From positions 37,431 through 101,430 of the forward strand of contig CACAMI010000003.1 in the NCBI GenBank assembly GCA_902533625.1: DNA of 64,000 nucleotides. The letters run 5' to 3'. Positions 1-64,000 of this stretch are shown here, piece after piece. This DNA comes from an uncultured Alphaproteobacteria bacterium (GTDB lineage Bacteria > Pseudomonadota > Alphaproteobacteria > Rhodobacterales > Rhodobacteraceae). Positions within the stretch are counted from its first letter, which is position 1, and each line of letters begins with the position of its first letter. A program made the position numbers and the translations under genes. Below the pieces are notes generated by a model, which ran no database searches, was not told the origin of the DNA, and worked only from the letters and a program-made list of their open reading frames with translations.

Positions 1-2
1 CC

Positions 3-695
3 TTGTCACATCCGAAAATATTGATAATTGAAGATGAACCCAGTCAAATTGAACTGATCCATTACCATCTAAAAAAAGAGGGTTATGAAGTATTCACTTC
101 CCATGATGGAGAAGATGGGCTCATGCAGGCGTCTGAGGTTCTTCCAGATTTAATTTTGCTTGATTGGATGATTCCAAAAATTTCTGGAATAGAAGTCTGT
201 CGTCGTCTTAGAAGGAGTAGTCTAACGAAAGAAATTCCAGTAATTATGATTACGGCTCGATCTGAAGAAGTTGACAAGATCCAAGGTCTAGATATGGGTG
301 CAGATGATTACATTACAAAGCCCTATTCCATAAAGGAGCTTTTGGCTCGAGTTAGAGCTGCCATTCGCAGACCGGCATCAGCCATAGCTGAGGATAAAGT
401 TCAAACGGGAAATATCGTTATAAATCTAAAGAAGCATATTGTTAAAATACATGACAAAGAAATTGTATTAGGCCCTACCGAATATAAGCTTTTACTGCAA
501 TTAATGAAAAGTTCTGGGCGTGTGCTTAGCCGCGAACAACTTCTTGATAATGTATGGGGTATCTCGGCAAGTGTTGATTCACGAACAGTTGATGTCCACA
601 TCGGCCGATTAAGAAAATCTATAAAGAAGGTAACTGACGATAAAGTAATTAAGACAGTTCGTAGTTTTGGTTATTCATTAATAGATAGAAGTTAG
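3..695 (+). CDS. phoB: OmpR/PhoB-family response regulator, PhoB-like; TTG start at the window edge, may be complete
   Basis: Receiver domain ILIIEDE...DLILLDWMIPKISG...ITARSEEVDKIQGLDMGADDYITKPYSIKEL. Winged-helix C-terminus LSREQLLDNVWG...RTVDVHIGRLRK...TVRSFGYSL closely resembles E. coli PhoB as I recall it. Confidence 0.75.
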   Translation: MSHPKILIIEDEPSQIELIHYHLKKEGYEVFTSHDGEDGLMQASEVLPDLILLDWMIPKISGIEVCRRLRRSSLTKEIPVIMITARSEEVDKIQGLDMGADDYITKPYSIKELLARVRAAIRRPASAIAEDKVQTGNIVINLKKHIVKIHDKEIVLGPTEYKLLLQLMKSSGRVLSREQLLDNVWGISASVDSRTVDVHIGRLRKSIKKVTDDKVIKTVRSFGYSLIDRS

Positions 696-719
696 CATTA
701 ATAGCTTTGGTTTCAAAAC

Positions 720-1658
720 TTAAAAATCATTTCTAATATCCCATAATTCAGGAAAAAAATGGTGCTCTGTAACTTTTTCTAGCCACCCAACGCCAGCTGA
801 ACCTCCAGTACCAGACTTATATCCAATCATTTTCTTTACTAAAATAAAATGCTTCCAACGATAGATCGCATAATGCTCTTCAAATGTTATCAAGCTCTCT
901 GCGAGTTGGAATAGCTTATTTTCAGTACTTGGGTTTTTGCAAATTGCTAGCCAAGCGTCTTTTACCGAAGAGTTGGCCTTGTATCTTTTCGACCAATCTC
1001 TTTCCAATATGTCTTTTGAAATTTCATAACCTTCCCTATTTAAATAAAAAATAACTTCATCATAGAGACTGGGAGTATGTAGAGACTTTTCTATTTCTGG
1101 CCAAACATGTGGAACATTTTTATGTGCTGACGCCATTCTGATACTTTTGTTTCCTAAGATAAATTCAACATGCCTATACATAAAAGAGAGTTGACCTGAA
1201 GCCGTTCCAAGATAGTCTCTAAATTCGTTAAAGCCTTCTGCCTTAATCGTTGAAAGTACACTCCATGAATCAGCAAGGTATTTAACAAAGCCTGTTGCTC
1301 GACTTATTATTTCAATTGAGTTATTTACTTGATCTTCTTTAATTTGTTCTCTGGCATTGAATAACTCAAAGTGAAGGCCTCTAAATAAGATTTCTTTTAC
1401 CTGCCCCATAATATAGAAACACATTTCGTCATATGCTTTAGAACGAGGGTTCTGAAGAGAAAGTAAAAGGTCAATACTTTGATAGTCTATGTAAGGGTTT
1501 GAATTTCCCGTATAATCTGTAACAGGTTTTCCAGAAGTTTTTTTAGATGTATTATATCGGCTTTCGTCAGTAGAAATAGGCATTTCCCTAGGAAGAGGTG
1601 AAGTATCTACACCTTCAGCTTCAACAATTTTTGGAAATTTCGGTTTATATTTGGGCAT
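720..1658 (-). CDS. kynA: Tryptophan 2,3-dioxygenase family protein (divergent)
   Basis: TDO-like blocks Y-x-D-Y-x-x-x-D-LLLSLQ, DEMCFYI, and the C-terminal proximal-His block YRWKHFILVKKMIGYKSGTGGSAGVGWL. ATG at 1658, 11 nt after the upstream formamidase-like gene. Confidence 0.65.
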   Translation of the reverse strand: MPKYKPKFPKIVEAEGVDTSPLPREMPISTDESRYNTSKKTSGKPVTDYTGNSNPYIDYQSIDLLLSLQNPRSKAYDEMCFYIMGQVKEILFRGLHFELFNAREQIKEDQVNNSIEIISRATGFVKYLADSWSVLSTIKAEGFNEFRDYLGTASGQLSFMYRHVEFILGNKSIRMASAHKNVPHVWPEIEKSLHTPSLYDEVIFYLNREGYEISKDILERDWSKRYKANSSVKDAWLAICKNPSTENKLFQLAESLITFEEHYAIYRWKHFILVKKMIGYKSGTGGSAGVGWLEKVTEHHFFPELWDIRNDF

Positions 1659-1669
1659 ATAATTTAACT

Positions 1670-2584
1670 TTACACGCTTAAAAGTTCCTTCAATTCTTTT
1701 CCCAGGGGCTCATCAAAATTTGCTAGATCTAATATTATATCAAAGTGATTTTTATTTTTTATTTCAACAGATCTTACAGAAACGTTTTCGTCAATCAATT
1801 TGTTTGCAAAAAATTTACTTTGCCTTTTGAATTGGTCAGTTTCATTTTCTCCCCAAGCTACAATAGTTGATGGAAAATTCTTTAGACTACTAAGCATAGG
1901 ACTGTTCCTAACAGCTTGATCCGGAGTCAAGGAAAGTTTCTTGTCAATTGACGTTCCGATCAAAGGTTCAATCTCATATATGCCTGAGACCAAAACGGTA
2001 CCAAAAGGCTTAATTTTGCTTTTGGAATTAGACAAAGAACACATTGCAGCAAGATGTGCTCCAGCTGAACTTCCAGCTAAAATAATCTTGTCTTTATCGA
2101 TCCCCAAATCTTGGTCATTTAAAGCGAGCCAATTCAAGGCTTCTCTGCATTCTAAAACTATTTCGTCAATTGAAGCATGAGGGGCAAGAGTATATTCAAC
2201 TGCTGCAAACACAATACCATTTTCTGCTAAACTTAAAGCAGGAAAAAAAGATTCCTGTATTGATAGTTCTTGCCAGTAGCCACCGTGAAAAAAAACCAAT
2301 ATGGGGACTGCGGCTTTTTTGGAATGGCTGGAATTGGAGCAGGAAATCTCTAAAATTTGATTTTCTTTATTGCCATACTTATATCTTTTTGAATTCACTT
2401 TGGATCTGGCTAGTGCGCTCTCAGAAAGATATCTTTTTATAAATGGCTCGTAGTTTCCACCTATGACGGAGCTTGGAGAATATTCTTTATCTCTTTCAGA
2501 TAAAGTTAGTTTTTCCCAACCTAGATCAAATATTTCAGAATATTTTTTTGAAGGCCACTGTTTATTTAAATTCAAAATTTTCAC
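1670..2584 (-). CDS. Alpha/beta-hydrolase, arylformamidase (kynurenine formamidase, AFMID/Bna7-type)-like, paralogue 1
   Basis: Oxyanion HGGYW motif and nucleophile elbow GSSAGAHL. C-terminal NHFDI. Immediately upstream of the TDO-like gene in the same operon. GTG start. Confidence 0.6.
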   Translation of the reverse strand: MKILNLNKQWPSKKYSEIFDLGWEKLTLSERDKEYSPSSVIGGNYEPFIKRYLSESALARSKVNSKRYKYGNKENQILEISCSNSSHSKKAAVPILVFFHGGYWQELSIQESFFPALSLAENGIVFAAVEYTLAPHASIDEIVLECREALNWLALNDQDLGIDKDKIILAGSSAGAHLAAMCSLSNSKSKIKPFGTVLVSGIYEIEPLIGTSIDKKLSLTPDQAVRNSPMLSSLKNFPSTIVAWGENETDQFKRQSKFFANKLIDENVSVRSVEIKNKNHFDIILDLANFDEPLGKELKELLSV

Positions 2585-2729
2585 TTTGTTTAAATGGGTA
2601 AACTATTTGAGCATAGTTATACATAATCCTAGAAAAGAAATCATCTCAAATAAAAGAAACCTCCATTCATTCGACCATAAAAATATTAAAATAATATTTT
2701 AAAGGATAATGATAAGTCCATCACTAAGA

Positions 2730-3587
2730 TTACAGCATCATTGATCCCACGATTTTAAATAATTCGCTATGTGGATCAGCTAGATCCGTCACAATATCGA
2801 AATGATTTCGATTTTGGGTTTCTGATCCGGTGACATGTATTCCAGACTTTTGAAGCTTGGCTAGAAACTCTTCGCTTTGGCGTTTAAATTCATCAGTTTC
2901 TTTTTCTCCCCAGCTGATATGTAGGTTTGGTCCAGGGGCGAAGTTTAAGTGTTGGGGAGAATTTCTCTTTGCAGCTTTAAAATCAAGCTGTAACCATTGG
3001 TTTGGTATACAGTGCCTAACCGGTTCAAGGTCATAAAGCCCACTAAGCAATAGCCCACCTTTCAGGATGTTCATTGGTAGGGAATGTTCTGTCAGCCAGT
3101 CCCTGGTCATAGCCATGGCCGAAAGTTGTGCCCCTGCGGATGAGCCGCATATGAATAGTCGGTCCGGATCTCCTCCGTGATATTTTATATTGTTAAATAT
3201 CCATACGACGGCACGGCGAATTTCATTGACGATCTGATCAAGGGCTGCTTCAGGGGCGAGTGTATATTCAATAACAGCCGTGCTAATTCCAATTTTTCCA
3301 AGAGCTTTTGCCATAAAGGCACTATCTTTCCGTCCTAGTAACCGCCAGTAACCACCATGAATAAAAATGAAAACAGGTGCCTCTTTTACGGTTGGAAAAT
3401 AATCTATACGTTCTGATGGTGTTAATCCGTAGGGTAGATCCCGGACAACCTTACATTCAGAATAACTTTTTGCACTCAATGACTGATATCGATTTATTTC
3501 GAAATCGAAATCTGCAACTGAAGCACGAGCATTGTACTGACGTTCAAGCTCTTCTTGGCAAAAAGATTTCCATATTTCCGTCATCAT
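2730..3587 (-). CDS. Alpha/beta-hydrolase, arylformamidase-like, paralogue 2
   Basis: HGGYW, GSSAGAQL and NHFDI motifs colinear with 1670..2584. AGGAG SD upstream of an ATGATG start. Confidence 0.6.
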   Translation of the reverse strand: MMTEIWKSFCQEELERQYNARASVADFDFEINRYQSLSAKSYSECKVVRDLPYGLTPSERIDYFPTVKEAPVFIFIHGGYWRLLGRKDSAFMAKALGKIGISTAVIEYTLAPEAALDQIVNEIRRAVVWIFNNIKYHGGDPDRLFICGSSAGAQLSAMAMTRDWLTEHSLPMNILKGGLLLSGLYDLEPVRHCIPNQWLQLDFKAAKRNSPQHLNFAPGPNLHISWGEKETDEFKRQSEEFLAKLQKSGIHVTGSETQNRNHFDIVTDLADPHSELFKIVGSMML

Positions 3588-3864
3588 TAAACTCCTAGAT
3601 AGGTTTCAGAAAAATTTTTCATATCCTGCAAAGTTCCCATTTAAGCACTTACAGTAATCATGTGAAATAGATCTTTGCTCATCTTAAGTATATCTTTTGA
3701 GTTTTTCAAAAATATGAGTATGAAACATTCTATATATTTAGCATCATTTTAATAGATTTTTATAATTATATAGAATCTGAAGCTTAAGAAAGGCCAATTG
3801 CAATTAGGGTTGAAATAAAGTGGGCACCATGTAATGTTGACCTAAAACTGAAAGAGTATTTAAA

Positions 3865-6162
3865 ATGCGCGTTGCCTGTTTAGGTGGTGGACCAGCCGGT
3901 CTTTATTTTGCTATATCACTTAAACTGCGAAATCCTAGTCATGAGATTAATGTTTTCGAGCGTAATAAGCCCGATGATACATTTGGATGGGGTGTTGTTC
4001 TCTCTGATGAGACTTTAGAAAATCTACATAATAATGATCCGGTTAGTGCTAAGGCCATAAGTGATCATTTTGCCTACTGGGATGATATCGCACTACACTA
4101 TAGAGGTCAGAGGTTAATTTCTTCAGGACATGGGTTTTGTGGTATAGGACGAAAAAAGATGCTTCAAATTCTCCAGGAGCGAGCAAATGATTTAGGAGTT
4201 AAGTTTCAATTTGAGTCAGAAGTATCATGCGCTTCTGATTATGCAGAGTCCTATGATTTAGTTGTTGCTGCAGATGGACTGAACTCAAGAACTCGAGACG
4301 AATTCAAATCACATTTTAAACCTGATCTTGAATTAAGAAAATGCCAGTTTGTTTGGCTTGGCACACATCAAAAATTTTCCGATGCTTTTACCTTTATTTT
4401 TGAGGAAACCAAATTTGGATGGGTTTGGGCACATGCTTACCAATTTGATAAAAATACGGCAACTTTCATAGTAGAATGTACTCAAGAGACTTTTGATAAA
4501 TTTGGTTTTGCTGATCTAACTCAGAACGAAAGTATAAAGATTTGTGAGGAAATTTTTAAGGATCATCTCGATAATAATCCACTGATGACAAATTCTAAAC
4601 ACATTCGAGGTTCAGCCTGGTTGAGATTTCCCCGTGTACTGTGTGAGAAGTGGCATTACGAGAATATAGTTCTTTTAGGAGATTCGGCGGCTACAGCACA
4701 TTTCTCCATTGGTTCAGGAACAAAACTCGCACTAGAGTCTGCAATTGAGCTAGCGGAATGTGTTGAACAGGAGGAGCATCTTTCTAAGGCTTTCGAAAAT
4801 TATGAAAGTGCTCGTCGGCTTGACGTACTTCGACTCCAATCAGCTGCTAGAAATTCTGTCGAATGGTTTGAGGACGTGGAAAGATATCTGGACCTTAATC
4901 CAACCCAACTCAATTATTCTTTATTGACCCGTTCCCAAAGGATAAGTCATGAAAATTTGAGAGAGCGGGATAAGTCTTGGCTTACTACTGCTGAACGTTG
5001 GTTTATGGATCAATCTGGGGCAGCTTCATCTTTACCCACTCGCCCGCCAATGTTTGCTCCATTTGCCATCCGAGGACTAAAGCTTAAAAATCGCATTGTT
5101 GTATCGCCAATGGCTCAATACAAAGCTGAAGATGGGTGCCCTACGGATTGGCATTTGATTCACTATGGCGAAAGAGCTAAAGGAGGAGCTGGGTTAGTTT
5201 ACACAGAGATGACTTGTATAAGTCCTGAAGGTCGAATCACACCTGGATGTGCAGGGCTCTACGCTCCAGAACATGAAACTGCTTGGGCAAGAATTACAGA
5301 TTTTGTACACTCAAACTCCGAAGCCAAAATCTGTTGTCAGATTGGTCATTCTGGTCGTAAGGGTTCAACCCAGCTTGGCTGGGAGATAATGGACGCTCCC
5401 CTTGCTTATGATAATTGGGATTTGGTCTCGGCATCAGCAATTCCCTGGTCAGACGAAAATTCTACGCCAAGCGAAATCACCCGTGAAGAAATGAAAAGGG
5501 TGAAAAGTGAATTCACTAACTCTGTAGCTATGGCAAACCGAGCGGGTTTTGATATGATTGAGCTGCATGCTGCTCACGGTTATCTTATTTCATCATTTAT
5601 CTCTCCTGTTTCTAATCAGCGTATCGACGAATATGGAGGGGCATTTGAAAATCGCATGCGGTTTCCTTTGGAAGTCTTTGAGGTAATGCGTGCAGCATGG
5701 CCCCAAGATAAGCCACTTTCAGTTAGAATTTCAGCTAGTGACTGGTTGGGGGAAGCTGGAGTAACTCCAGAGGAATCTGTAAGAATTTCCAAAGCTTTTT
5801 GGGATGTCGGAGCAGATTTAATTGACGTTTCTGCGGGTCAAACATCTATAGAGGCTAAACCCATATATGGACGAATGTTTCAAACTCCATTTTCTGACCG
5901 TATTAGAAATGAGGCAGGAATAAAAACCATGGCAGTTGGCAATATTTACGAGGCCGATCATGCTAATTCTATTCTTATGGCAGGGCGTGCAGATTTGGTA
6001 GCCATTGGGCGACCTCATCTTTCAAATCCCTATTGGACATTGCATGAGGCTAGTAAAATTGGAGACCGAGAAGCAAGGGATTGGCCCGAACCTTATCTGG
6101 CTGGGCGTGATCAGATGTGGCGATTGTCAGATCGAGAGAAGGAGCTTACCAATTCAAAATGA
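3865..6162 (+). CDS. abmA: 2-aminobenzoyl-CoA monooxygenase/reductase-type fusion (N-terminal FAD aromatic hydroxylase plus C-terminal Old-Yellow-Enzyme-like NAD(P)H:flavin oxidoreductase). Salicylyl-CoA 5-hydroxylase is the alternative.
   Basis: 765 aa. N-terminal [10 protein letters not shown] dinucleotide fold and [16 protein letters not shown]-terminal OYE blocks [24 protein letters not shown]. This fusion architecture is characteristic of the Azoarcus evansii enzyme family. An aryl-CoA ligase lies in the same operon. Confidence 0.75.
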
Positions 6163-6902
6163 GTATCCAGGGTAAACATATTATAGTAACAGGTGGCGGT
6201 TCCGGGGTGGGAAAAGCTACCGCACATAAATTGGCTAAGGAGGGAGCTAAGATCACAATTTTGGGTCGTACAGAAGAGCAGCTCAAAGAACAAAACCTTA
6301 ACTACAAGCTTTGTGACGTAACTGATGAAAAAGATGTAGAGAAAGCCTTTAATATGGCGCGTATTGAGCAAGGCCCAATTTGGGGAGTTATTGCCAATGC
6401 TGGTGCCGCAACAAGTTTGCCTTTTAAAAAGTTTAATCAAGAGCATTTACAATCAATGCTAGCAGTTAATCTAATCGGGGTATCAAATTCCTTCCACGCT
6501 GGGCTAGAGGATATGTTAGATAAAAATGATGGCAGGATGATTGTGATAGCTTCAACTGCTGGACTCAAAGGCTATGCGTATTCCAGCGCTTATTCAGCTG
6601 CAAAACATGGGGTTATAGGACTGGTAAGGTCTCTGGCATTGGAGCTTGCAAATGTTGGTATCACGGTTAATGCAATCTGCCCCGGCTATACCGAGACTCC
6701 ACTTTTGGAAAAAGCTATTTTGAACATCAAGGAAAAATCAAAGATTAGTCGTGTGGAGGTAGAAAAGATTTTACTCAAGGGCAATCCACAAGGTCGTTTT
6801 ATCCAGACAGATGAAATTGCCGAAACAGTTCTTTGGCTATGTTCAAATGCTGCACGCTCTGTAAATGGTCACACACTTACAATTTCTGGAGGTGAAATAT
6901 GA
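6159..6902 (+). CDS. Short-chain dehydrogenase/reductase (3-hydroxyacyl-CoA dehydrogenase-like)
   Basis: [10 protein letters not shown] Rossmann motif, NAG, and a S...YSAAKHG catalytic tetrad. The ATG overlaps the stop of the upstream gene (ATGA at 6159-6162). Confidence 0.8.
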
Positions 6903-7037
6903 GTTTAATCTTAACTAAAATTTTCAAATTAATTTATAAGTTTTTGCGAACTTCAAACTGTTTGAGTGTAAGTTTTTACCAAAACAGATTTCAAAACCCA
7001 TCTGACTTTGGTCGCCCATCTAATGGAAGGATTAAAA

Positions 7038-7847
7038 ATGAATGTTAAACTGGATATTTGTCAAGGTGTAAACGCAGAGCTAGCTGGAAATATTGCGAAA
7101 ATTGCTCTCGCAATTCCTGCTAAGAAAAATCCCTTTACATTCGAGAGTTATGCGGCTCTACGGGATTGGTTCTTAAATGTTAAATATAACGATGAGATTC
7201 ATGCAGTTGTGTGGTTGCCTACTGAGGGTAATTTTTCCTCAGGAGGTGATGTTAATGATATAATTGGACCACTAACGACCATGTCAATGAAGGAGCTTCT
7301 TTCCTTTACCCGTATGACAGGTGACTTAGTTAAGGCGATGATTGGTAGTGGCAAACCAATTATTGCTGCTGTAGACGGTATTTGTGCAGGTGCTGGTGCG
7401 ATTGTGGCAATGGCGTCAGATTTACGTGTTGGCACTTTTTCTAGTAAAACTGCATTTTTATTTAACCGTGTTGGTTTGGCAGGTTGTGATATGGGAGCAT
7501 GTGCTATGCTTCCTCGTATTATAGGGCAGGGTCGTGCATCAGAGTTATTGTATACGGGACGTTCAATGAGTGGTGAAGAAGGTTTGAGCTGGGGGTTCTT
7601 CAATCAACTTGCAGAATCAAAGGCTTTGGAAGAGGTAGCAATGTCACTCGCTCTTCGTATTGCTCAAGGTCCAAGATTTGCCAATATGATGACAAAAACA
7701 ATGTTAGCTCAAGAATGGTCTATGAGTTTGGATCAGGCTATTGAGGCAGAAGCTCAGGCCCAGGCGATTTGTATGCAGGGGCAAGATTTCAAACGGGCAT
7801 TTGAAGCCTTTGTGTCGCGTGAGAAACCCATCTTTGAGGGAGATTAA
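7038..7847 (+). CDS. Enoyl-CoA hydratase/isomerase (crotonase) family
   Basis: Crotonase core [31 protein letters not shown] before the ATG at 7038 (the ORF track starts earlier, at 7008). Confidence 0.8.
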
Positions 7848-9001
7848 TGGTAGATAAAACTTTTTTACACTGGCCATTTTTTGGTGATGATCATCGAGAT
7901 GTGCGATTACGATTAAAGGAATTTATTTCAAGGGAACTTTGCGTAGTCGATCATGGTAATATAGATCAGGCTTGCAAAAAATTAGTGTCAGCCTTAGGAG
8001 GGGCCAATTTTCTAATGTATACAGGTGATCCGACGGGAAAACTAGATGTTCGGACACTTTGCTTGATAAGAGAAACCCTTGCCTATCATGATGGACTAGC
8101 TGATTTTTCTTTTGCCATGCAAGGATTAGGCTCAGGTGCAATATCCTTATATGGATCAGAAGAGCAAAAACAGGAATGGTTGACCAAAACTCGAAATGGA
8201 AAGGCGATAGCAGCGTTTGCGCTGACTGAACCTCAGTCTGGATCTGATGTTGCAAATTCTACTATGACCGCCATAAAGGACGGAAACCAATTTGTCTTGA
8301 ATGGTGAAAAAACTTGGATATCTAATGGAGGTATTGCGGACTTTTATACAGTCTTTGCTAGGACAGGTGAGGGACCGGGGGCAAAGGGGTTGTCTGCTTT
8401 TATTGTTACTCCCGAGGTTCAGGGCTTTGATGTTATTGAACGCTTAGAAACAATTGCTCCACATCCCCTGGCCCGATTGAAATTTTCTGATTGTAGGATC
8501 CCTGCGACTTCAATGATTGGAGAGGCTGGTGAGGGTTTTAAAATTGCTATGTCAGTTCTGGATATTTTTAGATCTTCTGTCGGTGCGGCTGCACTTGGCT
8601 TTGCCCGCCGAGCTCTTGATGCTACCCTTGCCCGTGTGGAAAGTCGTGAAATCCAAGGTTCAAAATTATCAGAAATGCAAATGATACAGGCTCATATCGC
8701 TGACATGGCAATAGCGATTGATACTAGTGCACTCTTAGTTTACCGGGCGGCTTGGGCAAAGGATCAGGGCCAGGACCGTATAACGCGAGAGGCAGCAATG
8801 GCCAAATTCCATGCAACAGAGGAGGCACAAAAAGTTATTGATATGGCGGTTCAAATTCATGGTGGTGATGGAGTTAAGAGCGGTTTTTTGGTTGAAAAAC
8901 TTTACCGGGAGATACGGGCCCTCCGAATTTATGAGGGTGCAAGCGATGTACAGAAGATTATTATGGCTCGCCAAGTATTAGCAGAAGAGATAGGAGTATA
9001 A
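7847..9001 (+). CDS. Acyl-CoA dehydrogenase
   Basis: ALTEPQSGSD, GEKTWISNG, IHGGDG and YEGASDVQKIIMAR blocks. TAATG overlap with the upstream gene. Confidence 0.85.
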   Translation: MVDKTFLHWPFFGDDHRDVRLRLKEFISRELCVVDHGNIDQACKKLVSALGGANFLMYTGDPTGKLDVRTLCLIRETLAYHDGLADFSFAMQGLGSGAISLYGSEEQKQEWLTKTRNGKAIAAFALTEPQSGSDVANSTMTAIKDGNQFVLNGEKTWISNGGIADFYTVFARTGEGPGAKGLSAFIVTPEVQGFDVIERLETIAPHPLARLKFSDCRIPATSMIGEAGEGFKIAMSVLDIFRSSVGAAALGFARRALDATLARVESREIQGSKLSEMQMIQAHIADMAIAIDTSALLVYRAAWAKDQGQDRITREAAMAKFHATEEAQKVIDMAVQIHGGDGVKSGFLVEKLYREIRALRIYEGASDVQKIIMARQVLAEEIGV

Positions 9002-9004
9002 ATA

Positions 9005-10624
9005 ATGTTAAGTCCCTCAGCACATATTGATACATTTGCCAGAGATAACTTGCCCCCAGTGGATCAGTGGCCTGAATTTAATCTTGAAATGTTTGATTAT
9101 CCTGACCATCTGAATGCAGCTTTTGAGCTAACCGACAAAATGGTTTCTGCAGGTTTTGGCGATAATACAGCTTTGATTGGAAATGGAAGGCGCCGAACCT
9201 ATAAGGAACTTACGGACTGGTCAAACAGGCTTGCTCACGCTTTGGTGGAGGATTTGGGTGTTAAGCCTGGCAACCGAGTATTAATTCGGTCAGCGAACAA
9301 CCCAGCCATGGTTGCTTGTTGGCTGGCTGCCACAAAGGTGGGAGCAGTGGTAGTAAACACAATGCCATTATTGCGTGCGGCCGAGCTTAGAAAATATATT
9401 GAAATGGCTAAAATAGATTTTGCACTATGCGACAGTCGTTTATCTGAGGAAATGAGAGCTTGTGAAGAGGATTTTCCTAAACTTATGGTAAAAGAATTTG
9501 ACGGCACTTCAAACCATAATGCCGAACTTGACCAGTTAGCCTTGGAAAAACCGGTACAGTTTCATTCAGTCAAAACCGGTCGCGATGATGTAGCTCTTTT
9601 AAGTTTTACTAGTGGGTCAACAGGAGAACCTAAAGCGACCATGCATTTTCATCGTGATTTAATGATCGTCGCAGATGGGTATGCGAAAGAAGTTTTAAAC
9701 GTTTCAGAGACAGATGTATTTGTAGGCTCACCGCCTTTGGCATTTACATTCGGTTTGGGAGGTTTGGCAATTTTCCCACTTCGCTTTGGTGCAGCAGCAA
9801 CACTTTTAGAAGATGCTTCGCCTCCAAATCTTATTGAAATTATTCAAAAGTATAAAGCAACTGTATGTTTTACTGCACCGACAGCTTATCGTGTGATGTT
9901 ACAAGCGATGGATGAAGGGGCAAATCTTTCCAGCTTACGTGCAGCTGTCAGCGCTGGTGAAACCTTGCCTGCTCCAATTTATGAAGACTGGAAAGCAAAG
10001 ACAGGAAAACCGATGCTAGACGGGATAGGAGCGACCGAACTTTTGCATATTTTCATTTCTAATAGATTTGAGGATCATAAGCCGTCTTGTACAGGAAAAC
10101 CGGTCACAGGATATGAGGCTAAAGTGGTTAATGAGCACGGACAAGATGTCCCTGAAGGTGAAATTGGTCGGTTAGCAGTGCGTGGACCTACGGGTTGCAG
10201 GTACCTTAATGATAAGCGTCAGAAACTTTATGTTATAGATGGATGGAATATTACTGGAGATAGTTTTTCACGCGATTCAGAGGGTTATTTTCATTTTGCG
10301 GCCCGAAATGATGACATGATTATCTCTTCTGGTTACAATATTGCGGGGCCGGAGGTGGAGGCAGCTCTTTTAGCACATGAAGCCGTCTCTGAATGTGCAG
10401 TTATAGGAATTCCTGATGAAGAGAGAGGAGAGATTGTAGAAGCACATATTGTGTTGAATGGCGAAAAGATTGGGGATCAAACTCTAACAAAGGCATTACA
10501 AGATCATGTTAAATCTATAATAGCACCCTATAAGTATCCCCGCTCAATAATTTACAAAAAGACTTTGCCTAAAACTCAGACTGGTAAAATTCAAAGATTC
10601 CGATTAAAAGCAAACCACAAGTAA
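9005..10624 (+). CDS. abmG: Aryl-CoA ligase, 2-aminobenzoate(anthranilate)/benzoate-CoA ligase-like
   Basis: AMP-binding signature FTSGSTGEPKATMH, GWNITGD, PKTQTGKIQR. Operon context with the monooxygenase/reductase fusion. Confidence 0.7.
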   Translation: MLSPSAHIDTFARDNLPPVDQWPEFNLEMFDYPDHLNAAFELTDKMVSAGFGDNTALIGNGRRRTYKELTDWSNRLAHALVEDLGVKPGNRVLIRSANNPAMVACWLAATKVGAVVVNTMPLLRAAELRKYIEMAKIDFALCDSRLSEEMRACEEDFPKLMVKEFDGTSNHNAELDQLALEKPVQFHSVKTGRDDVALLSFTSGSTGEPKATMHFHRDLMIVADGYAKEVLNVSETDVFVGSPPLAFTFGLGGLAIFPLRFGAAATLLEDASPPNLIEIIQKYKATVCFTAPTAYRVMLQAMDEGANLSSLRAAVSAGETLPAPIYEDWKAKTGKPMLDGIGATELLHIFISNRFEDHKPSCTGKPVTGYEAKVVNEHGQDVPEGEIGRLAVRGPTGCRYLNDKRQKLYVIDGWNITGDSFSRDSEGYFHFAARNDDMIISSGYNIAGPEVEAALLAHEAVSECAVIGIPDEERGEIVEAHIVLNGEKIGDQTLTKALQDHVKSIIAPYKYPRSIIYKKTLPKTQTGKIQRFRLKANHK

Positions 10625-10738
10625 ATAATTTGAAATCTTTGCAGATTCGATTAACAAAGATCCTATCGATGTTATTTGGTTTGAAGGAAAATTGAATATG
10701 TATAATTTTGAAGAAAAAAAAATAAATAGGGAGAAAAA

Positions 10739-11887
10739 ATGATTAATAAGACAATTAAAATACTTACAAGTTCAGCTGTTTTAACAGCGACAGCGCTAAC
10801 CAGCTCTGCTTTTGCAGATGTCAAAGTTGGTATGATTACTACACTTTCCGGTGGAGGAGCAGGCTTAGGAATTGATGTGCGCGATGGTTTTATGCTGGCA
10901 ATTAAACAATCTGGACGCACGGATATTGAAGTGGTGATTGAAGACGATCAGCGTAAACCTGATATTGCTGTGCAGTTAGCTGATAAGATGGTACAATCAG
11001 AGAAGGTCGATGTTCTAACAGGCATAATATGGTCAAACCTTGCAATGGCAGTTGTGCCGTCTGTTACCGCTCAAGGAAAATTTTATCTTTCACCAAATGC
11101 TGGTCCGTCAGCTCTAGCAGGCGCTGGTTGCCATAAGAATTACTTTAACGTTGCATGGCAGAATGACAATCTGCATGAAGCGGCGGGTGCTTACGCAAAT
11201 GGTGCAGGACACAAAAATAGCTTCATTCTAGCACCAAACTACCCTGCGGGAAAAGATGCCCTAACGGGTTATAAGCGCTTCTTTTCTGGTGATTTGGCTG
11301 GAGAAATATTTACAAAGCTTGGACAAACGGATTATGCAGCAGAAATAGCCCAAATTCGCGCTTCCAATGCTGACAGTGTATTCTTTTTCCTACCAGGAGG
11401 CATGGGGATTTCTTTTCTTAAGCAATATGCATCTTCTGGTGTGGACCTCCCTGTAGTAGGGCCCGCATTTTCATTTGATCAAGGTATACTGCAAGCAGTA
11501 GGAAGTGCAGCACTGGGTGTAGTGAATACATCTCAATGGAATAAAGATATAGATAATCCAACGAATAATGCCTTTGTGGAAAGCTTCAAAGCTGAATACG
11601 GACGACTACCCTCACTGTATGCGTCTCAGGGTTTTGATACAGCAAATCTACTTATTTCGGCAGTTGCAACTTCCGATGTAAAAGACGCAGACTCCTTCCG
11701 TAAAGCGTTAGAGGCTGCAAATTTTGATTCTACTCGTGGTGATTTTAAGTTCGGATCAAATCATCATCCTGTGCAAACTATATATGCTCGAAAAGTAATC
11801 AAAGAAGGTGATATTTTTACGAACATGATTATAGGTACCGCGCTTGAAAATCATTCGGATGCTTATGCAAAGGAATGTAAATTTTAA
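10739..11887 (+). CDS. ABC transporter periplasmic substrate-binding protein, LivK/branched-chain-amino-acid type (type I PBP)
   Basis: Signal peptide MINKTIKILTSSAVLTATALTSSAFA, then KVGMITTLSGGGAGLG, typical of the Leu/Ile/Val-binding family. Followed by permease and ATPase genes. Confidence 0.85.
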   Translation: MINKTIKILTSSAVLTATALTSSAFADVKVGMITTLSGGGAGLGIDVRDGFMLAIKQSGRTDIEVVIEDDQRKPDIAVQLADKMVQSEKVDVLTGIIWSNLAMAVVPSVTAQGKFYLSPNAGPSALAGAGCHKNYFNVAWQNDNLHEAAGAYANGAGHKNSFILAPNYPAGKDALTGYKRFFSGDLAGEIFTKLGQTDYAAEIAQIRASNADSVFFFLPGGMGISFLKQYASSGVDLPVVGPAFSFDQGILQAVGSAALGVVNTSQWNKDIDNPTNNAFVESFKAEYGRLPSLYASQGFDTANLLISAVATSDVKDADSFRKALEAANFDSTRGDFKFGSNHHPVQTIYARKVIKEGDIFTNMIIGTALENHSDAYAKECKF

Positions 11888-11900
11888 ATTATAACAAATG

Positions 11901-11921
11901 GGTGCAGCTAATAGCTGCACC
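11901..11921 (+). promoter_or_regulatory. Perfect intercistronic stem-loop after the binding-protein gene
   Basis: GGTGCAGCT-AAT-AGCTGCACC, a 9-bp perfect stem with a 3-nt loop, 14 nt after the stop at 11887 and 19 nt before the permease ATG. No T-tract follows. Confidence 0.6.
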
Positions 11922-11939
11922 CAAACCTGTGGTGTTTTC

Positions 11940-12860
11940 ATGTCTTTTGCGCTTTTTGCTGAACAGGTATTAAACGGCCTGCAATCGGGAATTATGCTCT
12001 TTGTAATGGCTGCAGGCTTAACATTGATTTTTGGTGTGATGGGATTGATAAACCTTGCACATGGCTCCCTCTACATGGTTGGTGCATTTGCTGCTGCAGC
12101 TGCTGCAGCTTGGACAGGTTCCTTTCTTTTGGCTCTCGTAGCCGCTCTTACAGGTGCAGCGTTGGTTGGCATGTTTGTAGAAATGCTCGTCATTAGAAGA
12201 CTTTATGATCGTGATCATCTTGATCAGGTGCTGGCAACTTTCGCACTAATTCTAATTTTCTCCGAAGGAACAAGGTTTTTCTTCGGCTCTTTTCCACTCT
12301 TTCTGGATGTACCAAAAGTTATCGCTGGTCCAATTAATTTGCCGATTGGCATTGAATATCCGGTTTACCGACTAATTATTATAGGAGTTGGGCTTTGCGT
12401 AGCACTTGGCCTTTGGCTCTTGATTTCAAAAACAAGGTTGGGAGTTCAAATCCGTGCGGGGAAAAATGACCGTGAGATGATCGCTGCTTTGGGTGTTAAT
12501 ATTTCAGCTCTGTATACTTTTGTTTTTGCTATTGGAGCAGGTCTTGCTGGTCTGGCTGGTGCTTTGGTAGGAGCCATTCAATCGGTTCAGGTAGGAATGG
12601 GTGAACCAGTCTTAATCCTTGCTTTCGTTGTAATCGTAATTGGCGGAATAGGTTCGATAAAAGGGGCATTTATCGGTGCTATATTAGTAGGGTTGACTGA
12701 CACACTTGGGGGAATCTTTTTACCGGAGCTTTTTAAACTCTTTATGGAGGGTTCAATTGCTACCTCTCTGGGATCAGCACTTGCATCAATGTTAATCTAT
12801 ATATTAATGGCTGTTATTTTGGTTTGCCGTCCTCAAGGGTTATTTGGAGTGCAAGGATGA
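11940..12860 (+). CDS. ABC transporter permease, LivH-like
   Basis: N-terminus MSFALFAEQVLNGLQSGIMLF is typical of LivH. Multi-TM and hydrophobic. The ATG at 11940 is in frame with the longer track ORF. Confidence 0.85.
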   Translation: MSFALFAEQVLNGLQSGIMLFVMAAGLTLIFGVMGLINLAHGSLYMVGAFAAAAAAAWTGSFLLALVAALTGAALVGMFVEMLVIRRLYDRDHLDQVLATFALILIFSEGTRFFFGSFPLFLDVPKVIAGPINLPIGIEYPVYRLIIIGVGLCVALGLWLLISKTRLGVQIRAGKNDREMIAALGVNISALYTFVFAIGAGLAGLAGALVGAIQSVQVGMGEPVLILAFVVIVIGGIGSIKGAFIGAILVGLTDTLGGIFLPELFKLFMEGSIATSLGSALASMLIYILMAVILVCRPQGLFGVQG

Positions 12861-13846
12861 TATTAACCCGTGAGAATATACTAAATTTCGTAATAACAGC
12901 TGGACTGATTTTAGTGCCAATTTATGCGGTTATAGTGGAGGAGCCATTTACCATTACATTGGCAACCCGTGCTGTGATCTTCTCACTAGCCGCTGTCGGT
13001 CTCAATATTGCATTGGGCCTTGGTGGGATGGTTAGTCTTGGCCATGCTGTATTCTTCGGCCTTGGTGGATACACAATGGGTATCCTTGCCTTTCATGCTC
13101 AAAGCTACATCCCATTATTCGAGTGGCCAATTTTGATTGAAGGGACAAAGCAGATGCTTGTCGTCTGGCCACTGGCTATGATAATTTCAGCCATAGCTGC
13201 ATTTGTTATTGGTTTGTTATCGCTACGTACGGGCGGTGTATATTTCATTATGATCACCCTGGCTTTTGGTCAGATGTTTTTTTTCTTTTCTATCTCTTGG
13301 TCAGCTTATGGTGGTGAGGACGGTTTATCTATTTATGTGCGAAATCAATTCCCGCTCGTCAACACACTCGTGCCAATACAATTTTATGCTATTTGTTTAG
13401 CTATTCTAATGTTGGCTCTTTGGATTAATGCTCGGCTTGCAAAATCTTCTTTCGGCTTGGCCCTAAGTGCGGCTCGGCAAAATACTGAACGTGTCCGGAA
13501 TGTAGGTTTGGATCCTACAAGTATCAAATTGGTAGCATTTGTGATTTCAGGAGCAATAACAGGGCTTGCTGGCGCTTTATTTGCTGACCTTAACCGGTTT
13601 GTCAGTCCTACAATGTTCAGTTGGCAGCTCTCAGGTGAGATTATGGTTTTCATTATTATTGGTGGAATAGGAAGACTTTACGGACCCGTATTAGGGGCAA
13701 TTATCTTTGTAACTCTCGAGCATTTTTTAGGTGGAATATCGGAATATTGGTTGGTATTTTTAGGGCTTCTTTTGCTATTAATTGTTCTTTTTAGTCGTGG
13801 AGGTCTGGTTGGACTACTGGTTGGGCGGGAGCGTGTCCATGAATAA
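12857..13846 (+). CDS. ABC transporter permease, LivM-like
   Basis: Hydrophobic multi-TM protein with LGLGGMVSLGHAVFFGLGGY. ATGA overlap with the LivH-like stop. Confidence 0.85.
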   Translation: MILTRENILNFVITAGLILVPIYAVIVEEPFTITLATRAVIFSLAAVGLNIALGLGGMVSLGHAVFFGLGGYTMGILAFHAQSYIPLFEWPILIEGTKQMLVVWPLAMIISAIAAFVIGLLSLRTGGVYFIMITLAFGQMFFFFSISWSAYGGEDGLSIYVRNQFPLVNTLVPIQFYAICLAILMLALWINARLAKSSFGLALSAARQNTERVRNVGLDPTSIKLVAFVISGAITGLAGALFADLNRFVSPTMFSWQLSGEIMVFIIIGGIGRLYGPVLGAIIFVTLEHFLGGISEYWLVFLGLLLLLIVLFSRGGLVGLLVGRERVHE

Positions 13847-14588
13847 AACGATTCTAAAAACCTATAATTTAACCAAGAATTTTGGAGCGCTACGCGCCAG
13901 TGATAAAATATCTATTGACCTCCGCGTGGGTGAAATTCATGGATTGATTGGACCAAATGGAGCTGGAAAAACTACTTTGATAGCACAGATTATGGGTGGT
14001 TTGAAACCCGACTCTGGTTTGATTGAATTTGATGGCACCGATATTACTTCCTTTACAACGGAGTCGAGAGCGCAGGCTGGTCTTGGGCGCACCTTTCAAA
14101 TCTCCCAATTGGCCATGGACCAAACTGTTTTGCAAAATGTAGTCCTTGGAACAGTAGGTGAAAGGGGGGGTGTTTGGAACTTTTGGCGACCCGTCTTGGC
14201 AATTCAGGAGTTGCGAGAGCGCGCAATGGAGTCTCTCTCTGATGTAGGGCTAGCTGACAAGGCGGCAACACCCGTTTCTGAACTTAGCCACGGCGGGCGA
14301 AGGCAGTTAGAAGTTGCCATTGCCCTGACCTTAAATCCCAAAGCATTCGTAATGGACGAACCTATGGCAGGTCTTGGTAGTGATGGGTCAAAAAAAATGA
14401 CAATTTTTCTTGATAACTTGCGTACTCGAGCACCAATATTGCTTGTAGAGCATGATATGGAAGCTGTTTTTGCATTGTCAGATCGTATTTCGGTTTTAGT
14501 GTCCGGTATGGTGATCGCAACGGGCAGCGTGGATCAAATAAGAAATGATGCGCGCGTGCGGAAGGCATATCTTGGAGAGGGTTCATGA
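13839..14588 (+). CDS. ABC transporter ATP-binding protein, LivG-like
   Basis: Walker A GPNGAGKTT, signature LSHGGRRQLE, Walker B FVMDEP. The start overlaps the LivM-like stop by 8 nt. Confidence 0.9.
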   Translation: MNKTILKTYNLTKNFGALRASDKISIDLRVGEIHGLIGPNGAGKTTLIAQIMGGLKPDSGLIEFDGTDITSFTTESRAQAGLGRTFQISQLAMDQTVLQNVVLGTVGERGGVWNFWRPVLAIQELRERAMESLSDVGLADKAATPVSELSHGGRRQLEVAIALTLNPKAFVMDEPMAGLGSDGSKKMTIFLDNLRTRAPILLVEHDMEAVFALSDRISVLVSGMVIATGSVDQIRNDARVRKAYLGEGS

Positions 14589-15274
14589 CATTATTACTAT
14601 TGGAAAATGTTACTGCAAGTTATGGAAAGGCCCAAGCACTTTTTGATGTTAACTTAAACCTGAAGGAGGGTGAGCTTATGGCATTGATGGGGCGAAATGG
14701 AATGGGGAAATCTACGACCGTAAAGGTGATAATGCGTATGTTAAGGGGCACAGGAAATTTACTATTCGAGGGTAGAGATATTATGGGTCTACCCAGCCAT
14801 CGTGTTGCCCAAATGGGTCTAGGACTAGTTCCTGAGGGGCGCCGATGTTTTAGAGATCTTACGGTGGCTGAAAATCTAAGTGCGTCAGCGCGTTTGGGAT
14901 ATTGGAGCCTTCCACGGATTTTTGAATTGTTTCCTCGCTTGGGAGAACGACAGGTGCAAGTTGCAGACTCACTATCTGGCGGCGAGCAGCAAATGCTTTC
15001 TATTGGGCGTGCGTTGATGACAAATCCTCGTCTTTTAATACTAGATGAGGCAACTGAAGGGCTTGCACCAATCGTTCGTCAGGAAATTTGGGTTGCAATT
15101 GGTAAGTTAAAGGCAGAGACAGGAATTGCGATTCTGCTAATTGATAAATCCATAAAAGAACTCCGTGAGATTTGTGATTCTGCTACATTAATCGAACGTG
15201 GAAAAACAGTTTGGACGGGTTCTATGAAGAGTTTGGACTCACAAACCCTCGATAGATATGTAGGGGTGTCCTGA
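14585..15274 (+). CDS. ABC transporter ATP-binding protein, LivF-like
   Basis: Walker A GRNGMGKST, signature LSGGEQQML, Walker B LILDEAT. ATGA overlap with the upstream gene. Confidence 0.9.
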   Translation: MTLLLLENVTASYGKAQALFDVNLNLKEGELMALMGRNGMGKSTTVKVIMRMLRGTGNLLFEGRDIMGLPSHRVAQMGLGLVPEGRRCFRDLTVAENLSASARLGYWSLPRIFELFPRLGERQVQVADSLSGGEQQMLSIGRALMTNPRLLILDEATEGLAPIVRQEIWVAIGKLKAETGIAILLIDKSIKELREICDSATLIERGKTVWTGSMKSLDSQTLDRYVGVS

Positions 15275-15524
15275 AGGGTGAAAGTTAAATTTGCTAGAAG
15301 AGCTTTACGTAAGTATTGAAACCCATAGCGAATCATTTTTCCTTAGTTTTTCAGAGTATTCTAAAAAGATTAGGTAAAATAAATTCATGAAAAAAACAAG
15401 CCATGTAAATCTTCAAGATAGGCATTGCTCAGATAGTATTTTGGTGTATGTCATTTTGTTAGGTAATAAAAAAAGTTTATCAGAGGAACTAAAATTGATA
15501 TCTTATCACTTGTGAGGTCAGAGA

Positions 15525-15917
15525 ATGGGTAATAAAATTGTGCAACCAGAAGGATGGGCTCCTGCTAAAGGTTACGCGAACGGTATTTTGACAGAGGGTA
15601 AAACACTTTATATTGGCGGTCAAATCGGTTGGAATTCAGAAAAAATTTTTGAGGAAAAGGATTTTATCGGTCAAATGGAGCAGGTTCTCAAAAATATTAA
15701 AGAAATTGTTGAGGCAGCAGGCGGCAGGGTTGAGAATATTGTTCGTTTAACTTGGTTCATTATTGATAAGGGTGACTATATGGCCAACCAGAGCGCTGTT
15801 GGTGCTGCTTACCGACGTGTTTTCGGGCGCCATTTCCCAGCCATGTCTGTGGTTGTAGTCAAAGAGCTTATTGAAGATGAGGCCTTGATTGAAATTGAAG
15901 CAACTGCCGAGCTTTAA
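15525..15917 (+). CDS. RidA/YjgF/TdcF-family reactive-intermediate (enamine/imine) deaminase
   Basis: 130 aa with YANGILTEGKTLYIGGQIG...VVVKELIEDEALIEIEATA, typical of the Rid family. A YjgF-type gene also belongs to the Azoarcus 2-aminobenzoate clusters. Confidence 0.8.
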   Translation: MGNKIVQPEGWAPAKGYANGILTEGKTLYIGGQIGWNSEKIFEEKDFIGQMEQVLKNIKEIVEAAGGRVENIVRLTWFIIDKGDYMANQSAVGAAYRRVFGRHFPAMSVVVVKELIEDEALIEIEATAEL

Positions 15918-15986
15918 GTCAGTCCAATTTTTGAAAATTTCTGGGACCCACTAGTTGTAATTAAGTTAATATTATATTTAGGCTTT

Positions 15987-16910
15987 TTAATCAGGAACCT
16001 CTCCCCCGTTTTCTAACCAATACCGACAGTCAAAACTTAGGGATTTTTTTGTTGCAGCCTCGTAAAGCTGTAACTCTTCCTCTGCTAGTAAATCTCTCCA
16101 TCTACCATTTATTCCTTCATTTAAAAAAGTCTTGCCCCCCCCTTTCCAACTATTGCCACCATCTGGTACATATGAGTCTGCATTAGCCCGCATTGCCTCA
16201 AAACTTATAGAGTTTTGCACATTTTTTATTTCATCTGATGTAATTTCAATCTCTAAAAAGGATGCTACTTTCTTTATACAAGAAAACAGATCCTTTTTCA
16301 TATCAGCATAGTGAAGAAAAATGATATTAGGTAAATCTCTATAATCCCACCAAGACTGCACTCCGCTTAGATGAGACCAAAAAGGATAACCGTCATTCTC
16401 CCAATCAAACCAGCCTTTTGTGCACCAGTTTCTCCAAAAAATCTTAAAATTTGCGGGTGGATTAGGAAACTTATCACCCACTAAATTTGGCAGATTATTA
16501 ATACTCTCGTAAACAGCATCTGTATAGTTTAGGTAGTGGTTCCATATCGATAAAGCCACATCTCTTCCATCTCGGCCCACATAAATATATTTAATTTTGG
16601 GGAAAAATGATAAGGCATTTAAGGGAAGATGGGTTTTCAGAAAGCGTCTATGTTTCTGTTGATTTATTTCCTTCATTACTAATTCAATTGGAACACTTCT
16701 GTCATCAATCCATGGACTTAGCTCTGAAACTTTTTTTGGGAATTTATTATTAGGAAATAATAAATGGGCAACAAGAGCCTGAGTCCAAGTGGTGCCAGTC
16801 TTCATAGTTGAAGCGATACAAATGTCGTCTACCCGTGGTTCATAGGTTAACCACCTTTCACTGTCTATATGGTGGTTTTGATAAATTATATCTTTACTCG
16901 GATAATCCAT
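15987..16910 (-). CDS. Cytosolic-type (Sulfotransfer_1) PAPS-dependent sulfotransferase, copy A
   Basis: 5'-PSB loop MKTGTTWTQ, catalytic-His block LKTHLP, RDGRDVALS, and a 3'-PB-like NEGINGRWRDL. Confidence 0.8.
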   Translation of the reverse strand: MDYPSKDIIYQNHHIDSERWLTYEPRVDDICIASTMKTGTTWTQALVAHLLFPNNKFPKKVSELSPWIDDRSVPIELVMKEINQQKHRRFLKTHLPLNALSFFPKIKYIYVGRDGRDVALSIWNHYLNYTDAVYESINNLPNLVGDKFPNPPANFKIFWRNWCTKGWFDWENDGYPFWSHLSGVQSWWDYRDLPNIIFLHYADMKKDLFSCIKKVASFLEIEITSDEIKNVQNSISFEAMRANADSYVPDGGNSWKGGGKTFLNEGINGRWRDLLAEEELQLYEAATKKSLSFDCRYWLENGGEVPD

Positions 16911-16936
16911 TTTAAAGAATCTGTAGCATATTAGCC

Positions 16937-18091
16937 TTAGTTCTTCATTGTTTGCTGAATTAGTCGGTGAAAAAGATGTAAAACATGCTCACCTCTACCC
17001 GATAGATTGGAGTCTGCTATGATTGGTCCTTGGTCATAGCCAAATGATTTTAAACCTCTTTGAACACTCTCACATAAGCTAATATCTTCTTTGAACAAAA
17101 CATTTGATGTGTATAATCGTCGTTCTTCATTAAATTTACCGGATACTGATAATGAATGACCATTAAAGGTCGATTTTTCCAAGCTATATGGTCGTATTGA
17201 AGAAAAGTTGATAATCTCTGATCCTGGTAAAATATTAATAGTCGTATTTGGCCATAAAAACCAAAATATAGATTTCTTGAAAGGGGCATCTTTTTCAATT
17301 TTGTATGCCGAATTATTTTCCCTAACTTCCTCACATAATTGTCTTGCCCAAAGGCCAAATATGTCATGTTTGTATGAGTCCATACATAACATATCAGAAA
17401 AATCAGGATGGGCATGTTCGCAATGGTAACATTCTACATAATTATCTACCACGACTTTCCAACCTGCATTAATAATTGTTCCTCCCAATCCATTGTAATC
17501 TGACCTTGACTTGGAAACACCTAGCTGGTCAAAAAATGAAACACGTTTTCGAACATCTATTTCAAGATCAGGAACTAATTCACTTAATGGTGTCGCGTTA
17601 GGGTCAAGATTAACAAAAACGGCATCTAAAAAAACCTCCATTCTAACTGATTTAAGTTTGTAATCTTTTTTACTAAAATTCGACCTTTTATCTGCTCTTG
17701 GAGCACCCTTAAGGTTACCTGACTTTTCGTAGGTCCAAGCGTGGTAAGGGCATACTATCCCCCTTTCTACATTGCCAACACCTGCGGGTAATAACTCGTG
17801 AGCGCGGTGTTGACATACATTATAAAATGCCCTTAATTTTTTGTCTTCACCCAAGATAACAAAGATATTTTGGTCACAAATTATCTCTGAGATATAATCT
17901 CCTGGTTTTTCAAAAAAGCTGGTATGTCCAATATATTGCCAAGTCTTATAAAAAATCTTTTCTTTTTCAGCTTCAAAAACCTGCGGATCTGTATACATGT
18001 ACGAAGGTAGTGTAAAAGATTCTTCCGGCAAATCTGAGACAGGCTTTGTATATTTTTGAGCTGGCTTCAATTTAGATCCCTCCCATATCAA
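16937..18091 (-). CDS. Rieske [2Fe-2S] non-haem-iron oxygenase alpha subunit, choline-monooxygenase/GbcA/CntA-like subgroup
   Basis: Rieske motif CQHRAHEL-x-CPYHAWTY. Mononuclear iron motif DNYVECYHCEHAHP. C-terminal EDISLCESVQRGLKS block. TTG start. Confidence 0.85.
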   Translation of the reverse strand: MIWEGSKLKPAQKYTKPVSDLPEESFTLPSYMYTDPQVFEAEKEKIFYKTWQYIGHTSFFEKPGDYISEIICDQNIFVILGEDKKLRAFYNVCQHRAHELLPAGVGNVERGIVCPYHAWTYEKSGNLKGAPRADKRSNFSKKDYKLKSVRMEVFLDAVFVNLDPNATPLSELVPDLEIDVRKRVSFFDQLGVSKSRSDYNGLGGTIINAGWKVVVDNYVECYHCEHAHPDFSDMLCMDSYKHDIFGLWARQLCEEVRENNSAYKIEKDAPFKKSIFWFLWPNTTINILPGSEIINFSSIRPYSLEKSTFNGHSLSVSGKFNEERRLYTSNVLFKEDISLCESVQRGLKSFGYDQGPIIADSNLSGRGEHVLHLFHRLIQQTMKN

Positions 18092-18192
18092 AATATCTTG
18101 AAGATTTTTATATTTAAATCAAGGACCAAAATGACTTTTAGGTTTACTATAAAGGTATAAATTGAAATCAGTAATAAGTTGAGAAAATTTTT

Positions 18193-18816
18193 CTAACTTA
18201 TAAAAAGTTCTGAATCCGTCATTGCTCGGTACTTTTTGAGGCCATCCTGTATAGATGAGACATTTATAATAGCACTTTCGCAATTAATGTGGCTATTGGG
18301 TTGCCAGGCTCTTACAAATACGCTCATTCTATCTGTAAATGTGCCTGGGAAAACGCCGTATCTTTCGCCTTTGTCTTCTATTTTCCTATAAAAAGCATTC
18401 AACATTATAGTACCGCAGTCTCGGCAGAAAAGCCTTCCTATTCCACCGACCCTGGGGCTATCGTCAAAAGTTCGATAATTAGGATTTCCAGGTCCACCTT
18501 TTACTTGTTGTAGATGGTTAAGGCCTTCCAAAACAGTTATTTCAAAGTTGCCAGATTTCTTTTTTCCCGTACGACAATCTATGTTTGCGGTGCTACAGTA
18601 TATTACTTGATACATTGGTGCCGAGTGAGCTCGTCTACACGACCAGCAATGACAAAAAGCGGACATTTCTGGTGATTGCGTTTTAATATTGATCCTTACG
18701 GCACCACATATGCACATGGCCTGAGCTTCAGATTTGTCGCCAGAGGGATAAATTTTTTCTGAGAGAGAAACATCATCATGAGGATTAATTTGGCTTTCCA
18801 TATTTATATTTCTCAC
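18193..18816 (-). CDS. GFA (glutathione-dependent formaldehyde-activating enzyme)/CENP-V family zinc protein
   Basis: Cys-rich GFA pattern CICGAVR...FCHCWSCRRAHS and a second site CRDCGT. The start is either the GTG at 18816 (4-nt overlap with the upstream gene) or the ATG at 18801. Confidence 0.7.
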   Translation of the reverse strand: MRNINMESQINPHDDVSLSEKIYPSGDKSEAQAMCICGAVRINIKTQSPEMSAFCHCWSCRRAHSAPMYQVIYCSTANIDCRTGKKKSGNFEITVLEGLNHLQQVKGGPGNPNYRTFDDSPRVGGIGRLFCRDCGTIMLNAFYRKIEDKGERYGVFPGTFTDRMSVFVRAWQPNSHINCESAIINVSSIQDGLKKYRAMTDSELFIS

Positions 18817-19124
18817 CCACGCTTTGCATTTTTAGTAAGTGAATTTACATAATGTAAGCTAACTTCACCTTGCATATGCCAATGGTCTTTAAAAACATTG
18901 GGGAAACCATCTAGCATTCGTTGCCTTGCCTCCAACAATCTTTCAGCGGTTTCTTCGTCTTTATAAATAGCAACTGACATACCAGATGAAGGTCCTGTTC
19001 TTATCAATATATGGGCGTTAGCTTCTGGCAGAGCCTTAGGGCAAACAATCTTATATTCATCTTCGAATTCGTCGGCCACCTGCTCAGACATATACTCAAC
19101 CATTGTTATTCTAGCCACAGTCAT
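18813..19124 (-). CDS. Small (103 aa) hypothetical protein, possibly a ferredoxin-like/ABM fold; paralogue of 19269..19577
   Basis: Shares the core T-x-P-S-S-G-M-S-x-x-I-Y-x-D-E-x-T with the neighbouring 102-aa ORF. The fold assignment is only a guess from size and pattern. Confidence 0.4.
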   Translation of the reverse strand: MTVARITMVEYMSEQVADEFEDEYKIVCPKALPEANAHILIRTGPSSGMSVAIYKDEETAERLLEARQRMLDGFPNVFKDHWHMQGEVSLHYVNSLTKNAKRG

Positions 19125-19268
19125 TTTTACTTTACCTATAAGATTATTTTCTATGATTTTACCGCTGTTAAACTAAGATTATCATTAAGGATTTGAGAGT
19201 CAAAATTAATAAGCCAAATGAACCAGCGTTATTTGTTTTTCTCCATTAAAACCGAATTCAAATTTGAC

Positions 19269-19577
19269 TTACTGATATTTACTGTATTCTAGGTTATTGC
19301 TGACAACTGATGAAACTTCTGCTTCTAGAATTGTTGTATGGACAATACTAGCTGACCATTCCTTAAAAACCTTATCACGGTCATCCGCCCCAATTTCAGA
19401 AGTTTTCTCATCCGGATATATTGTAAGACTCATTCCTGAAGACGGTGTGGTTTTAAGCACGTTGAATGAAACTGCAGATCCAAAAAGTTTCTTTCCATTT
19501 TGTGACAAAAACCCCAACATTTTTTCAGTCTCATTCTCATCGATAAAGTCAATCATTACGACTCTTCCCACTAACAT
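19269..19577 (-). CDS. Small (102 aa) hypothetical protein, paralogue of 18813..19124
   Basis: TTPSSGMSLTIYPDEKTSE versus TGPSSGMSVAIYKDEETAE in the neighbour. Same length and strand. Confidence 0.4.
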   Translation of the reverse strand: MLVGRVVMIDFIDENETEKMLGFLSQNGKKLFGSAVSFNVLKTTPSSGMSLTIYPDEKTSEIGADDRDKVFKEWSASIVHTTILEAEVSSVVSNNLEYSKYQ

Positions 19578-19680
19578 TTAAAACTCCTATGGATATATTT
19601 TGGTTTAGTTTCTTATTTTTTAGTTGCTATGATATATTTCAAGAATAGCAGAGGATCAAATAAGAGAGAACTAAAATTCA

Positions 19681-20604
19681 ATGTCTTGCTTTAATCTGGA
19701 AGATGCCCCCATTCGTCGTTATCAGCATTTGGACTGGGATTCAGGACGCTGGACTGGTTTCAAACCTAGGTCGGGTGATATCTATATTTGCACTTGTTAT
19801 AAATCAGGTACTACATGGACACAAATGATTGCAGCACTTCTCGTATTCCAAGAATTGGACTTCCCATTGCCTTTGAACGAATTATCTCCTTGGATTGATT
19901 TGGTGACGGATAGTACTGAAGAAATGCATAAAAGATTATCGGCTCAGAAGTATAGACGAATCTTGAAAACGCATACTCCCCTTGACGGGTTAAAATGGCA
20001 TGCTGATGCAAGATATCTATTTGTTGGGCGTGATCCACGAGATGTATTTGTTTCTATGATGAACCATCAAGATAATACGGATGTGCATGTTGAACGTAAA
20101 CTAGCTGCGGAAATGGGGAATCAGATAACGATCACTGATCTATTGGCAGATACGGAAGAGGAGCGGTTGAAGGATTGGTTGACTAGGGGTTACTTCGAAT
20201 GGGATAAAGATGGTTATCCCTATTGGTCTTTATTGCATCACGGGGAAACCTTTTGGCAGCATCGCAATCAGGAAAACATTCTAGTCCTTCATTACGGTGA
20301 AATGAAAAATGATCTGAATCGCGAAATGCGAAAAATTGCTGCGCACCTTTCTATAGAGATAGACGAAGAAATTTTTCCGGGTCTAGTTGAAGCCGCTAGT
20401 TTTGCATCAATGAAGAGAAACGCGGATGATCTCGCACCTGCGGCAGATGCAAATTTATGGAAGAATAATTCTGAATTCTTTGCAAATGGTACTAATGGTC
20501 AGTGGCAGGATCGCTGGAGTAAAGCAAATCTCCAGAGGTTATACGCTCTCTCTAATGAATACTCCATTGACTACATGGAATGGCTTTTAGAGAAAAAAAA
20601 TTAG
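19681..20604 (+). CDS. Cytosolic-type PAPS-dependent sulfotransferase, copy B
   Basis: YKSGTTWTQ (5'-PSB), LKTHTP (catalytic His), RDPRDVFVS, ANGTNGQWQDRW (3'-PB-like). Colinear along its length with copy A and also 307 aa. Confidence 0.8.
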   Translation: MSCFNLEDAPIRRYQHLDWDSGRWTGFKPRSGDIYICTCYKSGTTWTQMIAALLVFQELDFPLPLNELSPWIDLVTDSTEEMHKRLSAQKYRRILKTHTPLDGLKWHADARYLFVGRDPRDVFVSMMNHQDNTDVHVERKLAAEMGNQITITDLLADTEEERLKDWLTRGYFEWDKDGYPYWSLLHHGETFWQHRNQENILVLHYGEMKNDLNREMRKIAAHLSIEIDEEIFPGLVEAASFASMKRNADDLAPAADANLWKNNSEFFANGTNGQWQDRWSKANLQRLYALSNEYSIDYMEWLLEKKN

Positions 20605-20654
20605 ATAGAGGTTCAAAAGCTTTATGACAATAGAGATTTTACAACCTACTAGGT

Positions 20655-21464
20655 TTATATCTTTTTGAAGTCTCCGTGCCTACCTGCACCTTCAGAAAAA
20701 CGCTTAGCACCTTTGAGGCCTTCATTTTCAATAGCCTGGAGGCCATGTTCCCACTCAAACTCAAGCCCTTGTCGAACCGACATTCCGTGAGTTGCAATAA
20801 TAGAAGCTCGATCAGCTCGAACTGCTTCCTGAGGAAAGCGGGCAATTTCGTTCGCTATTTCTTCAGCTATTTTGCGCGCCTGGCCTTCCGGAGTAATCCT
20901 TTCACATAAACCTATCTGATAACATTCATCGGCAGGCACTTTCCGGCCAGTCATAGCAATTTCAAGTGCCTTACCTTGTCCAACCAATCGTGGCAAACGA
21001 ACTGTTCCACCATCTACCAAGGTAATGCCCCATCTTCGGCAATAAACTCCAAGGTAAGCATTCTTAGCCATTACTCGCATGTCGCACCACATTGCCAACT
21101 CCATACCTCCTGCAACTGCGGCACCTTCTATTGCACCTATTACTGGTTTTGTAAGTTCCAACCTAGTTGGGCCTAAACCACCTCTCGGAGTGGGTGTGCC
21201 ATCCTTAGGAAATGAAAGAGATTCAAATTCTGATTTGAATTTTTCTTCGTTGGCCAGAGAAGCAGCATACTTCAAATCCCAACCAGAGCAAAAATTACCT
21301 CCCTCTCCCCATAATACTGCGGTACGAGCCATGGCGTCGTTTTCGAATTCCATAAATGCATCCATTAAAGCTTGAGCAGACTCTGGATCCATTCCGTTCC
21401 TTACTTCTGGACGAGAATGGATAACGGTCCATACATGAAGTTTTTTTTCAATTCTCACAGACAT
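20655..21464 (-). CDS. Enoyl-CoA hydratase/isomerase (crotonase) family protein
   Basis: AIEGAAVAGGMELAMWCDMRV core. Strong AGGAGG SD before the ATG at 21464. Confidence 0.8.
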   Translation of the reverse strand: MSVRIEKKLHVWTVIHSRPEVRNGMDPESAQALMDAFMEFENDAMARTAVLWGEGGNFCSGWDLKYAASLANEEKFKSEFESLSFPKDGTPTPRGGLGPTRLELTKPVIGAIEGAAVAGGMELAMWCDMRVMAKNAYLGVYCRRWGITLVDGGTVRLPRLVGQGKALEIAMTGRKVPADECYQIGLCERITPEGQARKIAEEIANEIARFPQEAVRADRASIIATHGMSVRQGLEFEWEHGLQAIENEGLKGAKRFSEGAGRHGDFKKI

Positions 21465-21688
21465 TTCTCTCCTCCTTTAGTGGCTGACATTTGGCTCCAA
21501 GTATCTTTCTAAAAGTGCTGTTTTAATAAAAGGTTTCTTAAAATTACCATATGCCATTAATAATCTAATGAAATTTTTAGTGTGTAAATCAAATTTTTTA
21601 TCTTAATCCGATCAAATATATATAGTATAATTAATGAACTCTGATAGTATTTGATGATTAATATAGAAATCTTAGGGGTAGAGTGAAT

Positions 21689-22924
21689 ATGGTTTTAATT
21701 CCCGAAATGCCAGCTGTTGGACGTGGTTTCATTAGTCGGTTAGAACCACCTAATATTGAAGAATATTCTTGGATAAGTCCTAAGGCTTCTAAGGATCGTA
21801 GGGTTTCCGTGGTTTCAACAGCAGCAGTCTCAAACCGTGGAGAGAAACCTTTCTCTTGGTTGGCGAGAGATTATAGGACAATTAAAAAAAACGATAGAGA
21901 TTTGGTAATGACCCATGTTGCTGCTGAGTATGATCGTACTGCATGGCAACAAGATTTAAATACAATTATACCCTTAGACCGGTTGGAAGAAATGGCTTCT
22001 GAAAGGGAGATTGGATCGGTAGCTGAAAATCATTATGCTTTTATGGGTGCTGCTGACCCCCGTGATATGGAAAAATATGCTCTAGAAGTAGCAGGGAAAA
22101 TGAAGCAAGAAGCTGTAGATACAGTTTTTCTTGTTCCCGTCTGACCATTTTGTACGCGCGCCGTGTGCGGGCTCGCCCACATATTTGAATCTCAAGGTTT
22201 TTCTACGGTTCTTGTCGGCTTTGTCAGGGAACATATCGAGGTAATTAAGCCTCCACGAGGTTTGTGGTTAAACTTTCCGATGGGACGTCCTATGGGAAAG
22301 CCCAATGACCCAAAATATCAAAAGAAAGTAATTCGTGCAGCTTTTAATTTACTTGAAGCAAAATCAGGACCAGTTCTTGAAGATTTTCCAGATGAAATTC
22401 CTGTAAAACATGGAAGGATGGGTTATGCACTTCCGGTAGATCTAGTAACTAAAGTAAGTGAAATTGGTGACGTTGATCAATTATTGGAAGAAGTAGAGGC
22501 TGAGGTTTCAAGCCTTCACTCAGCTTATGTAAGTGGAAAAGCCTTTCGTGGAAGAACTACAGTAGGAGCTAGTGAAATGCCTATAAAAGAACTTCCTAAT
22601 TTCATAGCTGCTTTTGTAAAGGGGCAGAAACCGAACAGTCCAAGAAAAGGTGTTACAGCTATCCCTCAGCTTAAGCTGGTGGTGGAGGATTTGAACGCCT
22701 ATTACACTGAGGCAAGAATGTACGAAGACAATATTGACGATTTTGAAATTCTTGGTAAGTGGTTTTGGGAAGAGTCGAAGGCTGGAAAATTAATTTTGGC
22801 TTTAGAAGCAGTTTCTTTAGAGAGTGAGGATAAAGTTCTTCGGCAGATAGTGGAAATGTCCCTAATTACTCCCCGGTTTTGGTCTGAAGGCCCTCTTCCT
22901 GGCACTTCTGCTTCCGGATGGTAA
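21689..22924 (+). CDS. Glycine/sarcosine/betaine/D-proline reductase protein-B (GrdB/PrdB) family protein with an in-frame TGA (22142-22144), predicted selenocysteine, in a U-P-F-C motif
   Basis: Track ORFs 21683..22144 and 22163..22924 share a frame and are separated by only one stop (TGA). Read-through gives ...AVDTVFLVPV-U-PFCTRAVCGLAHIFESQGFSTVLVGF.... A GC-rich hairpin follows the TGA. Confidence 0.65.
22145..22185 (+). promoter_or_regulatory. Candidate bacterial SECIS hairpin downstream of the in-frame TGA
   Basis: Locally GC-rich CGCGCGCCGTGTGCGGGCTCGCCCAC in an AT-rich genome. Pairing 22163-22167 with 22178-22182 and 22169-22170 with 22176-22177, bulged C22168, 5-nt loop GCTCG about 27-31 nt after the TGA. 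Folded by eye only. Confidence 0.4.
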
Positions 22925-22948
22925 AAATAAAAAACTTGCCCATGCAAG
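22923..22948 (-). terminator. Weak rho-independent terminator candidate for the rhodanese gene (between convergent genes)
   Basis: The minus strand reads CTTGC-ATGG-GCAAG followed by TTTTTTATTTTT. The stem is only 5 bp. Confidence 0.35.
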
Positions 22949-22968
22949 CTTTGAAACTTTGCTAATTG

Positions 22969-23862
22969 CTACAATTTATCTGTTTCTATAGGAAGGGTTT
23001 CATCCATTGCCCATTCACTCATAGAATTGTCATAAATCTGCAAGTTTTTAAATCCTAGCTGATAAAGAATAAAAGCATCGAGAGTAGCCGCTATCCCTCC
23101 TCCGCAGTAATTTAAAATTGTCTTGTCCGAAGAAATATCCATTGAATTAAAGATTTCAGCAGCCTCCTCTGGTTTTTTGAACTTACCTGTATTAGAGTCT
23201 ACAAGCTTATGAAAAGGAATATTCAAACTATTAGGTATTCTTCCGGGGCGGCCATATCTTGGATTTTCACCTGAATGGATATCTTTTGTTAATGCATTTA
23301 AAAGTATGCAGGACTTGTCCCCTATGGCCTTAAGAGTAGATTCCTTTCCGACAAAAATATTTTCTCTAAAGCTAGTGTTAAATTTTGCAGGATTAAATTT
23401 TCGGACACTATCTTCAGTTGGTAAGTCTAATCTGACCCACTCATCATATCCGCCATCCAATACAGAAATTTTTTCAAACCCCAATACAAAAAGCATCCAC
23501 CAAACCCGTGTTGCCCATTGCGTACCATTTCTAGAATATAAGACAATGTGAAAAGGATCGCCAACGCCTAGATTTTGAAACCTATTTTTTAGATCTAAGA
23601 AGCCTGGTAAAGTGAAACTATAGGGGCTTTCTTTTTTGGACAGATCATTCTGAAGATCTAAGAATGCAGAGCCAGGAATATGTGACTCTCTATATTTGGA
23701 AATACCACTTTCGACATCGTACGGTTTGCTAGGATCTTTGTCCCTATATAATAGGTAGGTTGTGCAGTCGAATACTCGAATGTTTTCATTATCAAGTCTC
23801 TTAGAGAGCCATTCACACTGTACGATATTCTCAGGATATTTCCATGTAACATCATTTTCCAT
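22969..23862 (-). CDS. Two-domain rhodanese sulfurtransferase (thiosulfate/3-mercaptopyruvate sulfurtransferase, SseA-like)
   Basis: 297 aa with tandem rhodanese domains. The active-site loop CGGGIAA in the C-terminal domain resembles the MST-type CG[SG]G[VI]TA. Confidence 0.8.
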   Translation of the reverse strand: MENDVTWKYPENIVQCEWLSKRLDNENIRVFDCTTYLLYRDKDPSKPYDVESGISKYRESHIPGSAFLDLQNDLSKKESPYSFTLPGFLDLKNRFQNLGVGDPFHIVLYSRNGTQWATRVWWMLFVLGFEKISVLDGGYDEWVRLDLPTEDSVRKFNPAKFNTSFRENIFVGKESTLKAIGDKSCILLNALTKDIHSGENPRYGRPGRIPNSLNIPFHKLVDSNTGKFKKPEEAAEIFNSMDISSDKTILNYCGGGIAATLDAFILYQLGFKNLQIYDNSMSEWAMDETLPIETDKL

Positions 23863-23888
23863 TAGGTCCCTTTCAAGTCTCTTTGCTT

Positions 23889-24293
23889 TTAAATTGGGTT
23901 AAGGTCGTAGTCATCATCTAACACCTGTTCCAACCAATCAGCCACCTTGCCATCCAAAGCTTCCTGAATAGCCAGATGTTCCATATTTGAATCTGGGGCA
24001 GCCCCGTGCCAATGCTCTTCACCTGGAGGGATCCAAACTGTATCTCCTACATTAATTATTTTTGGAGATTCATTTCGGAGACCTACTAAACCAACGCCAC
24101 TTAGCACTAAAAGAGTTTGCCCCAAGGGATGGGTGTGCCAAGCTGTCCGCGCTCTAGGTTCAAATGAAACTTTTATTGCTCTTACCCGTGCTGGATCCGG
24201 TGCTTCTATAATAGCATCTTGCATAACATTTCCATGAAACCAATCGGATGATGCTTTTCTTTGAGGCCTGCTCCCAACTTTAAATATTTTCAA
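23889..24293 (-). CDS. Cupin-domain protein
   Basis: Cupin motifs WHTHPLGQTLLVLSG and GDTVWIPPGEEHWHGA. 4-nt overlap with the upstream TfdA-like gene. Confidence 0.7.
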   Translation of the reverse strand: MKIFKVGSRPQRKASSDWFHGNVMQDAIIEAPDPARVRAIKVSFEPRARTAWHTHPLGQTLLVLSGVGLVGLRNESPKIINVGDTVWIPPGEEHWHGAAPDSNMEHLAIQEALDGKVADWLEQVLDDDYDLNPI

Positions 24294-25198
24294 TATTCTA
24301 CCTCAGCCTTTTTAATGTTTAAAAGGGTTGGAATATTTGGCACCCCATCTTTTTCAGTTAGAGACACACAGATGCTAGCCAATGTTCTTGGCTCGGTATA
24401 TGACCAGGGGCGACCTCTATGCAAAATAGACCGTTCATCCCAAATCAATACGTCTCCTACCTCCCAATCATGGGAGTACACATATTTATCCTGCGTTGCA
24501 AAACAAATTATATCTTTAATTACTTTCTCTGAATCTTTTTCGGACATGCCTTCTATTTGGTAGACGTGTGAGGCTATATAAATTGATTCTGCACCAGTTA
24601 CCGGGTTCTTAATAATTGAGTCCCATTCCTGAGGTTTCCATCTTGATATTTTATGAGATTTTGCTAATTCCTCATCAATTTTTTTCCTTGATTGCATAAA
24701 ACTATGGAAGAATTTTTTATTCTTTATTTTTTCTAGAATATTCTTTGGCAATTCGTTAAGAGCAATTCTAGTTGAGGCGAGTTCTGTTTGCCCGCCAGAG
24801 GAAGGTACGGTTTTAGCTGCAATAATATTTGCCAAAGCTGGGATTGGCAAAAATGTACTGTCGGTGTGCCAAAGCATGTTTGCCTTGAGTTCAAGGGTCC
24901 GCATATCATTTTCTGAAAAAACAGTACCATCTGCATCCTCGTTTGAGACTTTTGGAAGCTCAAATTTCACATAAGAGTTTTTTGCCATAGCCTCTCTATT
25001 TTCAAGTGGCCCAAAAAGGCTTGCAAACTTTATATGGGTCTCCTCTGAAAACTCTTGATCTTTAAATAGAATTGATGAATGTTTCTCGAACAAATCTCTT
25101 ATTTCGGGATAGAGATTATTATTTGTAACATCGTCTAAGTTTATTCCATCAATTATTACGCCAAATTTCGGGTGAAGAGGAATAGTTTTCATAATCAT
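24290..25198 (-). CDS. TfdA/TauD-family Fe(II)/2-oxoglutarate dioxygenase
   Basis: HxD iron motif in WHTDSTF, followed by VPSSGGQTELAS (TfdA-like). Distal His in SILHRGRP. Confidence 0.8.
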   Translation of the reverse strand: MIMKTIPLHPKFGVIIDGINLDDVTNNNLYPEIRDLFEKHSSILFKDQEFSEETHIKFASLFGPLENREAMAKNSYVKFELPKVSNEDADGTVFSENDMRTLELKANMLWHTDSTFLPIPALANIIAAKTVPSSGGQTELASTRIALNELPKNILEKIKNKKFFHSFMQSRKKIDEELAKSHKISRWKPQEWDSIIKNPVTGAESIYIASHVYQIEGMSEKDSEKVIKDIICFATQDKYVYSHDWEVGDVLIWDERSILHRGRPWSYTEPRTLASICVSLTEKDGVPNIPTLLNIKKAEVEY

Positions 25199-25288
25199 AA
25201 TTTTCCGAGTGGGATTTATTTTCTTCTAATAAAAAATAATTGCAGTAATATGCATAGCTGTAAATAATATTTTTTGAGATCTTTTATT

Positions 25289-26077
25289 ATGAGTACAGCT
25301 GATTTGGAAAGATTTGTGAATTTAGAGGCCTACCCTCTTCAAAATGTAAAATTTGTTCAGAAATGTAATGAGACTTTAAATATTGAAGGAGCCCTTACGT
25401 TAAAAAATTTTTTGAATGAGGAAACTGTTGAGCAATTGGTGAAGGAAGCCAAAGAAAATCAACATAAGGCCTTTTATTCAAACTCTACGCACAATATTTA
25501 TTTAACGCCACAAGATGAAAATTTTCCTGAGGATCATATTTTTAATACCCAAATAACATCATCAAAAGGATGTATTACAACAGACCAAATTCCTGATTCT
25601 TCGGCTTTGAAAACAATTTATAAATCGGATATTTTCAAGAAATTTATAGCTGAAATAGTAGGTGAAAAAATACTATACGAATATGAAGATCCATTGTCCT
25701 CTATTAACGTACACTATGCGAAAGAAGGTCAAGAACTTGGATGGCATTTTGATAACTCCAGCTTTGCAGTAACACTATTACTTCAGAAACCATTAGGTGG
25801 TGGTATTTTCGAATATGTGAAAAATGTAAGAAACTCTGAATCAGGAGAAATGGGATTTAAAGAAGCAGAAGAAATTGTATCAGGAAGGTCAAAACCCTCT
25901 GTCTTAAATATTGAGCCGGGTACGCTTGTACTTTTCAGAGGAATGAATTCAATGCACAGGGTTACACCAACGGTTGGAGATAGAACTCGCTTTCTGGTAG
26001 TTTTTGCCTATAACGCAAAGCCTGGTGTATCTTTGTCAAAGTCAGCCCAGAAAACTTTTTATGGAAGAGTAGCTTAA
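25289..26077 (+). CDS. 2OG-Fe(II) oxygenase superfamily protein (prolyl-hydroxylase-like fold)
   Basis: HxD in GWHFDNS, distal His in SMHRVTP, and Arg shortly after (GDRTRF). ATG at 25289 within a longer TTG-initiated track ORF. Confidence 0.6.
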   Translation: MSTADLERFVNLEAYPLQNVKFVQKCNETLNIEGALTLKNFLNEETVEQLVKEAKENQHKAFYSNSTHNIYLTPQDENFPEDHIFNTQITSSKGCITTDQIPDSSALKTIYKSDIFKKFIAEIVGEKILYEYEDPLSSINVHYAKEGQELGWHFDNSSFAVTLLLQKPLGGGIFEYVKNVRNSESGEMGFKEAEEIVSGRSKPSVLNIEPGTLVLFRGMNSMHRVTPTVGDRTRFLVVFAYNAKPGVSLSKSAQKTFYGRVA

Positions 26078-26083
26078 AAGTTG

Positions 26084-27400
26084 CTAATCACCAGGTATCC
26101 AACTTGTACCTGCCAGAGGGACACCAGACATTGCCGCGGCCTCTACGGTAAGAGCACAAAGGTCTTCAGGTTCTAAGTTTCTAAGATCGTTTTTTCCACA
26201 TGCCCGAGCAATAGTCTGTGCCTCCATCGTCATTACTTTAAGAAAATTTGCTAGACGCCTTCCTCCTTCAACAGGATTTAATCTTTTCATTAACTTAGGA
26301 TTCTGAGTCGTGATCCCAGCAGGGTCATTACCTTCATGCCAATCGTCGTAAGCTCCTGCTGTTGTTCCCAATTTCTGATAATCTTTCTCAAATTTAGGAT
26401 CATTATCTCCAAGTGCAATTAAGGCGGCTGTACCTATGGAAACTGCATCCGCACCTAGTGCCATAGCTTTTGCAACGTCAGCACCATTTCTAATACCTCC
26501 TGAGACAATTAATTGTACTTTTTTATGAACCCCTAATTCTTGCAAGGCTTCCACTGCTGGCTTTATGCAAGCTAAAGTAGGGATGCCTACATGTTCGATA
26601 AATACTTCCTGGGTAGCCGCAGTTCCTCCTTGCATACCATCAATAACAATTGCATCTGCTCCCGATTTTACTGCTAGTGCAATGTCATAAAAAGGTCTAG
26701 CTGCCGCCACTTTAACCAAAATAGGAACTTTCCATGAAGTTATTTCCCTTAGCTCGAGTATTTTAATTTCCATATCATCAGGTCCAGTCCAATCCGGATG
26801 ACGGCATGGTGAGCGTTGATCTATACCCTTTGGTAATGTCCTCATCTCAGCTACTCTATCACTAATTTTTTGACCGAGAAGCATACCGCCTCCCCCTGGT
26901 TTTGCCCCTTGGCCTACTACTATTTCTATTGCGTCTGCTTTTCTAAGATCGTCCGGGTTCATACCATACCTAGATGGCAATAGTTGATAAATAAGTTTAT
27001 TAGAATGGCCTCGCTCTTCCTTTGTCATCCCCCCATCCCCTGTGGTAGTAGATGTTCCTGCAATTGTAGCGCCTCTTCCAAGAGCTTCCTTTGCTCGGCC
27101 AGAAAGTGCTCCAAAACTCATCCCTGCTATAGTTATAGGAATATCAAGGTGAAGAGGATTTTCTGCATTTTTATCACCAATTGTCACCTTTGTATTACAG
27201 GACTCTCTATAACCTTCCAAGGGGTAGCGGGATATTGAAGCTCCAAGAAAAAGCAAATCGTCAAAATGTGGGAGACGTCTCTTTGATCCGCCACCTCTGA
27301 TATCATATATACCCGTTTGAGCAGCTCGCCGGATTTCTGAATTGGTATATTTATCGAAGAGATTTGACTGTCTAGGGAAAGTTTGGGGTAACTTAGTCAT
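26084..27400 (-). CDS. FMN-binding glutamate-synthase-domain protein (GltB central domain homologue; MgsC/GlxD-type)
   Basis: 438 aa. GQGAKPGGGG, PDDMEIKILELRE, VIDGMQGGTAAT, SGGIRNGADVAKAMALGADAV match the FMN/synthase domain of GltB (compare 51939..56648 in this window). Confidence 0.85.
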   Translation of the reverse strand: MTKLPQTFPRQSNLFDKYTNSEIRRAAQTGIYDIRGGGSKRRLPHFDDLLFLGASISRYPLEGYRESCNTKVTIGDKNAENPLHLDIPITIAGMSFGALSGRAKEALGRGATIAGTSTTTGDGGMTKEERGHSNKLIYQLLPSRYGMNPDDLRKADAIEIVVGQGAKPGGGGMLLGQKISDRVAEMRTLPKGIDQRSPCRHPDWTGPDDMEIKILELREITSWKVPILVKVAAARPFYDIALAVKSGADAIVIDGMQGGTAATQEVFIEHVGIPTLACIKPAVEALQELGVHKKVQLIVSGGIRNGADVAKAMALGADAVSIGTAALIALGDNDPKFEKDYQKLGTTAGAYDDWHEGNDPAGITTQNPKLMKRLNPVEGGRRLANFLKVMTMEAQTIARACGKNDLRNLEPEDLCALTVEAAAMSGVPLAGTSWIPGD

Positions 27401-27410
27401 AAAGTATCTC

Positions 27411-28082
27411 CTAATATGTGTTGTCTATTTTAAAATTGTACAGACTTCTTGCAGATCCATAGCGGCGAAAATCTTTTGAGGAAAGGTTCTTTATTTTTGC
27501 AATTGCTAAAAGTTTTGTGAGTAATTTTTTATGCTTTTCTGTCATTTGTTTTTCAATACAGTCGGCACCAAGAGACTTCACTTCACCTAATATGTAAATA
27601 TTTGCTTCATAAATGCTATCACCCAAAGCTTCCCCTGCATTTCCACAAACTACTAAATTTCCAGCCTGTGCCATAAAAGCCGACATATGACCAACATTTC
27701 CTTGAACGATTATATCTATACCTTTCATTGAAATACCACATCTTGAAGAGGAATTTCCTTCTATAACGAGGGTTCCCCCGTGAGCTGATGCCCCTGCATA
27801 TTGGCTAGCATTACCTTTTACATATATACTTCCTGACATCATATTTTCTGCAACACCAGGTCCTACCGACCCGTGAACTACAACATCTGCATTTTTATTC
27901 ATCCCCCCACAGTAATATCCAACGCTTCCCTTAATATCCACTTTTAGTGATTCCCTTAGACCAGCAGCTACTGCATGCTTTCCCATGGGGTTTTCTAATA
28001 CCCAGCTTGTTTCAGATGAGGCATTCTGCAAGGCAGAATTTACGTGTCTAAGCGAAAGTGATTTTAAATCCAAAACAGTCAT
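27411..28082 (-). CDS. GXGXG-motif protein (GltB C-terminal beta-helix domain homologue; MgsB/GlxC-type)
   Basis: 223 aa with repeated G-x-x-G-x-G-x-G beta-helix turns (GSVGYYCGGGM.., HGSVGPGVAENM, GNASQYAGASAHGG, GNVGHMSAFMAQAG). Confidence 0.8.
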   Translation of the reverse strand: MTVLDLKSLSLRHVNSALQNASSETSWVLENPMGKHAVAAGLRESLKVDIKGSVGYYCGGMNKNADVVVHGSVGPGVAENMMSGSIYVKGNASQYAGASAHGGTLVIEGNSSSRCGISMKGIDIIVQGNVGHMSAFMAQAGNLVVCGNAGEALGDSIYEANIYILGEVKSLGADCIEKQMTEKHKKLLTKLLAIAKIKNLSSKDFRRYGSARSLYNFKIDNTY

Positions 28083-28981
28083 TTATTATGTTCCCAAAAA
28101 TAAACTGTTGCTGGTTCTGGTTCCCATACTTTTGCTTTTTCAATGTATGGCAAAGAAGCCAAAGCTCTATATTCAGAGCCAAAAGCAACGTATTGATCTG
28201 TCTCGGCCAGTACTGCTGGTTTACATGCTATGGGATCTCTGAGTACGCCAAATCCTTTTTCAGTACCAACAACAAAAGTATAAAAGCCATCTAAATCTTT
28301 TAGAGCTAAGTCGAGTGCTTGTCCAAGATCGGCGCCTGTGCTCATTTTGTTAGTCAAGTAGGAGGCTGCAACTTCTGTATCATTTTCCGTCTCGAATGAA
28401 ATATTTTTTTTCTGGAGTTCGCGTCTGAGGGTATTATGATTAGATAAAGAACCATTATGAACCAGACATTGATCTTTGCCAGTTGAAAATGGGTGCGCTC
28501 CTAAAGTAGTTACAGCTGATTCAGTAGCCATTCTAGTGTGGCCGATTCCATGAGATCCCCTCATTTTTCTAATATTAAACCGCTCCACAACACTTTCTGG
28601 AGCTCCTACTTCTTTGTAGATTTCAATATTTGATCCTGTACTCATAAGCCTGATTTTTGGAAAGTGTTTCTTTAGATCATTGATGATTAAATTTGAATTC
28701 TTTTCCGAAAGCTCCAAAACCGCATGGGTAGAGTTAATCTTAAGTTGTGTTTTAAGATTTTTCTGCTTGGAGAGATATGAATTCAATTTTGGGAAGCCGT
28801 CTGAGGGTTCTTCTGACTGAAGGGTGACTTTAATTTTATTACCATTACTTTTTTTGTAAACAGCTACTCCCGCGCTATCAGGTCCACGGTCACTCATAAT
28901 AACCAACATATCAGAAAGAAGTTTACCTAAACTATCTTCTACCGACCGTGTTTTAGCAAATAAACCAACTATTCCACACAT
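28079..28981 (-). CDS. Class II (Ntn) glutamine amidotransferase-domain protein (MgsA/GlxB-type)
   Basis: MCGIVGLF N-terminus (the Cys1 nucleophile requires the start at 28981). GGAG SD 7 nt upstream. HTRMATES and HNGSLSNH blocks. 4-nt overlap with the GXGXG gene. Confidence 0.85.
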   Translation of the reverse strand: MCGIVGLFAKTRSVEDSLGKLLSDMLVIMSDRGPDSAGVAVYKKSNGNKIKVTLQSEEPSDGFPKLNSYLSKQKNLKTQLKINSTHAVLELSEKNSNLIINDLKKHFPKIRLMSTGSNIEIYKEVGAPESVVERFNIRKMRGSHGIGHTRMATESAVTTLGAHPFSTGKDQCLVHNGSLSNHNTLRRELQKKNISFETENDTEVAASYLTNKMSTGADLGQALDLALKDLDGFYTFVVGTEKGFGVLRDPIACKPAVLAETDQYVAFGSEYRALASLPYIEKAKVWEPEPATVYFWEHNK

Positions 28982-29029
28982 ATATTTCTCCAAAAAGGGA
29001 TTAGCAAATAAGTATTTATAAGCTTTATA

Positions 29030-29635
29030 TTATATCAGCTCAGGCAGGCCTTTTACGACACCTTCCTGAATAAAATCAGGCTTATAGGGTGGCCTTGTGA
29101 ATACTTCTTTTATCATTGGTTTAAAGAATTTCAAGGATTTACTGTCATAGTTTGGATCGAATGCAGTCTGATCCCATCTCTCACAAAAATCAGAGCATGA
29201 TTGAAAATAAATGTTGTCTTTAAATCTATCTCTAGCATTCTGATCCCATCCATAATGATGAGCATAGTAGATCATTTGAAAGATTCCGTGGTGCTCTATT
29301 ACCCAAGTTACTTCTTCCCTTAAATAGGGTCTAACAACTTCGGCAGAAAACCTATCATGGTTTTGAGGAGCTAGTGCGTCTCCAATATCATGTAAAAGAG
29401 CGCCCACTATCCAGTCTATATCAGCTCCTTCGTTAAATGCGCGGGTGCCTGATTGCAGACCATGTTCAAGTCTAGTAATTCTATACCCTTCCAAGGTATT
29501 GTTGCCTTGGCGCTCGAGCTCTTCAATTATCCTTTCATACGTTAGAGCAACATAGGTTTTCTCTAATTTTTGTAGCAAAAGATAATCATCTTTATCTCCG
29601 TGTTTCATCTCAGTAAACTTAACTAGTTCATCCAT
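29030..29635 (-). CDS. HD-domain protein with a PhnZ/TmpB/MIOX-like (mixed-valent diiron oxygenase-type) ligand pattern
   Basis: Ordered ligand candidates EHGLQ, LLHDIG, NHD, IEHHG, ERWDQTAFD parallel the PhnZ pattern EHSLQ/LLHDLG/QHE/EGH/WDE as I recall it. GGAG SD before the ATG at 29635. 48 nt upstream of the amidotransferase gene on the same strand. Confidence 0.6.
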   Translation of the reverse strand: MDELVKFTEMKHGDKDDYLLLQKLEKTYVALTYERIIEELERQGNNTLEGYRITRLEHGLQSGTRAFNEGADIDWIVGALLHDIGDALAPQNHDRFSAEVVRPYLREEVTWVIEHHGIFQMIYYAHHYGWDQNARDRFKDNIYFQSCSDFCERWDQTAFDPNYDSKSLKFFKPMIKEVFTRPPYKPDFIQEGVVKGLPELI

Positions 29636-29875
29636 ATTATCTCCGATACTTTCATGTTGGTTACTGGACTTAATTATCAAAAAATATGAAACTCATTTTA
29701 CCAAAACTTCATTCAATCACCAAGGTGTTTATTGGCTCAACGATTTTCATTATGTATAAATATTTTCTTTTGTACTTAATTATGGAAGATATATTAGATA
29801 ATGTTAGTGTAAACATAAGGATAAAAGCTCTTGGAAGAAAATAGTTACAAAAATAGTGAAACTGCACCTCCAATA

Positions 29876-31045
29876 ATGCAAGGTGCACCACCCCCAATAG
29901 ATCAAAGGTTACCTCTTATAGATTGGGATAGGCCGCCTTGGAACCGTTGGTCATTTCAAAGGGTCTCAGAGTTTTTACCAACGGCGCTAATTCGGAAGGG
30001 AAAGGTTGTTTCCCCGCTACAATACTCATTAATTGATATTTCAGATATTGAGGTTAAGGGACCTTCTGGTGAAGTTTCTAATATAAATCAGTTTATAGAG
30101 GATACTTATACAGATGGGTTTCTTGTTATGCATAATGGGAAAGTTATTCATGAAAGTTATTATAATGGCATGGATGAAAGAACCCTTCATTTGTGCCAAT
30201 CGGTATCAAAGTCAATATGCACAACAGCTGGAGCTTCATTAATTGAAGAAGGGCTTTTAGACCCAAATGAGTTGGTTACAAATTATTTACCAGAACTTTC
30301 TCAGACGGCTTGGAAAGGTGCCACTCTTCAGCATGTTTTAGATATGACAAGTGGTGTCAAGTTTGTGGAAACATATGAAGACCGTGAATGTGATATAGGA
30401 AAAATGGATTTTGCTTCTGGCTGGAAGCCTGCTCCCGAAGGTGTTGATGTATCAAAATGGCCAAAAAATATTTGGGATCAGATTCTCAGTTTAAGGATAA
30501 AAGAAGCAGAGCATGGTGAGCGTCATGAATACAGATCAATAGAGACAGATATTTTTGCTCATGCAATGGAAAGGGTTACTGGCAAAAGATTGCCAGAAAT
30601 TGTGTCTGAGAGGTTATGGGCCCCGATGGGAGCAGAAGAGGACGCCAACATAACAGTCGATAGTAATGGCTATGGTTTGGCTTGTGGGGGTGTAAGTGCA
30701 AGTTTAAGAGATTTAGCGAGATTTGCGGATGTGATGCTGAATGAAGGGTTGAGTGCTGGCAAGCAGGTAGTTCCTATAAGCTGGGTAAAAGATGTTAGGC
30801 ATGGAAAGCATGGAATGCCGATAAAGCAATATTTTGATCATGGTATTTATAGAAATCAATTCTGGGTAGAGGATAGTGAAATTGGGTCCCATTACTGTTT
30901 AGGGGTTTTTGGACAACTTATTTATGTTAACCCTCAGAGCAACATGGTAGCCGTTAAACTTTCAACGTTTCCTACATTTCGAAATGCATTGTTCACCGAG
31001 TGCACCATGAGAGCTCTTCAAGAAATTGCTAAGCAATTAAATTAG
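29876..31045 (+). CDS. Beta-lactamase-fold serine hydrolase (class C/EstB/6-aminohexanoate-dimer-hydrolase-like amidase or esterase)
   Basis: S-x-x-K nucleophile motif in CQSVSKS. No signal peptide. The start is uncertain (ATG 29876 or TTG 29831). Confidence 0.7.
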   Translation: MQGAPPPIDQRLPLIDWDRPPWNRWSFQRVSEFLPTALIRKGKVVSPLQYSLIDISDIEVKGPSGEVSNINQFIEDTYTDGFLVMHNGKVIHESYYNGMDERTLHLCQSVSKSICTTAGASLIEEGLLDPNELVTNYLPELSQTAWKGATLQHVLDMTSGVKFVETYEDRECDIGKMDFASGWKPAPEGVDVSKWPKNIWDQILSLRIKEAEHGERHEYRSIETDIFAHAMERVTGKRLPEIVSERLWAPMGAEEDANITVDSNGYGLACGGVSASLRDLARFADVMLNEGLSAGKQVVPISWVKDVRHGKHGMPIKQYFDHGIYRNQFWVEDSEIGSHYCLGVFGQLIYVNPQSNMVAVKLSTFPTFRNALFTECTMRALQEIAKQLN

Positions 31046-31072
31046 AAAATGAAACTTAAGTGATATATTCTT

Positions 31073-32206
31073 ATGCTCAGCAGCCAAAGACATCTATTTA
31101 ATATACCTCAGGAAGTTGTATACTTAAATACCGCTTATATGTCTCCCTTCCTAAATTCGGTTGTAGAAGCAATAGACAAAGGGGTCAGGTCAAAAGCTCA
31201 TCCTTGGAAAATAACAATATCTAATTTTTACGAAGATATTGAGAAAGCACGCACTCTATTTTCAGAACTTATAAATTCTAACCCTGAAAATATAGCCATA
31301 ATTCCTTCTGCATCCTATGGAATCCAAATTGCAGCCAATAATGTTAAAATTGAAGCTGGAAAAAAAATATTAATCCTCAAAGATCAATTTCCATCAAATG
31401 TTTACCCGTGGCAAAGAATCTCTCAAGAAACAGGATGTCATATTGTTAGAATAGAACAAGGGAACTTTGAAAGTCTAACAGATGCAATCCTAAATAATTT
31501 AGATGAAACAGTTTCTGTAGCAGCTTTACCAAATGTTCTGTGGACAAACGGCTCATTAATAGACTTGATTCAAATAAGATCACGGTGTGACCAAATCGGA
31601 TGTGCTTTGGTATTGGACCTTACGCAATCAGCAGGAGCAGTTTGGACTGATTTTAAAAATATTAGACCTGACTTTGCAGTTGTTGCAAACTATAAGTGGA
31701 TGCTTGGCCCCTATACAACTGGATTCCTTTATGCTTCACCTGATCGCTGTGAAGGGATGCCATTAGAAGAAGGTTGGATTACTAGAAAAGATAGTAAGAA
31801 TTTTTCTAACTTAGTTAAGTATACTGATAATTATGAGATTGGAGCCATCCGTTACGATATGGGGGAAAGATCAAATTTTGCTTTAATGCCGGGGGTTATC
31901 GCGGCATTAGAACAAATAAAACTATGGGAAATAAAAAATATTGAGCAAAAGCTTTTTTCTCAGAACAGGTTTTTAGGGAAGAAATTAACTGGATTGGGGT
32001 TAGAAATAACTGATGAAAAGCAAAGAGCACCTCACTTTTTAGGGGTTAAAATTCCAAATGATTTCAGAAATGATTTGCTTTCAAAACTTTCCGAAAAAAA
32101 TATACATTTGTCTGAACGAGGAGGAACTATAAGAATAACGCCTCATTTATGGAATACCCAGGAAGATTTCGAAAAATTTATTTATGAGTTGAAGAAATTA
32201 ATTTAA
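31073..32206 (+). CDS. Class V PLP-dependent aminotransferase/desulfurase-fold enzyme
   Basis: Fold-type I class V layout: YLNTAYMSP near the N-terminus, LVLDLTQSAG, and the candidate PLP lysine in ANYKWMLGP. Confidence 0.7.
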   Translation: MLSSQRHLFNIPQEVVYLNTAYMSPFLNSVVEAIDKGVRSKAHPWKITISNFYEDIEKARTLFSELINSNPENIAIIPSASYGIQIAANNVKIEAGKKILILKDQFPSNVYPWQRISQETGCHIVRIEQGNFESLTDAILNNLDETVSVAALPNVLWTNGSLIDLIQIRSRCDQIGCALVLDLTQSAGAVWTDFKNIRPDFAVVANYKWMLGPYTTGFLYASPDRCEGMPLEEGWITRKDSKNFSNLVKYTDNYEIGAIRYDMGERSNFALMPGVIAALEQIKLWEIKNIEQKLFSQNRFLGKKLTGLGLEITDEKQRAPHFLGVKIPNDFRNDLLSKLSEKNIHLSERGGTIRITPHLWNTQEDFEKFIYELKKLI

Positions 32207-33321
32207 GATCGTTTGGATATTCTTTCTAATAGCATTTCCGTCGACCCATCCATTAGAGAAGCCATTTGAACAGCTGGAATATACTGAGAAAATGGATATT
32301 TGTTATGAAATCCTGCAGCACCCATTTTGTGTAGGAGTATCGGAAAATGTTTCTGGCAGACATTCGTTGCAAAAATTTTCGCTTTAGCAGCAGAAAGTTG
32401 AGAGTCCTTTTGTTCTGCTACTTGTTTTTCTGCTTCTTCAACCATTAGCTTAGCTGCTGTTAGATCAACTTCTGCATCAGCTATTGCAAATCTCCAGGAT
32501 TGATGAGTAAAAAGTTTTTTACCAAAAGACATCCTTTTATTTCCATAATCCTTAGTTATCTCTAAAAGATGCTGAAGCATATGGCAACACATGCTTCCCA
32601 CATAAACTCTGGCTAAATTAATTTCGTTTAATATAGCTTTGTAAGCAACGCCTGGCGGGAGGATCATGTCATCGCTTTTGGCTACATAGTTTTTTAAAAC
32701 AAAGCCACCTGTCCCCATTGAATTCTGTGAATAAGAACTGTTAATTTCAAATCTCTTAGCATTTTCATCATTTAAATCGACGGCGAAACCAGCGATACCA
32801 CTCTTATCCCCCGCGCTTTTGGTTTGGACAAAAACTATGGCTAATTTCGCATGGCGCGCGTTTACTATCCATTCTTTTTGCCCATTTATTCTCCAATCAT
32901 TTTTGTGTTTCACTGCAGTAGTTTCTATGGAAAAAAAATCAGAGCCAAATTCTTTTTCTGACATTGCTGTACAAGCACTCTCTCCACCTTCATGAATTTT
33001 TGGGAAAAAATAATCTATTATCTGGGGTGATGCACTTTGAGATAGCCTTAGAGCAGCACTATGAGTGTTCACAATGGACATTGAAAAACCAAAGTCAAAA
33101 GTTGAAAGAATGCCAAAGATTTTCGATCTCGTTTTAAAATCGAATCCAAGTCCACCTTGATTCTTAGGAATTTCAATCCTTGTCAGGCCTAAATCTGCAG
33201 CCTTTTTTCGGAGCGATCTTAGATTTTTTTTGTCTATAGTATACTGGTTGTCATCTAAGATATTTTTTGTCCCAAATTCCCAAACTTTGTCAATTATTAA
33301 GTCTTCATCTAAGTCTGTCAT
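32203..33321 (-). CDS. Acyl-CoA dehydrogenase family protein
   Basis: ACAD layout: TAMSEKEFGSD, INGQKEWIVNA, a C-terminal helical domain. The stop overlaps the convergent aminotransferase stop by 4 nt. Confidence 0.7.
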   Translation of the reverse strand: MTDLDEDLIIDKVWEFGTKNILDDNQYTIDKKNLRSLRKKAADLGLTRIEIPKNQGGLGFDFKTRSKIFGILSTFDFGFSMSIVNTHSAALRLSQSASPQIIDYFFPKIHEGGESACTAMSEKEFGSDFFSIETTAVKHKNDWRINGQKEWIVNARHAKLAIVFVQTKSAGDKSGIAGFAVDLNDENAKRFEINSSYSQNSMGTGGFVLKNYVAKSDDMILPPGVAYKAILNEINLARVYVGSMCCHMLQHLLEITKDYGNKRMSFGKKLFTHQSWRFAIADAEVDLTAAKLMVEEAEKQVAEQKDSQLSAAKAKIFATNVCQKHFPILLHKMGAAGFHNKYPFSQYIPAVQMASLMDGSTEMLLERISKRS

Positions 33322-33421
33322 GTCTTACCAAGAATTAAATTTATATTTGTAGAGAATAAATCTTAATATTATCTAAGGCCAAAAATAAATAAACACTAAC
33401 CGCAATTTAATTATTCTAAAA

Positions 33422-34510
33422 TTAAGGCATCTCTGGGTAAAAGTGTTTTTTCCAATTCTCGACCCTGGGATTCATTACTTTTCGCCACAACATTGGAATT
33501 AAGCACATAGCAATCATCAGTGGATAACCATAGGGTAGTTGAGGTGCTTCATCATTATCATATTTTTGAAGCAGCGGGTATTCTCGGTCTGGTTTAGCGT
33601 GGTGATCCGAATGTAACTGTAGATTAATTAGCAAAAGGTTACTTGCAGTGTGGTTCGCATTCCAGCTATGATAGGGTTTTGTAGGCTCGTACTTTCCATT
33701 ATCAAGTAACTTTCTAGTAAGGCCATAATGTTCTATGTAGTTTGCCATTTCTAAATGTAATACAGCGATAAAAGCCTGAACCAAGAACATAAAGACCCCA
33801 AAAAATCCACCTATAATGTAAGAGAATAATAAGAATAAAAGAGCAAGGCCCCCGTATCTCCAAAAAGGGTTTTTAATGTCTAAGATAGATTTACCAATTT
33901 TTTTTAACCGATTTGCCTCTTCGCGCCAGGCTGATTTAAAGCAAGATGGTAAAACTCTTAGAAAAAAAGAAAAGAAACTTTCATTGTATCTTGCGGTCAC
34001 TGCATCTTTAGAAGTACCGACATATCTATGATGGACTAAAAGATGTTCAGTTCTAAAATGTCCGTAAAGTGACATGGCCATTAAAATATCGGCCAACCAC
34101 TTGTCTTTTGACGATTTTTGATGCATGAGCTCGTGGGCAAAGGTAATTCCTACAGCCCCTGTTACCATTCCTTGGGCCATTAGAAGAAAGATCGATTCCC
34201 AAGTCGACAGGTGCTCAAAAGTAGACACTGCAAATATACACCAAAAAATTAAGGAAAACTGAATCATAGGCCAGGTCCACAATATTAGCTTATAATAAAA
34301 TAAGTTTGCCTTTAATTTTGGATTAGGGTTTCTAGTGGATGTCTTAAGTAAAAAATCGAAAAGAGTTATAAGAATATATCCAAAAATCGGTGCTATTAAT
34401 ATAGAGTATCCACCAAAAACCGATGAAAGCACAATTATTGGTGCAAAAATAAAAGGTAGCGCAAAAGACACTGCCGGAGATAATTCATCTTTTTCTATTT
34501 CTGAACTCAT
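33422..34510 (-). CDS. alkB: Integral-membrane diiron alkane 1-monooxygenase (AlkB)/fatty-acid-desaturase family hydroxylase
   Basis: All AlkB histidine boxes are present: HELMHQ, EHLLVHH, NYIEHYG, LQLHSDHHA. Multiple TM helices. ATG at 34510 inside a TTG-extended track ORF. Confidence 0.8.
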   Translation of the reverse strand: MSSEIEKDELSPAVSFALPFIFAPIIVLSSVFGGYSILIAPIFGYILITLFDFLLKTSTRNPNPKLKANLFYYKLILWTWPMIQFSLIFWCIFAVSTFEHLSTWESIFLLMAQGMVTGAVGITFAHELMHQKSSKDKWLADILMAMSLYGHFRTEHLLVHHRYVGTSKDAVTARYNESFFSFFLRVLPSCFKSAWREEANRLKKIGKSILDIKNPFWRYGGLALLFLLFSYIIGGFFGVFMFLVQAFIAVLHLEMANYIEHYGLTRKLLDNGKYEPTKPYHSWNANHTASNLLLINLQLHSDHHAKPDREYPLLQKYDNDEAPQLPYGYPLMIAMCLIPMLWRKVMNPRVENWKKHFYPEMP

Positions 34511-34837
34511 TGTTACATTCTTTATCAATTATTTTTATATTGATTTAACACCTGAGCTGTTAAATTTAAAGTTTAAATTGAGTCAAATTCTAAAACAGAA
34601 AAGGGTAAATAAATATTTGGGCAGTAAAATCTAATAAAGCAGATAGTAGGTTTCTGACTATGAGTCATTTCTTAGATGACTTTATGATGCTTATATCTGC
34701 CAAATCAGCCTAGTCATCAAAGGGTAGATGTAGCCTGATTTAAAATAAAATAATAAAAGGTGAAAGTTAATGTCATTTTGGTAATTCAAAAGACAATCAT
34801 TTTCCTGGAATTAAAATTTAAGAGGGTTTAGTTAATA

Positions 34838-35590
34838 ATGAAAGGTCTGGCAAGTTTTCCGATGTATGAACGAAAGGAGCTCGAAGTATCGCACCATGAG
34901 CTATGGTCTCTAATTCGCCTTGGAATGGAATCTAGGAATTTAAAGGCCCCTCATAATTTAGTTACTGGAGATGATGGAATATCCATTTGGACTAAAGAAG
35001 ATCTAGTTCTCAGCCAGACTTGCGGCCTTCCTTTCAGGACTTTTCTAAAGGGAAAAGTGACTTATATAGGAACGCCCATTTATGATCTTAAGAACTGTCC
35101 TCTTGGATATTATAGATCGATTTTTATTGTTAATCGAAATAACAAATCAATAGAGCTAAAGGATTTTAGTGATAAAAAGTTTGCTTTTAATGGATACGAT
35201 AGTCAATCTGGATATGCTGCACCATACAATCATTTTTTAAGCCTAAATACTTGGTTTAGTGAGTTGATACTATCAGGCTCACATCGCAATTCAGCTTTAA
35301 TGGTAGCAAATGGAAAAGCAGATATAGCGTGTATTGACGAAATCTCCTGGGAGTTAATTAAACGTTTTGATAAATTTTCGTCGTCACTAGTTGGAATAAA
35401 AAAGACATATCCAACCCCTGCTTTACCTTTTATAACTGTAAAATATGGAAAAGAAGTCCCTTATTTGTTTGATATCTTGGAAGCGGCAATAAAGAATCTT
35501 TCATCAAAAAGTAGTGAAATTCTTCTCTTAAAAGGATTAAAAAGAATAGAATTAGAAAAATATTATGAAGTTCCTAATCCTAAGCTCTGA
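34838..35590 (+). CDS. PhnD/phosphonate-binding-like type II PBP-fold protein without a signal peptide
   Basis: PBP-like blocks FAFNGYDSQSGYAAP and GKADIACIDEISWEL resemble the Phosphonate-bd family from memory. The N-terminus MKGLASFPMYERKELE is not hydrophobic. Confidence 0.4.
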   Translation: MKGLASFPMYERKELEVSHHELWSLIRLGMESRNLKAPHNLVTGDDGISIWTKEDLVLSQTCGLPFRTFLKGKVTYIGTPIYDLKNCPLGYYRSIFIVNRNNKSIELKDFSDKKFAFNGYDSQSGYAAPYNHFLSLNTWFSELILSGSHRNSALMVANGKADIACIDEISWELIKRFDKFSSSLVGIKKTYPTPALPFITVKYGKEVPYLFDILEAAIKNLSSKSSEILLLKGLKRIELEKYYEVPNPKL

Positions 35591-35620
35591 TATATTAATT
35601 AAAATCCTTAAACTAAGGAG

Positions 35621-36898
35621 TTAAAAAACTTTAGGATATCTAATTATAAAGGCCCTAAAGTCATTAACATTAGTCAGTGTTGGGCCAGTAATCACTTGAT
35701 CTCCGATGAGCTTAAAAAATGAGTGACTATCGGAATTCCGTAAAAATGTCTTCGGATTCAGATTTTTCCTTTTTGCTTTTTTTATTGTATTCGGTGTAAC
35801 GATTGCTCCAGCAGCATTCCCCAGGCCATCAATGCCGTCAGTATCGCCCGCTAGAAGTGAGATACCAGACTGCCCTTTTAAAGTAATTGCCGCCGACAAG
35901 GCAAGCTCAGCATTTGGCCCTCCTTCACCCAAACCAGAAACATTTACCGTGCATTCGCCGCCCGAAAGTAAAATTATTGGTTTATCATCTGGTCTCATAT
36001 TGTATTGAATATCCTTTGCCATTTCAGCCAATGTAACACCTAGTGATTTTGCTTCGTCTTGAAGAGAATCTCCTAAGTATTTTACAGTAAATCCGAGTGA
36101 CTCCGCCTTAACCTGAGAAGCTTTAAGAGATTTATTAGCAGTTCCTATAACTATATTCTGAGTTCTGGATAGATACCGGTCATTTGGAGTTAGTACTTGA
36201 GAGTTTTTTTCTAATAACCTGAGAGTTTCCTTTGACACATCTAACCGATACTTATTTATTATTTTAATTGCATCTGAGCCAGTTGTTATTTCGCCCGAAG
36301 TTATTCCCGATGCTATGTCAGAGGGATTATCTCCAGAAACATCTGAAATTATTAGGCCTAAGACTGTTGCCGGGAAAGCAATCTTTGATAATTGACCTCC
36401 CTTAATTTCAGAGAGGTGTTTTCTCACAATATTTATTTCTTTAATTGAAGCGGAGGACATAAATAGGTGTGAGAAGATTTTCTGCTTTTCTATAAAGGAA
36501 ACCCCCTTTCTCGGTTTGCATAAGAGTGCAGAACCTCCACCCGAGATAAGGCAAAGAACGAAATCATTTTCTTTAAGAGAGCTTAAAAGGGTAATTATTT
36601 CATCGGTTGCATTTAGGCCATTTTTATCAGTAAATGGGTGAGCTGCTTCTAAGACTTTTATCCCTCGACATTCTAAGCCATGACCATAACGCGTCACCAC
36701 AACTCCTTCACATTTCCCCCAAATATTTTCTACTTCTTTTGCCATGGAAGCAGCTGCTTTTCCAACCCCAATAATGATGGTTCGAGAGGTTGGTTTTTCT
36801 GGTAAGAACCTACCTAAAATTTTGTTAGGAGTTGCTGAATGAATAGCAGTCCTAAACAAGTCCTTCAAAATTTTTTCGTCGATATTTCCAGAGAGCAT
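35621..36898 (-). CDS. Glycerate 2-kinase / hydroxypyruvate reductase TtuD-type (DUF4147 + MOFRL)
   Basis: IIGVGKAAASMA N-terminal domain, LISGGGSAL, a C-terminal MOFRL-like LLSGGECTV...GEGGPNAE...LLAGDTDGIDG...TGPTLTNVNDF. SD AGGAAA before the ATG at 36898. Confidence 0.75.
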   Translation of the reverse strand: MLSGNIDEKILKDLFRTAIHSATPNKILGRFLPEKPTSRTIIIGVGKAAASMAKEVENIWGKCEGVVVTRYGHGLECRGIKVLEAAHPFTDKNGLNATDEIITLLSSLKENDFVLCLISGGGSALLCKPRKGVSFIEKQKIFSHLFMSSASIKEINIVRKHLSEIKGGQLSKIAFPATVLGLIISDVSGDNPSDIASGITSGEITTGSDAIKIINKYRLDVSKETLRLLEKNSQVLTPNDRYLSRTQNIVIGTANKSLKASQVKAESLGFTVKYLGDSLQDEAKSLGVTLAEMAKDIQYNMRPDDKPIILLSGGECTVNVSGLGEGGPNAELALSAAITLKGQSGISLLAGDTDGIDGLGNAAGAIVTPNTIKKAKRKNLNPKTFLRNSDSHSFFKLIGDQVITGPTLTNVNDFRAFIIRYPKVF

Positions 36899-37043
36899 TA
36901 GTTTCCTTAGTCTCAGATTATTTTTCAAATGTAACTTATAGTTCTATCCATAAAACTGACAAAGGAATAATAGTTTTATTTTGGTCCATAAGAGAATTTA
37001 TTCCTTGAAATGCAAAATTTAGTGTAATACCTTCTAGCAAAGT

Positions 37044-37190
37044 ATCGGGAGAAACTGATTTCTCAGTGCCGAAGGAGCAACCACCCCGGAAACTCTCAGG
37101 AAAAAAGGACCGTTACTTTTTTTTACTCTGGAGAGAGGCCAGATATGGTCCGCCGAAGGGATAATGATCTCAGGCAAATGAACAGAGGGG
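37044..37190 (+). ncRNA. Tandem (two-aptamer) glycine riboswitch upstream of gcvT
   Basis: Aptamer 1: CGGGAGA...GCCGAAGGAGCAA...CTCTCAGGAAAAAAGGACCG. Aptamer 2: CTCTGGAGAG...GCCGAAGGGATAA...CTCAGGCAAATGAACAGAG with P1 CTCTG/CAGAG. Both carry the conserved GGAGA/ACCGAAGG.GCAA/CUCAGGCAAAAGGAC-type cores. It lies directly 5' of the glycine cleavage operon. Confidence 0.85.
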
Positions 37191-37269
37191 GTGTCGTCCT
37201 TAGCACTATTTTTGGGTGTGCAAGGTAGGATGCCGGTGTTTCATAACCGGAATAAAGGAGTAAGGCGCG

Positions 37270-38403
37270 TTGGTAGAAATCAACAAGACAGTTCTTTATA
37301 ATTTTCACTCTGAAATGGGAGGGAAGATGGTGCCATTTGCAGGTTATGAAATGCCTGTGCAATATGGCTCGGGTATAATGCAGGAACATTTATTCTGTCG
37401 AGAATCGTCAGCACTATTTGATGTTAGTCACATGGGCCAGATAATTGTAAGACCTTCTATGGGCAGAGGAAATAATATAGCTGAGCAGCTTGAAAAGTTG
37501 ATACCAGTCGACTTAAAGAATTTGGGTGAGAATCGACAAAGATATGGATTTTTTCTCAATGAAGATGGTGGAATAATTGATGATTTGATGATTGCCAATA
37601 AGGGAGATCATTTTCTCATTGTTGCAAACGCTGCAAGAAAAGAAATTGACTTGAAACATCTCAATGAAAAAATAGGTGGAAATGTGGACGTAGAGCTTCT
37701 TGAAGGTAGATCTTTAATAGCTGTTCAGGGACCAAAATCCGAAAAAATTCTATGTGAATTTTTCGACGACATCTCTAAAATGAAATTTTTGGATGTAAGA
37801 ACATTTAGCTACAAAGGCAAGGACATTTGGATTTCAAGATCAGGCTACACAGGTGAAGATGGTTTTGAAATATCAATAAAAGATGAATTAACCGAAGAAT
37901 TTGCAACTGATTTACTTAAAAGCGATTATGTTAAGTTGGCTGGTCTAGGGGCAAGAGACTCTCTTCGCTTGGAAGGGTCTCTCTGTCTTTATGGTCAGGA
38001 TATAAAGGAAGATATTTCCCCAGTTGAAGCGGGATTAACTTGGGCAATTCAAAAATCTCGACAGGAAGATGGCGAGAGGGGTAGAAGTTTTCCTGGAGCT
38101 GCTGTTATATATGATCAAATCAGAAATGGAGTGGAGAAAGTTAGAATTGGGCTGATTCCTGAAGGTAGAGCTCCAGTTCGAGGTGGAGTTAAACTATTTA
38201 AAGAACAAGAGGGAACAAGCTTAATAGGAGAAGTTACTTCAGGAGGCTATTCACCGTCCTTAGGTCATCCAATATCAATGGGCTATCTCTTTAGTAAAAC
38301 TAGGCACGATTTTGGAGACACGATTTTTGCAGAAGTAAGAGGCAAATTATTGCCAATAAGTGTAGTTGACATACCTTTTGTGCCAAATAAGTTTAAAAGA
38401 TAA
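37270..38403 (+). CDS. gcvT: Glycine cleavage system T protein (aminomethyltransferase)
   Basis: LYNFHSEMGGKMVPFAGYEMPVQY, SRSGYTGEDGFEIS. TTG start 9 nt after the AAGGAG SD. Confidence 0.9.
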   Translation: MVEINKTVLYNFHSEMGGKMVPFAGYEMPVQYGSGIMQEHLFCRESSALFDVSHMGQIIVRPSMGRGNNIAEQLEKLIPVDLKNLGENRQRYGFFLNEDGGIIDDLMIANKGDHFLIVANAARKEIDLKHLNEKIGGNVDVELLEGRSLIAVQGPKSEKILCEFFDDISKMKFLDVRTFSYKGKDIWISRSGYTGEDGFEISIKDELTEEFATDLLKSDYVKLAGLGARDSLRLEGSLCLYGQDIKEDISPVEAGLTWAIQKSRQEDGERGRSFPGAAVIYDQIRNGVEKVRIGLIPEGRAPVRGGVKLFKEQEGTSLIGEVTSGGYSPSLGHPISMGYLFSKTRHDFGDTIFAEVRGKLLPISVVDIPFVPNKFKR

Positions 38404-38418
38404 CAATGGGAGTAACGA

Positions 38419-38778
38419 ATGAAATATACTGAAGAACATGAATGGTTATTGAAAGAGGGTGATACAGTAACTGTCGGAATAACAGAGCATGCAGCTACTG
38501 AATTGGGAGATCTTGTTTTTGTTGAGTTACCTGAAGAAGGAATTTTGGTAAAAAAAGATCAGGAGATTGTTGTAATAGAGAGTGTAAAGGCTGCATCTGA
38601 TATCATGGCTCCTCTAGATGGACAGATTTTAGAGGTTAATTCTGCCATTGTAGACAATCCGACGCTTGTAAATGAAGATCCTACTGGAGAGGCATGGTTT
38701 TTTAAGATGAAGCTAGATAAACCAGATGAATATGATGATCTGCTAGATGAAGCAGAATATAAGGCCTTGATCGGATAA
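38419..38778 (+). CDS. gcvH: Glycine cleavage system H protein (lipoyl carrier)
   Basis: [27 protein letters not shown], lipoyl-lysine motif [10 protein letters not shown]. Confidence 0.95.
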
Positions 38779-38803
38779 ATCAACTTAATCTTTAGGGGGG
38801 ATA

Positions 38804-41656
38804 ATGACTTTTGAACCAACAGAATATTTGCCGTATGACTTTGCCAATAGGAGGCATATAGGACCATCTCCAACTGAAATGCAGGAAATGTTTAGTTTGC
38901 TAAAAGTAAATGGTATTGATCAGCTTATTGACCAGACAATACCCAGGGAAATAAGACAAAAATCACCGTTAGAATGGGAAAAGCCAAGATCTGAAAGAGA
39001 GATGCTTTATCAAATGCGTGAAACCGCACGTAAAAACAAGCATATGACTACTTTAATTGGGCAAGGTTACTATGGCACTGTCACTCCCCCTGCAATACAA
39101 AGAAATATATTAGAGAACCCTGCATGGTATACGTCATATACTCCCTATCAGCCAGAAATATCCCAAGGAAGGCTAGAGGCGCTTTTAAATTTTCAGACGA
39201 TGATCAGTGATCTAACTGGCCTTGAGATTGCAAATGCCTCTCTTCTTGATGAATCAACTGCATGTGCCGAGGCAATGTCAATGGCAAATCGAATATCAAA
39301 AAGCAAATCTAATGTATTTTTTGTTGATCATAAGTGCCATCCCCAGAATATAGAAGTTATTAAAACAAGAGCTGAGCCACTAGGCTTTGAGATAATAATT
39401 GGGGATCCAGAAAAGGAGCTAGACTATTCAGGGGTCTTTGGAGCGATATTTCAGTATCCTGGAACTTTCGGGTTTCTTAGAGATTTTACTAAACATATAG
39501 AAAAACTTCATTCTTTTCAGGCTATAGCGACTGTTGTGGCTGATCCTCTTGCCCTTACTCTATTAAAGGAACCTGGAGCCATGGGAGCAGATATAGCTGT
39601 GGGATCGACGCAGAGGTTTGGAGTCCCTCAGGGATTTGGAGGTCCGCATGCAGCATACATGGCAACAAAAGAGCAGCATAAAAGATCAATGCCTGGTAGA
39701 ATAGTTGGTGTATCAATTGATAGCAGAGGGAATAGGGCTTACCGATTGGCGCTGCAAACTAGAGAGCAGCATATTAGGCGAGAAAAGGCAACAAGCAATG
39801 TTTGCACAGCACAAGCTCTTCTCGCAGTTATGGCTTCATTTTATGCTGTAATGCATGGACCAGAAGGTTTGAAAGCAATTGCCCAACGAATTCATAGAAA
39901 GACCGTCAGGTTGGCAAAAGGACTTGAAACGGTTGGCTTAAAAATAGAGCAGGAACACTTTTTTGATACTATCACTGTTGATGTAGGTTCAATGCAAAAT
40001 GTAATAATTAAGTCAGCAGTAAATGAAAATATAAATCTGAGGAGAGTTGGAGAATCAAGAATTGGAATCTCTTTAGATGAAAGAACCAGGCCAGCTACGA
40101 TTGAGGCAATTTGGCGAGCTTTTGGAATATCGCTTAAGGATGAGGATTTGACAGCGGAATATCGAATACCAGATAACTTATTAAGAGAATCTGATTTTTT
40201 AACTCATCCTGTTTTTCACATGAATAGAGCTGAAAGTGAAATGACCAGATATATGAGGAGGCTTGTTGACAGAGATATTGCTTTAGATAGATCAATGATA
40301 CCTTTGGGTTCTTGTACAATGAAATTGAATGCCTCAGCTGAAATGCTTCCGCTTACTTGGCCAGAATTTTCACAGGTTCATCCCTTTGTTCCTGAAGATC
40401 AAGCCTTGGGGTATAAGGAGATGATAACTGATTTATCTAAAAAGTTATGTGATGTAACTGGCTATGATGCCATATCGATGCAATCAAACTCTGGCGCCCA
40501 AGGAGAATATGCGGGTTTGCTAACAATAAATGCATATCATAAGTCCAGAGGGGAGGAGAGTAGGGATATTTGTCTCATTCCAGTTTCTGCTCACGGAACA
40601 AATCCAGCATCTGCTCAAATGGCTGGGCTAAGAGTTGTTCCTGTAAAGACATCTGATAATGGGGATGTAGATCTAGATGACTTTAGAAACAAGGCAAAAG
40701 AAAATGCTCAGCATCTAGCAGCTTGCATGATAACCTATCCGTCAACTCATGGAGTTTTTGAAGGAACCGTACAGGAAATATGCAAGATAACTCACGATTT
40801 TGGTGGGCAAGTTTATTTGGATGGTGCAAACCTAAATGCGATGGTTGGCTTAGTTAAGCCTGGTGAATTAGGTGCTGATGTAAGCCACTTAAATTTGCAT
40901 AAGACTTTTGCAATACCTCATGGTGGTGGTGGGCCTGGAATGGGCCCCATTGGTGTAAAAAAACATTTGGAAAAATTCTTACCTGGTCATCCAATGTCTG
41001 ATAATAGGCCAGGAGCTGTTTCAGGTGCGCCATATGGTTCAGGTTCTATACTTGCGATATCATGGAGTTATTGTTTAATGATGGGTGGTAGTGGTTTAAC
41101 CCAAGCAACTCGAGTAGCTATTCTTAATGCAAACTATATTGCAAAAAGATTAAGTGCTGTTTATCCCATACTTTATAAAGGCCCAAATGATCGAATAGCG
41201 CATGAATGTATTATTGATGTTAGGCCTATGACAGATGAAACAGGTGTTACTGTCGATGACATAGCCAAAAGGTTGGTGGATTGTGGATTTCATGCCCCTA
41301 CCATGAGCTTTCCTGTTGCAGGCACTTTAATGATTGAACCTACAGAAAGTGAAACAAAAGCCGAATTGGATAGGTTTTGTGATGCAATGATTGCAATCCA
41401 TGCAGAGGCTGAAGATATAAAGGATGGAAGAATTGATAAAGAAAATAATCCTCTAAAAAATGCTCCACATACAGTTGAAGATTTAGTTGGAGACTGGAAT
41501 CGACCATACACAAGAGAGCAAGCTTGTTTCCCACCAGGAGCATTTAGAGTCGATAAGTACTGGCCACCGGTGAATAGGGTAGATAATGCCTTTGGGGATA
41601 GAAATTTGATCTGTACCTGCCCTCCTATGTCAGATTATTTGGAAGCAGCAGAGTAA
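38804..41656 (+). CDS. gcvP: Glycine dehydrogenase (decarboxylating), single-chain P protein
   Basis: 950 aa. [26 protein letters not shown]-lysine block [18 protein letters not shown]. Confidence 0.95.
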
Positions 41657-41714
41657 GAAAAATTAGTATAGGATACACAGATTAAATTAGCTTAAAAGAA
41701 AAGTGGAGGTTCCC

Positions 41715-42929
41715 ATGAGTGGTCCCTTAGAAGGTGTGAAAGTATTAGATTTGACGGCCATGATTTCTGGCCCAACTGCTACTATGATTCTGGCTGATCA
41801 AGGAGCCCAGGTCATAAAAATAGAAAACCCTAAGTTTGGAGATTACACTAGGATAGTATCCACAAATAGAAACGGGTTCTCTGCTGCTTTTTTAAATAAT
41901 AATAGAAATAAATATTCAGTTGCAATTAACTTGAAAGACAAAGATGGAGTAGATCTATTAAAAAAAATGGTAAAAGACAGTGATGTTTTTATACAAAATT
42001 TCAGGCCTGAGGTAGCTGACCGTATGGGTTTGGGGGAAAAAGTTTTAAGAGCCATTAATCCGTCACTAATTTATGTTTCTATATGTGGCTTTGGTTTTTC
42101 TGGACCTTATGCTCAAAAACCCGTTTATGACCCACTTGTTCAAGCACTTTCAGGTCTTACGACAGTTCAAGCTGGTTCAGATGAGGAAAGGCCACGACTT
42201 GTTAGAACAATCCTACCTGATAAATTAACGGGTTATGCGACGGCACAAGCGATATGTGCTTCTCTTTTTCAAAAGCTCAAATCAGGTAAGGGAGATCATA
42301 TTAGAGTTTCCATGTTAGACACTGTCTTAGCATTTTTGTGGGGTTCAGATATGGGGGGACATACATTTGTTGGGGATGAATATGAAAAAGAAACTGCACA
42401 AAGTTTTATTGACTTAATTTATGAAACTGCAGACGGATTCATTAGTGTTGCTGTTCAGTCGGACAAAGAGTGGAAAGCTTTATGTAATGCATTTGAAAAA
42501 AAGGAATTGATAAACGATGAAAGATTTTTTAATGCAGAGTTGAGACATAGAAACATAGATGATCGCTTAAGGTTAACGCAGGAGACGCTGAAAGAAAAAA
42601 AATCAGTTGAGTGGTTAGAAATTCTCACGAAATATGATGTCCCTTGTGCTCCAGTTTTGACAAGGAAAGAAGCCATTCGCCATCCTCAAGTAGTCAATAA
42701 CAAATCAATTATAGAAATAAACCATTCTGAGGCTGGAAGAATAAGGCAGTGTGTTCCAGCACCTAGATTTTCTCAATTTCCTGTTTCATTTATGAGAGAA
42801 GCTCCTTCCCTGGGAGGTGATACAGATAAAATTCTACCGCAATTTGGACTTTCAGAAGAAGAAATAAATAGTTTAATTCAAAAGAAAGTATTAGCTGGGC
42901 CAAAAATCTCAAGTGAAGAAAATGTCTAA
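41715..42929 (+). CDS. Family III CoA-transferase (CaiB/BaiF/Frc family)
   Basis: GPLEGVKVLDLTAMISGPTATMILADQGAQVIKIE, FIQNFRPEV, YVSICGFG. GGAGG SD before the ATG at 41715. Confidence 0.85.
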   Translation: MSGPLEGVKVLDLTAMISGPTATMILADQGAQVIKIENPKFGDYTRIVSTNRNGFSAAFLNNNRNKYSVAINLKDKDGVDLLKKMVKDSDVFIQNFRPEVADRMGLGEKVLRAINPSLIYVSICGFGFSGPYAQKPVYDPLVQALSGLTTVQAGSDEERPRLVRTILPDKLTGYATAQAICASLFQKLKSGKGDHIRVSMLDTVLAFLWGSDMGGHTFVGDEYEKETAQSFIDLIYETADGFISVAVQSDKEWKALCNAFEKKELINDERFFNAELRHRNIDDRLRLTQETLKEKKSVEWLEILTKYDVPCAPVLTRKEAIRHPQVVNNKSIIEINHSEAGRIRQCVPAPRFSQFPVSFMREAPSLGGDTDKILPQFGLSEEEINSLIQKKVLAGPKISSEENV

Positions 42930-43560
42930 ACCAATAGACTTCTATTACTCACCGACACCTAATGGTTGGAAAATTAGCATAATGCTTGAAGAGTGTGAGT
43001 TGCCTTATAATACCATCTTAATGGATTTGAAGAAGGGAGATCAATTTCAATCAGATTTTCTGCGAATTAGTCCCAATAATCGCATGCCAGCTATTGTTGA
43101 TTATAATGAAAAAAGTGCCCCGGTGACGATTTTTGAATCTGGGGCTATTCTTTTATATCTTGCTGAAAAAACTGGAAAGTTTATCCCAAATTCGAAGTTA
43201 GGTAAGAAGAAAGTAATGGAGTGGCTTTTCTGGCAAGTTGGCAATTTGGGCCCAATGGGAGGTCAGCATAGTCATTTTTGGAATTATGCTCCAGAATCCG
43301 AAAAAGATGGTTACGCTGCTAATAGGTACGCTGAAGAATATGATCGTTGCTTAGAAGTCCTTGAGCGACAACTGCAGGGCCAGGAGTACATTGTAAATGA
43401 ATACTCTATAGCAGACATAATTTCCTGGCCATGGGTTCTGATAGCAAAAGCTATGGGGAGGTCACTTGATGCCTATCCTAATGTTACCAATTGGCGGCAA
43501 CGTGTGAAGGAACGGCCTGCAGTTAGGAAAGGTGTGGATTTAATGCGGGCAAAAAGCTGA
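42922..43560 (+). CDS. Nu-class glutathione S-transferase (YfcG/YghU-like)
   Basis: TPNGWKISIMLEE...GDQFQSDFLRISPNNRMPAIVD...ESGAILLYLAEK parallels E. coli YfcG. The start overlaps the upstream stop by 8 nt. Confidence 0.8.
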   Translation: MSKPIDFYYSPTPNGWKISIMLEECELPYNTILMDLKKGDQFQSDFLRISPNNRMPAIVDYNEKSAPVTIFESGAILLYLAEKTGKFIPNSKLGKKKVMEWLFWQVGNLGPMGGQHSHFWNYAPESEKDGYAANRYAEEYDRCLEVLERQLQGQEYIVNEYSIADIISWPWVLIAKAMGRSLDAYPNVTNWRQRVKERPAVRKGVDLMRAKS

Positions 43561-43574
43561 GTTTATTTGTCACT

Positions 43575-44210
43575 TCAGCTTGGTTTAAAAAAATCCGGAT
43601 GAGCATTAATGAAAGCTGGGTGTTTATTGCAAGACTGTATGATCGAATTAATTCGTGATAAATGAGCAATATCTACTTCCCATCTCATAGCATTGTAAAT
43701 TTGTGGAATAAGACATATATCAGGAAGTGATGGTGTATCATCTACGCTGTAACTTCCCTTTGGGAAATCCTCTAGCAGCTTTTCAAATGCTTCAAGCCCA
43801 GGGCCAATAAATTTTTTCATCCACTTTTGTTTGTAATTTTTCTCTCCAGAAATCTCTTCTGCATGAGATGATACTGAGAGATTACATATGGGGTGTATGT
43901 CGATAGCTATAGCATAAGCTAATGCGGTTACCCTTGCCCTCTTAGCATGGTCTTTGGGTAACAAGTCTAAGCCTCTGGTTTCATTTAAGTATTCAATAAT
44001 AGACAAAGACTGTGTAAAAGATTGGTTATCAATATTAATTACTGGGACAAAACTTTGGGGATTCCGCTTTAAGTGGTTCTCTAATCTATGATCGCCCTTA
44101 AAAATATCGACTGACACTGTTTCAAAAGGCAAGCCGGCGAGATTTAACGCGATTCTTACTCTATAACTAGCTGAGGATCTCCAGTAGTCATACAATGTAA
44201 TTTTAGACAA
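43575..44210 (-). CDS. maiA: Maleylacetoacetate isomerase (zeta-class GST)
   Basis: Zeta signature LYDYWRSSASYRVRIALNL. Last gene of the homogentisate operon. TTG start. Confidence 0.8.
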   Translation of the reverse strand: MSKITLYDYWRSSASYRVRIALNLAGLPFETVSVDIFKGDHRLENHLKRNPQSFVPVINIDNQSFTQSLSIIEYLNETRGLDLLPKDHAKRARVTALAYAIAIDIHPICNLSVSSHAEEISGEKNYKQKWMKKFIGPGLEAFEKLLEDFPKGSYSVDDTPSLPDICLIPQIYNAMRWEVDIAHLSRINSIIQSCNKHPAFINAHPDFFKPS

Positions 44211-44213
44211 TTT

Positions 44214-44405
44214 CTATCTCCTTTTTGCTATTTCCAAAGCCTCTGCCAATATTTCAGGGTCACCAACTTGATTGGATAGAATTAGAATTAGCCTCGAATT
44301 AAATTCAATACTTTCTTCCTCACTTAGGCCTTCGTGGGCAGCTATGAGTTTAGAATAAAATTCATCATTATTTTTTATATTTGGCTTTAAATTTATTTTT
44401 CCCAT
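44214..44405 (-). CDS. DUF2783-type small protein (63 aa), candidate coupling subunit (MhaB-like) for the adjacent flavin hydroxylase
   Basis: The start overlaps the stop of the upstream FAD hydroxylase (TAATG). Its size and position match the small partner of the two-component 3-hydroxyphenylacetate 6-hydroxylase described in Pseudomonas putida U (from memory). Confidence 0.5.
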   Translation of the reverse strand: MGKINLKPNIKNNDEFYSKLIAAHEGLSEEESIEFNSRLILILSNQVGDPEILAEALEIAKRR

Positions 44406-46012
44406 TAGTTACCCGTAGCTTTTTTTAGTGCTTCTAACAAAATTTCCTTATCGTAACTTGGCCATCTTCCAGCTATATGCTGATCAGGGCGTAAAAGGTA
44501 AACGGCCTCTTTATATTGGCCTAAGAATCTGTCACGCATGAAATCTTTATTTTCATCTCCTTCTGTGATTTCGATGGTTTTTACAGGTAAGAAAAAATCT
44601 TCTAAAGTTTCAGTAATTTTACAATTAAAAGTCAACACACAAAATTGGTTTCCAGTTTTATTCAATAGGTAGTCATCATTAAAAGGTAGGTCTGGACATG
44701 GAGCACCCACCCTTGACCTTGTGGGGTTTTTCATTCCATCCAAGCTGTTTAGCCTTGAATTATCATAAGTTGAGGGTGTTGACAACCTTCCTGAATTGAC
44801 TAATGGTCTAGCAAAATCATATCTTTCAGAGAGCTCAAGTACAGCATTTCGAAACGCCATACTGATTTTTGATTTGGGTGTTATGAAGTCCGTAGATCGT
44901 GAGGAATTAATAATATTTTCTTCAGCTGCAAAAACGCGTTCGAAGTTATAGCTATCCAGTAAGCTTACTGGTGCCCTCTCCTCCAGTACAAGTTTCAATT
45001 TCCAACAAAGGTTGTCAACATCTTGTACTCCTGAATTAGCCCCTCTCGCTCCAAAAGGTGAAACTTGGTGTGCACTATCTCCAGCAAATAAAATTCTACC
45101 GTGTTTAAACTTTTCCATTTTCATGCATTGAAAAGTATAAATACTGACCCATTCAAGCTTAAAATTTACTTCTTCACCTAGCATGGCCTTCAATCTTGGT
45201 ATAACGTTTTCTTCTCTTTTTTCTGTTTCTTTATCTATGTCCCAACCTAGTTGTAAATCTATTCTCCAAACCCCATCTGGTTGTTTGTGAAGTAATGCTG
45301 ATTGTCCTTTATTGAAGGGAGGATCAAACCAGAACCGCCTTTCAGTTGGGAATTCCGCGTCCATTGTTACATCTGCGATCAAAAAATTATCTTCAAAAAT
45401 TTGCCCATCAAAGTCTAATCCCAACGAGGATCTAACAGTACTTTTAGGTCCATCACATGCGATTAGCCAGTCGCAAGATAATGAATAATTTCCGTCCATG
45501 GTGTTAATATTTAGGGTTACTTTGTCAGGCTCATTTATTACTTCCTCAACTTTATTGCCTCCCCTAATTTCAATGGAGTAACCTTTTTCTTGAAGCTCCC
45601 TAATCCGTGAAACCAAGTATTCTTCTACGTAATATTGTTGCAGGTTAATAAATGCAGGATATTGATGTCCGTCTTCGGGAAGTAGGTTGAATTCATAAAC
45701 TTTTTTATTGTCAAAAAAAACTTTTCCCAGGTTCCAAATTACACCTTTATCAAGCATTTTTTTACCAACCCCTAGCCGCTCAGAGATTTCTAAAGCTCTT
45801 TTTGATACACAGATTGCTCTGCTTCCGTTGCTAACTTTGTCACTCTCGTCAAGTACTAAGACTTCCACTCCTTGAATGGCAAGATCAATTGCAGCACTTA
45901 GTCCAACAGGTCCCGCACCAATTATAAGGACTCTGTAATGGCTTAAATTTTTAGAATCCTGGTCTGTTGATTTTTGGTATTTATATAATGGGGTATTAAA
46001 GATCTGATACAA
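44405..46012 (-). CDS. FAD-dependent aromatic hydroxylase (MhpA/PheA-TfdB family; MhaA-like)
   Basis: VLIIGAGPVGLSAAIDL, CDGPKSTVR, FAGDSAHQVSPFGARGANSGVQD. 535 aa with a thioredoxin-like C-terminal extension typical of this family. Confidence 0.75.
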   Translation of the reverse strand: MYQIFNTPLYKYQKSTDQDSKNLSHYRVLIIGAGPVGLSAAIDLAIQGVEVLVLDESDKVSNGSRAICVSKRALEISERLGVGKKMLDKGVIWNLGKVFFDNKKVYEFNLLPEDGHQYPAFINLQQYYVEEYLVSRIRELQEKGYSIEIRGGNKVEEVINEPDKVTLNINTMDGNYSLSCDWLIACDGPKSTVRSSLGLDFDGQIFEDNFLIADVTMDAEFPTERRFWFDPPFNKGQSALLHKQPDGVWRIDLQLGWDIDKETEKREENVIPRLKAMLGEEVNFKLEWVSIYTFQCMKMEKFKHGRILFAGDSAHQVSPFGARGANSGVQDVDNLCWKLKLVLEERAPVSLLDSYNFERVFAAEENIINSSRSTDFITPKSKISMAFRNAVLELSERYDFARPLVNSGRLSTPSTYDNSRLNSLDGMKNPTRSRVGAPCPDLPFNDDYLLNKTGNQFCVLTFNCKITETLEDFFLPVKTIEITEGDENKDFMRDRFLGQYKEAVYLLRPDQHIAGRWPSYDKEILLEALKKATGN

Positions 46013-46054
46013 CTGTTTAGCCTTATTTATTTCCTCGGTCAGAAATTCTAAAAT

Positions 46055-47005
46055 TTATCCCTGAAGTTCATCCCACATTTCTAAATCCCTTTGGGCAGTC
46101 CAAATTCTTGGATGGTCAATTCCCCTAGCTTCATCAAAAGCTCTGGAAACATTAAAGGGCAAACAGTGCTCATATATAGCGTAGTCTGAAAATTTATGAT
46201 CACATTCAGATCTTACTAGATCCCAGGCCTCTTTAAGAGTTCCATTTTTTGAAGCAATATTTACAACAGGACGATAGGTACTTTCTACAAAATCTCTAGT
46301 ACATTCAATTGCTTCATTAACCAATTCAGTGCCTATTAAGGCATCTCCTCGGCCGGGAGCAATGGCATTTAAATGGTAGGACTTTATTTTATTTAACGTG
46401 TTGCCCCAATCAGAAAAATGACCATCACCGCAGTAGCAGGCTGATTTATATTCAACAATATCACCAGTAAACATAACGTTTTGGTCCGGGACATGTATTA
46501 CTATGTCTCCAGCAGTATGGGCCCTTCCAAGGTGTTTTAAATCAACTCTTCTATTTCCCAAATAAATGGTCATTGAGTCACTAAAAGTTGTTGTCGGCCA
46601 TGTCAGGCCAGGAATTTTTTCGTGACCTTCAAATAATCGAGGAAAGCGTTGAAATTCGCTATCCCAATCCTCTTGCCCACGTTCGACAACCATTGATCTA
46701 GCGGTGTCAGACATTATTATTTCATTTGCGCCATATGTTGAAGCGCCCAAAACTCTAACTGCATGATAGTGTGTTAATACTATATGGGTTATTGGCTTGT
46801 CAGTAACTTTTCTGATCTCTGCAACAACTTTCTCAGCTAGTAATGGAGTTGCTTGTGCTTCTATTACCATTACGCTTTCATCACCAATAATTACACCAGA
46901 ATTTGGATCTCCTTCAGCGGTAAAAGCATAAAGACCTTCACCAATTTCAGTAAAGCTAATTGTCTTTTCATCCATATCATTTTGTGATGCAAATTTCTTA
47001 ACCAT
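46055..47005 (-). CDS. Metallo-beta-lactamase-fold protein with a non-canonical metal motif
   Basis: MBL layout, but the first motif reads THYHAVR instead of HxHxDH. Later AHTAGD and FTGD. Embedded in the hmgA operon. Confidence 0.65.
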   Translation of the reverse strand: MVKKFASQNDMDEKTISFTEIGEGLYAFTAEGDPNSGVIIGDESVMVIEAQATPLLAEKVVAEIRKVTDKPITHIVLTHYHAVRVLGASTYGANEIIMSDTARSMVVERGQEDWDSEFQRFPRLFEGHEKIPGLTWPTTTFSDSMTIYLGNRRVDLKHLGRAHTAGDIVIHVPDQNVMFTGDIVEYKSACYCGDGHFSDWGNTLNKIKSYHLNAIAPGRGDALIGTELVNEAIECTRDFVESTYRPVVNIASKNGTLKEAWDLVRSECDHKFSDYAIYEHCLPFNVSRAFDEARGIDHPRIWTAQRDLEMWDELQG

Positions 47006-47024
47006 ATTCTATTCCTTACTTAAT

Positions 47025-48260
47025 TTATTTTTCTGCTGGCAAAATTCTTCCGGAACATGTTCCAAAACCAATAGAATAATTGGAGCCATTACATTGTCCT
47101 CGTAAAGTTAATATATCCCCATCCTCAAGAAATGTTCGAGTTTCATTATTCTCAAGTTTTATAGGGTCTTTTCCACCCCAACTTAATTCAAGCATACTCC
47201 CTCGCTGACTTTTTTCTTCACCGGAAATAGTTCCTGAGCCTATTAAATCGCAAACATTCATTGGGCATCCGCTAGAGGTATGGTGAGCTATTTGCTGGGC
47301 TGATGAATAATACATTTCACTAAAATTTGTGGTTGATAGAATTAGTTCATGTGATTTTTGCGTTTGTATGTAAGTTGATAGTTCAATGTCATATAACATT
47401 GGTTTTGTATCTTTTAGGTATGGTAAAAGCTCATATTCTCGCTTAGGGGTTGAGCATCTAAATGGTTCTAGTGCATCTTTTGTTACAATCCAAGGACTAA
47501 TGCTAGTGGCTGTGGCTTTAGCTTGAAATGGACCCAATGGAACGTATTCCCAAGCTTGAATGTCTCTGGCTGACCAATCATTTAAAATAACATATCCAAA
47601 AATCATGTCATCAGCTTGGTCAACTGAAACGGGCCCATTACTTCCTTTGCCAACAATTGCTCCCATTTCTAATTCAAAATCGAATCGCCGACTTGGTAGG
47701 AATTTTGGAATATCAAAATCAGGTCCCTTTAGTTGACCGTGTGGTCGACGTATATCCGTCCCAGATACTACAACAGATGACGCCCTTCCATTATATCCAA
47801 TTGGCATATGGAGCCAGTTTGGAGGAAGAGCATTTTCTGGACCCCTAAACATTGTGCCAACATTTTGTGCATGATTTCGGCCAGAATAAAAATCAGTATA
47901 CTCTGCTACTTTAATGGGCAGATGCATAGTTGCATCAGATTCTTTATGTATCAACTTGAGTATTTCTTCTTTATTGCTGAAATCTTTATGGAGGTATTCG
48001 ATGAGCCTTTGTCGTAATTCAGTCCATTTTTCTTCTCCTAAGGCGATAAAATCATTCCAGTAAGGGCTTTCAAATACACCCCCAAAATTTATATGACCCT
48101 CATTTTCCATGGTCTTTAGATCTAAAATCATATCTCCAACCCTAACTCCACACCGAGGACCATCTTTTTTTGTGGAAAAAACTCCATAAGGAAGATTGTT
48201 CAGTGGGAAAGGATTATTCGGAGCGTTAGCCGTTTCAACCCAACTTAAAATTAAAGACAA
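47025..48260 (-). CDS. fahA: Fumarylacetoacetase
   Basis: NPFPLNNLPYGVF N-terminus, FELEMGAIVG, NDWSARDIQAWEYVPLGPF. Confidence 0.9.
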   Translation of the reverse strand: MSLILSWVETANAPNNPFPLNNLPYGVFSTKKDGPRCGVRVGDMILDLKTMENEGHINFGGVFESPYWNDFIALGEEKWTELRQRLIEYLHKDFSNKEEILKLIHKESDATMHLPIKVAEYTDFYSGRNHAQNVGTMFRGPENALPPNWLHMPIGYNGRASSVVVSGTDIRRPHGQLKGPDFDIPKFLPSRRFDFELEMGAIVGKGSNGPVSVDQADDMIFGYVILNDWSARDIQAWEYVPLGPFQAKATATSISPWIVTKDALEPFRCSTPKREYELLPYLKDTKPMLYDIELSTYIQTQKSHELILSTTNFSEMYYSSAQQIAHHTSSGCPMNVCDLIGSGTISGEEKSQRGSMLELSWGGKDPIKLENNETRTFLEDGDILTLRGQCNGSNYSIGFGTCSGRILPAEK

Positions 48261-48301
48261 TATATTTCTCCCAATTTTATTACTGATTTACTTCTATTCA
48301 T

Positions 48302-49648
48302 TTAATATGAAAAGTTTTTTTCTATATCTGACCAGCAGTCAATATAATTTTCTTGTATCGGTGCTTCCTTAGCAGAGTATTGTGTAAGATGTTGTGGGAA
48401 CCTAGTTTCAAACATAAATGACATGGTATTTTCCATCTTTACTGGAACTAGTTCTGAATTAGAAGCTTTCTCAAACGCTTCTTTATCTGGTCCATGGGGC
48501 AGCATCATATTGTGAAGACTAATGCCCCCAGGAATGAAACCTTCTGGTTTGGCATCATATTGTCCATATATATTTCCCATTAATTCCGACATGATATTTT
48601 TGTGATACCAGGGTGGTCGAAAGGTATTTTCGGCTACTGACCACCTCTCTCTGAAGAGAACAAAATCTATATTTGCAGTTCCTTCGATACCGGAAGGTGC
48701 TGTGAGAACTGTATAAATAGAGGGGTCAGGGTGGTCAAAAAGAACTGCTCCAACAGGGCAATAGTCTGAAAGGCTATATTTACAAGGTGCATAATTTCCA
48801 TGCCATGCAACAACATCGAGTGGACTATGGCCTATTTCGGTACTATGGAATTGACCACACCATTTAATCGTTACCTTTGACGGTGTTTCTTTGTCTTCAA
48901 AATAAGCAATAGGTGTTTTAAAGTCTCTGCGATTTGCCATACAGTTGGCACCTATTGGACCTCTATTAGGGAGGCCAAATTTTTGACCATAATTTTCACA
49001 AATAAATCCGCGGCAAGGTCCACTAATTACCTCCACTTTATAAAGGAGCCCTCTCGGAATTATTACTATATCTTTAGGAGAAGCATTAATTACCCCAAGT
49101 TCAGTAGTAAATCTAATTTCACCTTCCTGCGGCACAATCAGGAGCTCCGAATCTGCAGAATAAAAATATTCGTCAACCATTGAATCTGTTACTAGGTAAA
49201 CGTGACTTGCCATTCCAACCTGAGTATTTACATCTCCGGCAGTCGTCATAGTTCTTATGCCTGTTATCCAATTCTTAGGCTTGTTATCATGACGAATGGG
49301 GTCCCACCTATATTGGCCAAGACTGATAATATTTTGAATGATATTTGGAGCAGATTTCCAAAATGGGACATCAATTTTTTTATAACGATGAGAGTGTTTG
49401 ACCGAAGGTCGAATCCTGTAGCACCAAGTTCTTTCATTCTGGTGACCTGGCGCAGTAAATGCCGTTCCAGACAATTGTTCTCCATAAAGCCCATAATTAC
49501 ATTTTTGTGGACTGTTTCTGCCCTGTGGCAACGCTCCTGGTAGCGCTTCTGTTTCAAAGTCATTCCCGAAACCGCACATGTAGGAAGTTTCATCACTATC
49601 CAAGGGAGTTTTGTGTTTAATTTGATTTTTTGGAATAGAACGATTCAT
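48302..49648 (-). CDS. hmgA: Homogentisate 1,2-dioxygenase
   Basis: [42 protein letters not shown] and the following blocks match HGO along the full 448 aa. Confidence 0.95.
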
Positions 49649-49721
49649 TGATGCCTCCTTAAAAGGTGATAGTTACTAATATAACAGTTGTTTTTGTAAC
49701 TAACAACATGTATGTTTTACT

Positions 49722-50162
49722 ATGCAAAAAAATAAATTTTTTTTTATAGAAGATTTTCTTCCTTACATATTAACTCAGGCTGCTGAGACAGTAAGTGCCA
49801 ATTTTCAGGTCTTTTATAAAGGAAAATATGGAATTTTAAGAACCGAGTGGCGTGTATTATTTCACCTTGGTAATTTTGGTCAAATGACAGCGAGAGATAT
49901 AGGTATTAATGCAAAAACGCATAAGACAAAAATAAGTCGAGCAGTATTTCGTTTAGAAAAAAAGAAATATCTCAAAAGAACAACATCGGAAGAAGATAGA
50001 AGGATAGAATTTCTATCGCTTACTGAAAAGGGCGTCGGTGTATATAATGATTTGAAAAAAGAAGCAGAAGGGTTTGAAAAGAGGATAACAAAAAATTTTA
50101 CTGAAAGTGAGGTTCTTGCTTTAAGAAAATGTTTGAAAAAACTAGAAGCGAATTTCGATTAG
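49722..50162 (+). CDS. MarR-family transcriptional regulator, divergent from hmgA
   Basis: 146 aa. Winged HTH with EWRVLFHLGNFGQMTARDIG...ISRAVFRLEKKKYLKR...DRR. Confidence 0.8.
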   Translation: MQKNKFFFIEDFLPYILTQAAETVSANFQVFYKGKYGILRTEWRVLFHLGNFGQMTARDIGINAKTHKTKISRAVFRLEKKKYLKRTTSEEDRRIEFLSLTEKGVGVYNDLKKEAEGFEKRITKNFTESEVLALRKCLKKLEANFD

Positions 50163-50171
50163 GAGGGCAAA

Positions 50172-51656
50172 ATGGAACAAAATATTATTGACGAGTTGCG
50201 AAATATTCAAATTACCCCAAGAGGAAATTTAATTAACGGCAAAATCTCTACAAGTCTATCAGGTGAGACCATAGACGTGGTTTCTCCAATTGATGGAAAT
50301 CATATGACAATGATTCCGAGGTCAAGAAGAGAAGATGTGGATTTGGCAGTTAACGTCGCAAAATTAGCATTTGATGACGGGCGCTGGTCCAATCAACCAC
50401 CAGTTGACAGGAAAAAGGTATTAATTAAGTGGGCAGAGCTTGTAGAAAAAGAGGCTTTAAGTTTGGCAGTTCTAGGCGTAAGAGAAAATGGAACAGAAAT
50501 AAATATGGCTTTGAAAGCAGAACCATTTTCAGCGGCTGCAACATTAAGATATTATGGTGAGGCCATTGACAAAGTTTATGGCGAAATTGCCCCTACAGCT
50601 GAAGGAATTCTTGGCTTAATTAAAAAGGAGCCAATTGGAGTGGTTGGGGCTATTGTTCCATGGAATTTTCCTTTAATGATAGGTGCTTGGAAAATTGGGC
50701 CGGCTTTGGCCGCTGGAAATAGTGTTATTTTAAAACCTGCAGAAAGTGCTTCTTTAAGTTTACTTAGGCTGGCAGAATTGGGTTTGGAAGCTGGATTGCC
50801 ACCAGGAGTTTTACAGGTAGTTACTGGGTATGGTTCTGAAGCAGGACAAGCCATTGCTTTATCCAAAGATGTGGATGTTTTGACCTTTACAGGTGCAGGG
50901 CCTACCGGACGAAAATTAATGGAATTTTCTGCCCAATCCAATCTAAAGCGAGTTTATTTAGAATTAGGAGGGAAGTCTCCTAATATCGTTTTTAGCGATG
51001 CTCCAGATTTAGAATTGGCTGCTAAATCTGCGGTAAATGCGATTTTTAGGAACAGCGGTCAGGTCTGTGTTGCTGGATCAAGGTTGTTGGTTGAACATTC
51101 AATTTACCAAAACTTTCTTGATAAAGTTTGTAACTATACAGCAAAATTAAAGGTTGGTGATCCTCTTGATCTTTCCAATGACATAGGAGCCGTGCATTCT
51201 GAAGCACAACTTTTGAAAAATTTGAGGTTTTTAGATTCGTTAAAAAACAGAGAAAAAAATATAGTTTTAGGGGGTGATCGTTTAATAGAGGAATCTGGCG
51301 GTTTTTATATGTCACCTACAATTGTTGAAAACGTTAACTCTAAAGATGAAATATTTCATGAAGAGATTTTTGGGCCAGTTTTGTCAGTGATTCCTTTTTC
51401 TAAAGACGAAGAGGCTATATCAATTGCCAATGATACTTCATATGGTTTAGCGGCCGGAGTTTGGACATCCAACTTATCAAGAGCACATAAAATGGCAAAT
51501 GGGATAAAATCAGGTATGATTACTGTAAATACATACGCAGGAACGGATATGACCGTCCCGTTACCTGGAATGAAGGAATCTGGCAATGGATCTGACAAAT
51601 CTTTACATTCATTGGAGAAGTACACAAACCTAAAAACTGTTTGGGTTAATTTGTAG
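50172..51656 (+). CDS. NAD(P)+-dependent aldehyde dehydrogenase
   Basis: VPWNFPL, FTGAGPTGR, ELGGKSP, catalytic Cys in GQVCVAGSR, EEIFGPV. Confidence 0.9.
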   Translation: MEQNIIDELRNIQITPRGNLINGKISTSLSGETIDVVSPIDGNHMTMIPRSRREDVDLAVNVAKLAFDDGRWSNQPPVDRKKVLIKWAELVEKEALSLAVLGVRENGTEINMALKAEPFSAAATLRYYGEAIDKVYGEIAPTAEGILGLIKKEPIGVVGAIVPWNFPLMIGAWKIGPALAAGNSVILKPAESASLSLLRLAELGLEAGLPPGVLQVVTGYGSEAGQAIALSKDVDVLTFTGAGPTGRKLMEFSAQSNLKRVYLELGGKSPNIVFSDAPDLELAAKSAVNAIFRNSGQVCVAGSRLLVEHSIYQNFLDKVCNYTAKLKVGDPLDLSNDIGAVHSEAQLLKNLRFLDSLKNREKNIVLGGDRLIEESGGFYMSPTIVENVNSKDEIFHEEIFGPVLSVIPFSKDEEAISIANDTSYGLAAGVWTSNLSRAHKMANGIKSGMITVNTYAGTDMTVPLPGMKESGNGSDKSLHSLEKYTNLKTVWVNL

Positions 51657-51938
51657 GATTAACAGTGTATCTATAACATTTTCCATGTATCAGGTCGAAT
51701 TTTAATATCAAAATAGCGCACTAATCTTTATACAAGTAATGTAGTTTCCTGACTTTATTTTTAATGATGCAACAGTGCAAAACCTTGATTTTTGACGATT
51801 AGTATATTAGATAAACTTCTCTAATGAATGGTTTTGCACTTAAATTTGCAAGTTTTAAAATAGCTGCCGATTAAAAAAAGGTAGCTGTAACTGAGTTTAG
51901 GCAGTTACGAAATAAAAGCAAAGTGTTTTAGGAAAGTA

Positions 51939-54900
51939 GTGTTGGTAGAAGAAAATAACAGGTTAATTACGTCTGAATTGGGTTGTTTTTCGGATAATTT
52001 GAAAGGTAGATCAAAAAAGGAAGGTCTATACGATCCTAGAAATGAGCATGATGCTTGTGGATTGGGTTTCATCGCAAACATTAAGGGAAAAAAATCCCAT
52101 AAAATTATCAGAGATGGTCTTTATATTTTGGAAAACTTGGAACATAGAGGAGCAACTGGTGCTGACCCCCTTGTTGGCGATGGTGCAGGAATGCTGACTC
52201 AGATTCCACATGATTTTTTCTCCATTATTTGCAAAAATAATAAAATTAAAATTCCAGAAGCAGGTGAGTACGGGGTCGGATTTTTCTTTTTTCCTAGAGA
52301 GACTGGCCAACATGAAAGAATAAAATTAAAGATTAAAGACCTGGCCTCTGAATTTGACATGAAAGTTTTAGGCTGGCGTGATGTTCCAGTAGACAATTCA
52401 TCATTGTCACAGGATCCTGAAATTTTAGAAAGTGAGCCATCTCATTACCAAGGCTTTTTCTCTAAACCTGAAGGCTTAACTGAGGATCAATTTGAGAGAA
52501 AACTATATTTGTTGCGTAGGGTTATTTCCAATTCTATTTATTCAATTTTGGGATCAATGAATGATTTTTACCCTGTCTCACTTTCATGTAGGACTATTGT
52601 TTATAAAGGTATGTTTTTAGCCGATCAGTTGGGAAAGTATTTTAATGATCTTAAAGATAAGAGATTTACTTCGGCTTTGGCTTTGGTACACCAAAGGTTT
52701 TCCACGAACACATTTCCTTCTTGGAGGCTTGCTCATCCGTATCGAATGATAGCTCATAACGGTGAAATCAATACCTGTCGTGGAAACGTAAATTGGATGG
52801 CTGCCCGCCAAGCCACCTTGTCGTCACCTCTATTTGGTCCGGATATTGAAAAAATTTGGCCAGTAACTTATGAGGGGCAATCGGACACGGCTTCATTTGA
52901 TAATGCTCTGGAATTACTGTTCCAGGGGGGCTATTCTTTATCACATGCGATGATGATGTTAATTCCAGAGGCCTGGTCAGGAAATGCCTTAATGGATGAA
53001 AAAAGAAAAGCTTTTTATGAATATCACGCCGCACTAATGGAACCTTGGGATGGTCCAGCAGCTATCGCATTTACAGATGGCAGACAAATAGGAGCGACAT
53101 TAGACAGAAATGGATTGAGGCCTGCAAGGTATTGTGTGACGGATGATGATACAGTAGTTTTGGCTTCTGAAGCTGGGACACTTCCTATTGATGAAACTAA
53201 GGTCGTTGCCAAATGGAGACTTCAGCCAGGTAAAATGCTCTTAATCGATCTTGAAAAAGGTGAAATTGTTTCTGATGAAGAGATAAAAAACCTACTAAGC
53301 AAGGAGAAGCCTTATAGGGAATGGCTGGCAAATACACAAATTATATTAGAAGACATAAAGGGAGAAAGATCATCATCTAGAAATTTCACTGGATCAGATT
53401 TGCGCAACGGCCAAAAAGCTTTTGGCTATACCCAGGAAGATATTAAAATGCTTATGACTCCAATGGCAACTACTGGTCAGGAAGCTATAGGGTCTATGGG
53501 GACAGATACTCCTATTTCCGCAATGTCCAATAGGTCTAAGTTATTATATACTTACTTTAAGCAAAATTTCGCGCAGGTCACGAATCCTCCTATCGATCCA
53601 ATTCGTGAGGAATCTGTAATGAGCTTGGTCTCTTTTATAGGCCCTCGGCCGAATTTGTTTGAAAAGACCTCTAATGTATCCCAAAAAAGGTTGGAGGTTA
53701 GACAACCTATACTTAGAAATTCAGACCTCCAAAAAATTCGTGATATAAGCGAAATTAGTGACAGTCATTTTTCCTCAAGAGTTCTAGATACAACTTATAA
53801 TGTCAACAAAGGCCCGGAGGGTATGGAGCGTTGCATTGATGATCTTTGCGTCAAGGCTGAGAAGTCAGTGCAAAATGGTGATAACATTATTATACTTTCT
53901 GACAGACAGTTTGGTTCTAGCAGAATAGCTTTACCTGCTTTGCTATCTACGGCTGCTGTACATCATCATTTAATTAGAAAGGGTTTGAGAACATCAGTCG
54001 GATTGGTGGTTGAATCGGCAGAACCTCGGGAAGTTCATCATTTTGCTGTTCTCGCTGGCTATGGAGCAGAAGCTATAAACCCATATCTGGCATTCGAATC
54101 TCTCTCGGACATGCATGAAAGGGGGATGTTTCCAAAAGAGGTAGATCATAAACAAGTAGTAAAGAGATATATAAAATCAATTGATAAAGGTCTTTTGAAA
54201 GTAATGTCAAAGATGGGTATTTCAACATATCAATCTTACTGTGGTGCTCAGATATTCGACGCAGTTGGGTTGTCAACTAGATTTATTGAAAAATATTTTT
54301 CTGGAACAGCCACTCAGATTGAAGGAGTGGGATTAAATGAGGTTTCTTTAGAGACATTCAGGAGGCATCAGGATGCTTACTCAGATATAGCCGTACTAAG
54401 GCACGCTCTCGATGTTGGAGGTGAATATGCAGTGAGAAGGAGAGGAGAGACACATGCTTGGACTTCGGATGAAATAACAAGCTTGCAACATGCGGTCAGA
54501 GGAAATAGCAAAGATCAATATAGATATTTTTCAAAATTGATTAATGATCAATCTGAAAGATTATTAACTATTAGGGGTTTGTTTAAATTAAAGCCGCCTG
54601 AAAAATTTGGTAGAAAATCAATTAATTTAGAAGAAGTGGAACCGGCATCAGAAATCGTAAAGCGATTTGCTACTGGTGCTATGTCGTACGGTTCTATTTC
54701 AGCGGAAGCCCATGAAAACTTAGCTATAGCTATGAACCGTATTGGAGGTAAATCAAATACTGGAGAGGGTGGGGAGGAAATTGAAAGGTTTCATCCTTTA
54801 AAAAACGGTGATAGCCGTCGCTCCGCTATAAAGCAAGTAGCATCGGGTCGCTTTGGTGTAACAACGGAATATTTGGTTAATTCTGATATGATTCAAATCA

Positions 54901-56648
54901 AAATGGCCCAAGGTGCAAAACCCGGAGAAGGTGGGCAACTCCCAGGACATAAGGTAGATGCAGTTATAGCAAAGGTACGTCATTCAACTCCTGGCGTCGG
55001 ATTGATTTCACCTCCGCCGCATCATGATATTTACTCAATTGAGGATTTAGCTCAATTAATTTTTGACCTTAAGAACGTGAATTCTAGAGCTGATATTTCT
55101 GTTAAACTCGTATCTGAGGTAGGTGTTGGTACAGTAGCAGCAGGTGTATCTAAAGCTAAAGCAGACCATGTAACAATCTCGGGTATGGAAGGTGGTACTG
55201 GGGCTAGCCCTTTAACATCTGTAAAACACGCTGGATCACCTTGGGAAATAGGATTGGCAGAAACGCATCAAACATTACTTAAGAACAACTTGAGAAATCG
55301 AATTGCAGTTCAGGTTGATGGAGGTTTAAGAACTGGTCGAGATGTGGTCATTGGAGCTCTTCTTGGGGCAGACGAGTTTGGCTTTTCTACTGCTCCTTTA
55401 GTTGCATCTGGTTGCATTATGATGAGAAAGTGTCACTTAAATACTTGCCCTGTAGGAGTAGCCACCCAGGATCCTGTATTGAGAAAACGATTTAGTGGTC
55501 AACCTGAGCATGTGATAAATTATTTCTTTTTTGTTGCAGAGGAAGTCCGGGAAATTATGGCAGAATTGGGTTTTTCAAAATTTGATGAAATGATTGGAAA
55601 GTTAGAAATTTTGGATAAGTCTGAAGCCATAAATCATTGGAAAGCTAATGGATTAGATTTTAGCAAGCTATTTCATAACCCAAATTCTGGAAAGAATATT
55701 GTTTCTTATAACAATGAAAAACAGAAACACCCAATAGATAATATTTTAGATTTGCAATTAATAGAGAAAACAAAAGCAGCTATTGAAAACCAAACACCGG
55801 TTGAGTTGAACATGCAGATAAAAAGTAACAACCGATCCACAGGGGCAATGTTGTCCGGTCAATTGGCAATGCGATACGGACATGAAGGTCTTCCTGAAGA
55901 TACAATAAGGATTAAATTTTTTGGAACTACGGGACAGGCATTTGGTGCATGGGTAGCAAGAGGGGTTACATTTGAAGTTGAAGGTGAAGCGAATGACTAT
56001 GTTGGAAAGGGACTTTCTGGCGGCAAGCTTATTATATACCCTCCCAAGGAGGCAAAAAACATTGTGGCAGAAGAGTCTATTATAGTTGGTAACACGGTTC
56101 TATATGGGGCTGTAGATGGTGAGTGCTATTTTAGAGGCGTTGCTGGTGAAAGGTTTGCTGTGAGAAACTCAGGAGCTACTGCGGTCGTGGAGGGAGTGGG
56201 TGATCATGGGTGCGAATATATGACCGGTGGGATAGTTGTAGTCTTAGGGAATACAGGTCGAAATTTTGCTGCTGGTATGTCTGGAGGTATTGCTTATGTT
56301 CTTGATGATGACGGAACCTTCTCAAGGCGTTGCAATATGGCAATGGTTGATCTAGAGCCGATTCCGGCCGAGGATGACCTAATGGAATCAGAGCATCACA
56401 TCGGAGGCGACATAGAGCATCATGGAAGAGTAGATATAACTAAAGACATGACGCGGTTTGACGATGAGAGGCTTCGCCTATTAATTGAAAATCATAAAAC
56501 TTTTACAGGGTCAAAAAGAGCAGCAGAAATTCTAAATGACTGGGAAGTTTTTCGGCCCAAATTCTTGAAAGTTATGCCAACGGAATATAGAAGGGCACTA
56601 GAGGAGATCGAGGCTCAGCAAAAGGCATCTGGTGTAGCAGCTGAGTAA
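51939..56648 (+). CDS. gltB: Glutamate synthase (NADPH) large subunit
   Basis: 1569 aa. Ntn nucleophile context [19 protein letters not shown] after a propeptide, FMN domain, 3Fe-4S Cys cluster [16 protein letters not shown]-terminal GXGXG domain. GTG start. Confidence 0.95.
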
Positions 56649-56679
56649 AGTATAAATCAAACAGGGAATTGTCTGAATA

Positions 56680-58116
56680 ATGGGTAAAGTAACAGGTTTT
56701 CTAGAAGTTGATCGGCAGGACAGAAAATATAGGCCTGCAGCAGATCGTATTAGGAATTTTAAGGAATTTGTAATACCTCTTCCAGAGCAGGTGCTCAAAG
56801 ATCAAGCAAGTAGATGTATGGAATGTGGAATACCATTTTGCCATGATGTAAAAGGCTTGAAGGGTTGCCCTGTTAACAATCAAATTCCTGATTGGAATGA
56901 TTTAGTTTATAAGGGAGATTGGGAGCAGGCTTCAAGGGATTTGCATTCTACAAATAATTTTCCTGAGTTCACTGGCAGAATTTGTCCTGCACCATGTGAA
57001 GCTTCATGTACCCTAAATATAATAGATGAACCTGTAACCATTAAATCAATTGAATGCTCAATTGTAGACCGGGCGTGGAAGAACAACTGGATCCAGCCTG
57101 AAATTAATCAGAATAAAACTGGAAAGATAATTTCTGTTATTGGATCTGGGCCCGCTGGTATGGCTGCTTCGCAACAATTAGCTAGAGCTGGTCATAATGT
57201 GAATCTTTATGAGAAGAATGAAAAGGCGGGGGGGTTGTTAAGATATGGAATCCCTGACTTTAAAATGGAAAAATTTCACATAGATAGACGGATAGAGCAG
57301 ATGAGCAAGGAGGGGGTTGTTTTTCACACAGGTGTTAATGTTGGAACAGATATTACGGTTGAGACAATAATTGAGCAAAGTGATGCTGTGATTTTGGCGG
57401 GAGGTGCAGAAAGACCAAGAGATCTAGAAATTAGTGGGAGAGATTTAGATGGGGTTCACTTTGCAATGGAATTCTTGCCTCAACAAAATAGAAGAGTATC
57501 TGGGGAAACCACAGTAGCAAATTCGTTACCAGTTTTAGCAAGTGGCAAGCACGTCGTGGTTATAGGTGGTGGTGATACAGGTTCAGACTGTATTGGAACA
57601 TCAATTCGCCAAGGAGCTCTTTCGGTAACCCAATTAGAAATAATGCCAAGGCCTCCAGAGATAGAAAATAAATTTCTAACCTGGCCTAATTGGCCTTTAA
57701 AGATGCGTACTTCATCTAGCCAAGAGGAGGGAGCAGAAAGAGAATTTTCTGTGATGACAGATAAATTTACTGGGAAAAATGGATCAGTGTCTCAGCTACA
57801 TTGCATACGCGTTGACGAAAAATTTTCTCCGATTAAAGGCTCAGAATTCTCTTTGAAAGCGGATTTAGTTCTGCTTGCCATGGGGTTTGTATCTCCTGAG
57901 ACCTCTGGCATGATTTCGGACTTAGGCTTGGACCTGGATAATAGAAGTAATGTTTTAGCAACAGATAAAAATTACAAAACTAGTAATGAAAAGGTATGGG
58001 TTGCTGGAGATATGAGGCGTGGGCAGTCTTTAGTTGTCTGGGCTATTAGGGAAGGCCGGCAATGTGCAAGAGAAGTAGATAAGACCCTTATGGGCTATAC
58101 AAATTTGGCATTATAA
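56680..58116 (+). CDS. gltD: Glutamate synthase (NADPH) small subunit
   Basis: Fe-S Cys clusters CMECGIPFC and CPAPCEASC. Dinucleotide folds [11 protein letters not shown] and [12 protein letters not shown]. Confidence 0.95.
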
Positions 58117-58134
58117 CTTTCGAAGAAATCTAAG

Positions 58135-59061
58135 TTGACAACAAATACACTAAAAAGAGATTTGAAAAGTTGGTGTTTACTTTTTTTCTTAGGATTCATT
58201 TGGGGCTTTTCTTTTTTAGCTGTTAGTATTTCATTAGAATCTTTTTCTCCAATTCAAGTTGCCGCATGGAGGATAATAATAGGAGCTTTTGTTGTTCTTG
58301 TATTTTGTCTGGCCATTGGTGAGGGTTTACCCAAATTTAATTCAGTGGGAAGATCGATCTGGCCATACTGTGCAGGCATGGCTTTGCTTTCAAATGTTAT
58401 CCCCTTTTGTCTACTTTCTTGGGCTTTGCTGCACGTAACTTCTAGCTTTGCTGGTATCACCATGACTATGGTGCCCCTAGCAGTTTTACCTTTGGCTCAT
58501 ATCTTTGGTAAAGGTGATTATATGACACCAAGAAAAGTTATAGGTTTTTTGATAGGATTTGCAGGGGTACTTTTTCTGTTTGAGCCATCAGAAATATTAA
58601 ATTTTTCGTTTTATGAAAGTACTATATTAGCAAAAATGTTGTGCTTATTGGCAACTTTATGTTATGCAACTGGCTCTATTATTACGAGAAGGTCCCCGCA
58701 AACTGTTTCTAGTTTGTCATTTAGCGCCGGCGCACTTTTGTTGGCAGCTTTAATTATTGCCCCAATTTCATTTATTTTTTCTGACCTAGCCACTGTAATA
58801 ACTTTTCGGTCACTTATGGGAGTTCTGTTCTTAGGGTTTCTTCCTACAGGAATAGCAACAATTATTCTTGTATATTTGGTTAAGAATTCGGGGCCATCTT
58901 TTATGAGCCTGGTAAATTATCAGGTGCCAATATGGGCTGTACTATTTGGGGTATTCTTTAATCAAGAAACGTTACCAGCTGGTGCATTTCTTGCGCTGGT
59001 ATTGATTCTCTTTGGCCTATTTTTTAGTCAGTATAACAAAAATAAATCAGGTGTATTGTGA
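58135..59061 (+). CDS. EamA/DMT-superfamily transporter (10-TM)
   Basis: 308 aa, two repeated 5-TM EamA-like halves, hydrophobic throughout. TTG start 18 nt after gltD. Confidence 0.75.
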   Translation: MTTNTLKRDLKSWCLLFFLGFIWGFSFLAVSISLESFSPIQVAAWRIIIGAFVVLVFCLAIGEGLPKFNSVGRSIWPYCAGMALLSNVIPFCLLSWALLHVTSSFAGITMTMVPLAVLPLAHIFGKGDYMTPRKVIGFLIGFAGVLFLFEPSEILNFSFYESTILAKMLCLLATLCYATGSIITRRSPQTVSSLSFSAGALLLAALIIAPISFIFSDLATVITFRSLMGVLFLGFLPTGIATIILVYLVKNSGPSFMSLVNYQVPIWAVLFGVFFNQETLPAGAFLALVLILFGLFFSQYNKNKSGVL

Positions 59062-59229
59062 TGGATTGGATAAGAAATTTGATAATTCTGTATATAATAA
59101 TCGTTCAGGGAAATGTGTATCGATCTGACGTGAGAATATAGGAGATCCAAAAAAATAGAGTAGACTATAATTGTTCTATTTCGTAAAAGCGTCATACATC
59201 TTTTTAAGAATGATATCGTGCAGGAAGTT

Positions 59230-60420
59230 ATGAACTCCATTTATAGAAAATCTTTTTTTGATATGCCTGAAAATATTATCTATTTGGATGGCAATTCATT
59301 GGGGCCTCTTTTGAAAGGGATAACTGAAGAGTCAGAAAGAGTTATAAATAAAGAATGGGGAGAAAAGCTAATTAAGGGGTGGAATGAATCCCACTGGATG
59401 GACCAGCCAGTTCGAGTGGGAAACAAGCTTGCTAGAATTTTGAAAGCTGAAGAAGGTTCGATAATTTTGGGAGAAACTTTATCACTGAAGTTATATCAGG
59501 CGCTGGGATCTGCATTAGACCTGAATAATGAAAGAAAAGTGATACTAACTGATTCTGGAAATTTTCCATCGGATTTATACATTGCTAAAGGGTTAATAGA
59601 TACCTTAAATAGAAATTTAGAATTGAGAATTGTTAAACCAGAAGAAGTTGAAAGCTCCATCAATGAAGATGTTGCGGTGGTAATGTTAACTCAAGTCGAT
59701 TATCGGACTGGTAGGATCCATGATCTAGAACTTATAACAAAGAAATCTCATGCTAGTGGTGCGGTTATGCTTTGGGATTTGGCACATAGTGCAGGTGCAT
59801 TGCCCGTAAATTTAGAGAAAAGCAATTGTGACTTTGCTGTTGGATGCACTTACAAATATTTGAACGGTGGTCCGGGGGCTCCAGGATTTATTTATGTAAG
59901 ACCAGATTTAATTAAAAAGTGCTCACCAGCAATTAAGGGCTGGTTGGGCCACAAGGCACCTTTTGCTTTTGAAAGAGAATTCAGAAAAGCGGAAACAATT
60001 GATGTAATGAGGGTCGGAACACCGTCGGTAATCCAGATGTCTATTTTGGAAAAGGCATTAGATATTTGGAATAATATCGAAATGTCAGATTTAAGAGAAA
60101 AAACTATTGAACTTTCAGAGATATTTATTTGTGAAATGGAAAAGAAATGTCCACAGATAAAACTTGCAAGCCCTAGAAATTCAGAACTTCGCGGATCTCA
60201 AGTATCTTTTTTCTTTGATGATGGATATGCTGTTATTCAGGCACTAATAGATGAAGGTGTGATTGGTGATTTTAGAGCACCAAACATTATGCGTTTTGGT
60301 ATAACACCTTTGTATATAAATGAAGACGATATTTTAAATGCTGTTACCTGCCTTGAAAGAATATTAAGACAGGATCTTTGGAAAAAAGATAAATTTATTA
60401 AGAAGAAAGCCGTTACTTAA
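59230..60420 (+). CDS. kynU: Kynureninase
   Basis: IIYLDGNSLGP, DLAHSAGALP, PLP-lysine block GCTYKYLNGGPGAPG, RFGITPLY. The ATG at 59230 is preferred over the GTG at 59218. Confidence 0.85.
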   Translation: MNSIYRKSFFDMPENIIYLDGNSLGPLLKGITEESERVINKEWGEKLIKGWNESHWMDQPVRVGNKLARILKAEEGSIILGETLSLKLYQALGSALDLNNERKVILTDSGNFPSDLYIAKGLIDTLNRNLELRIVKPEEVESSINEDVAVVMLTQVDYRTGRIHDLELITKKSHASGAVMLWDLAHSAGALPVNLEKSNCDFAVGCTYKYLNGGPGAPGFIYVRPDLIKKCSPAIKGWLGHKAPFAFEREFRKAETIDVMRVGTPSVIQMSILEKALDIWNNIEMSDLREKTIELSEIFICEMEKKCPQIKLASPRNSELRGSQVSFFFDDGYAVIQALIDEGVIGDFRAPNIMRFGITPLYINEDDILNAVTCLERILRQDLWKKDKFIKKKAVT

Positions 60421-61287
60421 TTAAGGCTTTTCGGACAGTGCCCAGTCCCAATACATTTCTCGAGCTTTTTTGGTTACCGGTCCAATTTGAAAATTAGTTT
60501 CATCAAATGCTGATACAGGAGTAACCTTCATCATATTTCCAGAAGCAAAAACCTCATCCGCATCATGAAAATCTGCATAAGATAAAACTTTTTCAATAAC
60601 TTTATAACCATTGTCACGAAAGTTCTTTATATGGCGCGCTCGTGTTATTCCAGCCAGGAAAGTACCATTTGAGATAGGGGTAAAAATTTCTCCATTTTTC
60701 ACCATAAATATGTTGGCTGTCGCTGTTTCAGCTACATTCCCTGCAAAGTCTGAAACGAGGGCATTTCCAAAGCCTTTGGATCTGGCTTCGGTGAGCATTC
60801 TAGCATTATTTGGGTATAAACAACCTGCCTTGGCGTTAACTACATTATCAGCAAGTACAGGCCTTCTAAAACGAGTAGTTGTCAGTGTTGTTGAACTATC
60901 TGCTGGAGCCATCGGTATCTCTTCCAAGCAAACTGAAAAAGCTGTAGAATTTTCTAGAGGAACAATTGCAAGTTCTCCGCCATCTACCGCCCAATACATA
61001 GGGCGAATATAAATTGGAGCTGATTTGTCACATCGTTTCAAACCTTCCCAAATTATTTTTACCATATCGTCTGCAGCGACTGTTGGAGTTATCATCATTG
61101 CTTTAGCGGATTGGTTAACCCTATTACAATGTGCCAAAAGGTCCGGAGCGACCCCATCGAAGTATCTGGCACCATCAAAAACACTGGTTCCTAACCACGT
61201 TCCATGATCAGCTGCTTTCATAATTGGTGTATTTTCACTTTTCCATTCGCCGCTAAAGTACGTTTGGATATTTTTTCCTGATGCCAT
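60421..61287 (-). CDS. Class IV (fold-type IV) aminotransferase, branched-chain-amino-acid aminotransferase-like
   Basis: 288 aa. GTSVFDGARYF, IRPMYW, AKAGCLYPNN, ETATANIF, LAGITR. The stop abuts the kynU stop with zero spacer. Confidence 0.7.
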   Translation of the reverse strand: MASGKNIQTYFSGEWKSENTPIMKAADHGTWLGTSVFDGARYFDGVAPDLLAHCNRVNQSAKAMMITPTVAADDMVKIIWEGLKRCDKSAPIYIRPMYWAVDGGELAIVPLENSTAFSVCLEEIPMAPADSSTTLTTTRFRRPVLADNVVNAKAGCLYPNNARMLTEARSKGFGNALVSDFAGNVAETATANIFMVKNGEIFTPISNGTFLAGITRARHIKNFRDNGYKVIEKVLSYADFHDADEVFASGNMMKVTPVSAFDETNFQIGPVTKKAREMYWDWALSEKP

Positions 61288-61385
61288 TACGAATCCTTTT
61301 TATAAAGTGTTTTAAAGAATAACGTATCGACTAAAAATAAATTTTGAAGCCTTTTTTCTTTATAAGGAAATTTCATATTTAATTT

Positions 61386-62492
61386 TTAGATTTCACACAG
61401 CTTATAACTGGATTTTTCGAGCCACTTTTTATTAAAATCAACTCCCCATCCTGGACCACTTGGAATTGAGCACTGGCCTTCTTTTACTTCAAAAGGGGTT
61501 CCATCAAATAGGTCTACCTGCCATGGGTAGTAATCTGATCCCTCTATGGAGAGTTCAAGATATTTACCGGAGTTTGGAATTGATTTTAAAAAATGCATAG
61601 TGCAAATGGTCACCAAAGATAAGTTGGCGGCGTGAGGTGTGCAGGGTATATTTGCCTTATTCGCCATTTCTGCAACTCTGAGAGCGCGAGTTAAACCTCC
61701 CATGTACATAACATCTGGTTGCATTATATCTGTCACTTTTCTATCAATAAGATCTTGCCAGATTCGTATGTCACAGTCCTGCTCTCCGCCGGTTACATCG
61801 ATTTCAAGAGCTTCTGTTACCTTCTTTGTTTCATTCGGAAGCCAGTAGGGGCACGGTTCTTCAAAATGAGAGATGTCGTTATCGATTAATTTTTTTCCTA
61901 TCTCTATAGCGTCTATATGAAAATAACAGCTATTTGCATCGACAAGTTTTTCTACTCCATGACCTAGTGCTTTCGGAACAATTTGTATAATCTCTTCAGT
62001 TCTGCCTTCCCATTCGTCCTTACCGTTACCGCACTCAGAGCCAATTCTAAACTTAAAAGCATCAAATCCGAATTCGTCTCTTAGTTTGCACAAGCGTTGA
62101 GCTTCGTTTTTAGGCGTAATATCTCGTTTCATAGATGAGCCATAAGCTCTTAATTTACCTGGCTGCCCTCCTAATAATTCAACTACTGATACTCTCTTGA
62201 TTTTTCCCAACCAGTCCCAAAGAGCGGTATCTATGCCAGAAAAAGCTCTCAAAAGGTATGAACCTGGAAATTTATGCTCTTTCCGAAGAATCAAATTTTC
62301 AACACTTTCAAAAGATGAAAAAGAAACTCCCAAAATATGCGGTACGATTTGTCGGTGGAAAATTTCACAAGTAATGTCAGCACAATAGGTTGACATTTGC
62401 CCCCAGCCTGTCGATCCGTCATCCATTGTTAATTTAACAGCACTTATATGTACGTTAGTAAAAGTTTCTATTTTTTTAATCTTAAATTCCAT
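61386..62492 (-). CDS. Enolase-superfamily enzyme (mandelate racemase/muconate-lactonizing-enzyme family)
   Basis: Metal/acid-base blocks FKFRIG, LVDANSCY, FEEP, TGGE, DIMQPD, CTPH. The true start is probably the ATG at 62492 (MEFKIKKIETF), 1 nt after the cysQ stop. The track ORF is N-terminally over-extended. Confidence 0.75.
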   Translation of the reverse strand: MEFKIKKIETFTNVHISAVKLTMDDGSTGWGQMSTYCADITCEIFHRQIVPHILGVSFSSFESVENLILRKEHKFPGSYLLRAFSGIDTALWDWLGKIKRVSVVELLGGQPGKLRAYGSSMKRDITPKNEAQRLCKLRDEFGFDAFKFRIGSECGNGKDEWEGRTEEIIQIVPKALGHGVEKLVDANSCYFHIDAIEIGKKLIDNDISHFEEPCPYWLPNETKKVTEALEIDVTGGEQDCDIRIWQDLIDRKVTDIMQPDVMYMGGLTRALRVAEMANKANIPCTPHAANLSLVTICTMHFLKSIPNSGKYLELSIEGSDYYPWQVDLFDGTPFEVKEGQCSIPSGPGWGVDFNKKWLEKSSYKLCEI

Positions 62493-62493
62493 T

Positions 62494-63291
62494 TTACTTA
62501 AACCTTTTTTGTGGTCTGAATTGACCCCATGCGATAAAGCCACCGTTTCTATAGTTTGCTTTTCCATATTTGAATATATTTGTGCCATCAGTATCTGTTA
62601 CAAAACCTCCGGCAGCCCTAAGAATAGCATCACCTGCAGCTGTGTCCCATTCCATTGTAGGTCCGAACCTTGGGTAAACGTCAGCTTCACCAGTGGCGAC
62701 GAGGCAGAATTTGAGAGAAGATCCAATGGATACTGTCTTTTCAATATTATGAGAAATTAACCAGTTATTTGTTTCTTGATCTCGGTGTGAGGCACTGGCT
62801 ACGGCGATTATATTTAGGTTCTTAGTTTTAGATAAATTTAAACGCTTTGTCGGAATATCTCGTTCTTCGGAGAAACTATTTAAGGTTATTCCAGAGAAGT
62901 ATCTACCAAGCGCTGGTGCATAAACTATCCCAAAGATTGGGAGATTATTCTGAATTAATGCTATATTGACCGTGAAGCTGCCCTTACCATCTTTTTTTAA
63001 AAACTCTTTTGTTCCATCTAAGGGGTCAACTAAAAAAAAAGTTTCAGTAGCTTGTATCTTATGGCTTTCAGAATTTTCTTCTGAAATTATTGGTATGTCA
63101 GGGCACAGGTCTTTCAAAGCCGGTATTATGATATTTTCTGACAATTTATCAGCTTCAGTAACTGGAGATCCATCAGACTTTTTGTTAAACTCAAAATCTT
63201 TTTCATATACTTCCATAACCGCACTTCCTGCTCGTATAACAACTGACTCCAAATCTTGTTTAAGATTTTCTAGTAAATTGACTTTGATCAT
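62494..63291 (-). CDS. cysQ: 3'(2'),5'-bisphosphate nucleotidase (inositol-monophosphatase superfamily, CysQ-like)
   Basis: SEEN, LVDPLDGTKEF, WDTAAGDAIL motifs. The N-terminus from the ATG at 63291 aligns with the typical CysQ start. Confidence 0.7.
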   Translation of the reverse strand: MIKVNLLENLKQDLESVVIRAGSAVMEVYEKDFEFNKKSDGSPVTEADKLSENIIIPALKDLCPDIPIISEENSESHKIQATETFFLVDPLDGTKEFLKKDGKGSFTVNIALIQNNLPIFGIVYAPALGRYFSGITLNSFSEERDIPTKRLNLSKTKNLNIIAVASASHRDQETNNWLISHNIEKTVSIGSSLKFCLVATGEADVYPRFGPTMEWDTAAGDAILRAAGGFVTDTDGTNIFKYGKANYRNGGFIAWGQFRPQKRFK

Positions 63292-63348
63292 TGATTGAAA
63301 CCTCTTCCAGGGGTAATTTTTTTTTGAATCCAAGTATCTTAAATAAGA

Positions 63349-64000
63349 TTAAACAAAAAGATCTACATGCTTGAATTTAGTTACGTCTATTATGCCTAAA
63401 TCTGAGATCCTTATTTCAGGTATTACAGCTAAAGCCAGAAGGGAGTGCTGCATTATGGCATTATTCAACTGGCACCCACAGGTTTCCATTGCTGAAACAA
63501 TCAAATTTGCCTTTTTTGCCACAACTTCAGCGACCTTATCAGACATAAGGCCTGCTATTGGTAGTTCTAGAAGAGCTAACAATTTTCCTTTTGAAAAAAC
63601 AACTAAACCTCCACCAATTTCATTAAGTTTATTTGCTGCTAAGGCCATATCTTTTTTTTCTGTTCCCACGACGATCATATGATGACTATCGTGTGCAATG
63701 GTCGAAGCGACAGCACAGTCAACTTTATACCCAAAGCCTGAAACAAAACCGTTTACAATTTTTCCAGTGGAGTGATGGCGCTCAATTAATGATATCTGGC
63801 ATATATCTTTAGCTCGATCCATTTCAACGATTTTACCCTCAACTTTTAGCTCAGATATAAGTAACTTTGTCGGTGCTTGGTTTTCAACTACCCCAATTGT
63901 TCTAACCTTTGCTGATTTCTTATTGCTATTCTTTATTTTTATATCAAAATCATGGAGGTCTATTCTCTTCTTCATATTAATGGTAGATCTGGCAAATTTT
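63349..64000 (-). CDS. Adenine deaminase, C-terminal part (5' end lies beyond the window)
   Basis: The reading frame stays open upstream of the ATG at 63975 to the window edge. SLIERHHSTGKIVNGFVSGFG, IAHDSHHMIVVG and GGGLVV are typical of the adenine deaminase C-terminal domain. Confidence 0.6.
   Translation of the reverse strand, partial: KFARSTINMKKRIDLHDFDIKIKNSNKKSAKVRTIGVVENQAPTKLLISELKVEGKIVEMDRAKDICQISLIERHHSTGKIVNGFVSGFGYKVDCAVASTIAHDSHHMIVVGTEKKDMALAANKLNEIGGGLVVFSKGKLLALLELPIAGLMSDKVAEVVAKKANLIVSAMETCGCQLNNAIMQHSLLALAVIPEIRISDLGIIDVTKFKHVDLFV

What the first reader, a model, noticed from the sequence alone, without database searches (positions are those of the whole stretch)
15987..20604. 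Twin cytosolic-type sulfotransferases bracket a Rieske oxygenase, a GFA-family protein and two small paralogues: an undescribed hydroxylate/demethylate-and-sulfate module?
Two full-length paralogous sulfotransferases, both 307 aa, sit in opposite orientation at the ends of a 4.6-kb block. Each has an intact PAPS 5'-PSB loop (K[TS]GTTWTQ), a catalytic His (KTH[LT]P) and a 3'-PB-like G-x-W-x-D segment. Between them are three elements:
- a choline-monooxygenase/GbcA/CntA-type Rieske oxygenase alpha subunit with both metal motifs intact;
- a GFA/CENP-V zinc protein;
- two roughly 100-aa paralogues.

Eukaryote-like Sulfotransfer_1 enzymes are uncommon in free-living marine bacteria, and their acceptors are mostly unknown. 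Rieske enzymes of this subgroup hydroxylate or N/O-demethylate small polar metabolites and release formaldehyde. That gives a rationale for an adjacent glutathione-dependent formaldehyde-activating homologue. No reductase or ferredoxin partner for the Rieske protein is encoded here. A PAP phosphatase (cysQ, 62494..63291) is also in the window, consistent with active PAPS turnover. Together this suggests synthesis or remodelling of a sulfated small molecule.
Basis: inference. Interest (0 to 1): 0.7.

Follow-up and report, generated by a model that had tools for sequence, protein, structure and literature searches.

The report
Lineage-specific sulfotransferase cluster, optional Rieske gene
The six genes are real and look functional, but they occur together only in one group of ocean Roseobacter-type bacteria and the oxygenase gene is missing in close relatives, so this is a strain-variable set of small-molecule enzymes rather than a demonstrated new sulfation pathway.

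Summary
These are two 307-aa SULT-type sulfotransferases (38% identical), a Rieske oxygenase, a GFA-family zinc protein and two ~100-aa paralogues, which I now identify as ABM/dimeric-ferredoxin-fold proteins.

The "module" reading is only weakly supported:
- The block occurs only in one species-level lineage of marine Paracoccaceae.
- In two close relatives (L001, L016) the Rieske gene is absent. The difference is a clean 1,276-bp versus 57-bp indel inside a recombination patch.
- Outside this lineage, each component family has different neighbours.
- None of 79 other genome loci carrying an ST1-family gene has GFA, the small proteins, a comparable Rieske gene or a second sulfotransferase within 10 kb.
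- The Rieske enzyme is a CntA-like group Va quaternary-ammonium oxygenase. That clade does C–N cleavage or hydroxylation, not demethylation, so the formaldehyde rationale for GFA fails.
- SULT-type enzymes are not rare in bacteria: this family is found in at least 580 species genomes.

One link survives. A Rieske–ST1 adjacency recurs, rearranged, in a second lineage at 65–67% identity.

The acceptor substrates remain unknown. The finding is of moderate to low interest.

The parts
15987..16910 (-). ST1: PAPS-dependent cytosolic-type (SULT-fold) sulfotransferase, 307 aa
   Evidence: PF00685 at 1.5e-43. PAPS-binding and catalytic-His motifs are invariant in the family. AlphaFold model pLDDT 87.5; TM 0.70-0.76 to SULT1E1 and S4 sulfotransferase. 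dN/dS 0.17. The 5' half (16400-16912) is only 68-87% identical to L001, against 95-99% in the flanks. It is 99% identical in the Rieske-bearing contig L096.
16937..18091 (-). Group Va (CntA-like) Rieske non-haem iron oxygenase alpha subunit. Probable start at TTG 18070 (377 aa). Strain-variable.
   Evidence: Matches PDB 6y8j (CntA) at E = 3.6e-69 over the full length. All cofactor ligands, the pi-cation Tyr, the bridging Glu and the Cys pair are conserved; four pocket residues differ. Absent from L001 and L016; present at 99% identity in L096. dN/dS 0.09 against L097.
16913..18188 (.). 1,276-bp segment (Rieske gene plus spacers) replaced by 57 bp in the related haplotype L001. This is the indel at the centre of a recombination patch.
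   Evidence: blastn breakpoints and identity profile. No flanking direct repeats and no tRNA genes in the window.
18193..18816 (-). Long (207-aa) GFA/CENP-V-family zinc protein. Its start overlaps the stop of small A by 4 bp.
   Evidence: PF04828 at 1.1e-13. Cysteines C35, C37, C55, C57, C60, C131 and C134 are invariant in an 11-sequence family alignment. The family has only 13 database hits. dN/dS 0.15.
18813..19124 (-). Small A: 103-aa ABM / dimeric ferredoxin-like fold protein
   Evidence: No Pfam match. AlphaFold model pLDDT 87 with beta-alpha-beta-beta-alpha-beta topology. Foldseek matches 2pd1, 2od4, SnoaB and LsrG at TM about 0.7. The family has 17 database hits.
19269..19577 (-). Small B: 102-aa paralogue of small A
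   Evidence: 27% identical to small A, E = 8e-11. Its 90% cluster has 77 member sequences in marine metagenomes.
19681..20604 (+). ST2: second SULT-type sulfotransferase, 307 aa, transcribed divergently from small B
   Evidence: PF00685 at 1.6e-38. 38% identical to ST1. The best full-length representative among 1.84 billion proteins is 47% identical. dN/dS 0.10.

Best explanation
The block is a lineage-specific accessory cluster in a low-GC pelagic Paracoccaceae (Roseobacter-group) bacterium. It encodes individually functional small-molecule enzymes that are not an obligate pathway unit.

Shown:
- ST1 and ST2 are SULT-fold enzymes with the complete machinery for binding PAPS and transferring sulfate to a small acceptor.
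- The Rieske protein is a CntA-like group Va oxygenase. Its pocket is built for a quaternary-ammonium head group but differs from that of carnitine monooxygenase.
- The Rieske gene is present in only some strains. It entered or left through homologous recombination together with the 5' half of ST1 and the 3' end of GFA.

Inferred:
- The minus-strand genes small B, small A, GFA, (Rieske) and ST1 are probably co-transcribed, given the 4-bp overlap and 26-bp spacer.
- The two sulfotransferases O-sulfate two different hydroxylated small metabolites, either phenolic or hydroxylated onium compounds.
- The Rieske enzyme oxidises an imported trimethylammonium-type compound, using a reductase encoded elsewhere.
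- Where Rieske and ST1 are adjacent, they may act on related substrates.
- GFA and the ABM-fold proteins have no demonstrable link to sulfation or to formaldehyde.
For: - Domain, motif and fold evidence.
- Purifying selection on all genes.
- Lineage restriction: only L001, L016 and L096 share the block.
- Different contexts elsewhere. The small-protein family sits in arrays of ~100-aa genes without sulfotransferases or beside a 280-aa protein of unknown function near a fatty-acid desaturase. The long GFA family sits beside an aldehyde dehydrogenase or a photolyase. ST1 homologues at 65% identity sit beside LysR and a DMSP lyase.
- No recurrent partner across 83 ST1-family loci.
- Rieske indel and recombination patch. 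ST1's dS of 0.49 is 2-15 times that of neighbouring genes.
- 90% cluster sizes: Rieske 51 members, ST2 161, small B 77.
- Rieske orthologues in 14 of 16 loci lie in an OpuAC-type ABC transporter-Rieske-SDR-MBL operon, which fits a quaternary-amine catabolic role.
- Rieske-ST1 adjacency recurs in L097 and L098 in a different orientation.
- The source organism is a Paracoccaceae MAG.
Against: - Tight spacing and shared orientation of five genes could still reflect a real pathway that is simply young and confined to one lineage.
- Absence of synteny in distant lineages does not rule out joint function here.
- The recurrent Rieske-ST1 adjacency hints at more coupling than "independent enzymes".
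- No expression or biochemical data exist.
- Promoter and terminator scans were uninformative.
- Whether the genome can synthesise PAPS could not be checked.
Confidence: 0.6

Rival explanations
1. First reader's model. All six genes form one pathway in which the Rieske enzyme hydroxylates or demethylates a polar metabolite, GFA handles the released formaldehyde, and the two sulfotransferases sulfate the product.
For: Genes are compactly arranged, five on one strand, with a 4-bp overlap and a 26-bp spacer. All genes are intact and constrained. CysQ is in the window.
Against: - The Rieske gene is absent from otherwise identical blocks.
- The group Va signature predicts C-N cleavage or hydroxylation, not demethylation (PMC7948474).
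- GFA is retained without the Rieske gene, and its homologues sit elsewhere with an aldehyde dehydrogenase or a photolyase.
- The prototype GFA does not catalyse S-hydroxymethylglutathione formation (PMC4682968).
- The full set is not syntenic outside one lineage.
Confidence: 0.07
2. Partial coupling. The CntA-like Rieske oxygenase and the ST1-type sulfotransferase work on the same class of hydroxylated quaternary-ammonium (or sulfonium) osmolyte, for example sulfating choline- or carnitine-like compounds or degrading their relatives. The ABM, GFA and ST2 genes are bystanders.
For: - Rieske-ST1 adjacency occurs in two lineages 65-67% identical, in different orientations.
- The Rieske gene and its linked ST1 allele travel together in the recombination patch.
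- Rieske orthologues are linked to OpuAC-type betaine transporters.
- The pi-cation Tyr is conserved.
- A GrdB/PrdB-like selenoprotein gene flanks the region in both lineages, and an mgsABC-like gene set flanks it in the window.
Against: - Only 2 of 16 Rieske-orthologue loci have a sulfotransferase, and those two are one lineage.
- None of 79 ST1-family genome loci outside this lineage has a comparable Rieske gene; the single hit is 24% identical and about 9 kb away.
- The two lineages share neighbouring genes, so the adjacency may be inherited rather than independently selected.
- The SULT homologues closest in fold act on phenols and steroids.
Confidence: 0.18
3. Phenol or quinol handling. 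The sulfotransferases conjugate phenolic intermediates or xenobiotics arising from adjacent aromatic catabolism, and the ABM-fold proteins act as quinol or aromatic monooxygenases.
For: - The closest structural relatives of ST1 are phenol and oestrogen sulfotransferases, including S4 bound to p-nitrophenyl sulfate.
- ABM-fold relatives include SnoaB and other aromatic oxygenases.
- The window encodes a salicylyl-CoA 5-hydroxylase and an aryl-CoA ligase cluster, the homogentisate pathway, and tryptophan dioxygenase and kynureninase.
- Characterised bacterial SULTs mostly act on phenolics (PMC12135136, PMC13449962; abstracts only).
Against: - An ABC transporter operon and RidA separate the block from the aromatic genes.
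- No such linkage is conserved in other ST1-family loci.
- The ABM fold is functionally promiscuous, and the best matches have unknown function.
Confidence: 0.15

Closest known systems
Eukaryotic cytosolic sulfotransferases (SULT1E1, SULT1A1) and the S4 sulfotransferase of PDB 8xgz/8xjp (source organism not checked here)
   Same: Pfam PF00685. The 5'-PSB loop, catalytic His, 3'-PB motif and GxxGxW segment are conserved. The overall fold matches at TM 0.70-0.76.
   Different: Only 20-26% identical. The acceptor is unknown. ST1 and ST2 belong to a large, uncharacterised bacterial clade found in at least 580 species genomes, including Paracoccaceae and nearly all Nitrosomonas sampled.
Carnitine monooxygenase CntA (Acinetobacter baumannii, PDB 6y8j), Rieske group Va
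   Same: Full-length homology at E = 3.6e-69. The Rieske ligands, 2-His-1-Asp triad, bridging Glu205, pi-cation Tyr203, Cys206/Cys209 pair, Phe216, Tyr225 and Asn270 are all conserved.
   Different: Pocket residues differ: F258S, Y295H, Y315T and F319L. No cntB reductase is adjacent. Orthologues sit with an OpuA-type transporter, an SDR and an MBL hydrolase rather than carnitine genes. The score against the NCBIfam GbcA model is far below its cutoff (139 against 670).
GFA (glutathione-dependent formaldehyde-activating enzyme, Paracoccus denitrificans) / CENP-V family
   Same: PF04828 match. The CxC, CxCxxC and CxxC patterns that would ligate two zinc ions are present and invariant.
   Different: The Pfam match covers only residues 32-90. 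An insertion of about 60 residues and a C-terminal extension give 207 aa. No formaldehyde-metabolism genes are adjacent. The prototype's own catalytic role is disputed (PMC4682968).
ABM / dimeric alpha-beta barrel proteins (NE2512 2pd1, marine metagenome protein 2od4, SnoaB, LsrG)
   Same: About 100 aa, beta-alpha-beta-beta-alpha-beta fold, TM about 0.7.
   Different: 10-17% sequence identity and no Pfam hit. The closest structures have unknown function, and no catalytic residues can be assigned.

Membership tests
Cytosolic-type PAPS-dependent sulfotransferase (Pfam Sulfotransfer_1) | Significant match to PF00685 above the gathering score | tested here: met
   ST1 scores 149.5 bits and ST2 133 bits, against a cutoff of 22.
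Cytosolic-type PAPS-dependent sulfotransferase (Pfam Sulfotransfer_1) | 5'-PSB loop (K-x-G-T-T-W), catalytic His (K-T-H), and 3'-PB Arg/Ser motif (R-D-x-R-D-V-x-x-S) | tested here: met
   K37, G39, T40, T41, W42, K92, T93, H94, R113, D114, R116, D117, V118 and S121 are invariant in 14 sequences that include both ST1 and ST2.
Cytosolic-type PAPS-dependent sulfotransferase (Pfam Sulfotransfer_1) | SULT fold | tested here: met
   Model pLDDT 87.5 and pTM 0.90. Foldseek gives E = 4e-15 and TM 0.70-0.76 to SULT1E1, S4 and SULT1B1.
Cytosolic-type PAPS-dependent sulfotransferase (Pfam Sulfotransfer_1) | PAPS-dependent sulfuryl transfer to an acceptor | not testable with these tools
   Needs an enzyme assay. 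Whether the genome can synthesise PAPS also could not be checked.
Rieske oxygenase group Va (quaternary-ammonium oxidising; CntA, CMO, OxyBAC) | Rieske CxH...CxxH ligands and a 2-His-1-carboxylate iron site | tested here: met
   C93, H95, C114 and H117; H223, H228 and D336.
Rieske oxygenase group Va (quaternary-ammonium oxidising; CntA, CMO, OxyBAC) | Aromatic residue at CntA position 203 (Asn in clade Vb), bridging Glu205, and the Cys206-x-x-Cys209 pair | tested here: met
   Y218, E220, C221 and C224 align to these positions. Criteria are taken from PMC7948474 and PMC10952381.
Carnitine monooxygenase CntA (specific function) | Carnitine pocket residues Phe258, Tyr295, Tyr315 and Phe319, and an adjacent cntB reductase | tested here: not met
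   The aligned residues are S274, H312, T328 and L332. No reductase is in the window. Not filed as CntA.
Glycine betaine monooxygenase GbcA (NCBIfam NF058607) | Score above the equivalog cutoff | tested here: not met
   139.4 bits against a cutoff of 670, matching the N-terminal half only.
GFA / CENP-V family (PF04828) | Pfam match and the seven zinc-ligand cysteines | tested here: met
   51.6 bits against a cutoff of 24.3. C35, C37, C55, C57, C60, C131 and C134 are invariant.
GFA / CENP-V family (PF04828) | Glutathione-formaldehyde activation activity, or genomic linkage to flhA/fghA formaldehyde genes | tested here: not met
   No such neighbours in the window or in homologue loci. Activity itself is not testable here.
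ABM / dimeric alpha-beta barrel superfamily | Ferredoxin-like beta-alpha-beta-beta-alpha-beta fold of about 100 aa | tested here: met
   DSSP elements E2-11, H14-31, E37-44, E47-54, H57-72 and E78-88. There are 122 PDB matches at E <= 1e-3, and the top-ranked matches are ABM/Dabb-type proteins.
Conserved biosynthetic or catabolic gene cluster (the 'module' as a unit) | Co-occurrence of the component genes across independent lineages | tested here: not met
   Found only in L001, L016 and L096, which belong to the same lineage. It is absent from the 79 other ST1-family genome loci and from loci of small-protein and GFA homologues.

The most novel reading that the evidence does not exclude
The recurrent pairing of a CntA-like group Va Rieske oxygenase with an ST1-type sulfotransferase marks an undescribed bacterial route that makes or remodels a sulfated quaternary-ammonium osmolyte in pelagic Roseobacters. 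An example would be a bacterial PAPS-dependent choline- or hydroxy-betaine O-sulfotransferase. This would give a first acceptor for a SULT family present in hundreds of bacterial species, including nearly all Nitrosomonas sampled.
Probability: 0.12. Interest if true: 0.65.

Novelty: new member of a known kind. Interest (0 to 1): 0.3.

Why it matters
If the sulfotransferases have a defined marine acceptor, that would assign a function to a large uncharacterised bacterial SULT clade and would add a source of sulfated metabolites to the ocean sulfur cycle. As it stands, the finding's main value is negative. The appealing six-gene pathway is not conserved. Its oxygenase is a strain-variable add-on of the CntA type, and the formaldehyde logic does not hold. 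The presence/absence polymorphism of the Rieske gene offers a natural experiment: Rieske-plus and Rieske-minus strains could be compared directly.

Tried and rejected
1. I considered that the small proteins are substrates for tyrosine sulfation, because they share a PSSGMS..IY.DE motif. I rejected this. They model confidently as folded ABM-type domains, with the Tyr at the end of a beta-strand. Their family also occurs without sulfotransferases.

2. I looked for a conserved partner gene of the ST1 family across 83 loci. Only generic AMP-binding, SDR and TrkH families, plus synteny within Nitrosomonas, turned up.

3. I looked for mobile-element signatures at the Rieske indel. There are no flanking repeats and no tRNA genes in the window.

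4. Promoter and terminator scans gave counts no better than shuffled sequence.

5. Literature searches for characterised members of this sulfotransferase clade in Roseobacter, Nitrosomonas or choline sulfation found nothing directly relevant.

6. An exact lookup of ST1 in the contig index failed, although neighbouring proteins are on record.

7. I searched for a CntB-like reductase among the window ORFs of at least 120 aa. I scanned most of them directly, and the L001 gene table covers 5983-28125. None was found.

Full report
**Observation**

All six ORFs exist at the stated coordinates. Pfam assigns Sulfotransfer_1 to both 307-aa proteins (1.5e-43 and 1.6e-38). It assigns Rieske plus Ring_hydroxyl_A to the 384-aa protein and GFA to the 207-aa protein. 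It assigns nothing to the two ~100-aa ORFs.

ST1 and ST2 are 38% identical. The small proteins are 27% identical, E = 8e-11. In a 14-sequence alignment containing both sulfotransferases, the PAPS 5'-PSB loop (KxGTTW), the catalytic KTH, the 3'-PB RDxRDVxxS motif and the C-terminal GxNGxW are invariant.

The Rieske start is more likely the TTG at 18070, behind a GGGAGGG Shine-Dalgarno sequence, giving 377 aa. Database clusters hold both the 377-aa and 384-aa forms.

dN/dS between the window and the related contig L001 is 0.08-0.40 for ST1, GFA, small A, small B and ST2. For the Rieske gene against L097 it is 0.09. All six are therefore constrained coding genes.

**What each part is**

ST1 models confidently (pLDDT 87.5, pTM 0.90). 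It superposes on small-molecule cytosolic SULTs: S4 sulfotransferase bound to PAP and p-nitrophenyl sulfate, SULT1E1 and SULT1B1, at TM 0.70-0.76. By sequence it is only distantly related to them (E about 1e-20).

The Rieske protein is a full-length homologue of carnitine monooxygenase CntA (6y8j, E = 3.6e-69). I mapped the alignment onto the residues defined in the CntA structure papers (PMC7948474, PMC10952381). The following are conserved:
- the Rieske ligands
- the His208/His213/Asp323 iron triad
- the bridging Glu205
- the pi-cation Tyr203
- the Cys206/Cys209 pair
- Phe216, Tyr225 and Asn270

Phe258, Tyr295, Tyr315 and Phe319 are replaced by Ser, His, Thr and Leu. This places the protein in group Va, with CntA, choline monooxygenase and OxyBAC, which carry out C-N cleavage or hydroxylation. 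It is not in clade Vb (GbcA, Stc2), which has Asn at position 203 and demethylates. Its score against the GbcA model is far below the cutoff.

The GFA-like protein has all seven zinc-ligand cysteines, invariant across its small family.

Small A models as a beta-alpha-beta-beta-alpha-beta dimeric-ferredoxin (ABM) domain with pLDDT 87. Its best matches are NE2512 and a marine metagenome protein, both of unknown function, followed by SnoaB and LsrG.

**Context and conservation**

Exact-sequence lookups place the window in a marine Paracoccaceae MAG, on a 146-kb NCBI contig.

- **L001.** This 49.6-kb ENA contig is collinear with the window from about 6 to 28 kb at 96-98% nucleotide identity. It carries ST2, small B, small A, GFA and ST1 with no Rieske gene. 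Window 16913-18188 (1,276 bp) is replaced there by 57 bp.
- **L016.** This contig shows the same Rieske-less arrangement.
- **L096.** This Tara contig has GFA, Rieske (99%), ST1 (99%) and RidA (100%), so both haplotypes circulate.

Identity to L001 falls from 95-99% to 68-87% across the 5' half of ST1, and to 86% at the 3' end of GFA. ST1's dS of 0.49 is 2-15 times that of its neighbours. This is a recombination patch centred on the indel. It has no flanking repeats, and the window contains no tRNA genes.

The 90% clusters hold 51 member sequences for the Rieske protein, 161 for ST2 and 77 for small B. This is a rough indication that the Rieske haplotype is the minority.

**Beyond this lineage the synteny dissolves**

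- **ST1 family.** It is large: 709 or more clusters and at least 580 loci in species-representative genomes. These include Paracoccaceae, nearly all Nitrosomonas sampled, Myxococcota, Dehalococcoidia and Cellvibrionales. Of the 80 loci fetched, only L016 has GFA, a small-protein homologue or a second sulfotransferase within 10 kb. The only other Rieske-type hit is a 24%-identical gene about 9 kb from the sulfotransferase in L061.
- **Neighbour clustering.** Across 83 loci no consistent partner emerged.
- **Closest outgroup.** Sulfotransferases at 65% identity sit in a LysR-ST-DMSP-lyase context.
- **Small-protein family.** With 17 hits, it occurs in arrays of ~100-aa genes, or beside a 280-aa protein of unknown function near a fatty-acid desaturase, without sulfotransferases.
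- **Long GFA family.** With 13 hits, it sits next to an aldehyde dehydrogenase or a photolyase.
- **ST2.** It has no full-length relative above 47% identity among 1.84 billion representatives.

**The one recurrent link**

In L097 and L098 a Rieske orthologue (67%) is divergently adjacent to an ST1 orthologue (65%). That sulfotransferase lies directly upstream of a GrdB/PrdB-like gene, and a SelB-like gene is nearby.

The other 14 of 16 loci in this Rieske clade instead carry a conserved operon: an OpuAC-type ABC transporter, then Rieske, SDR, MBL hydrolase, EamA and an acyl-CoA ligase. This supports a role in quaternary-amine catabolism for the clade. It also shows that the clade generally lacks an adjacent reductase.

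Because the L097 lineage shares flanking genes with the window lineage, the adjacency may be inherited rather than independently selected.

**Interpretation**

1. The Rieske gene is optional.
2. It belongs to the clade that does not demethylate.
3. GFA remains where the Rieske gene is absent. Even the prototype GFA does not catalyse formaldehyde activation (PMC4682968).

CysQ is genuine but lies 42 kb away and is a housekeeping gene. The claim of rarity is wrong.

I therefore favour, at about 0.6, a lineage-specific accessory cluster of individually functional enzymes. The minus-strand genes are probably co-transcribed, there are two sulfotransferases with different unknown acceptors, and the quaternary-amine oxygenase is strain-variable.

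Two narrower hypotheses remain open. One is Rieske-ST1 coupling on hydroxylated onium compounds (about 0.18). The other is sulfation of phenolics from the surrounding aromatic catabolism (about 0.15). That catabolism includes a salicylyl-CoA 5-hydroxylase, the homogentisate pathway, and tryptophan dioxygenase and kynureninase.

**Novelty**

Each gene is a new member of a known family. The arrangement is lineage-specific and unproven as a unit. Interest is moderate to low. The most useful leads are the widespread uncharacterised bacterial SULT clade and the natural Rieske-plus versus Rieske-minus polymorphism.

Noticed in passing
window 21683-22924 (+): Two ORFs, called separately, form one GrdB/PrdB-like gene interrupted by an in-frame TGA at 22142-22144 (..LVPV-U-PFCTRAVCG..). 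It is probably a selenoprotein in an aerobic marine alphaproteobacterium. In L097 the orthologue lies directly downstream of a sulfotransferase, and L098 has a SelB-wing protein nearby.
   Followed up: partly
window 3865-15274: A salicylyl-CoA 5-hydroxylase/oxidoreductase (PRK08255, 1268 bits against a cutoff of 1078) lies with an enoyl-CoA hydratase, an acyl-CoA dehydrogenase, a benzoate-CoA-ligase-family enzyme and a Liv-type ABC transporter. This is a CoA-dependent aromatic acid catabolic cluster immediately upstream of the block.
   Followed up: partly
window 26084-28993 (-): A three-gene GltB-like set: a GATase_6 protein, an FwdC-like protein (which I take to be the GXGXG type) and a Glu_synthase FMN-domain protein. 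From my own knowledge it resembles N-methylglutamate synthase (mgsABC) of methylamine metabolism. I did not test this.
   Followed up: no
window 22969-26077: A run of sulfur- and oxygenase-type genes: an SseA-like rhodanese, a cupin, a TauD-family dioxygenase and a HalD/WelO5-like 2OG oxygenase with no NCBIfam match.
   Followed up: no
L016 (CAJWLL010000053.1): This 4.1-kb contig carries the cluster but is binned in an 'uncultured Flavobacteriaceae' MAG. Every other named sequence from this lineage, and the closest ST1 homologues, come from Paracoccaceae or Rhodobacteraceae, so it is probably mis-binned.
   Followed up: partly
L024-L069 (Nitrosomonas loci): An ST1-family sulfotransferase at about 50% identity is present in nearly every Nitrosomonas genome sampled. 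It often has DUF455 and 4HBT thioesterase genes nearby. Its function is unknown.
   Followed up: partly
L002, L003, L135 (and L006-L008, L134): The closest outgroup sulfotransferases (65% identity to ST1) in Paracoccaceae sit next to a LysR regulator. In several loci a PF16867 DMSP-lyase gene and an MFS transporter are also adjacent.
   Followed up: partly
L009 1223-3260; L011; L012: In another Paracoccaceae MAG the small ABM-like family occurs in a tandem array of five ~100-aa genes. One of these is a SnoaL_2 protein, and no sulfotransferase is present.
   Followed up: partly
window 44405-51656 and 720-1658, 59218-60420: The window is rich in aromatic amino-acid catabolism. It encodes homogentisate 1,2-dioxygenase, fumarylacetoacetase, a MarR regulator, an aldehyde dehydrogenase, tryptophan 2,3-dioxygenase and kynureninase.
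   Followed up: no

What the first reader, a model, noticed from the sequence alone, without database searches (positions are those of the whole stretch)
20655..25198. The GrdB-like (seleno)protein is an orphan with none of the canonical reductase partners, and sits among oxygenase, crotonase and rhodanese genes
Clostridial glycine/sarcosine/betaine and D-proline reductases need selenoprotein A (GrdA), a pyruvoyl proprotein (GrdE/PrdA), GrdC/GrdD and a thioredoxin system. I see no small CxxU/GrdA-like ORF, no GrdE/PrdA-like gene and no thioredoxin or thioredoxin reductase within at least 20 kb. Instead the gene is monocistronic. It is divergent from a crotonase (20655..21464) and convergent with a two-domain rhodanese (22969..23862) plus a TfdA-like dioxygenase and cupin pair. 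The surrounding window is full of O2-dependent enzymes, so the host is an aerobe. That is an unusual setting for this strictly anaerobic Stickland-type enzyme family and implies a different, uncharacterised function, possibly a thiol/selenol-dependent reductive C-N or C-S cleavage or a redox role.
Basis: inference. Interest (0 to 1): 0.7.

Follow-up and report, generated by a model that had tools for sequence, protein, structure and literature searches.

The report
Orphan PrdB-like marine selenoprotein gene
This is a real selenocysteine-containing gene from a very large marine family that databases label "D-proline reductase", but it lacks that enzyme's partner proteins, carries an extra domain, and in most close relatives sits beside the whole selenocysteine-insertion machinery, so its real function is still unknown.

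Summary
Window 21689..22927 (+) is one 412-codon gene with an in-frame TGA at 22142-22144 (motif V-U-P-F-C). A conserved hairpin follows the TGA. Opposite-strand genes flank it on both sides. No GrdA, GrdE/PrdA, GrdC/D, thioredoxin or thioredoxin reductase occurs anywhere in the 64 kb.

Three corrections apply. The protein is PrdB-like rather than GrdB-like, and has an added ~185-residue C-terminal region. That region contains a helical bundle with no Pfam or PDB match. The crotonase, rhodanese, cupin and TauD neighbours occur only in this lineage, so they say nothing about function. The family also occurs in anaerobes.

All 81 loci examined, the window plus 80 from different species, keep the TGA. 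No full-length Cys form was seen. The window's clade mixes marine Alpha- and Gammaproteobacteria. In it, 26 of 34 species have tRNA-Sec next to the gene and 25 have selA and/or selB. Only 2 of 46 distant relatives have tRNA-Sec nearby.

The family has been listed as "proline reductase PrdB", one of the most abundant ocean selenoproteins, since 2005. It has never been characterised. The most likely function is a stand-alone Sec/Cys reductase with an unknown substrate.

The parts
21689..22927 (+). PrdB-like selenoprotein gene: 412 codons read through one UGA, with a TAA stop at 22925-22927
   Evidence: The frame is continuous across the TGA. Homologues start at MVLIPEMP. Database gene callers split the gene into a 151-aa piece and a 253-aa piece everywhere.
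22142..22144 (+). In-frame UGA read as selenocysteine 152, in the motif V-U-P-F-C(155)-T-R-A
   Evidence: TGA sits at the aligned codon in all 81 loci: the window plus 80 loci from different species. The flanking residues PV-U-P-x-C-T are conserved.
22152..22176 (+). SECIS-like hairpin: a 3-bp and a 7-bp stem, with a loop carrying invariant G22 and U23. It starts 8 nt after the UGA.
   Evidence: 79.6% of cells are paired, against at most 49.6% for slid controls. Compensatory changes occur at pairs 16-30 and 17-29. The DNA is invariant at synonymous sites across distant loci.
21689..22357 (+). PrdB-like catalytic domain (about residues 1-223), spanning the Sec codon
   Evidence: NCBIfam TIGR04483 PrdB matches in one stretch, profile positions 25-219 of 238, at 86.7 bits. 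Pfam GRDB scores 35 bits. A 243-aa paralogue in L088 ends where this domain ends.
22472..22855 (+). Family-specific C-terminal helical bundle (about residues 262-389), absent from PrdB and GrdB
   Evidence: The AlphaFold2 model of the post-TGA part has mean pLDDT 86.5 and six helices. No Pfam hit appears at E up to 10. No Foldseek PDB match reaches E 0.001. A PDB profile search found nothing.
21465..21688 (.). AT-rich divergent intergenic region shared with the crotonase gene; presumed promoter region
   Evidence: Sequence. Promoter-like sites are no more frequent than in shuffled sequence, so no promoter is assigned.
22931..22952 (.). Hairpin in the 41-bp gap between this gene and the convergent rhodanese gene
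   Evidence: A terminator-like site with a 9-bp stem and a T-run, scored on the minus strand.

Best explanation
The gene encodes a cytoplasmic, stand-alone selenoenzyme. It descends from the selenoprotein B subunit of the Stickland reductases (PrdB/GrdB) but works without their pyruvoyl and GrdA partners.

**Translation (shown).** UGA 22142-22144 is decoded as Sec152 with the help of the hairpin immediately downstream.

**Catalysis (inferred).**
- The Sec152 selenolate attacks an electrophilic centre of a small substrate. This could be a C-N, C-S or C-Se bond, or an oxidised S or Se centre. The substrate is held by the PrdB-like domain and covered by the family-specific helical domain.
- Cys155 then resolves the adduct as a selenenylsulfide.
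- A cellular dithiol re-reduces the selenenylsulfide. Candidates are thioredoxin, glutaredoxin/glutathione or a dihydrolipoyl protein.

The substrate is unknown, and it is not D-proline presented on PrdA.

**Role in the genome (inferred).** In marine aerobic Alpha- and Gammaproteobacteria this protein appears to be the main client of the selenocysteine machinery, and the two are often inherited together.
For: **Sec decoding**
- TGA is conserved in all 81 loci examined, with coding conservation on both sides.
- A hairpin with compensatory changes follows the TGA.
- In the window's clade, tRNA-Sec is adjacent in 26 of 34 species, selA and/or selB in 25 and selD in 9. Only 2 of 46 distant loci have tRNA-Sec nearby.

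**PrdB-type chemistry**
- PrdB homology runs continuously across the Sec codon.
- The U-x-x-C motif is the one the literature gives for PrdB and GrdB.
- No full-length Cys form appeared in any listing: the best 120 hits of each of three searches, the best 150 representative clusters, or the 80 fetched loci. This argues that selenium itself is needed, as in carbon-centred selenoether chemistry.
- Many invariant polar residues (His, Asp, Arg, Tyr, Gln, Glu) suggest a small-molecule active site.

**Stand-alone operation**
- No partner gene is conserved across 81 loci apart from the sel genes.
- Seven distinct Pfam-annotated contexts contain no GRDA, Gly_reductase or thioredoxin.
Against: - There is no biochemical evidence of any kind.
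- The selenenylsulfide cycle and the reductant are inferred from the motif alone.
- No substrate can be named.
- The N-terminal half could not be modelled (pLDDT 42.7), so no active-site geometry is available.
- Partners encoded elsewhere in these genomes could not be excluded, because whole genomes were not searchable.
- Linkage to the sel genes would also fit a role in selenium supply.
Confidence: 0.45

Rival explanations
1. It is a general thiol/selenol redox or antioxidant protein, such as a disulfide, peroxide or sulfoxide reductase. The U-x-x-C motif would act like a thioredoxin-type redox centre, with no carbon-centred chemistry.
For: - The U-x-x-C motif is shared with many redox selenoproteins that are abundant in oxic seawater.
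- The host is aerobic.
- A cytoplasmic BisC-type molybdopterin oxidoreductase is adjacent in a few loci: L001-L003/L011, L032 and L035.
Against: - Redox selenoprotein families normally have many more Cys homologues than Sec forms. Here no Cys form was seen.
- The fold is PrdB-like, not thioredoxin-like.
- The molybdoenzyme link is seen in only a handful of loci.
Confidence: 0.2
2. It works in selenium trafficking. It would release or reduce selenium, for example from organoselenium compounds or selenotrisulfides, and hand selenide to SelD. That would explain why it sits beside selD, selA, selB and selC, and beside a rhodanese in this window.
For: - The gene lies next to the sel genes in most of its clade, directly beside selD in 9 loci, and beside a SelD fusion in L090.
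- A two-domain rhodanese is convergent with it in the window.
Against: - In selenoprotein-rich anaerobes the gene is almost never near sel genes (2 of 46). This fits the 'main client' reading better.
- The rhodanese neighbour is confined to one lineage.
- The window's lineage keeps the gene with no sel genes within 64 kb.
Confidence: 0.12
3. It is a true D-proline or glycine-type reductase B subunit, and its PrdA/GrdE, GrdA and electron-transfer partners are encoded elsewhere in the genome.
For: - Homology to PrdB at E = 1.6e-24.
- Databases name the fragments 'D-proline reductase (dithiol) PrdB'.
Against: - It scores 86.7 bits against the PrdB equivalog cut-off of 300, and 42.5 against 65.45 for the selenoprotein B subfamily.
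- It has an extra ~185-residue C-terminal region.
- No PrdA/GrdE/GrdA-type gene is near it in 81 species.
- The hosts include aerobic heterotrophs such as Roseovarius aestuarii.
Confidence: 0.06
4. The TGA is a genuine stop. The locus would then be a pseudogene or two separate small genes, and the selenoprotein reading would be an artefact.
For: - Every gene caller splits the locus into two ORFs.
- The second ORF starts at a conserved GTG 18 nt after the TGA.
Against: - TGA, never TAA or TAG, is present in all 81 loci.
- The six codons between TGA and GTG are conserved as P-x-C-T-R-A, with synonymous changes.
- A single PrdB profile match spans the junction.
- A hairpin follows the TGA.
- tRNA-Sec, selA and selB are linked to the gene.
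Confidence: 0.02

Closest known systems
PrdB, the selenoprotein subunit of clostridial D-proline reductase (NCBIfam TIGR04483)
   Same: - Homologous over almost the whole PrdB length, profile positions 25-219 of 238.
- Sec lies in a U-x-x-C motif at a similar position, near residue 152. The canonical position is from my own recollection.
- Presumably uses the same Sec nucleophile and resolving Cys chemistry.
   Different: - Scores 86.7 bits against a 300-bit cut-off.
- Is 412 aa rather than about 240 aa, because of an added C-terminal region with a helical bundle.
- No PrdA pyruvoyl proprotein or PrdC-F genes were seen in the window or in the roughly 8-10 kb flanks of the related loci.
- Found in aerobes.
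GrdB/GrdF/GrdH, the selenoprotein B of glycine, sarcosine and betaine reductases (Pfam PF07355, NCBIfam TIGR01918)
   Same: - Same Pfam family, above the gathering score (35 against 22 bits).
- Same U-x-x-C motif.
   Different: - Only the last ~75 of 347 Pfam columns match, so the N-terminal half of GrdB is absent.
- The TIGR01918 score is 42.5, below the 65.45 cut-off.
- No GrdA, GrdE or GrdC/D.
The marine 'proline reductase PrdB' selenoprotein family from the Sargasso Sea and GOS selenoproteome surveys (PMC1088965, PMC2398784, PMC9402790)
   Same: - Same description: pfam07355, U-x-x-C motif, very abundant in surface-ocean metagenomes and strongly Sec-biased (42 Sec to 1 Cys; 235 Sec to 110 Cys).
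- The window's gene is almost certainly a member.
   Different: - Those surveys file it under clostridial PrdB.
- They do not mention the missing PrdA, the extra C-terminal domain or the linkage to selA, selB, selC and selD.
- Sequence identity to their set could not be checked here.
Short 243-aa PrdB-like selenoprotein paralogue in a Clostridiales MAG (L088 4869-5600, minus strand)
   Same: - Same core, and a U-P-L-C motif matching the window's U-P-F-C pattern.
- Also without a PrdA neighbour.
   Different: - Lacks the C-terminal domain.
- Scores higher against PrdB: 178 bits against 87.

Membership tests
D-proline reductase PrdB (TIGR04483 equivalog) | Scores at or above the curated equivalog cut-off of 300 bits | tested here: not met
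   86.7 bits for the window protein and 100.8 bits for a distant family member.
D-proline reductase PrdB (TIGR04483 equivalog) | Selenocysteine (or Cys) in a U-x-x-C motif | tested here: met
   V-U-P-F-C at residues 151-155, conserved as U-P-x-C in nearly all 81 loci (L078 reads U-L-L-C). The literature gives the motif as UxxC.
D-proline reductase PrdB (TIGR04483 equivalog) | Encoded with the PrdA pyruvoyl proprotein and other prd genes | tested here: not met
   None in the 64-kb window. No recurrent PrdA-sized neighbour within about 8 kb in 80 other species. None in the Pfam-annotated contexts. Whole genomes were not searched.
D-proline reductase PrdB (TIGR04483 equivalog) | Single-domain protein of about 240 aa | tested here: not met
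   412 aa, with an extra C-terminal region that has no known family.
D-proline reductase PrdB (TIGR04483 equivalog) | Reduces D-proline to 5-aminovalerate with a dithiol donor | not testable with these tools
   Needs an enzyme assay.
Glycine/betaine/sarcosine/D-proline reductase selenoprotein B subfamily (TIGR01918) | Scores at or above the subfamily cut-off of 65.45 bits | tested here: not met
   42.5 bits.
Glycine/betaine/sarcosine/D-proline reductase selenoprotein B subfamily (TIGR01918) | Full-length GrdB architecture of about 435 aa, including the N-terminal half | tested here: not met
   The Pfam GRDB match covers only profile positions 272-345 of 347. GrdH and GrdF matches start at profile positions of about 260-272.
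Glycine/betaine/sarcosine/D-proline reductase selenoprotein B subfamily (TIGR01918) | Accompanied by GrdA, GrdE and GrdC/D | tested here: not met
   Absent from the 64 kb. No CxxU in-frame TGA gene is present.
Pfam GRDB superfamily (PF07355) | Scores above the Pfam gathering threshold of 22 bits | tested here: met
   35 bits, E = 1.3e-08. The precomputed PF07355 annotation is on nearly all listed N-terminal fragments.
Bacterial selenoprotein (SelB/SECIS-dependent UGA decoding) | In-frame UGA conserved among homologues, with coding conservation downstream | tested here: met
   TGA in all 81 loci. The downstream 253 aa are 26-99% identical across the family.
Bacterial selenoprotein (SelB/SECIS-dependent UGA decoding) | Stem-loop immediately 3' of the UGA | tested here: met
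   Hairpin at +11 to +35 from the UGA. 79.6% of cells are paired against at most 49.6% for slid controls. Loop G and U are invariant, and there are 11 doubly changed cells. No Rfam SECIS model matched.
Bacterial selenoprotein (SelB/SECIS-dependent UGA decoding) | selA, selB, selC and selD present in the same genome | tested here: inconclusive
   Not in this 64-kb window, and the rest of the genome is not available. They are adjacent to the orthologue in most of the clade.
Bacterial selenoprotein (SelB/SECIS-dependent UGA decoding) | Cys-containing homologues align with the Sec position | tested here: not met
   No full-length Cys form appeared in the best 120 hits of each of three searches, the best 150 representative clusters or the 80 fetched loci. 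The GOS survey reports 110 Cys homologues for 'PrdB' broadly.
Marine 'PrdB' selenoprotein family of the Sargasso/GOS surveys | pfam07355, U-x-x-C motif, marine metagenomic origin, Sec-biased | tested here: met
   All four descriptors fit. Near-identical copies occur on Tara Oceans contigs. Direct sequence comparison with the surveys' set was not possible.

The most novel reading that the evidence does not exclude
This PrdB-like protein may be the reason that abundant aerobic marine Alpha- and Gammaproteobacteria (roseobacters, SAR116, Granulosicoccaceae and others) keep selenocysteine decoding at all. It would travel between classes as a compact island of selA, selB, tRNA-Sec, sometimes selD, and the client gene. 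It would catalyse a reaction that strictly needs selenium, since no Cys forms were seen, and that has nothing to do with Stickland fermentation. One candidate is an oxygen-compatible reductive cleavage of a common marine amine or osmolyte, using a dithiol donor such as the neighbouring GcvH lipoyl protein. If so, a large share of ocean 'proline reductase' annotations would be wrong, and a new selenoenzyme reaction would be waiting to be found.
Probability: 0.25. Interest if true: 0.8.

Novelty: new member of a known kind. Interest (0 to 1): 0.45.

Why it matters
Surveys count this family as about 6% of all selenoprotein genes in the surface ocean, under the name "proline reductase". The evidence here shows that name is unsafe:
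- the pyruvoyl partner is missing;
- the curated PrdB and GrdB-family thresholds are failed;
- an undescribed C-terminal domain is present.

Its tight linkage to the full selenocysteine machinery in one marine clade suggests that it drives selenium demand in common aerobic bacterioplankton. Identifying its substrate would explain why these organisms pay for selenocysteine decoding. Roseovarius aestuarii KCTC 22174 is a cultured strain that carries both the gene and the island, which makes the question experimentally approachable.

Tried and rejected
- **Exact-sequence lookup.** Looking up the crotonase in public assemblies found nothing. The window itself is not in the collection. The closest contigs are 89-92.5% identical in DNA.
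- **Full-length protein submissions.** I expected structure prediction, which carries the same restriction, to refuse it too, so the two halves were analysed separately.
- **N-terminal model.** The AlphaFold2 model of the N-terminal half failed (pLDDT 42.7). It was not used or searched.
- **C-terminal model.** The C-terminal half modelled well (pLDDT 86.5), but Foldseek against the PDB gave only chance helical-bundle hits, best E = 1.4.
- **PDB sequence searches.** Searches with the protein and with profiles gave nothing meaningful.
- **Pfam on the C-terminal region.** Scans at E up to 10 gave nothing in three diverse members.
- **Rfam.** No SECIS family matched, even at E up to 10. Single-sequence folding of the region was no better than shuffled sequence (z = -0.12). 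The hairpin only becomes convincing across 81 sequences.
- **Related-locus search.** It failed with the 25-sequence alignment and worked with 9 closer sequences.
- **Viral contigs.** No relative was found.
- **Promoter and terminator scans.** Counts were no higher than in shuffled sequence.
- **Rhodanese, TauD, cupin and crotonase as partners.** Considered and rejected, because they occur only in this lineage.
- **GcvH, GcvT-like and GMC oxidoreductase neighbours.** These occur in a few related loci (GcvH in 5, GcvT-like in 6). They were considered as clues to a glycine or betaine link. They were left as weak leads, because those loci share ancestry and the gcv genes may simply flank the sel island.
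- **Literature.** Searches for 'PrdB-like', and for PrdB combined with Roseobacter or Alphaproteobacteria, found no functional study.

Full report
**1. What is in the sequence**

The two ORFs listed at 21683..22144 and 22163..22924 are one reading frame broken by a single TGA at 22142-22144. Translated through, the junction reads ...TVFLVPV-U-PFCTRAVCGLAH....

Homologues begin at MVLIPEMP. The start is therefore ATG 21689, and the gene spans 21689..22927. That gives 412 codons, with Sec at residue 152 and Cys at residue 155.

Family scans give the following:
- Pfam places the protein in GRDB (35 bits against a cut-off of 22), but only the last ~75 of 347 profile columns match.
- NCBIfam matches the D-proline reductase PrdB model nearly end to end, profile positions 25-219 of 238, in a single stretch that crosses the TGA. 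The score is 86.7 bits against a cut-off of 300.
- The broader selenoprotein B subfamily model scores 42.5 bits against a cut-off of 65.45.

The protein is therefore PrdB-like rather than GrdB-like, and it carries about 185 extra C-terminal residues.

- a divergent crotonase;
- a convergent two-domain rhodanese;
- a cupin;
- a TauD/TfdA dioxygenase.

**2. Absence of canonical partners**

I ran Pfam on every non-overlapping ORF of 70 aa or more across the whole 64 kb. None of the following was found: GrdA, GrdE/PrdA, GrdC/D, thioredoxin, thioredoxin reductase. A scan for in-frame TGA codons with redox motifs found only the one at 22142 inside a real gene.

The window encodes many oxygen-dependent enzymes:
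- tryptophan 2,3-dioxygenase;
- a Rieske oxygenase;
- TauD;
- a HalD-like oxygenase;
- homogentisate dioxygenase;
- FAD monooxygenases;
- an AlkB-like desaturase.

The host is an aerobic heterotroph. Its DNA is 89-92.5% identical, and collinear, with a marine MAG labelled Rhodobacteraceae bacterium NP970. The same arrangement recurs on Tara Oceans contigs.

**3. It is a genuine selenoprotein**

Five lines of evidence support this.
- **Split fragments everywhere.** Three database searches and one exhaustive representative search returned thousands of relatives. The listed best hits are pieces that end at the TGA (151-154 aa, a few longer through upstream start calls) or pieces of about 240-255 aa that start just after it.
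- **TGA is universal.** In 80 loci fetched from different species, plus the window, the aligned codon is TGA in all 81. The motif is (L/I)-x-P-V-U-P-x-C-T-(R/H/S)-A-V.
- **DNA-level conservation.** The 20 nt downstream of the TGA are conserved even at synonymous sites.
- **A hairpin follows the TGA.** It starts 8 nt after the TGA. Across 74 distinct sequences, 79.6% of cells are paired, against at most 49.6% when the partners are slid. Loop G and U are invariant, and compensatory changes occur at two pairs.
- **No Cys form.** No full-length Cys-containing form appeared in any listing, which is unusual for a selenoprotein family.

**4. The real genomic context**

I clustered all ORFs within about 8 kb of the gene in the 81 loci. 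The window's neighbours are shared only with its own lineage.

The recurrent neighbours are the selenocysteine machinery. The table gives counts for the window's clade (34 species, 52-98% identical) and for the 46 more distant loci.

| Neighbour | Window's clade (34) | Distant loci (46) |
|---|---|---|
| selA and/or selB | 25 | 1 |
| selD | 9 | none seen |
| tRNA-Sec | 26 | 2 |

The same arrangement appears in Pfam-annotated contexts and in a complete 4.5-Mb genome. The distant loci come from Dehalococcoidia, Desulfobacterales, Chloroflexota, Clostridiales and other Alphaproteobacteria.

A neighbour-joining tree shows the window's clade as a tight, long-stemmed group in which Alpha- and Gammaproteobacteria are intermixed. 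This fits transfer of the gene, probably together with the machinery. The window and its nearest relatives are exceptions: they keep the gene but have no sel genes within 64 kb.

No PrdA, GrdE, GrdA or thioredoxin neighbour appeared in any context. Weaker, lineage-limited neighbours are GcvH, a GcvT-like protein, GMC oxidoreductases and a BisC-type molybdoenzyme. I treat these as leads only.

**5. Structure**

- The post-TGA half modelled well (pLDDT 86.5). It consists of a short alpha/beta segment that completes the PrdB-like domain, followed by a six-helix bundle.
- The bundle has no Pfam family, no PDB sequence relative and no significant Foldseek match.
- A 243-aa paralogue in a Clostridiales MAG ends where the bundle would begin and scores higher against PrdB. 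The bundle is therefore an addition specific to this family.
- The N-terminal half could not be modelled alone.

**6. Mechanism**

Sec decoding and PrdB ancestry are shown. The following steps are inferred:
- Sec152 acts as the nucleophile.
- Cys155 resolves the adduct as a selenenylsulfide.
- A cellular dithiol re-reduces the selenenylsulfide.

The total absence of Cys forms favours chemistry that truly needs selenium, such as the selenoether step of the Stickland reductases, over simple disulfide exchange. The contrast in sel-gene linkage (26 of 34 against 2 of 46) favours the reading that this protein is the main client of the machinery in marine aerobes, rather than a selenium-supply factor. 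The substrate remains unknown.

**7. Comparison with what is known**

The selenoproteome surveys of the Sargasso Sea (2005), GOS (2008) and the wider ocean (2021) list 'proline reductase PrdB' (pfam07355, UxxC) among the most abundant marine selenoproteins. It is strongly biased towards Sec. Later reviews keep the clostridial description.

The kind is therefore known as a predicted family, and the window's gene is a new member of it. None of the papers searched mention three things:
- the missing PrdA;
- the extra domain;
- the linkage to the sel genes.

**8. Verdict**

The orphan status and the separate clade are right. The functional reading of the local neighbours and the 'aerobe-only' framing are not. 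Interest is moderate: the family is old news as a list entry, but its annotation is probably wrong and its function is an open, testable question.

Noticed in passing
window 37036-41656: A glycine riboswitch (Rfam, 54.5 bits) lies upstream of gcvT, gcvH and gcvP. In several relatives, gcvH or a gcvT-like gene lies directly beside the PrdB-like/sel island. The 15-kb distance here may be a remnant of that arrangement.
   Followed up: partly
window 26084-29680 (-): A trio of a class-II glutamine amidotransferase, a GXGXG protein and an FMN glutamate-synthase-like protein. From my own knowledge this resembles N-methylglutamate synthase subunits. Next to it is an HD-domain protein with weak similarity to phosphonate and TmpB-type oxygenases.
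   Followed up: partly
window 720-10624, 43575-50162 and 59218-60420: A dense set of aromatic amino acid catabolism genes. It includes tryptophan 2,3-dioxygenase, two alpha/beta hydrolases and kynureninase. It also includes an FAD-monooxygenase/old-yellow-enzyme fusion with a CoA ligase, enoyl-CoA hydratase and acyl-CoA dehydrogenase (an anthranilate-CoA type route). Homogentisate dioxygenase, fumarylacetoacetase and a zeta-type GST complete the set.
   Followed up: no
window 18813-19124 and 19269-19577 (-): Two adjacent ORFs of about 100 aa that look like paralogues (shared motif PSSGMS-x-x-IY-x-DE). Neither has a Pfam or NCBIfam match. They are conserved in the sister contigs.
   Followed up: no
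window 15987-16910 (-) and 19681-20604 (+): Two paralogous cytosolic-type sulfotransferase genes flank a Rieske oxygenase and a GFA-domain protein. The Rieske protein's best NCBIfam match is GbcA, the glycine betaine monooxygenase, but far below its cut-off.
   Followed up: partly
L088 4869-5600 (-) (Clostridiales MAG JAGXRM010000055.1): A second, short (243 aa) PrdB-like selenoprotein with a U-P-L-C motif, in the same locus as a long-form member. It sits among a deiodinase-like protein, a DsbD-like membrane protein and Lgt, and also has no PrdA nearby.
   Followed up: partly
L090 11245-13437 (-): SelD is fused to a pyridine-nucleotide disulfide oxidoreductase domain (730 aa), directly beside the PrdB-like gene, selB and selA, in a complete 4.5-Mb genome.
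   Followed up: no
L038 (MAG labelled Flavobacteriales) compared with L010 and L012 (alphaproteobacterial single-cell genomes): The three loci show the same gene order over the stretch examined. In the 69 nt compared at the TGA, L038 and L012 are identical to L010. The Flavobacteriales label is probably a binning error.
   Followed up: no
all related loci; window 22142-22165: Public gene calls split this selenoprotein into two 'genes' everywhere. The second always starts at a conserved in-frame GTG (Val159), and the downstream half is mostly unnamed or labelled 'hypothetical protein'. Counts of this family in databases are therefore doubled, and its C-terminal region goes unrecognised.
   Followed up: yes

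What the first reader, a model, noticed from the sequence alone, without database searches (positions are those of the whole stretch)
21689..22924. A single in-frame TGA joins two ORFs into one GrdB/PrdB-family protein with a U-x-x-C motif: probable selenocysteine recoding
Track ORFs 21683..22144 and 22163..22924 are in the same reading frame, and the only stop between them is the TGA at 22142-22144. Read-through gives ...EAVDTVFLVPV-[TGA]-PFCTRAVCGLAHIFESQGFSTVLVGFVREH..., which places the TGA in a U-P-F-C redox-type motif followed by T-R. Both halves resemble the glycine/sarcosine/betaine/D-proline reductase protein B family. Its clostridial members carry Sec in a UxxC context at what I believe is the equivalent position; that is my recollection, not an alignment. 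The downstream ORF alone would need a GTG start with no SD 18 nt after the stop, and the upstream ORF alone would be a truncated domain. A standard gene caller would split or truncate this gene.
Basis: partly seen in the sequence, partly recalled or inferred. Interest (0 to 1): 0.8.

Follow-up and report, generated by a model that had tools for sequence, protein, structure and literature searches.

The report
Known marine PrdB-like selenoprotein gene
The in-frame TGA is very probably a selenocysteine codon with its own RNA hairpin signal, but this protein family was published as a marine selenoprotein in 2005 and 2008; what remains open is its function, since it is probably not a proline reductase.

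Summary
Window 21689..22924 (+) is one reading frame with a single in-frame TGA at 22142-22144. All the sequence evidence points to a selenocysteine codon. The TGA is kept in all 19 homologous loci of the Sec form (34-98% protein identity). Full-length homologues carry Cys in that column (CPxC[TS]R). Synonymous divergence falls from about 0.5 to 0.05 in the eight codons after the TGA. That stretch forms a 6-bp hairpin (22156-22172) with an invariant GU at +22/+23, and 5 of its 6 pairs show compensatory changes. TGA is an ordinary stop for 11 of 54 genes in the window.

It is not new. The supplements of Zhang et al. 2005 (Sargasso Sea) and 2008 (GOS) list this same family (VPVuPFCTRAV...PRFWSEGPLPGTSGSGW) as 'Proline reductase PrdB'. 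The window protein is 70% identical to their entry AACY01016836.

The PrdB name is doubtful. The protein scores 87 bits against a cutoff of 300. It has an extra ~190-aa helical domain with no known relative. No PrdA or other prd/grd gene lies in the window or in any locus examined. Gene callers still split the gene. A sister Cys clade is fused or adjacent to a TauD dioxygenase, which is a lead to function. The selABCD genes could not be checked.

The parts
21689..22924 (+). Complete selenoprotein gene: 411 codons plus stop, ATG at 21689, Sec codon 152, TAA at 22922-22924
   Evidence: Single frame with one internal TGA. It aligns end to end with full-length Cys-form homologues of about 415 aa. 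It is 70% identical over 274 aa, without gaps, to the published Sargasso selenoprotein AACY01016836.
22142..22144 (+). UGA read as selenocysteine (U152 of the U-P-F-C motif)
   Evidence: TGA is conserved in all 19 related Sec-form loci that cover the site: L001-L011, L013, L014, L016-L020. The column is Cys in P0241, P0251, P0264, P0267 and P0253. TGA is otherwise a normal stop in this window, ending 11 of 54 genes.
22156..22172 (+). SECIS-type hairpin: 5' arm 22156-22161, loop 22162-22166 (CGUGU, with invariant G22 U23 at 22163-22164), 3' arm 22167-22172, and a G.G mismatch at the third pair (22158 with 22170)
   Evidence: On 19 sequences 92.6% of cells are paired against 74.8% in shuffles (0 of 500 shuffles reach it). 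Five of 6 pairs show changes on both sides, and slid controls reach at most 67.6%. Synonymous divergence is 0.05 here against about 0.5 gene-wide. The codons used are rare in this genome, with a joint probability of about 3e-5. Covariance model R1 hits only the TGA sites of Sec forms.
21782..22357 (+). PrdB/GrdB-like alpha/beta domain (residues ~32-223), spanning the Sec codon
   Evidence: TIGR04483 PrdB E=1.6e-24, residues 32-223 against profile positions 25-219 of 238. Pfam GRDB PF07355 E=1.3e-8, residues 77-149 against profile positions 272-345 of 347. In the AlphaFold model of the Cys homologue, the CxxC lies between strand 149-153 and the start of helix 157-172.
22361..22921 (+). Family-specific C-terminal helical domain (residues ~225-411), absent from PrdB and GrdB
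   Evidence: No Pfam or NCBIfam hit. The AlphaFold model is a helical bundle with pLDDT 83.9. Foldseek finds no PDB match at E<=0.001.
22163..22165 (+). GTG that the ORF listing takes as the start of a separate 253-aa ORF, and where the ~253-aa database fragments begin; it is actually Val159 and the invariant GUG of the SECIS loop
   Evidence: It is invariant in all 19 aligned sequences as part of the loop. The codons between the TGA and this GTG (PFCTRA) are conserved as protein.
22931..22952 (.). Hairpin between the convergent selenoprotein and rhodanese genes, a possible shared terminator
   Evidence: The terminator-like site was called on the minus strand only, and the count is no higher than in shuffles, so this is weak evidence.

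Best explanation
Window 21689..22924 is one gene for a 411-residue selenoprotein. The ribosome reads UGA at 22142 as selenocysteine. A small hairpin 12 nt downstream (22156-22172, loop CGUGU) is inferred to recruit SelB carrying Sec-tRNA(Sec), as in the E. coli fdhF paradigm. The product belongs to the marine family published as 'Proline reductase PrdB' (Zhang et al. 2005, 2008). It consists of a PrdB/GrdB-like alpha/beta domain with U152-x-x-C155 at the start of a helix, followed by a helical domain found only in this family. By analogy with PrdB and GrdB, the likely chemistry is nucleophilic attack by the selenolate on a small substrate, resolution by Cys155 to a selenenylsulfide, and re-reduction by a cellular dithiol. 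The protein works without a pyruvoyl PrdA or GrdE partner, so it is probably not a D-proline reductase. Shown here: the recoding signature, the hairpin and the family identity. Inferred: SelB dependence and the catalytic cycle. Unknown: the substrate.
For: There is a single in-frame TGA. It is conserved in independent assemblies from 98% down to 34% protein identity. Full-length homologues have Cys in that column: VPTCPHCTR, LPVCPSCTR, VPVCPNCSR, TPVCPMCTR. The synonymous pairwise difference is 0.4-0.67 along the gene but 0.05 at codons +2 to +9. The hairpin covaries, with 5 of 6 pairs compensatory, 92.6% of cells paired, and G22 U23 invariant. Cys forms with the same CTRAV peptide use other codons and lack the hairpin. 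Covariance model R1 scores Sec sites at 51-61 bits, Cys sites at 21 bits or less, and the rest of the window at 10 bits or less. TGA is a normal stop in this genome, and the SECIS codons are rare ones. The same family is listed as a selenoprotein in the supplements of PMC1088965 and PMC2398784, and the window protein is 70% identical to AACY01016836. The PrdB HMM alignment is colinear, and C. difficile PrdB has its Sec at U151.
Against: No selA, selB, selD or tRNA-Sec gene lies in the 64-kb window, and the rest of the genome could not be searched. The minimum-free-energy fold of the single sequence picks a different hairpin and is not significant against shuffles, z = -0.24. The window's clade has a G.G mismatch in the stem. 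No Rfam SECIS family matches. There is no protein-level evidence of Se incorporation for this family in the literature read here. Residue-level alignment to an authentic PrdB sequence was not done; only HMM coordinates were compared.
Confidence: 0.92

Rival explanations
1. There are two separate genes: a 151-153-aa N-terminal protein ending at the TGA and a 253-aa protein starting at GTG 22163, forming a split two-subunit enzyme.
For: This is how ORF listing splits the frame, and the gene calls on related loci give 115-168-aa and 241-253-aa ORFs. All 120 best database hits are 251-254 aa.
Against: The six codons between the TGA and the GTG (PFCTRA) are invariant as protein. There is no Shine-Dalgarno sequence before the GTG. 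The GTG is the invariant loop of a covarying hairpin. Cys-form homologues are single continuous proteins of about 415 aa. The split would cut the alpha/beta domain between a strand and the helix that carries the redox motif.
Confidence: 0.03
2. The gene is a pseudogene, or the TGA is a sequencing or assembly error that interrupts a Cys (TGT/TGC) codon.
For: A single-base change from TGT or TGC gives TGA, and Cys forms of the family exist.
Against: The same TGA is found in many independent assemblies and metagenomes across 34-98% protein identity, and in Sanger reads from 2004-2007. Both halves remain under purifying selection, with about 70% amino-acid identity and saturated synonymous sites. 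A dedicated RNA element co-occurs with the TGA and is absent from Cys forms.
Confidence: 0.01
3. The UGA is read through without the Sec machinery, either as Trp/Gly under an alternative genetic code or by near-cognate suppression that the hairpin stimulates.
For: One database homologue (P0131) was translated with W at this position. The sel genes could not be shown for this genome.
Against: TGA ends 11 of 54 genes in the window, so the standard code applies. Homologues have Cys in this column, not Trp or Gly. The hairpin has SECIS geometry with GU at +22/+23, which from my own knowledge matches G23 U24 of E. coli fdhF. The organism is a Paracoccaceae-type alphaproteobacterium, a group that from my own knowledge has no reported code reassignment.
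Confidence: 0.04

Closest known systems
Marine 'Proline reductase PrdB' selenoprotein family of Zhang, Fomenko & Gladyshev 2005 (Sargasso Sea, 42 genes) and Zhang & Gladyshev 2008 (GOS, 235 Sec and 110 Cys forms)
   Same: The motif VFL[VI]P[VI]-U-PFCTRAV is the same, as is the C-terminus ...ITPRFWSEGPLPGTS.SGW. The window protein is 70% identical over 274 aa to AACY01016836, and the RNA after the UGA is the same.
   Different: Nothing material differs; this is an orthologue in a Paracoccaceae-type MAG. Three results were not found in the parts of those papers read here: covariation support for the hairpin, the two-domain architecture, and the absence of PrdA.
D-proline reductase subunit PrdB of Clostridioides difficile and C. 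sticklandii (TIGR04483)
   Same: The alpha/beta domain is homologous (E=1.6e-24). The UxxC motif carries Sec at a near-identical position, U151 against U152. The inferred chemistry is a selenolate nucleophile with a resolving Cys.
   Different: The score is 87 bits against a cutoff of 300. The protein is 411 aa rather than about 240, with an extra helical domain. No prdA, prdH, prdC, prdDE or prdF gene lies nearby in the window or in any of the 27 fetched loci. The host is an aerobic marine alphaproteobacterium, not a Stickland fermenter.
Glycine/sarcosine/betaine reductase protein B (GrdB/GrdF/GrdH; Pfam PF07355, TIGR01918)
   Same: The Pfam GRDB domain hit is above the gathering score (35 against 22 bits), and the match ends 3 residues before the Sec codon.
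   Different: The score is below the TIGR01918 subfamily cutoff (42.5 against 65.45). The N-terminal ~220 residues of GrdB are missing. No grdA, grdE or grdCD genes are present. The motif is UxxCxxxxC rather than the UxxCxxC cited for GrdB in PMC13188914.
E. coli fdhF-type bacterial SECIS
   Same: The hairpin sits inside the coding sequence directly after the UGA, and the apical loop has GU about 20 nt from the UGA. Here that is G22 U23. From my own knowledge it is G23 U24 in fdhF, and a non-Watson-Crick position in the stem lies where fdhF has the bulged U17.
   Different: The stem is only 6 bp. The sequence is unrelated, and no Rfam family matches. Binding to SelB was not tested.

Membership tests
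Bacterial selenoprotein gene (UGA-Sec with SECIS) | In-frame UGA with conserved coding sequence on both sides | tested here: met
   the TGA is conserved in 19 loci, and both flanks are conserved as protein.
Bacterial selenoprotein gene (UGA-Sec with SECIS) | Cys-containing homologues with Cys aligned to the UGA | tested here: met
   P0241, P0251, P0264, P0267 and P0253 have C in that column.
Bacterial selenoprotein gene (UGA-Sec with SECIS) | Stem-loop immediately downstream of the UGA with a conserved G(U) in the apical loop | tested here: met
   One search gives covariation (5 of 6 pairs, 92.6% paired). One search shows G22 and U23 invariant. One search shows the drop in synonymous divergence.
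Bacterial selenoprotein gene (UGA-Sec with SECIS) | Genome encodes selA, selB, selC (tRNA-Sec) and selD | not testable with these tools
   None of these is in the 64-kb window.
Bacterial selenoprotein gene (UGA-Sec with SECIS) | Selenium demonstrated in the protein | not testable with these tools
   This needs 75Se labelling or mass spectrometry.
Published marine 'PrdB' selenoprotein family (Zhang et al. 2005/2008) | End-to-end similarity and the same Sec motif as listed members | tested here: met
   70% identity over 274 of 274 aa with no gaps to AACY01016836. Searches show the motif uPFCTRAV in their supplements.
D-proline reductase PrdB (TIGR04483 equivalog) | Score at or above the curated cutoff (300 bits) | tested here: not met
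   86.7 bits. The Cys homologue P0264 scores 135.9 bits.
D-proline reductase PrdB (TIGR04483 equivalog) | Encoded with prdA (pyruvoyl proprotein) and the other prd genes (PMC11229817) | tested here: not met
   No such genes lie in the window or beside homologues.
D-proline reductase PrdB (TIGR04483 equivalog) | Sec in a UxxC motif at the PrdB position (U151 in C. difficile) | tested here: inconclusive
   Codon 152 here and a colinear HMM alignment (residues 32-223 against profile 25-219) agree within a few residues. No residue-level alignment to an authentic PrdB sequence was made.
D-proline reductase PrdB (TIGR04483 equivalog) | Single-domain protein of about 240 aa | tested here: not met
   The protein is 411 aa with an extra helical domain of about 190 aa.
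GrdB/GrdF/GrdH selenoprotein B (TIGR01918 subfamily) | Score at or above the subfamily cutoff (65.45 bits), with grdA/grdE partners | tested here: not met
   42.5 bits. No grd genes were found in any context.
Pfam GRDB superfamily (PF07355) | Domain hit above the gathering score | tested here: met
   35 bits against 22, covering only residues 77-149 against profile positions 272-345 of 347.

The most novel reading that the evidence does not exclude
The so-called marine PrdB is not a proline reductase. It would be a stand-alone selenol/thiol reductase of aerobic bacterioplankton that works with Fe(II)/2-oxoglutarate (TauD-type) dioxygenases and glutathione- or sulfate-ester-linked enzymes in breaking down a small marine metabolite. 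That would be a new selenoenzyme function that needs no pyruvoyl partner. In the sister Cys clade an orthologous TauD is fused (P0364, P0371, P0375) or lies nearby on the same strand (directly adjacent in L026, one VTT gene away in L021 and L027), with sulfatase, GST and GFA genes recurring close by. The window has TauD, GFA, enoyl-CoA hydratase, sulfotransferase and rhodanese genes within 4 kb, but its TauD belongs to a different subfamily.
Probability: 0.15. Interest if true: 0.65.

Novelty: already known. Interest (0 to 1): 0.22.

Why it matters
As a discovery it adds little, because Sec recoding in this family has been in the literature since 2005. It matters in two practical ways.

First, public annotation still gets the gene wrong. 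All 120 closest database entries are ~253-aa 'hypothetical protein' fragments, and the full-length Cys forms are labelled 'D-proline reductase PrdB'. That label probably misleads metabolic reconstructions of marine bacteria.

Second, the family is one of the most abundant selenoproteins in surface-ocean metagenomes according to the 2005 and 2008 surveys, yet its function is unknown. The results here give concrete starting points for finding the substrate and for correcting annotation pipelines. These are a covarying SECIS that is almost invariant across the family, a two-domain architecture with no solved relative, the absence of PrdA, and a conserved TauD partner in a sister clade.

Tried and rejected
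1. Single-sequence folding of 22142-22205 gave an insignificant z-score (-0.24) and an alternative hairpin, G11-C27 with loop CGC. I rejected that hairpin in favour of the 15-20/26-31 hairpin, which covaries across subfamilies.

2. A sequence search of the PDB found nothing at E<=10. Foldseek searches of the full-length model and of the C-terminal domain model found nothing at E<=0.001. Structure therefore gave no functional transfer.

3. Rfam gave no SECIS or other family at the site, at either the gathering or a permissive threshold.

4. A scan of the window for other TGA-interrupted frames, to show Sec use in this organism, found none convincing.

5. A search for sel genes or PrdA/GrdA/GrdE/PrdC/thioredoxin partners covered 51 window ORFs and found none. 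The gcvTHP and gltBD-like ORFs were identified by reading only.

6. Conserved synteny for the window's clade: neighbours are shared only within the same species, and the ~70% relatives share none. Guilt by association therefore fails for this clade. I also rejected the idea that the window's TauD is the orthologue of the fused TauD, since it is only 26% identical.

I worked around this with the post-TGA piece and a Cys-form homologue.

8. Two attempts to retrieve the source contig through an exact-match protein failed.

9. I did not obtain an authentic clostridial PrdB or GrdB sequence, so the Sec-column test against them rests on HMM coordinates and the published U151.

Full report
**Observation**

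Window 21689..22924 (+) translates as one frame of 411 sense codons. It has a single internal stop, the TGA at 22142-22144 (codon 152), in the context ...AVDTVFLVPV-TGA-PFCTRAVCGLAHIFESQGF.... The ORF listing splits it into 21683..22144 and 22163..22924. The second ORF's GTG lies 18 nt after the TGA with no ribosome-binding sequence before it. Among all TGA-interrupted frames in the 64-kb window, this is the only long one (160 + 259 codons) and the only one with a redox-type motif.

**Is the TGA real and conserved?**

An independent MAG contig (L001, 98% identity) and metagenome contigs from several projects carry the same TGA. So do relatives at 65-72% identity (L002, L003, L007-L011, L016-L018) and at 34-41% identity (L013/L014, L019/L020). 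All have VFL[VI]P[VI]-TGA-PFCTRAV and strong protein conservation on both sides.

In the word-indexed protein search, all 120 best hits were 251-254 aa, which is the downstream fragment only. In the exhaustive representative search most members, even at 30-40% identity, begin just after the TGA position. Gene calls on related contigs show an upstream ORF of 115-168 aa with the Pfam GRDB domain, followed by a 241-253-aa ORF. The split is therefore a family-wide artefact of annotation and not a sequencing error.

**Cys homologues**

The few full-length representatives (P0241, P0251, P0264, P0267; 392-415 aa) and the fragment P0253 have Cys in the TGA column: VPTCPHCTR, LPVCPSCTR, VPVCPNCSR, TPVCPMCTR and VPVCPLCTV. 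The read-through protein aligns continuously with P0264 at 35% identity, with the TGA opposite C156. A profile search with the Cys forms found 860 relatives, many of them full-length at about 415 aa.

**RNA signal**

I aligned codons from 11 distinct sequences of the window's clade. The fraction of synonymous pairwise differences is 0.4-0.67 along the whole gene. It falls to 0.05 at codons +2 to +9 after the TGA, the only such dip. The conserved codons ACG CGC GCC GTG and GGG are each used for only 8-15% of their amino acid in this 38% G+C genome. Their joint probability is about 3e-5. The same RNA, UGACCNUUYUGYACGCGCGCCGUGNGCGGGCU, persists in Sec forms of only 34-41% protein identity. Cys forms with the same C-T-R-A-V peptide use other codons (ACU CGC GCG GUC) and form no such hairpin.

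I added DNA of other published subfamilies from the Sargasso supplement, which gave a 19-sequence alignment.
- A 6-bp hairpin, nt +15-20 pairing with +26-31 and a loop at +21-25, is 92.6% paired, against 74.8% in shuffles (0 of 500 shuffles reach it).
- Five of the 6 pairs show changes on both sides.
- Slid controls reach at most 67.6%.
- G22 and U23 in the loop are invariant.
- The only unpaired cells are a G17.G29 mismatch in the window's clade.

A covariance model built from the alignment hits only the TGA sites of Sec forms, at 51-61 bits. The best hit at a Cys-form site is 21 bits, and nothing else in the window exceeds 10 bits.

In window coordinates, the 5' arm is 22156-22161, the loop 22162-22166 and the 3' arm 22167-22172. 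The GTG 'start' of the second ORF (22163-22165) is the invariant GUG of the loop. The geometry matches the E. coli fdhF-type SECIS, which has GU at +23/+24; that comparison is from my own knowledge. Single-sequence folding alone was uninformative, and no Rfam family matches.

**Genetic code**

TGA ends 11 of 54 genes in the window. The organism is a Paracoccaceae/Rhodobacteraceae-type MAG. A code with TGA as a sense codon is therefore excluded.

**Already known**

Zhang, Fomenko and Gladyshev (2005, PMC1088965) list 'Proline reductase PrdB' (UXXC) as the third most abundant selenoprotein family of the Sargasso Sea, with 42 genes. Zhang and Gladyshev (2008, PMC2398784) count 235 Sec forms and 110 Cys forms in GOS. 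Their supplementary sequence files contain this very family. One example is AACY01016836, 'MKDDAVNTVFLVPVuPFCTRAVSVLAHFFESYGF...ITPRFWSEGPLPGTSGSGW'; others are JCVI_READ_929035 and JCVI_READ_882543. The window protein is 70% identical to AACY01016836 over 274 of 274 residues with no gaps. The Sec recoding is therefore a rediscovery.

**Is it really a PrdB?**

The PrdB equivalog model aligns residues 32-223 but scores 86.7 bits against a cutoff of 300. The selenoprotein-B subfamily model scores 42.5 against 65.45. Only the Pfam GRDB domain passes, at 35 against 22 bits, and its match ends 3 residues before the Sec codon.

C. difficile PrdB is a ~26-kDa protein with an essential Sec at U151. 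It needs the pyruvoyl subunit PrdA and the maturase PrdH (PMC11229817). The position of the Sec agrees (codon 152 here), but nothing else does.
- The protein is 411 aa long.
- Residues ~225-411 match no family.
- No prdA, prdC, prdH, grdA or grdE gene, and no thioredoxin-system gene, lies in the window or next to any homologue examined.

In the window the gene is monocistronic. It diverges from a crotonase gene (20655-21464, -) and converges on a two-domain rhodanese gene (22969-23862, -).

**Structure**

An AlphaFold model of the Cys homologue P0264 is confident (pLDDT 86.7, pTM 0.82). It shows an alpha/beta domain with the CxxC between strand 149-153 and the start of helix 157-172, the usual place for a redox-active pair. 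A helical bundle follows. The window's own C-terminal domain models as a helical bundle with pLDDT 83.9. Neither model has a significant relative in the PDB, and a sequence search of the PDB also found none.

**Function**

Synteny is conserved only within the window's species. Relatives at ~70% identity share no neighbours with the window.

The sister Cys clade around P0264 gives a real lead. Three representatives are fusions in the order PrdB-like then TauD (P0364, P0371, P0375). In L021, L026 and L027 a TauD gene lies close by on the same strand: directly adjacent in L026, and one VTT/DedA gene away in L021 and L027. Each is ~65% identical to the fused TauD domain. Sulfatase, GST and GFA genes recur nearby.

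The window also has TauD, GFA, crotonase, sulfotransferase and rhodanese genes within 4 kb. However, its TauD is only ~26% identical to the fused domain, so the link is not shown for the window's clade.

My working mechanism is a selenolate attack on a small substrate, resolution by Cys155 to a Se-S bond, and re-reduction by a cellular dithiol, with no pyruvoyl partner. This is an inference by analogy with PrdB and GrdB. The substrate is unknown.

**Verdict**

The finding is correct and well supported, with confidence of about 0.9 that the UGA encodes Sec. It concerns a selenoprotein family that is already published. The residual interest lies in three points: the persistent mis-annotation, the doubtful 'proline reductase' name, and the unknown function of an abundant marine selenoprotein.

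Noticed in passing
L024/L025 7001-9127; L021 274-3123; L026 5001-7136; L027 3369-6248: A Cys-form sister clade of the PrdB-like family is fused to a TauD/TfdA dioxygenase (P0364, P0371, P0375; 708-724 aa) or lies close to one on the same strand, directly adjacent in L026 and one VTT gene away in L021 and L027. The nearby TauD genes are ~65% identical to the fused domain. Sulfatase, GST and GFA genes recur nearby.
   Followed up: partly
window 37036-37122 and 37270-41656: A glycine riboswitch aptamer (Rfam RF00504, 54.5 bits) lies upstream of three ORFs. By reading, these look like gcvT, gcvH and gcvP. The gcvP product is in a cluster named glycine dehydrogenase.
   Followed up: partly
window 26084-28993 (-): Three consecutive genes carry the GATase, GXGXG and Glu_synthase/FMN domains of a split GltB. 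From my own knowledge, this arrangement is typical of N-methylglutamate synthase (mgsABC) in methylamine use. A large 1569-aa ORF plus a 478-aa ORF at 51939-58116 looks like the ordinary gltBD pair; those two were not scanned.
   Followed up: partly
window 15987-16910 (-), 19681-20604 (+), 25274-26077 (+): There are two Sulfotransfer_1-family sulfotransferases and a HalD/WelO5-like Fe/2OG halogenase-type protein close to the selenoprotein gene. These are unusual genes for a streamlined marine alphaproteobacterium.
   Followed up: no
window 22969-23862 (-): A two-domain rhodanese converges on the selenoprotein gene and is 45 nt away from it. It resembles 3-mercaptopyruvate sulfurtransferase (154 bits against a cutoff of 250). 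This adjacency is conserved only within the species.
   Followed up: partly
P0131 (156-aa database protein): One database homologue has Trp at the Sec position (VFLVPVWPFCTRAV). It was presumably called under a genetic code with TGA as Trp. This is another way the gene gets mis-annotated.
   Followed up: no
window 720-1658 (-), 59218-60420 (+), 47025-49648 (-): The window holds tryptophan 2,3-dioxygenase, kynureninase, homogentisate 1,2-dioxygenase and fumarylacetoacetase genes, so aromatic amino-acid catabolism genes are scattered through it.
   Followed up: no
window 7008-15274 (+): A run of crotonase, acyl-CoA dehydrogenase and AMP-binding ligase genes is followed by a branched-chain-type ABC transporter. 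From my own knowledge, the enzyme set recalls dmdD/dmdC/dmdB of DMSP demethylation. This was not tested.
   Followed up: no
Sargasso supplement sequences AACY01424071, AACY01202822, AACY01353529: Other short PrdB/GrdB-like subfamilies (LVPSuGLCNQT, LVPNuPVCHQT) place a hairpin of the same geometry, with loop GU at +22/+23, after their UGA. Their stems differ in sequence (CCAGAC/GUCUGG). The SECIS geometry therefore seems shared across the whole superfamily.
   Followed up: partly
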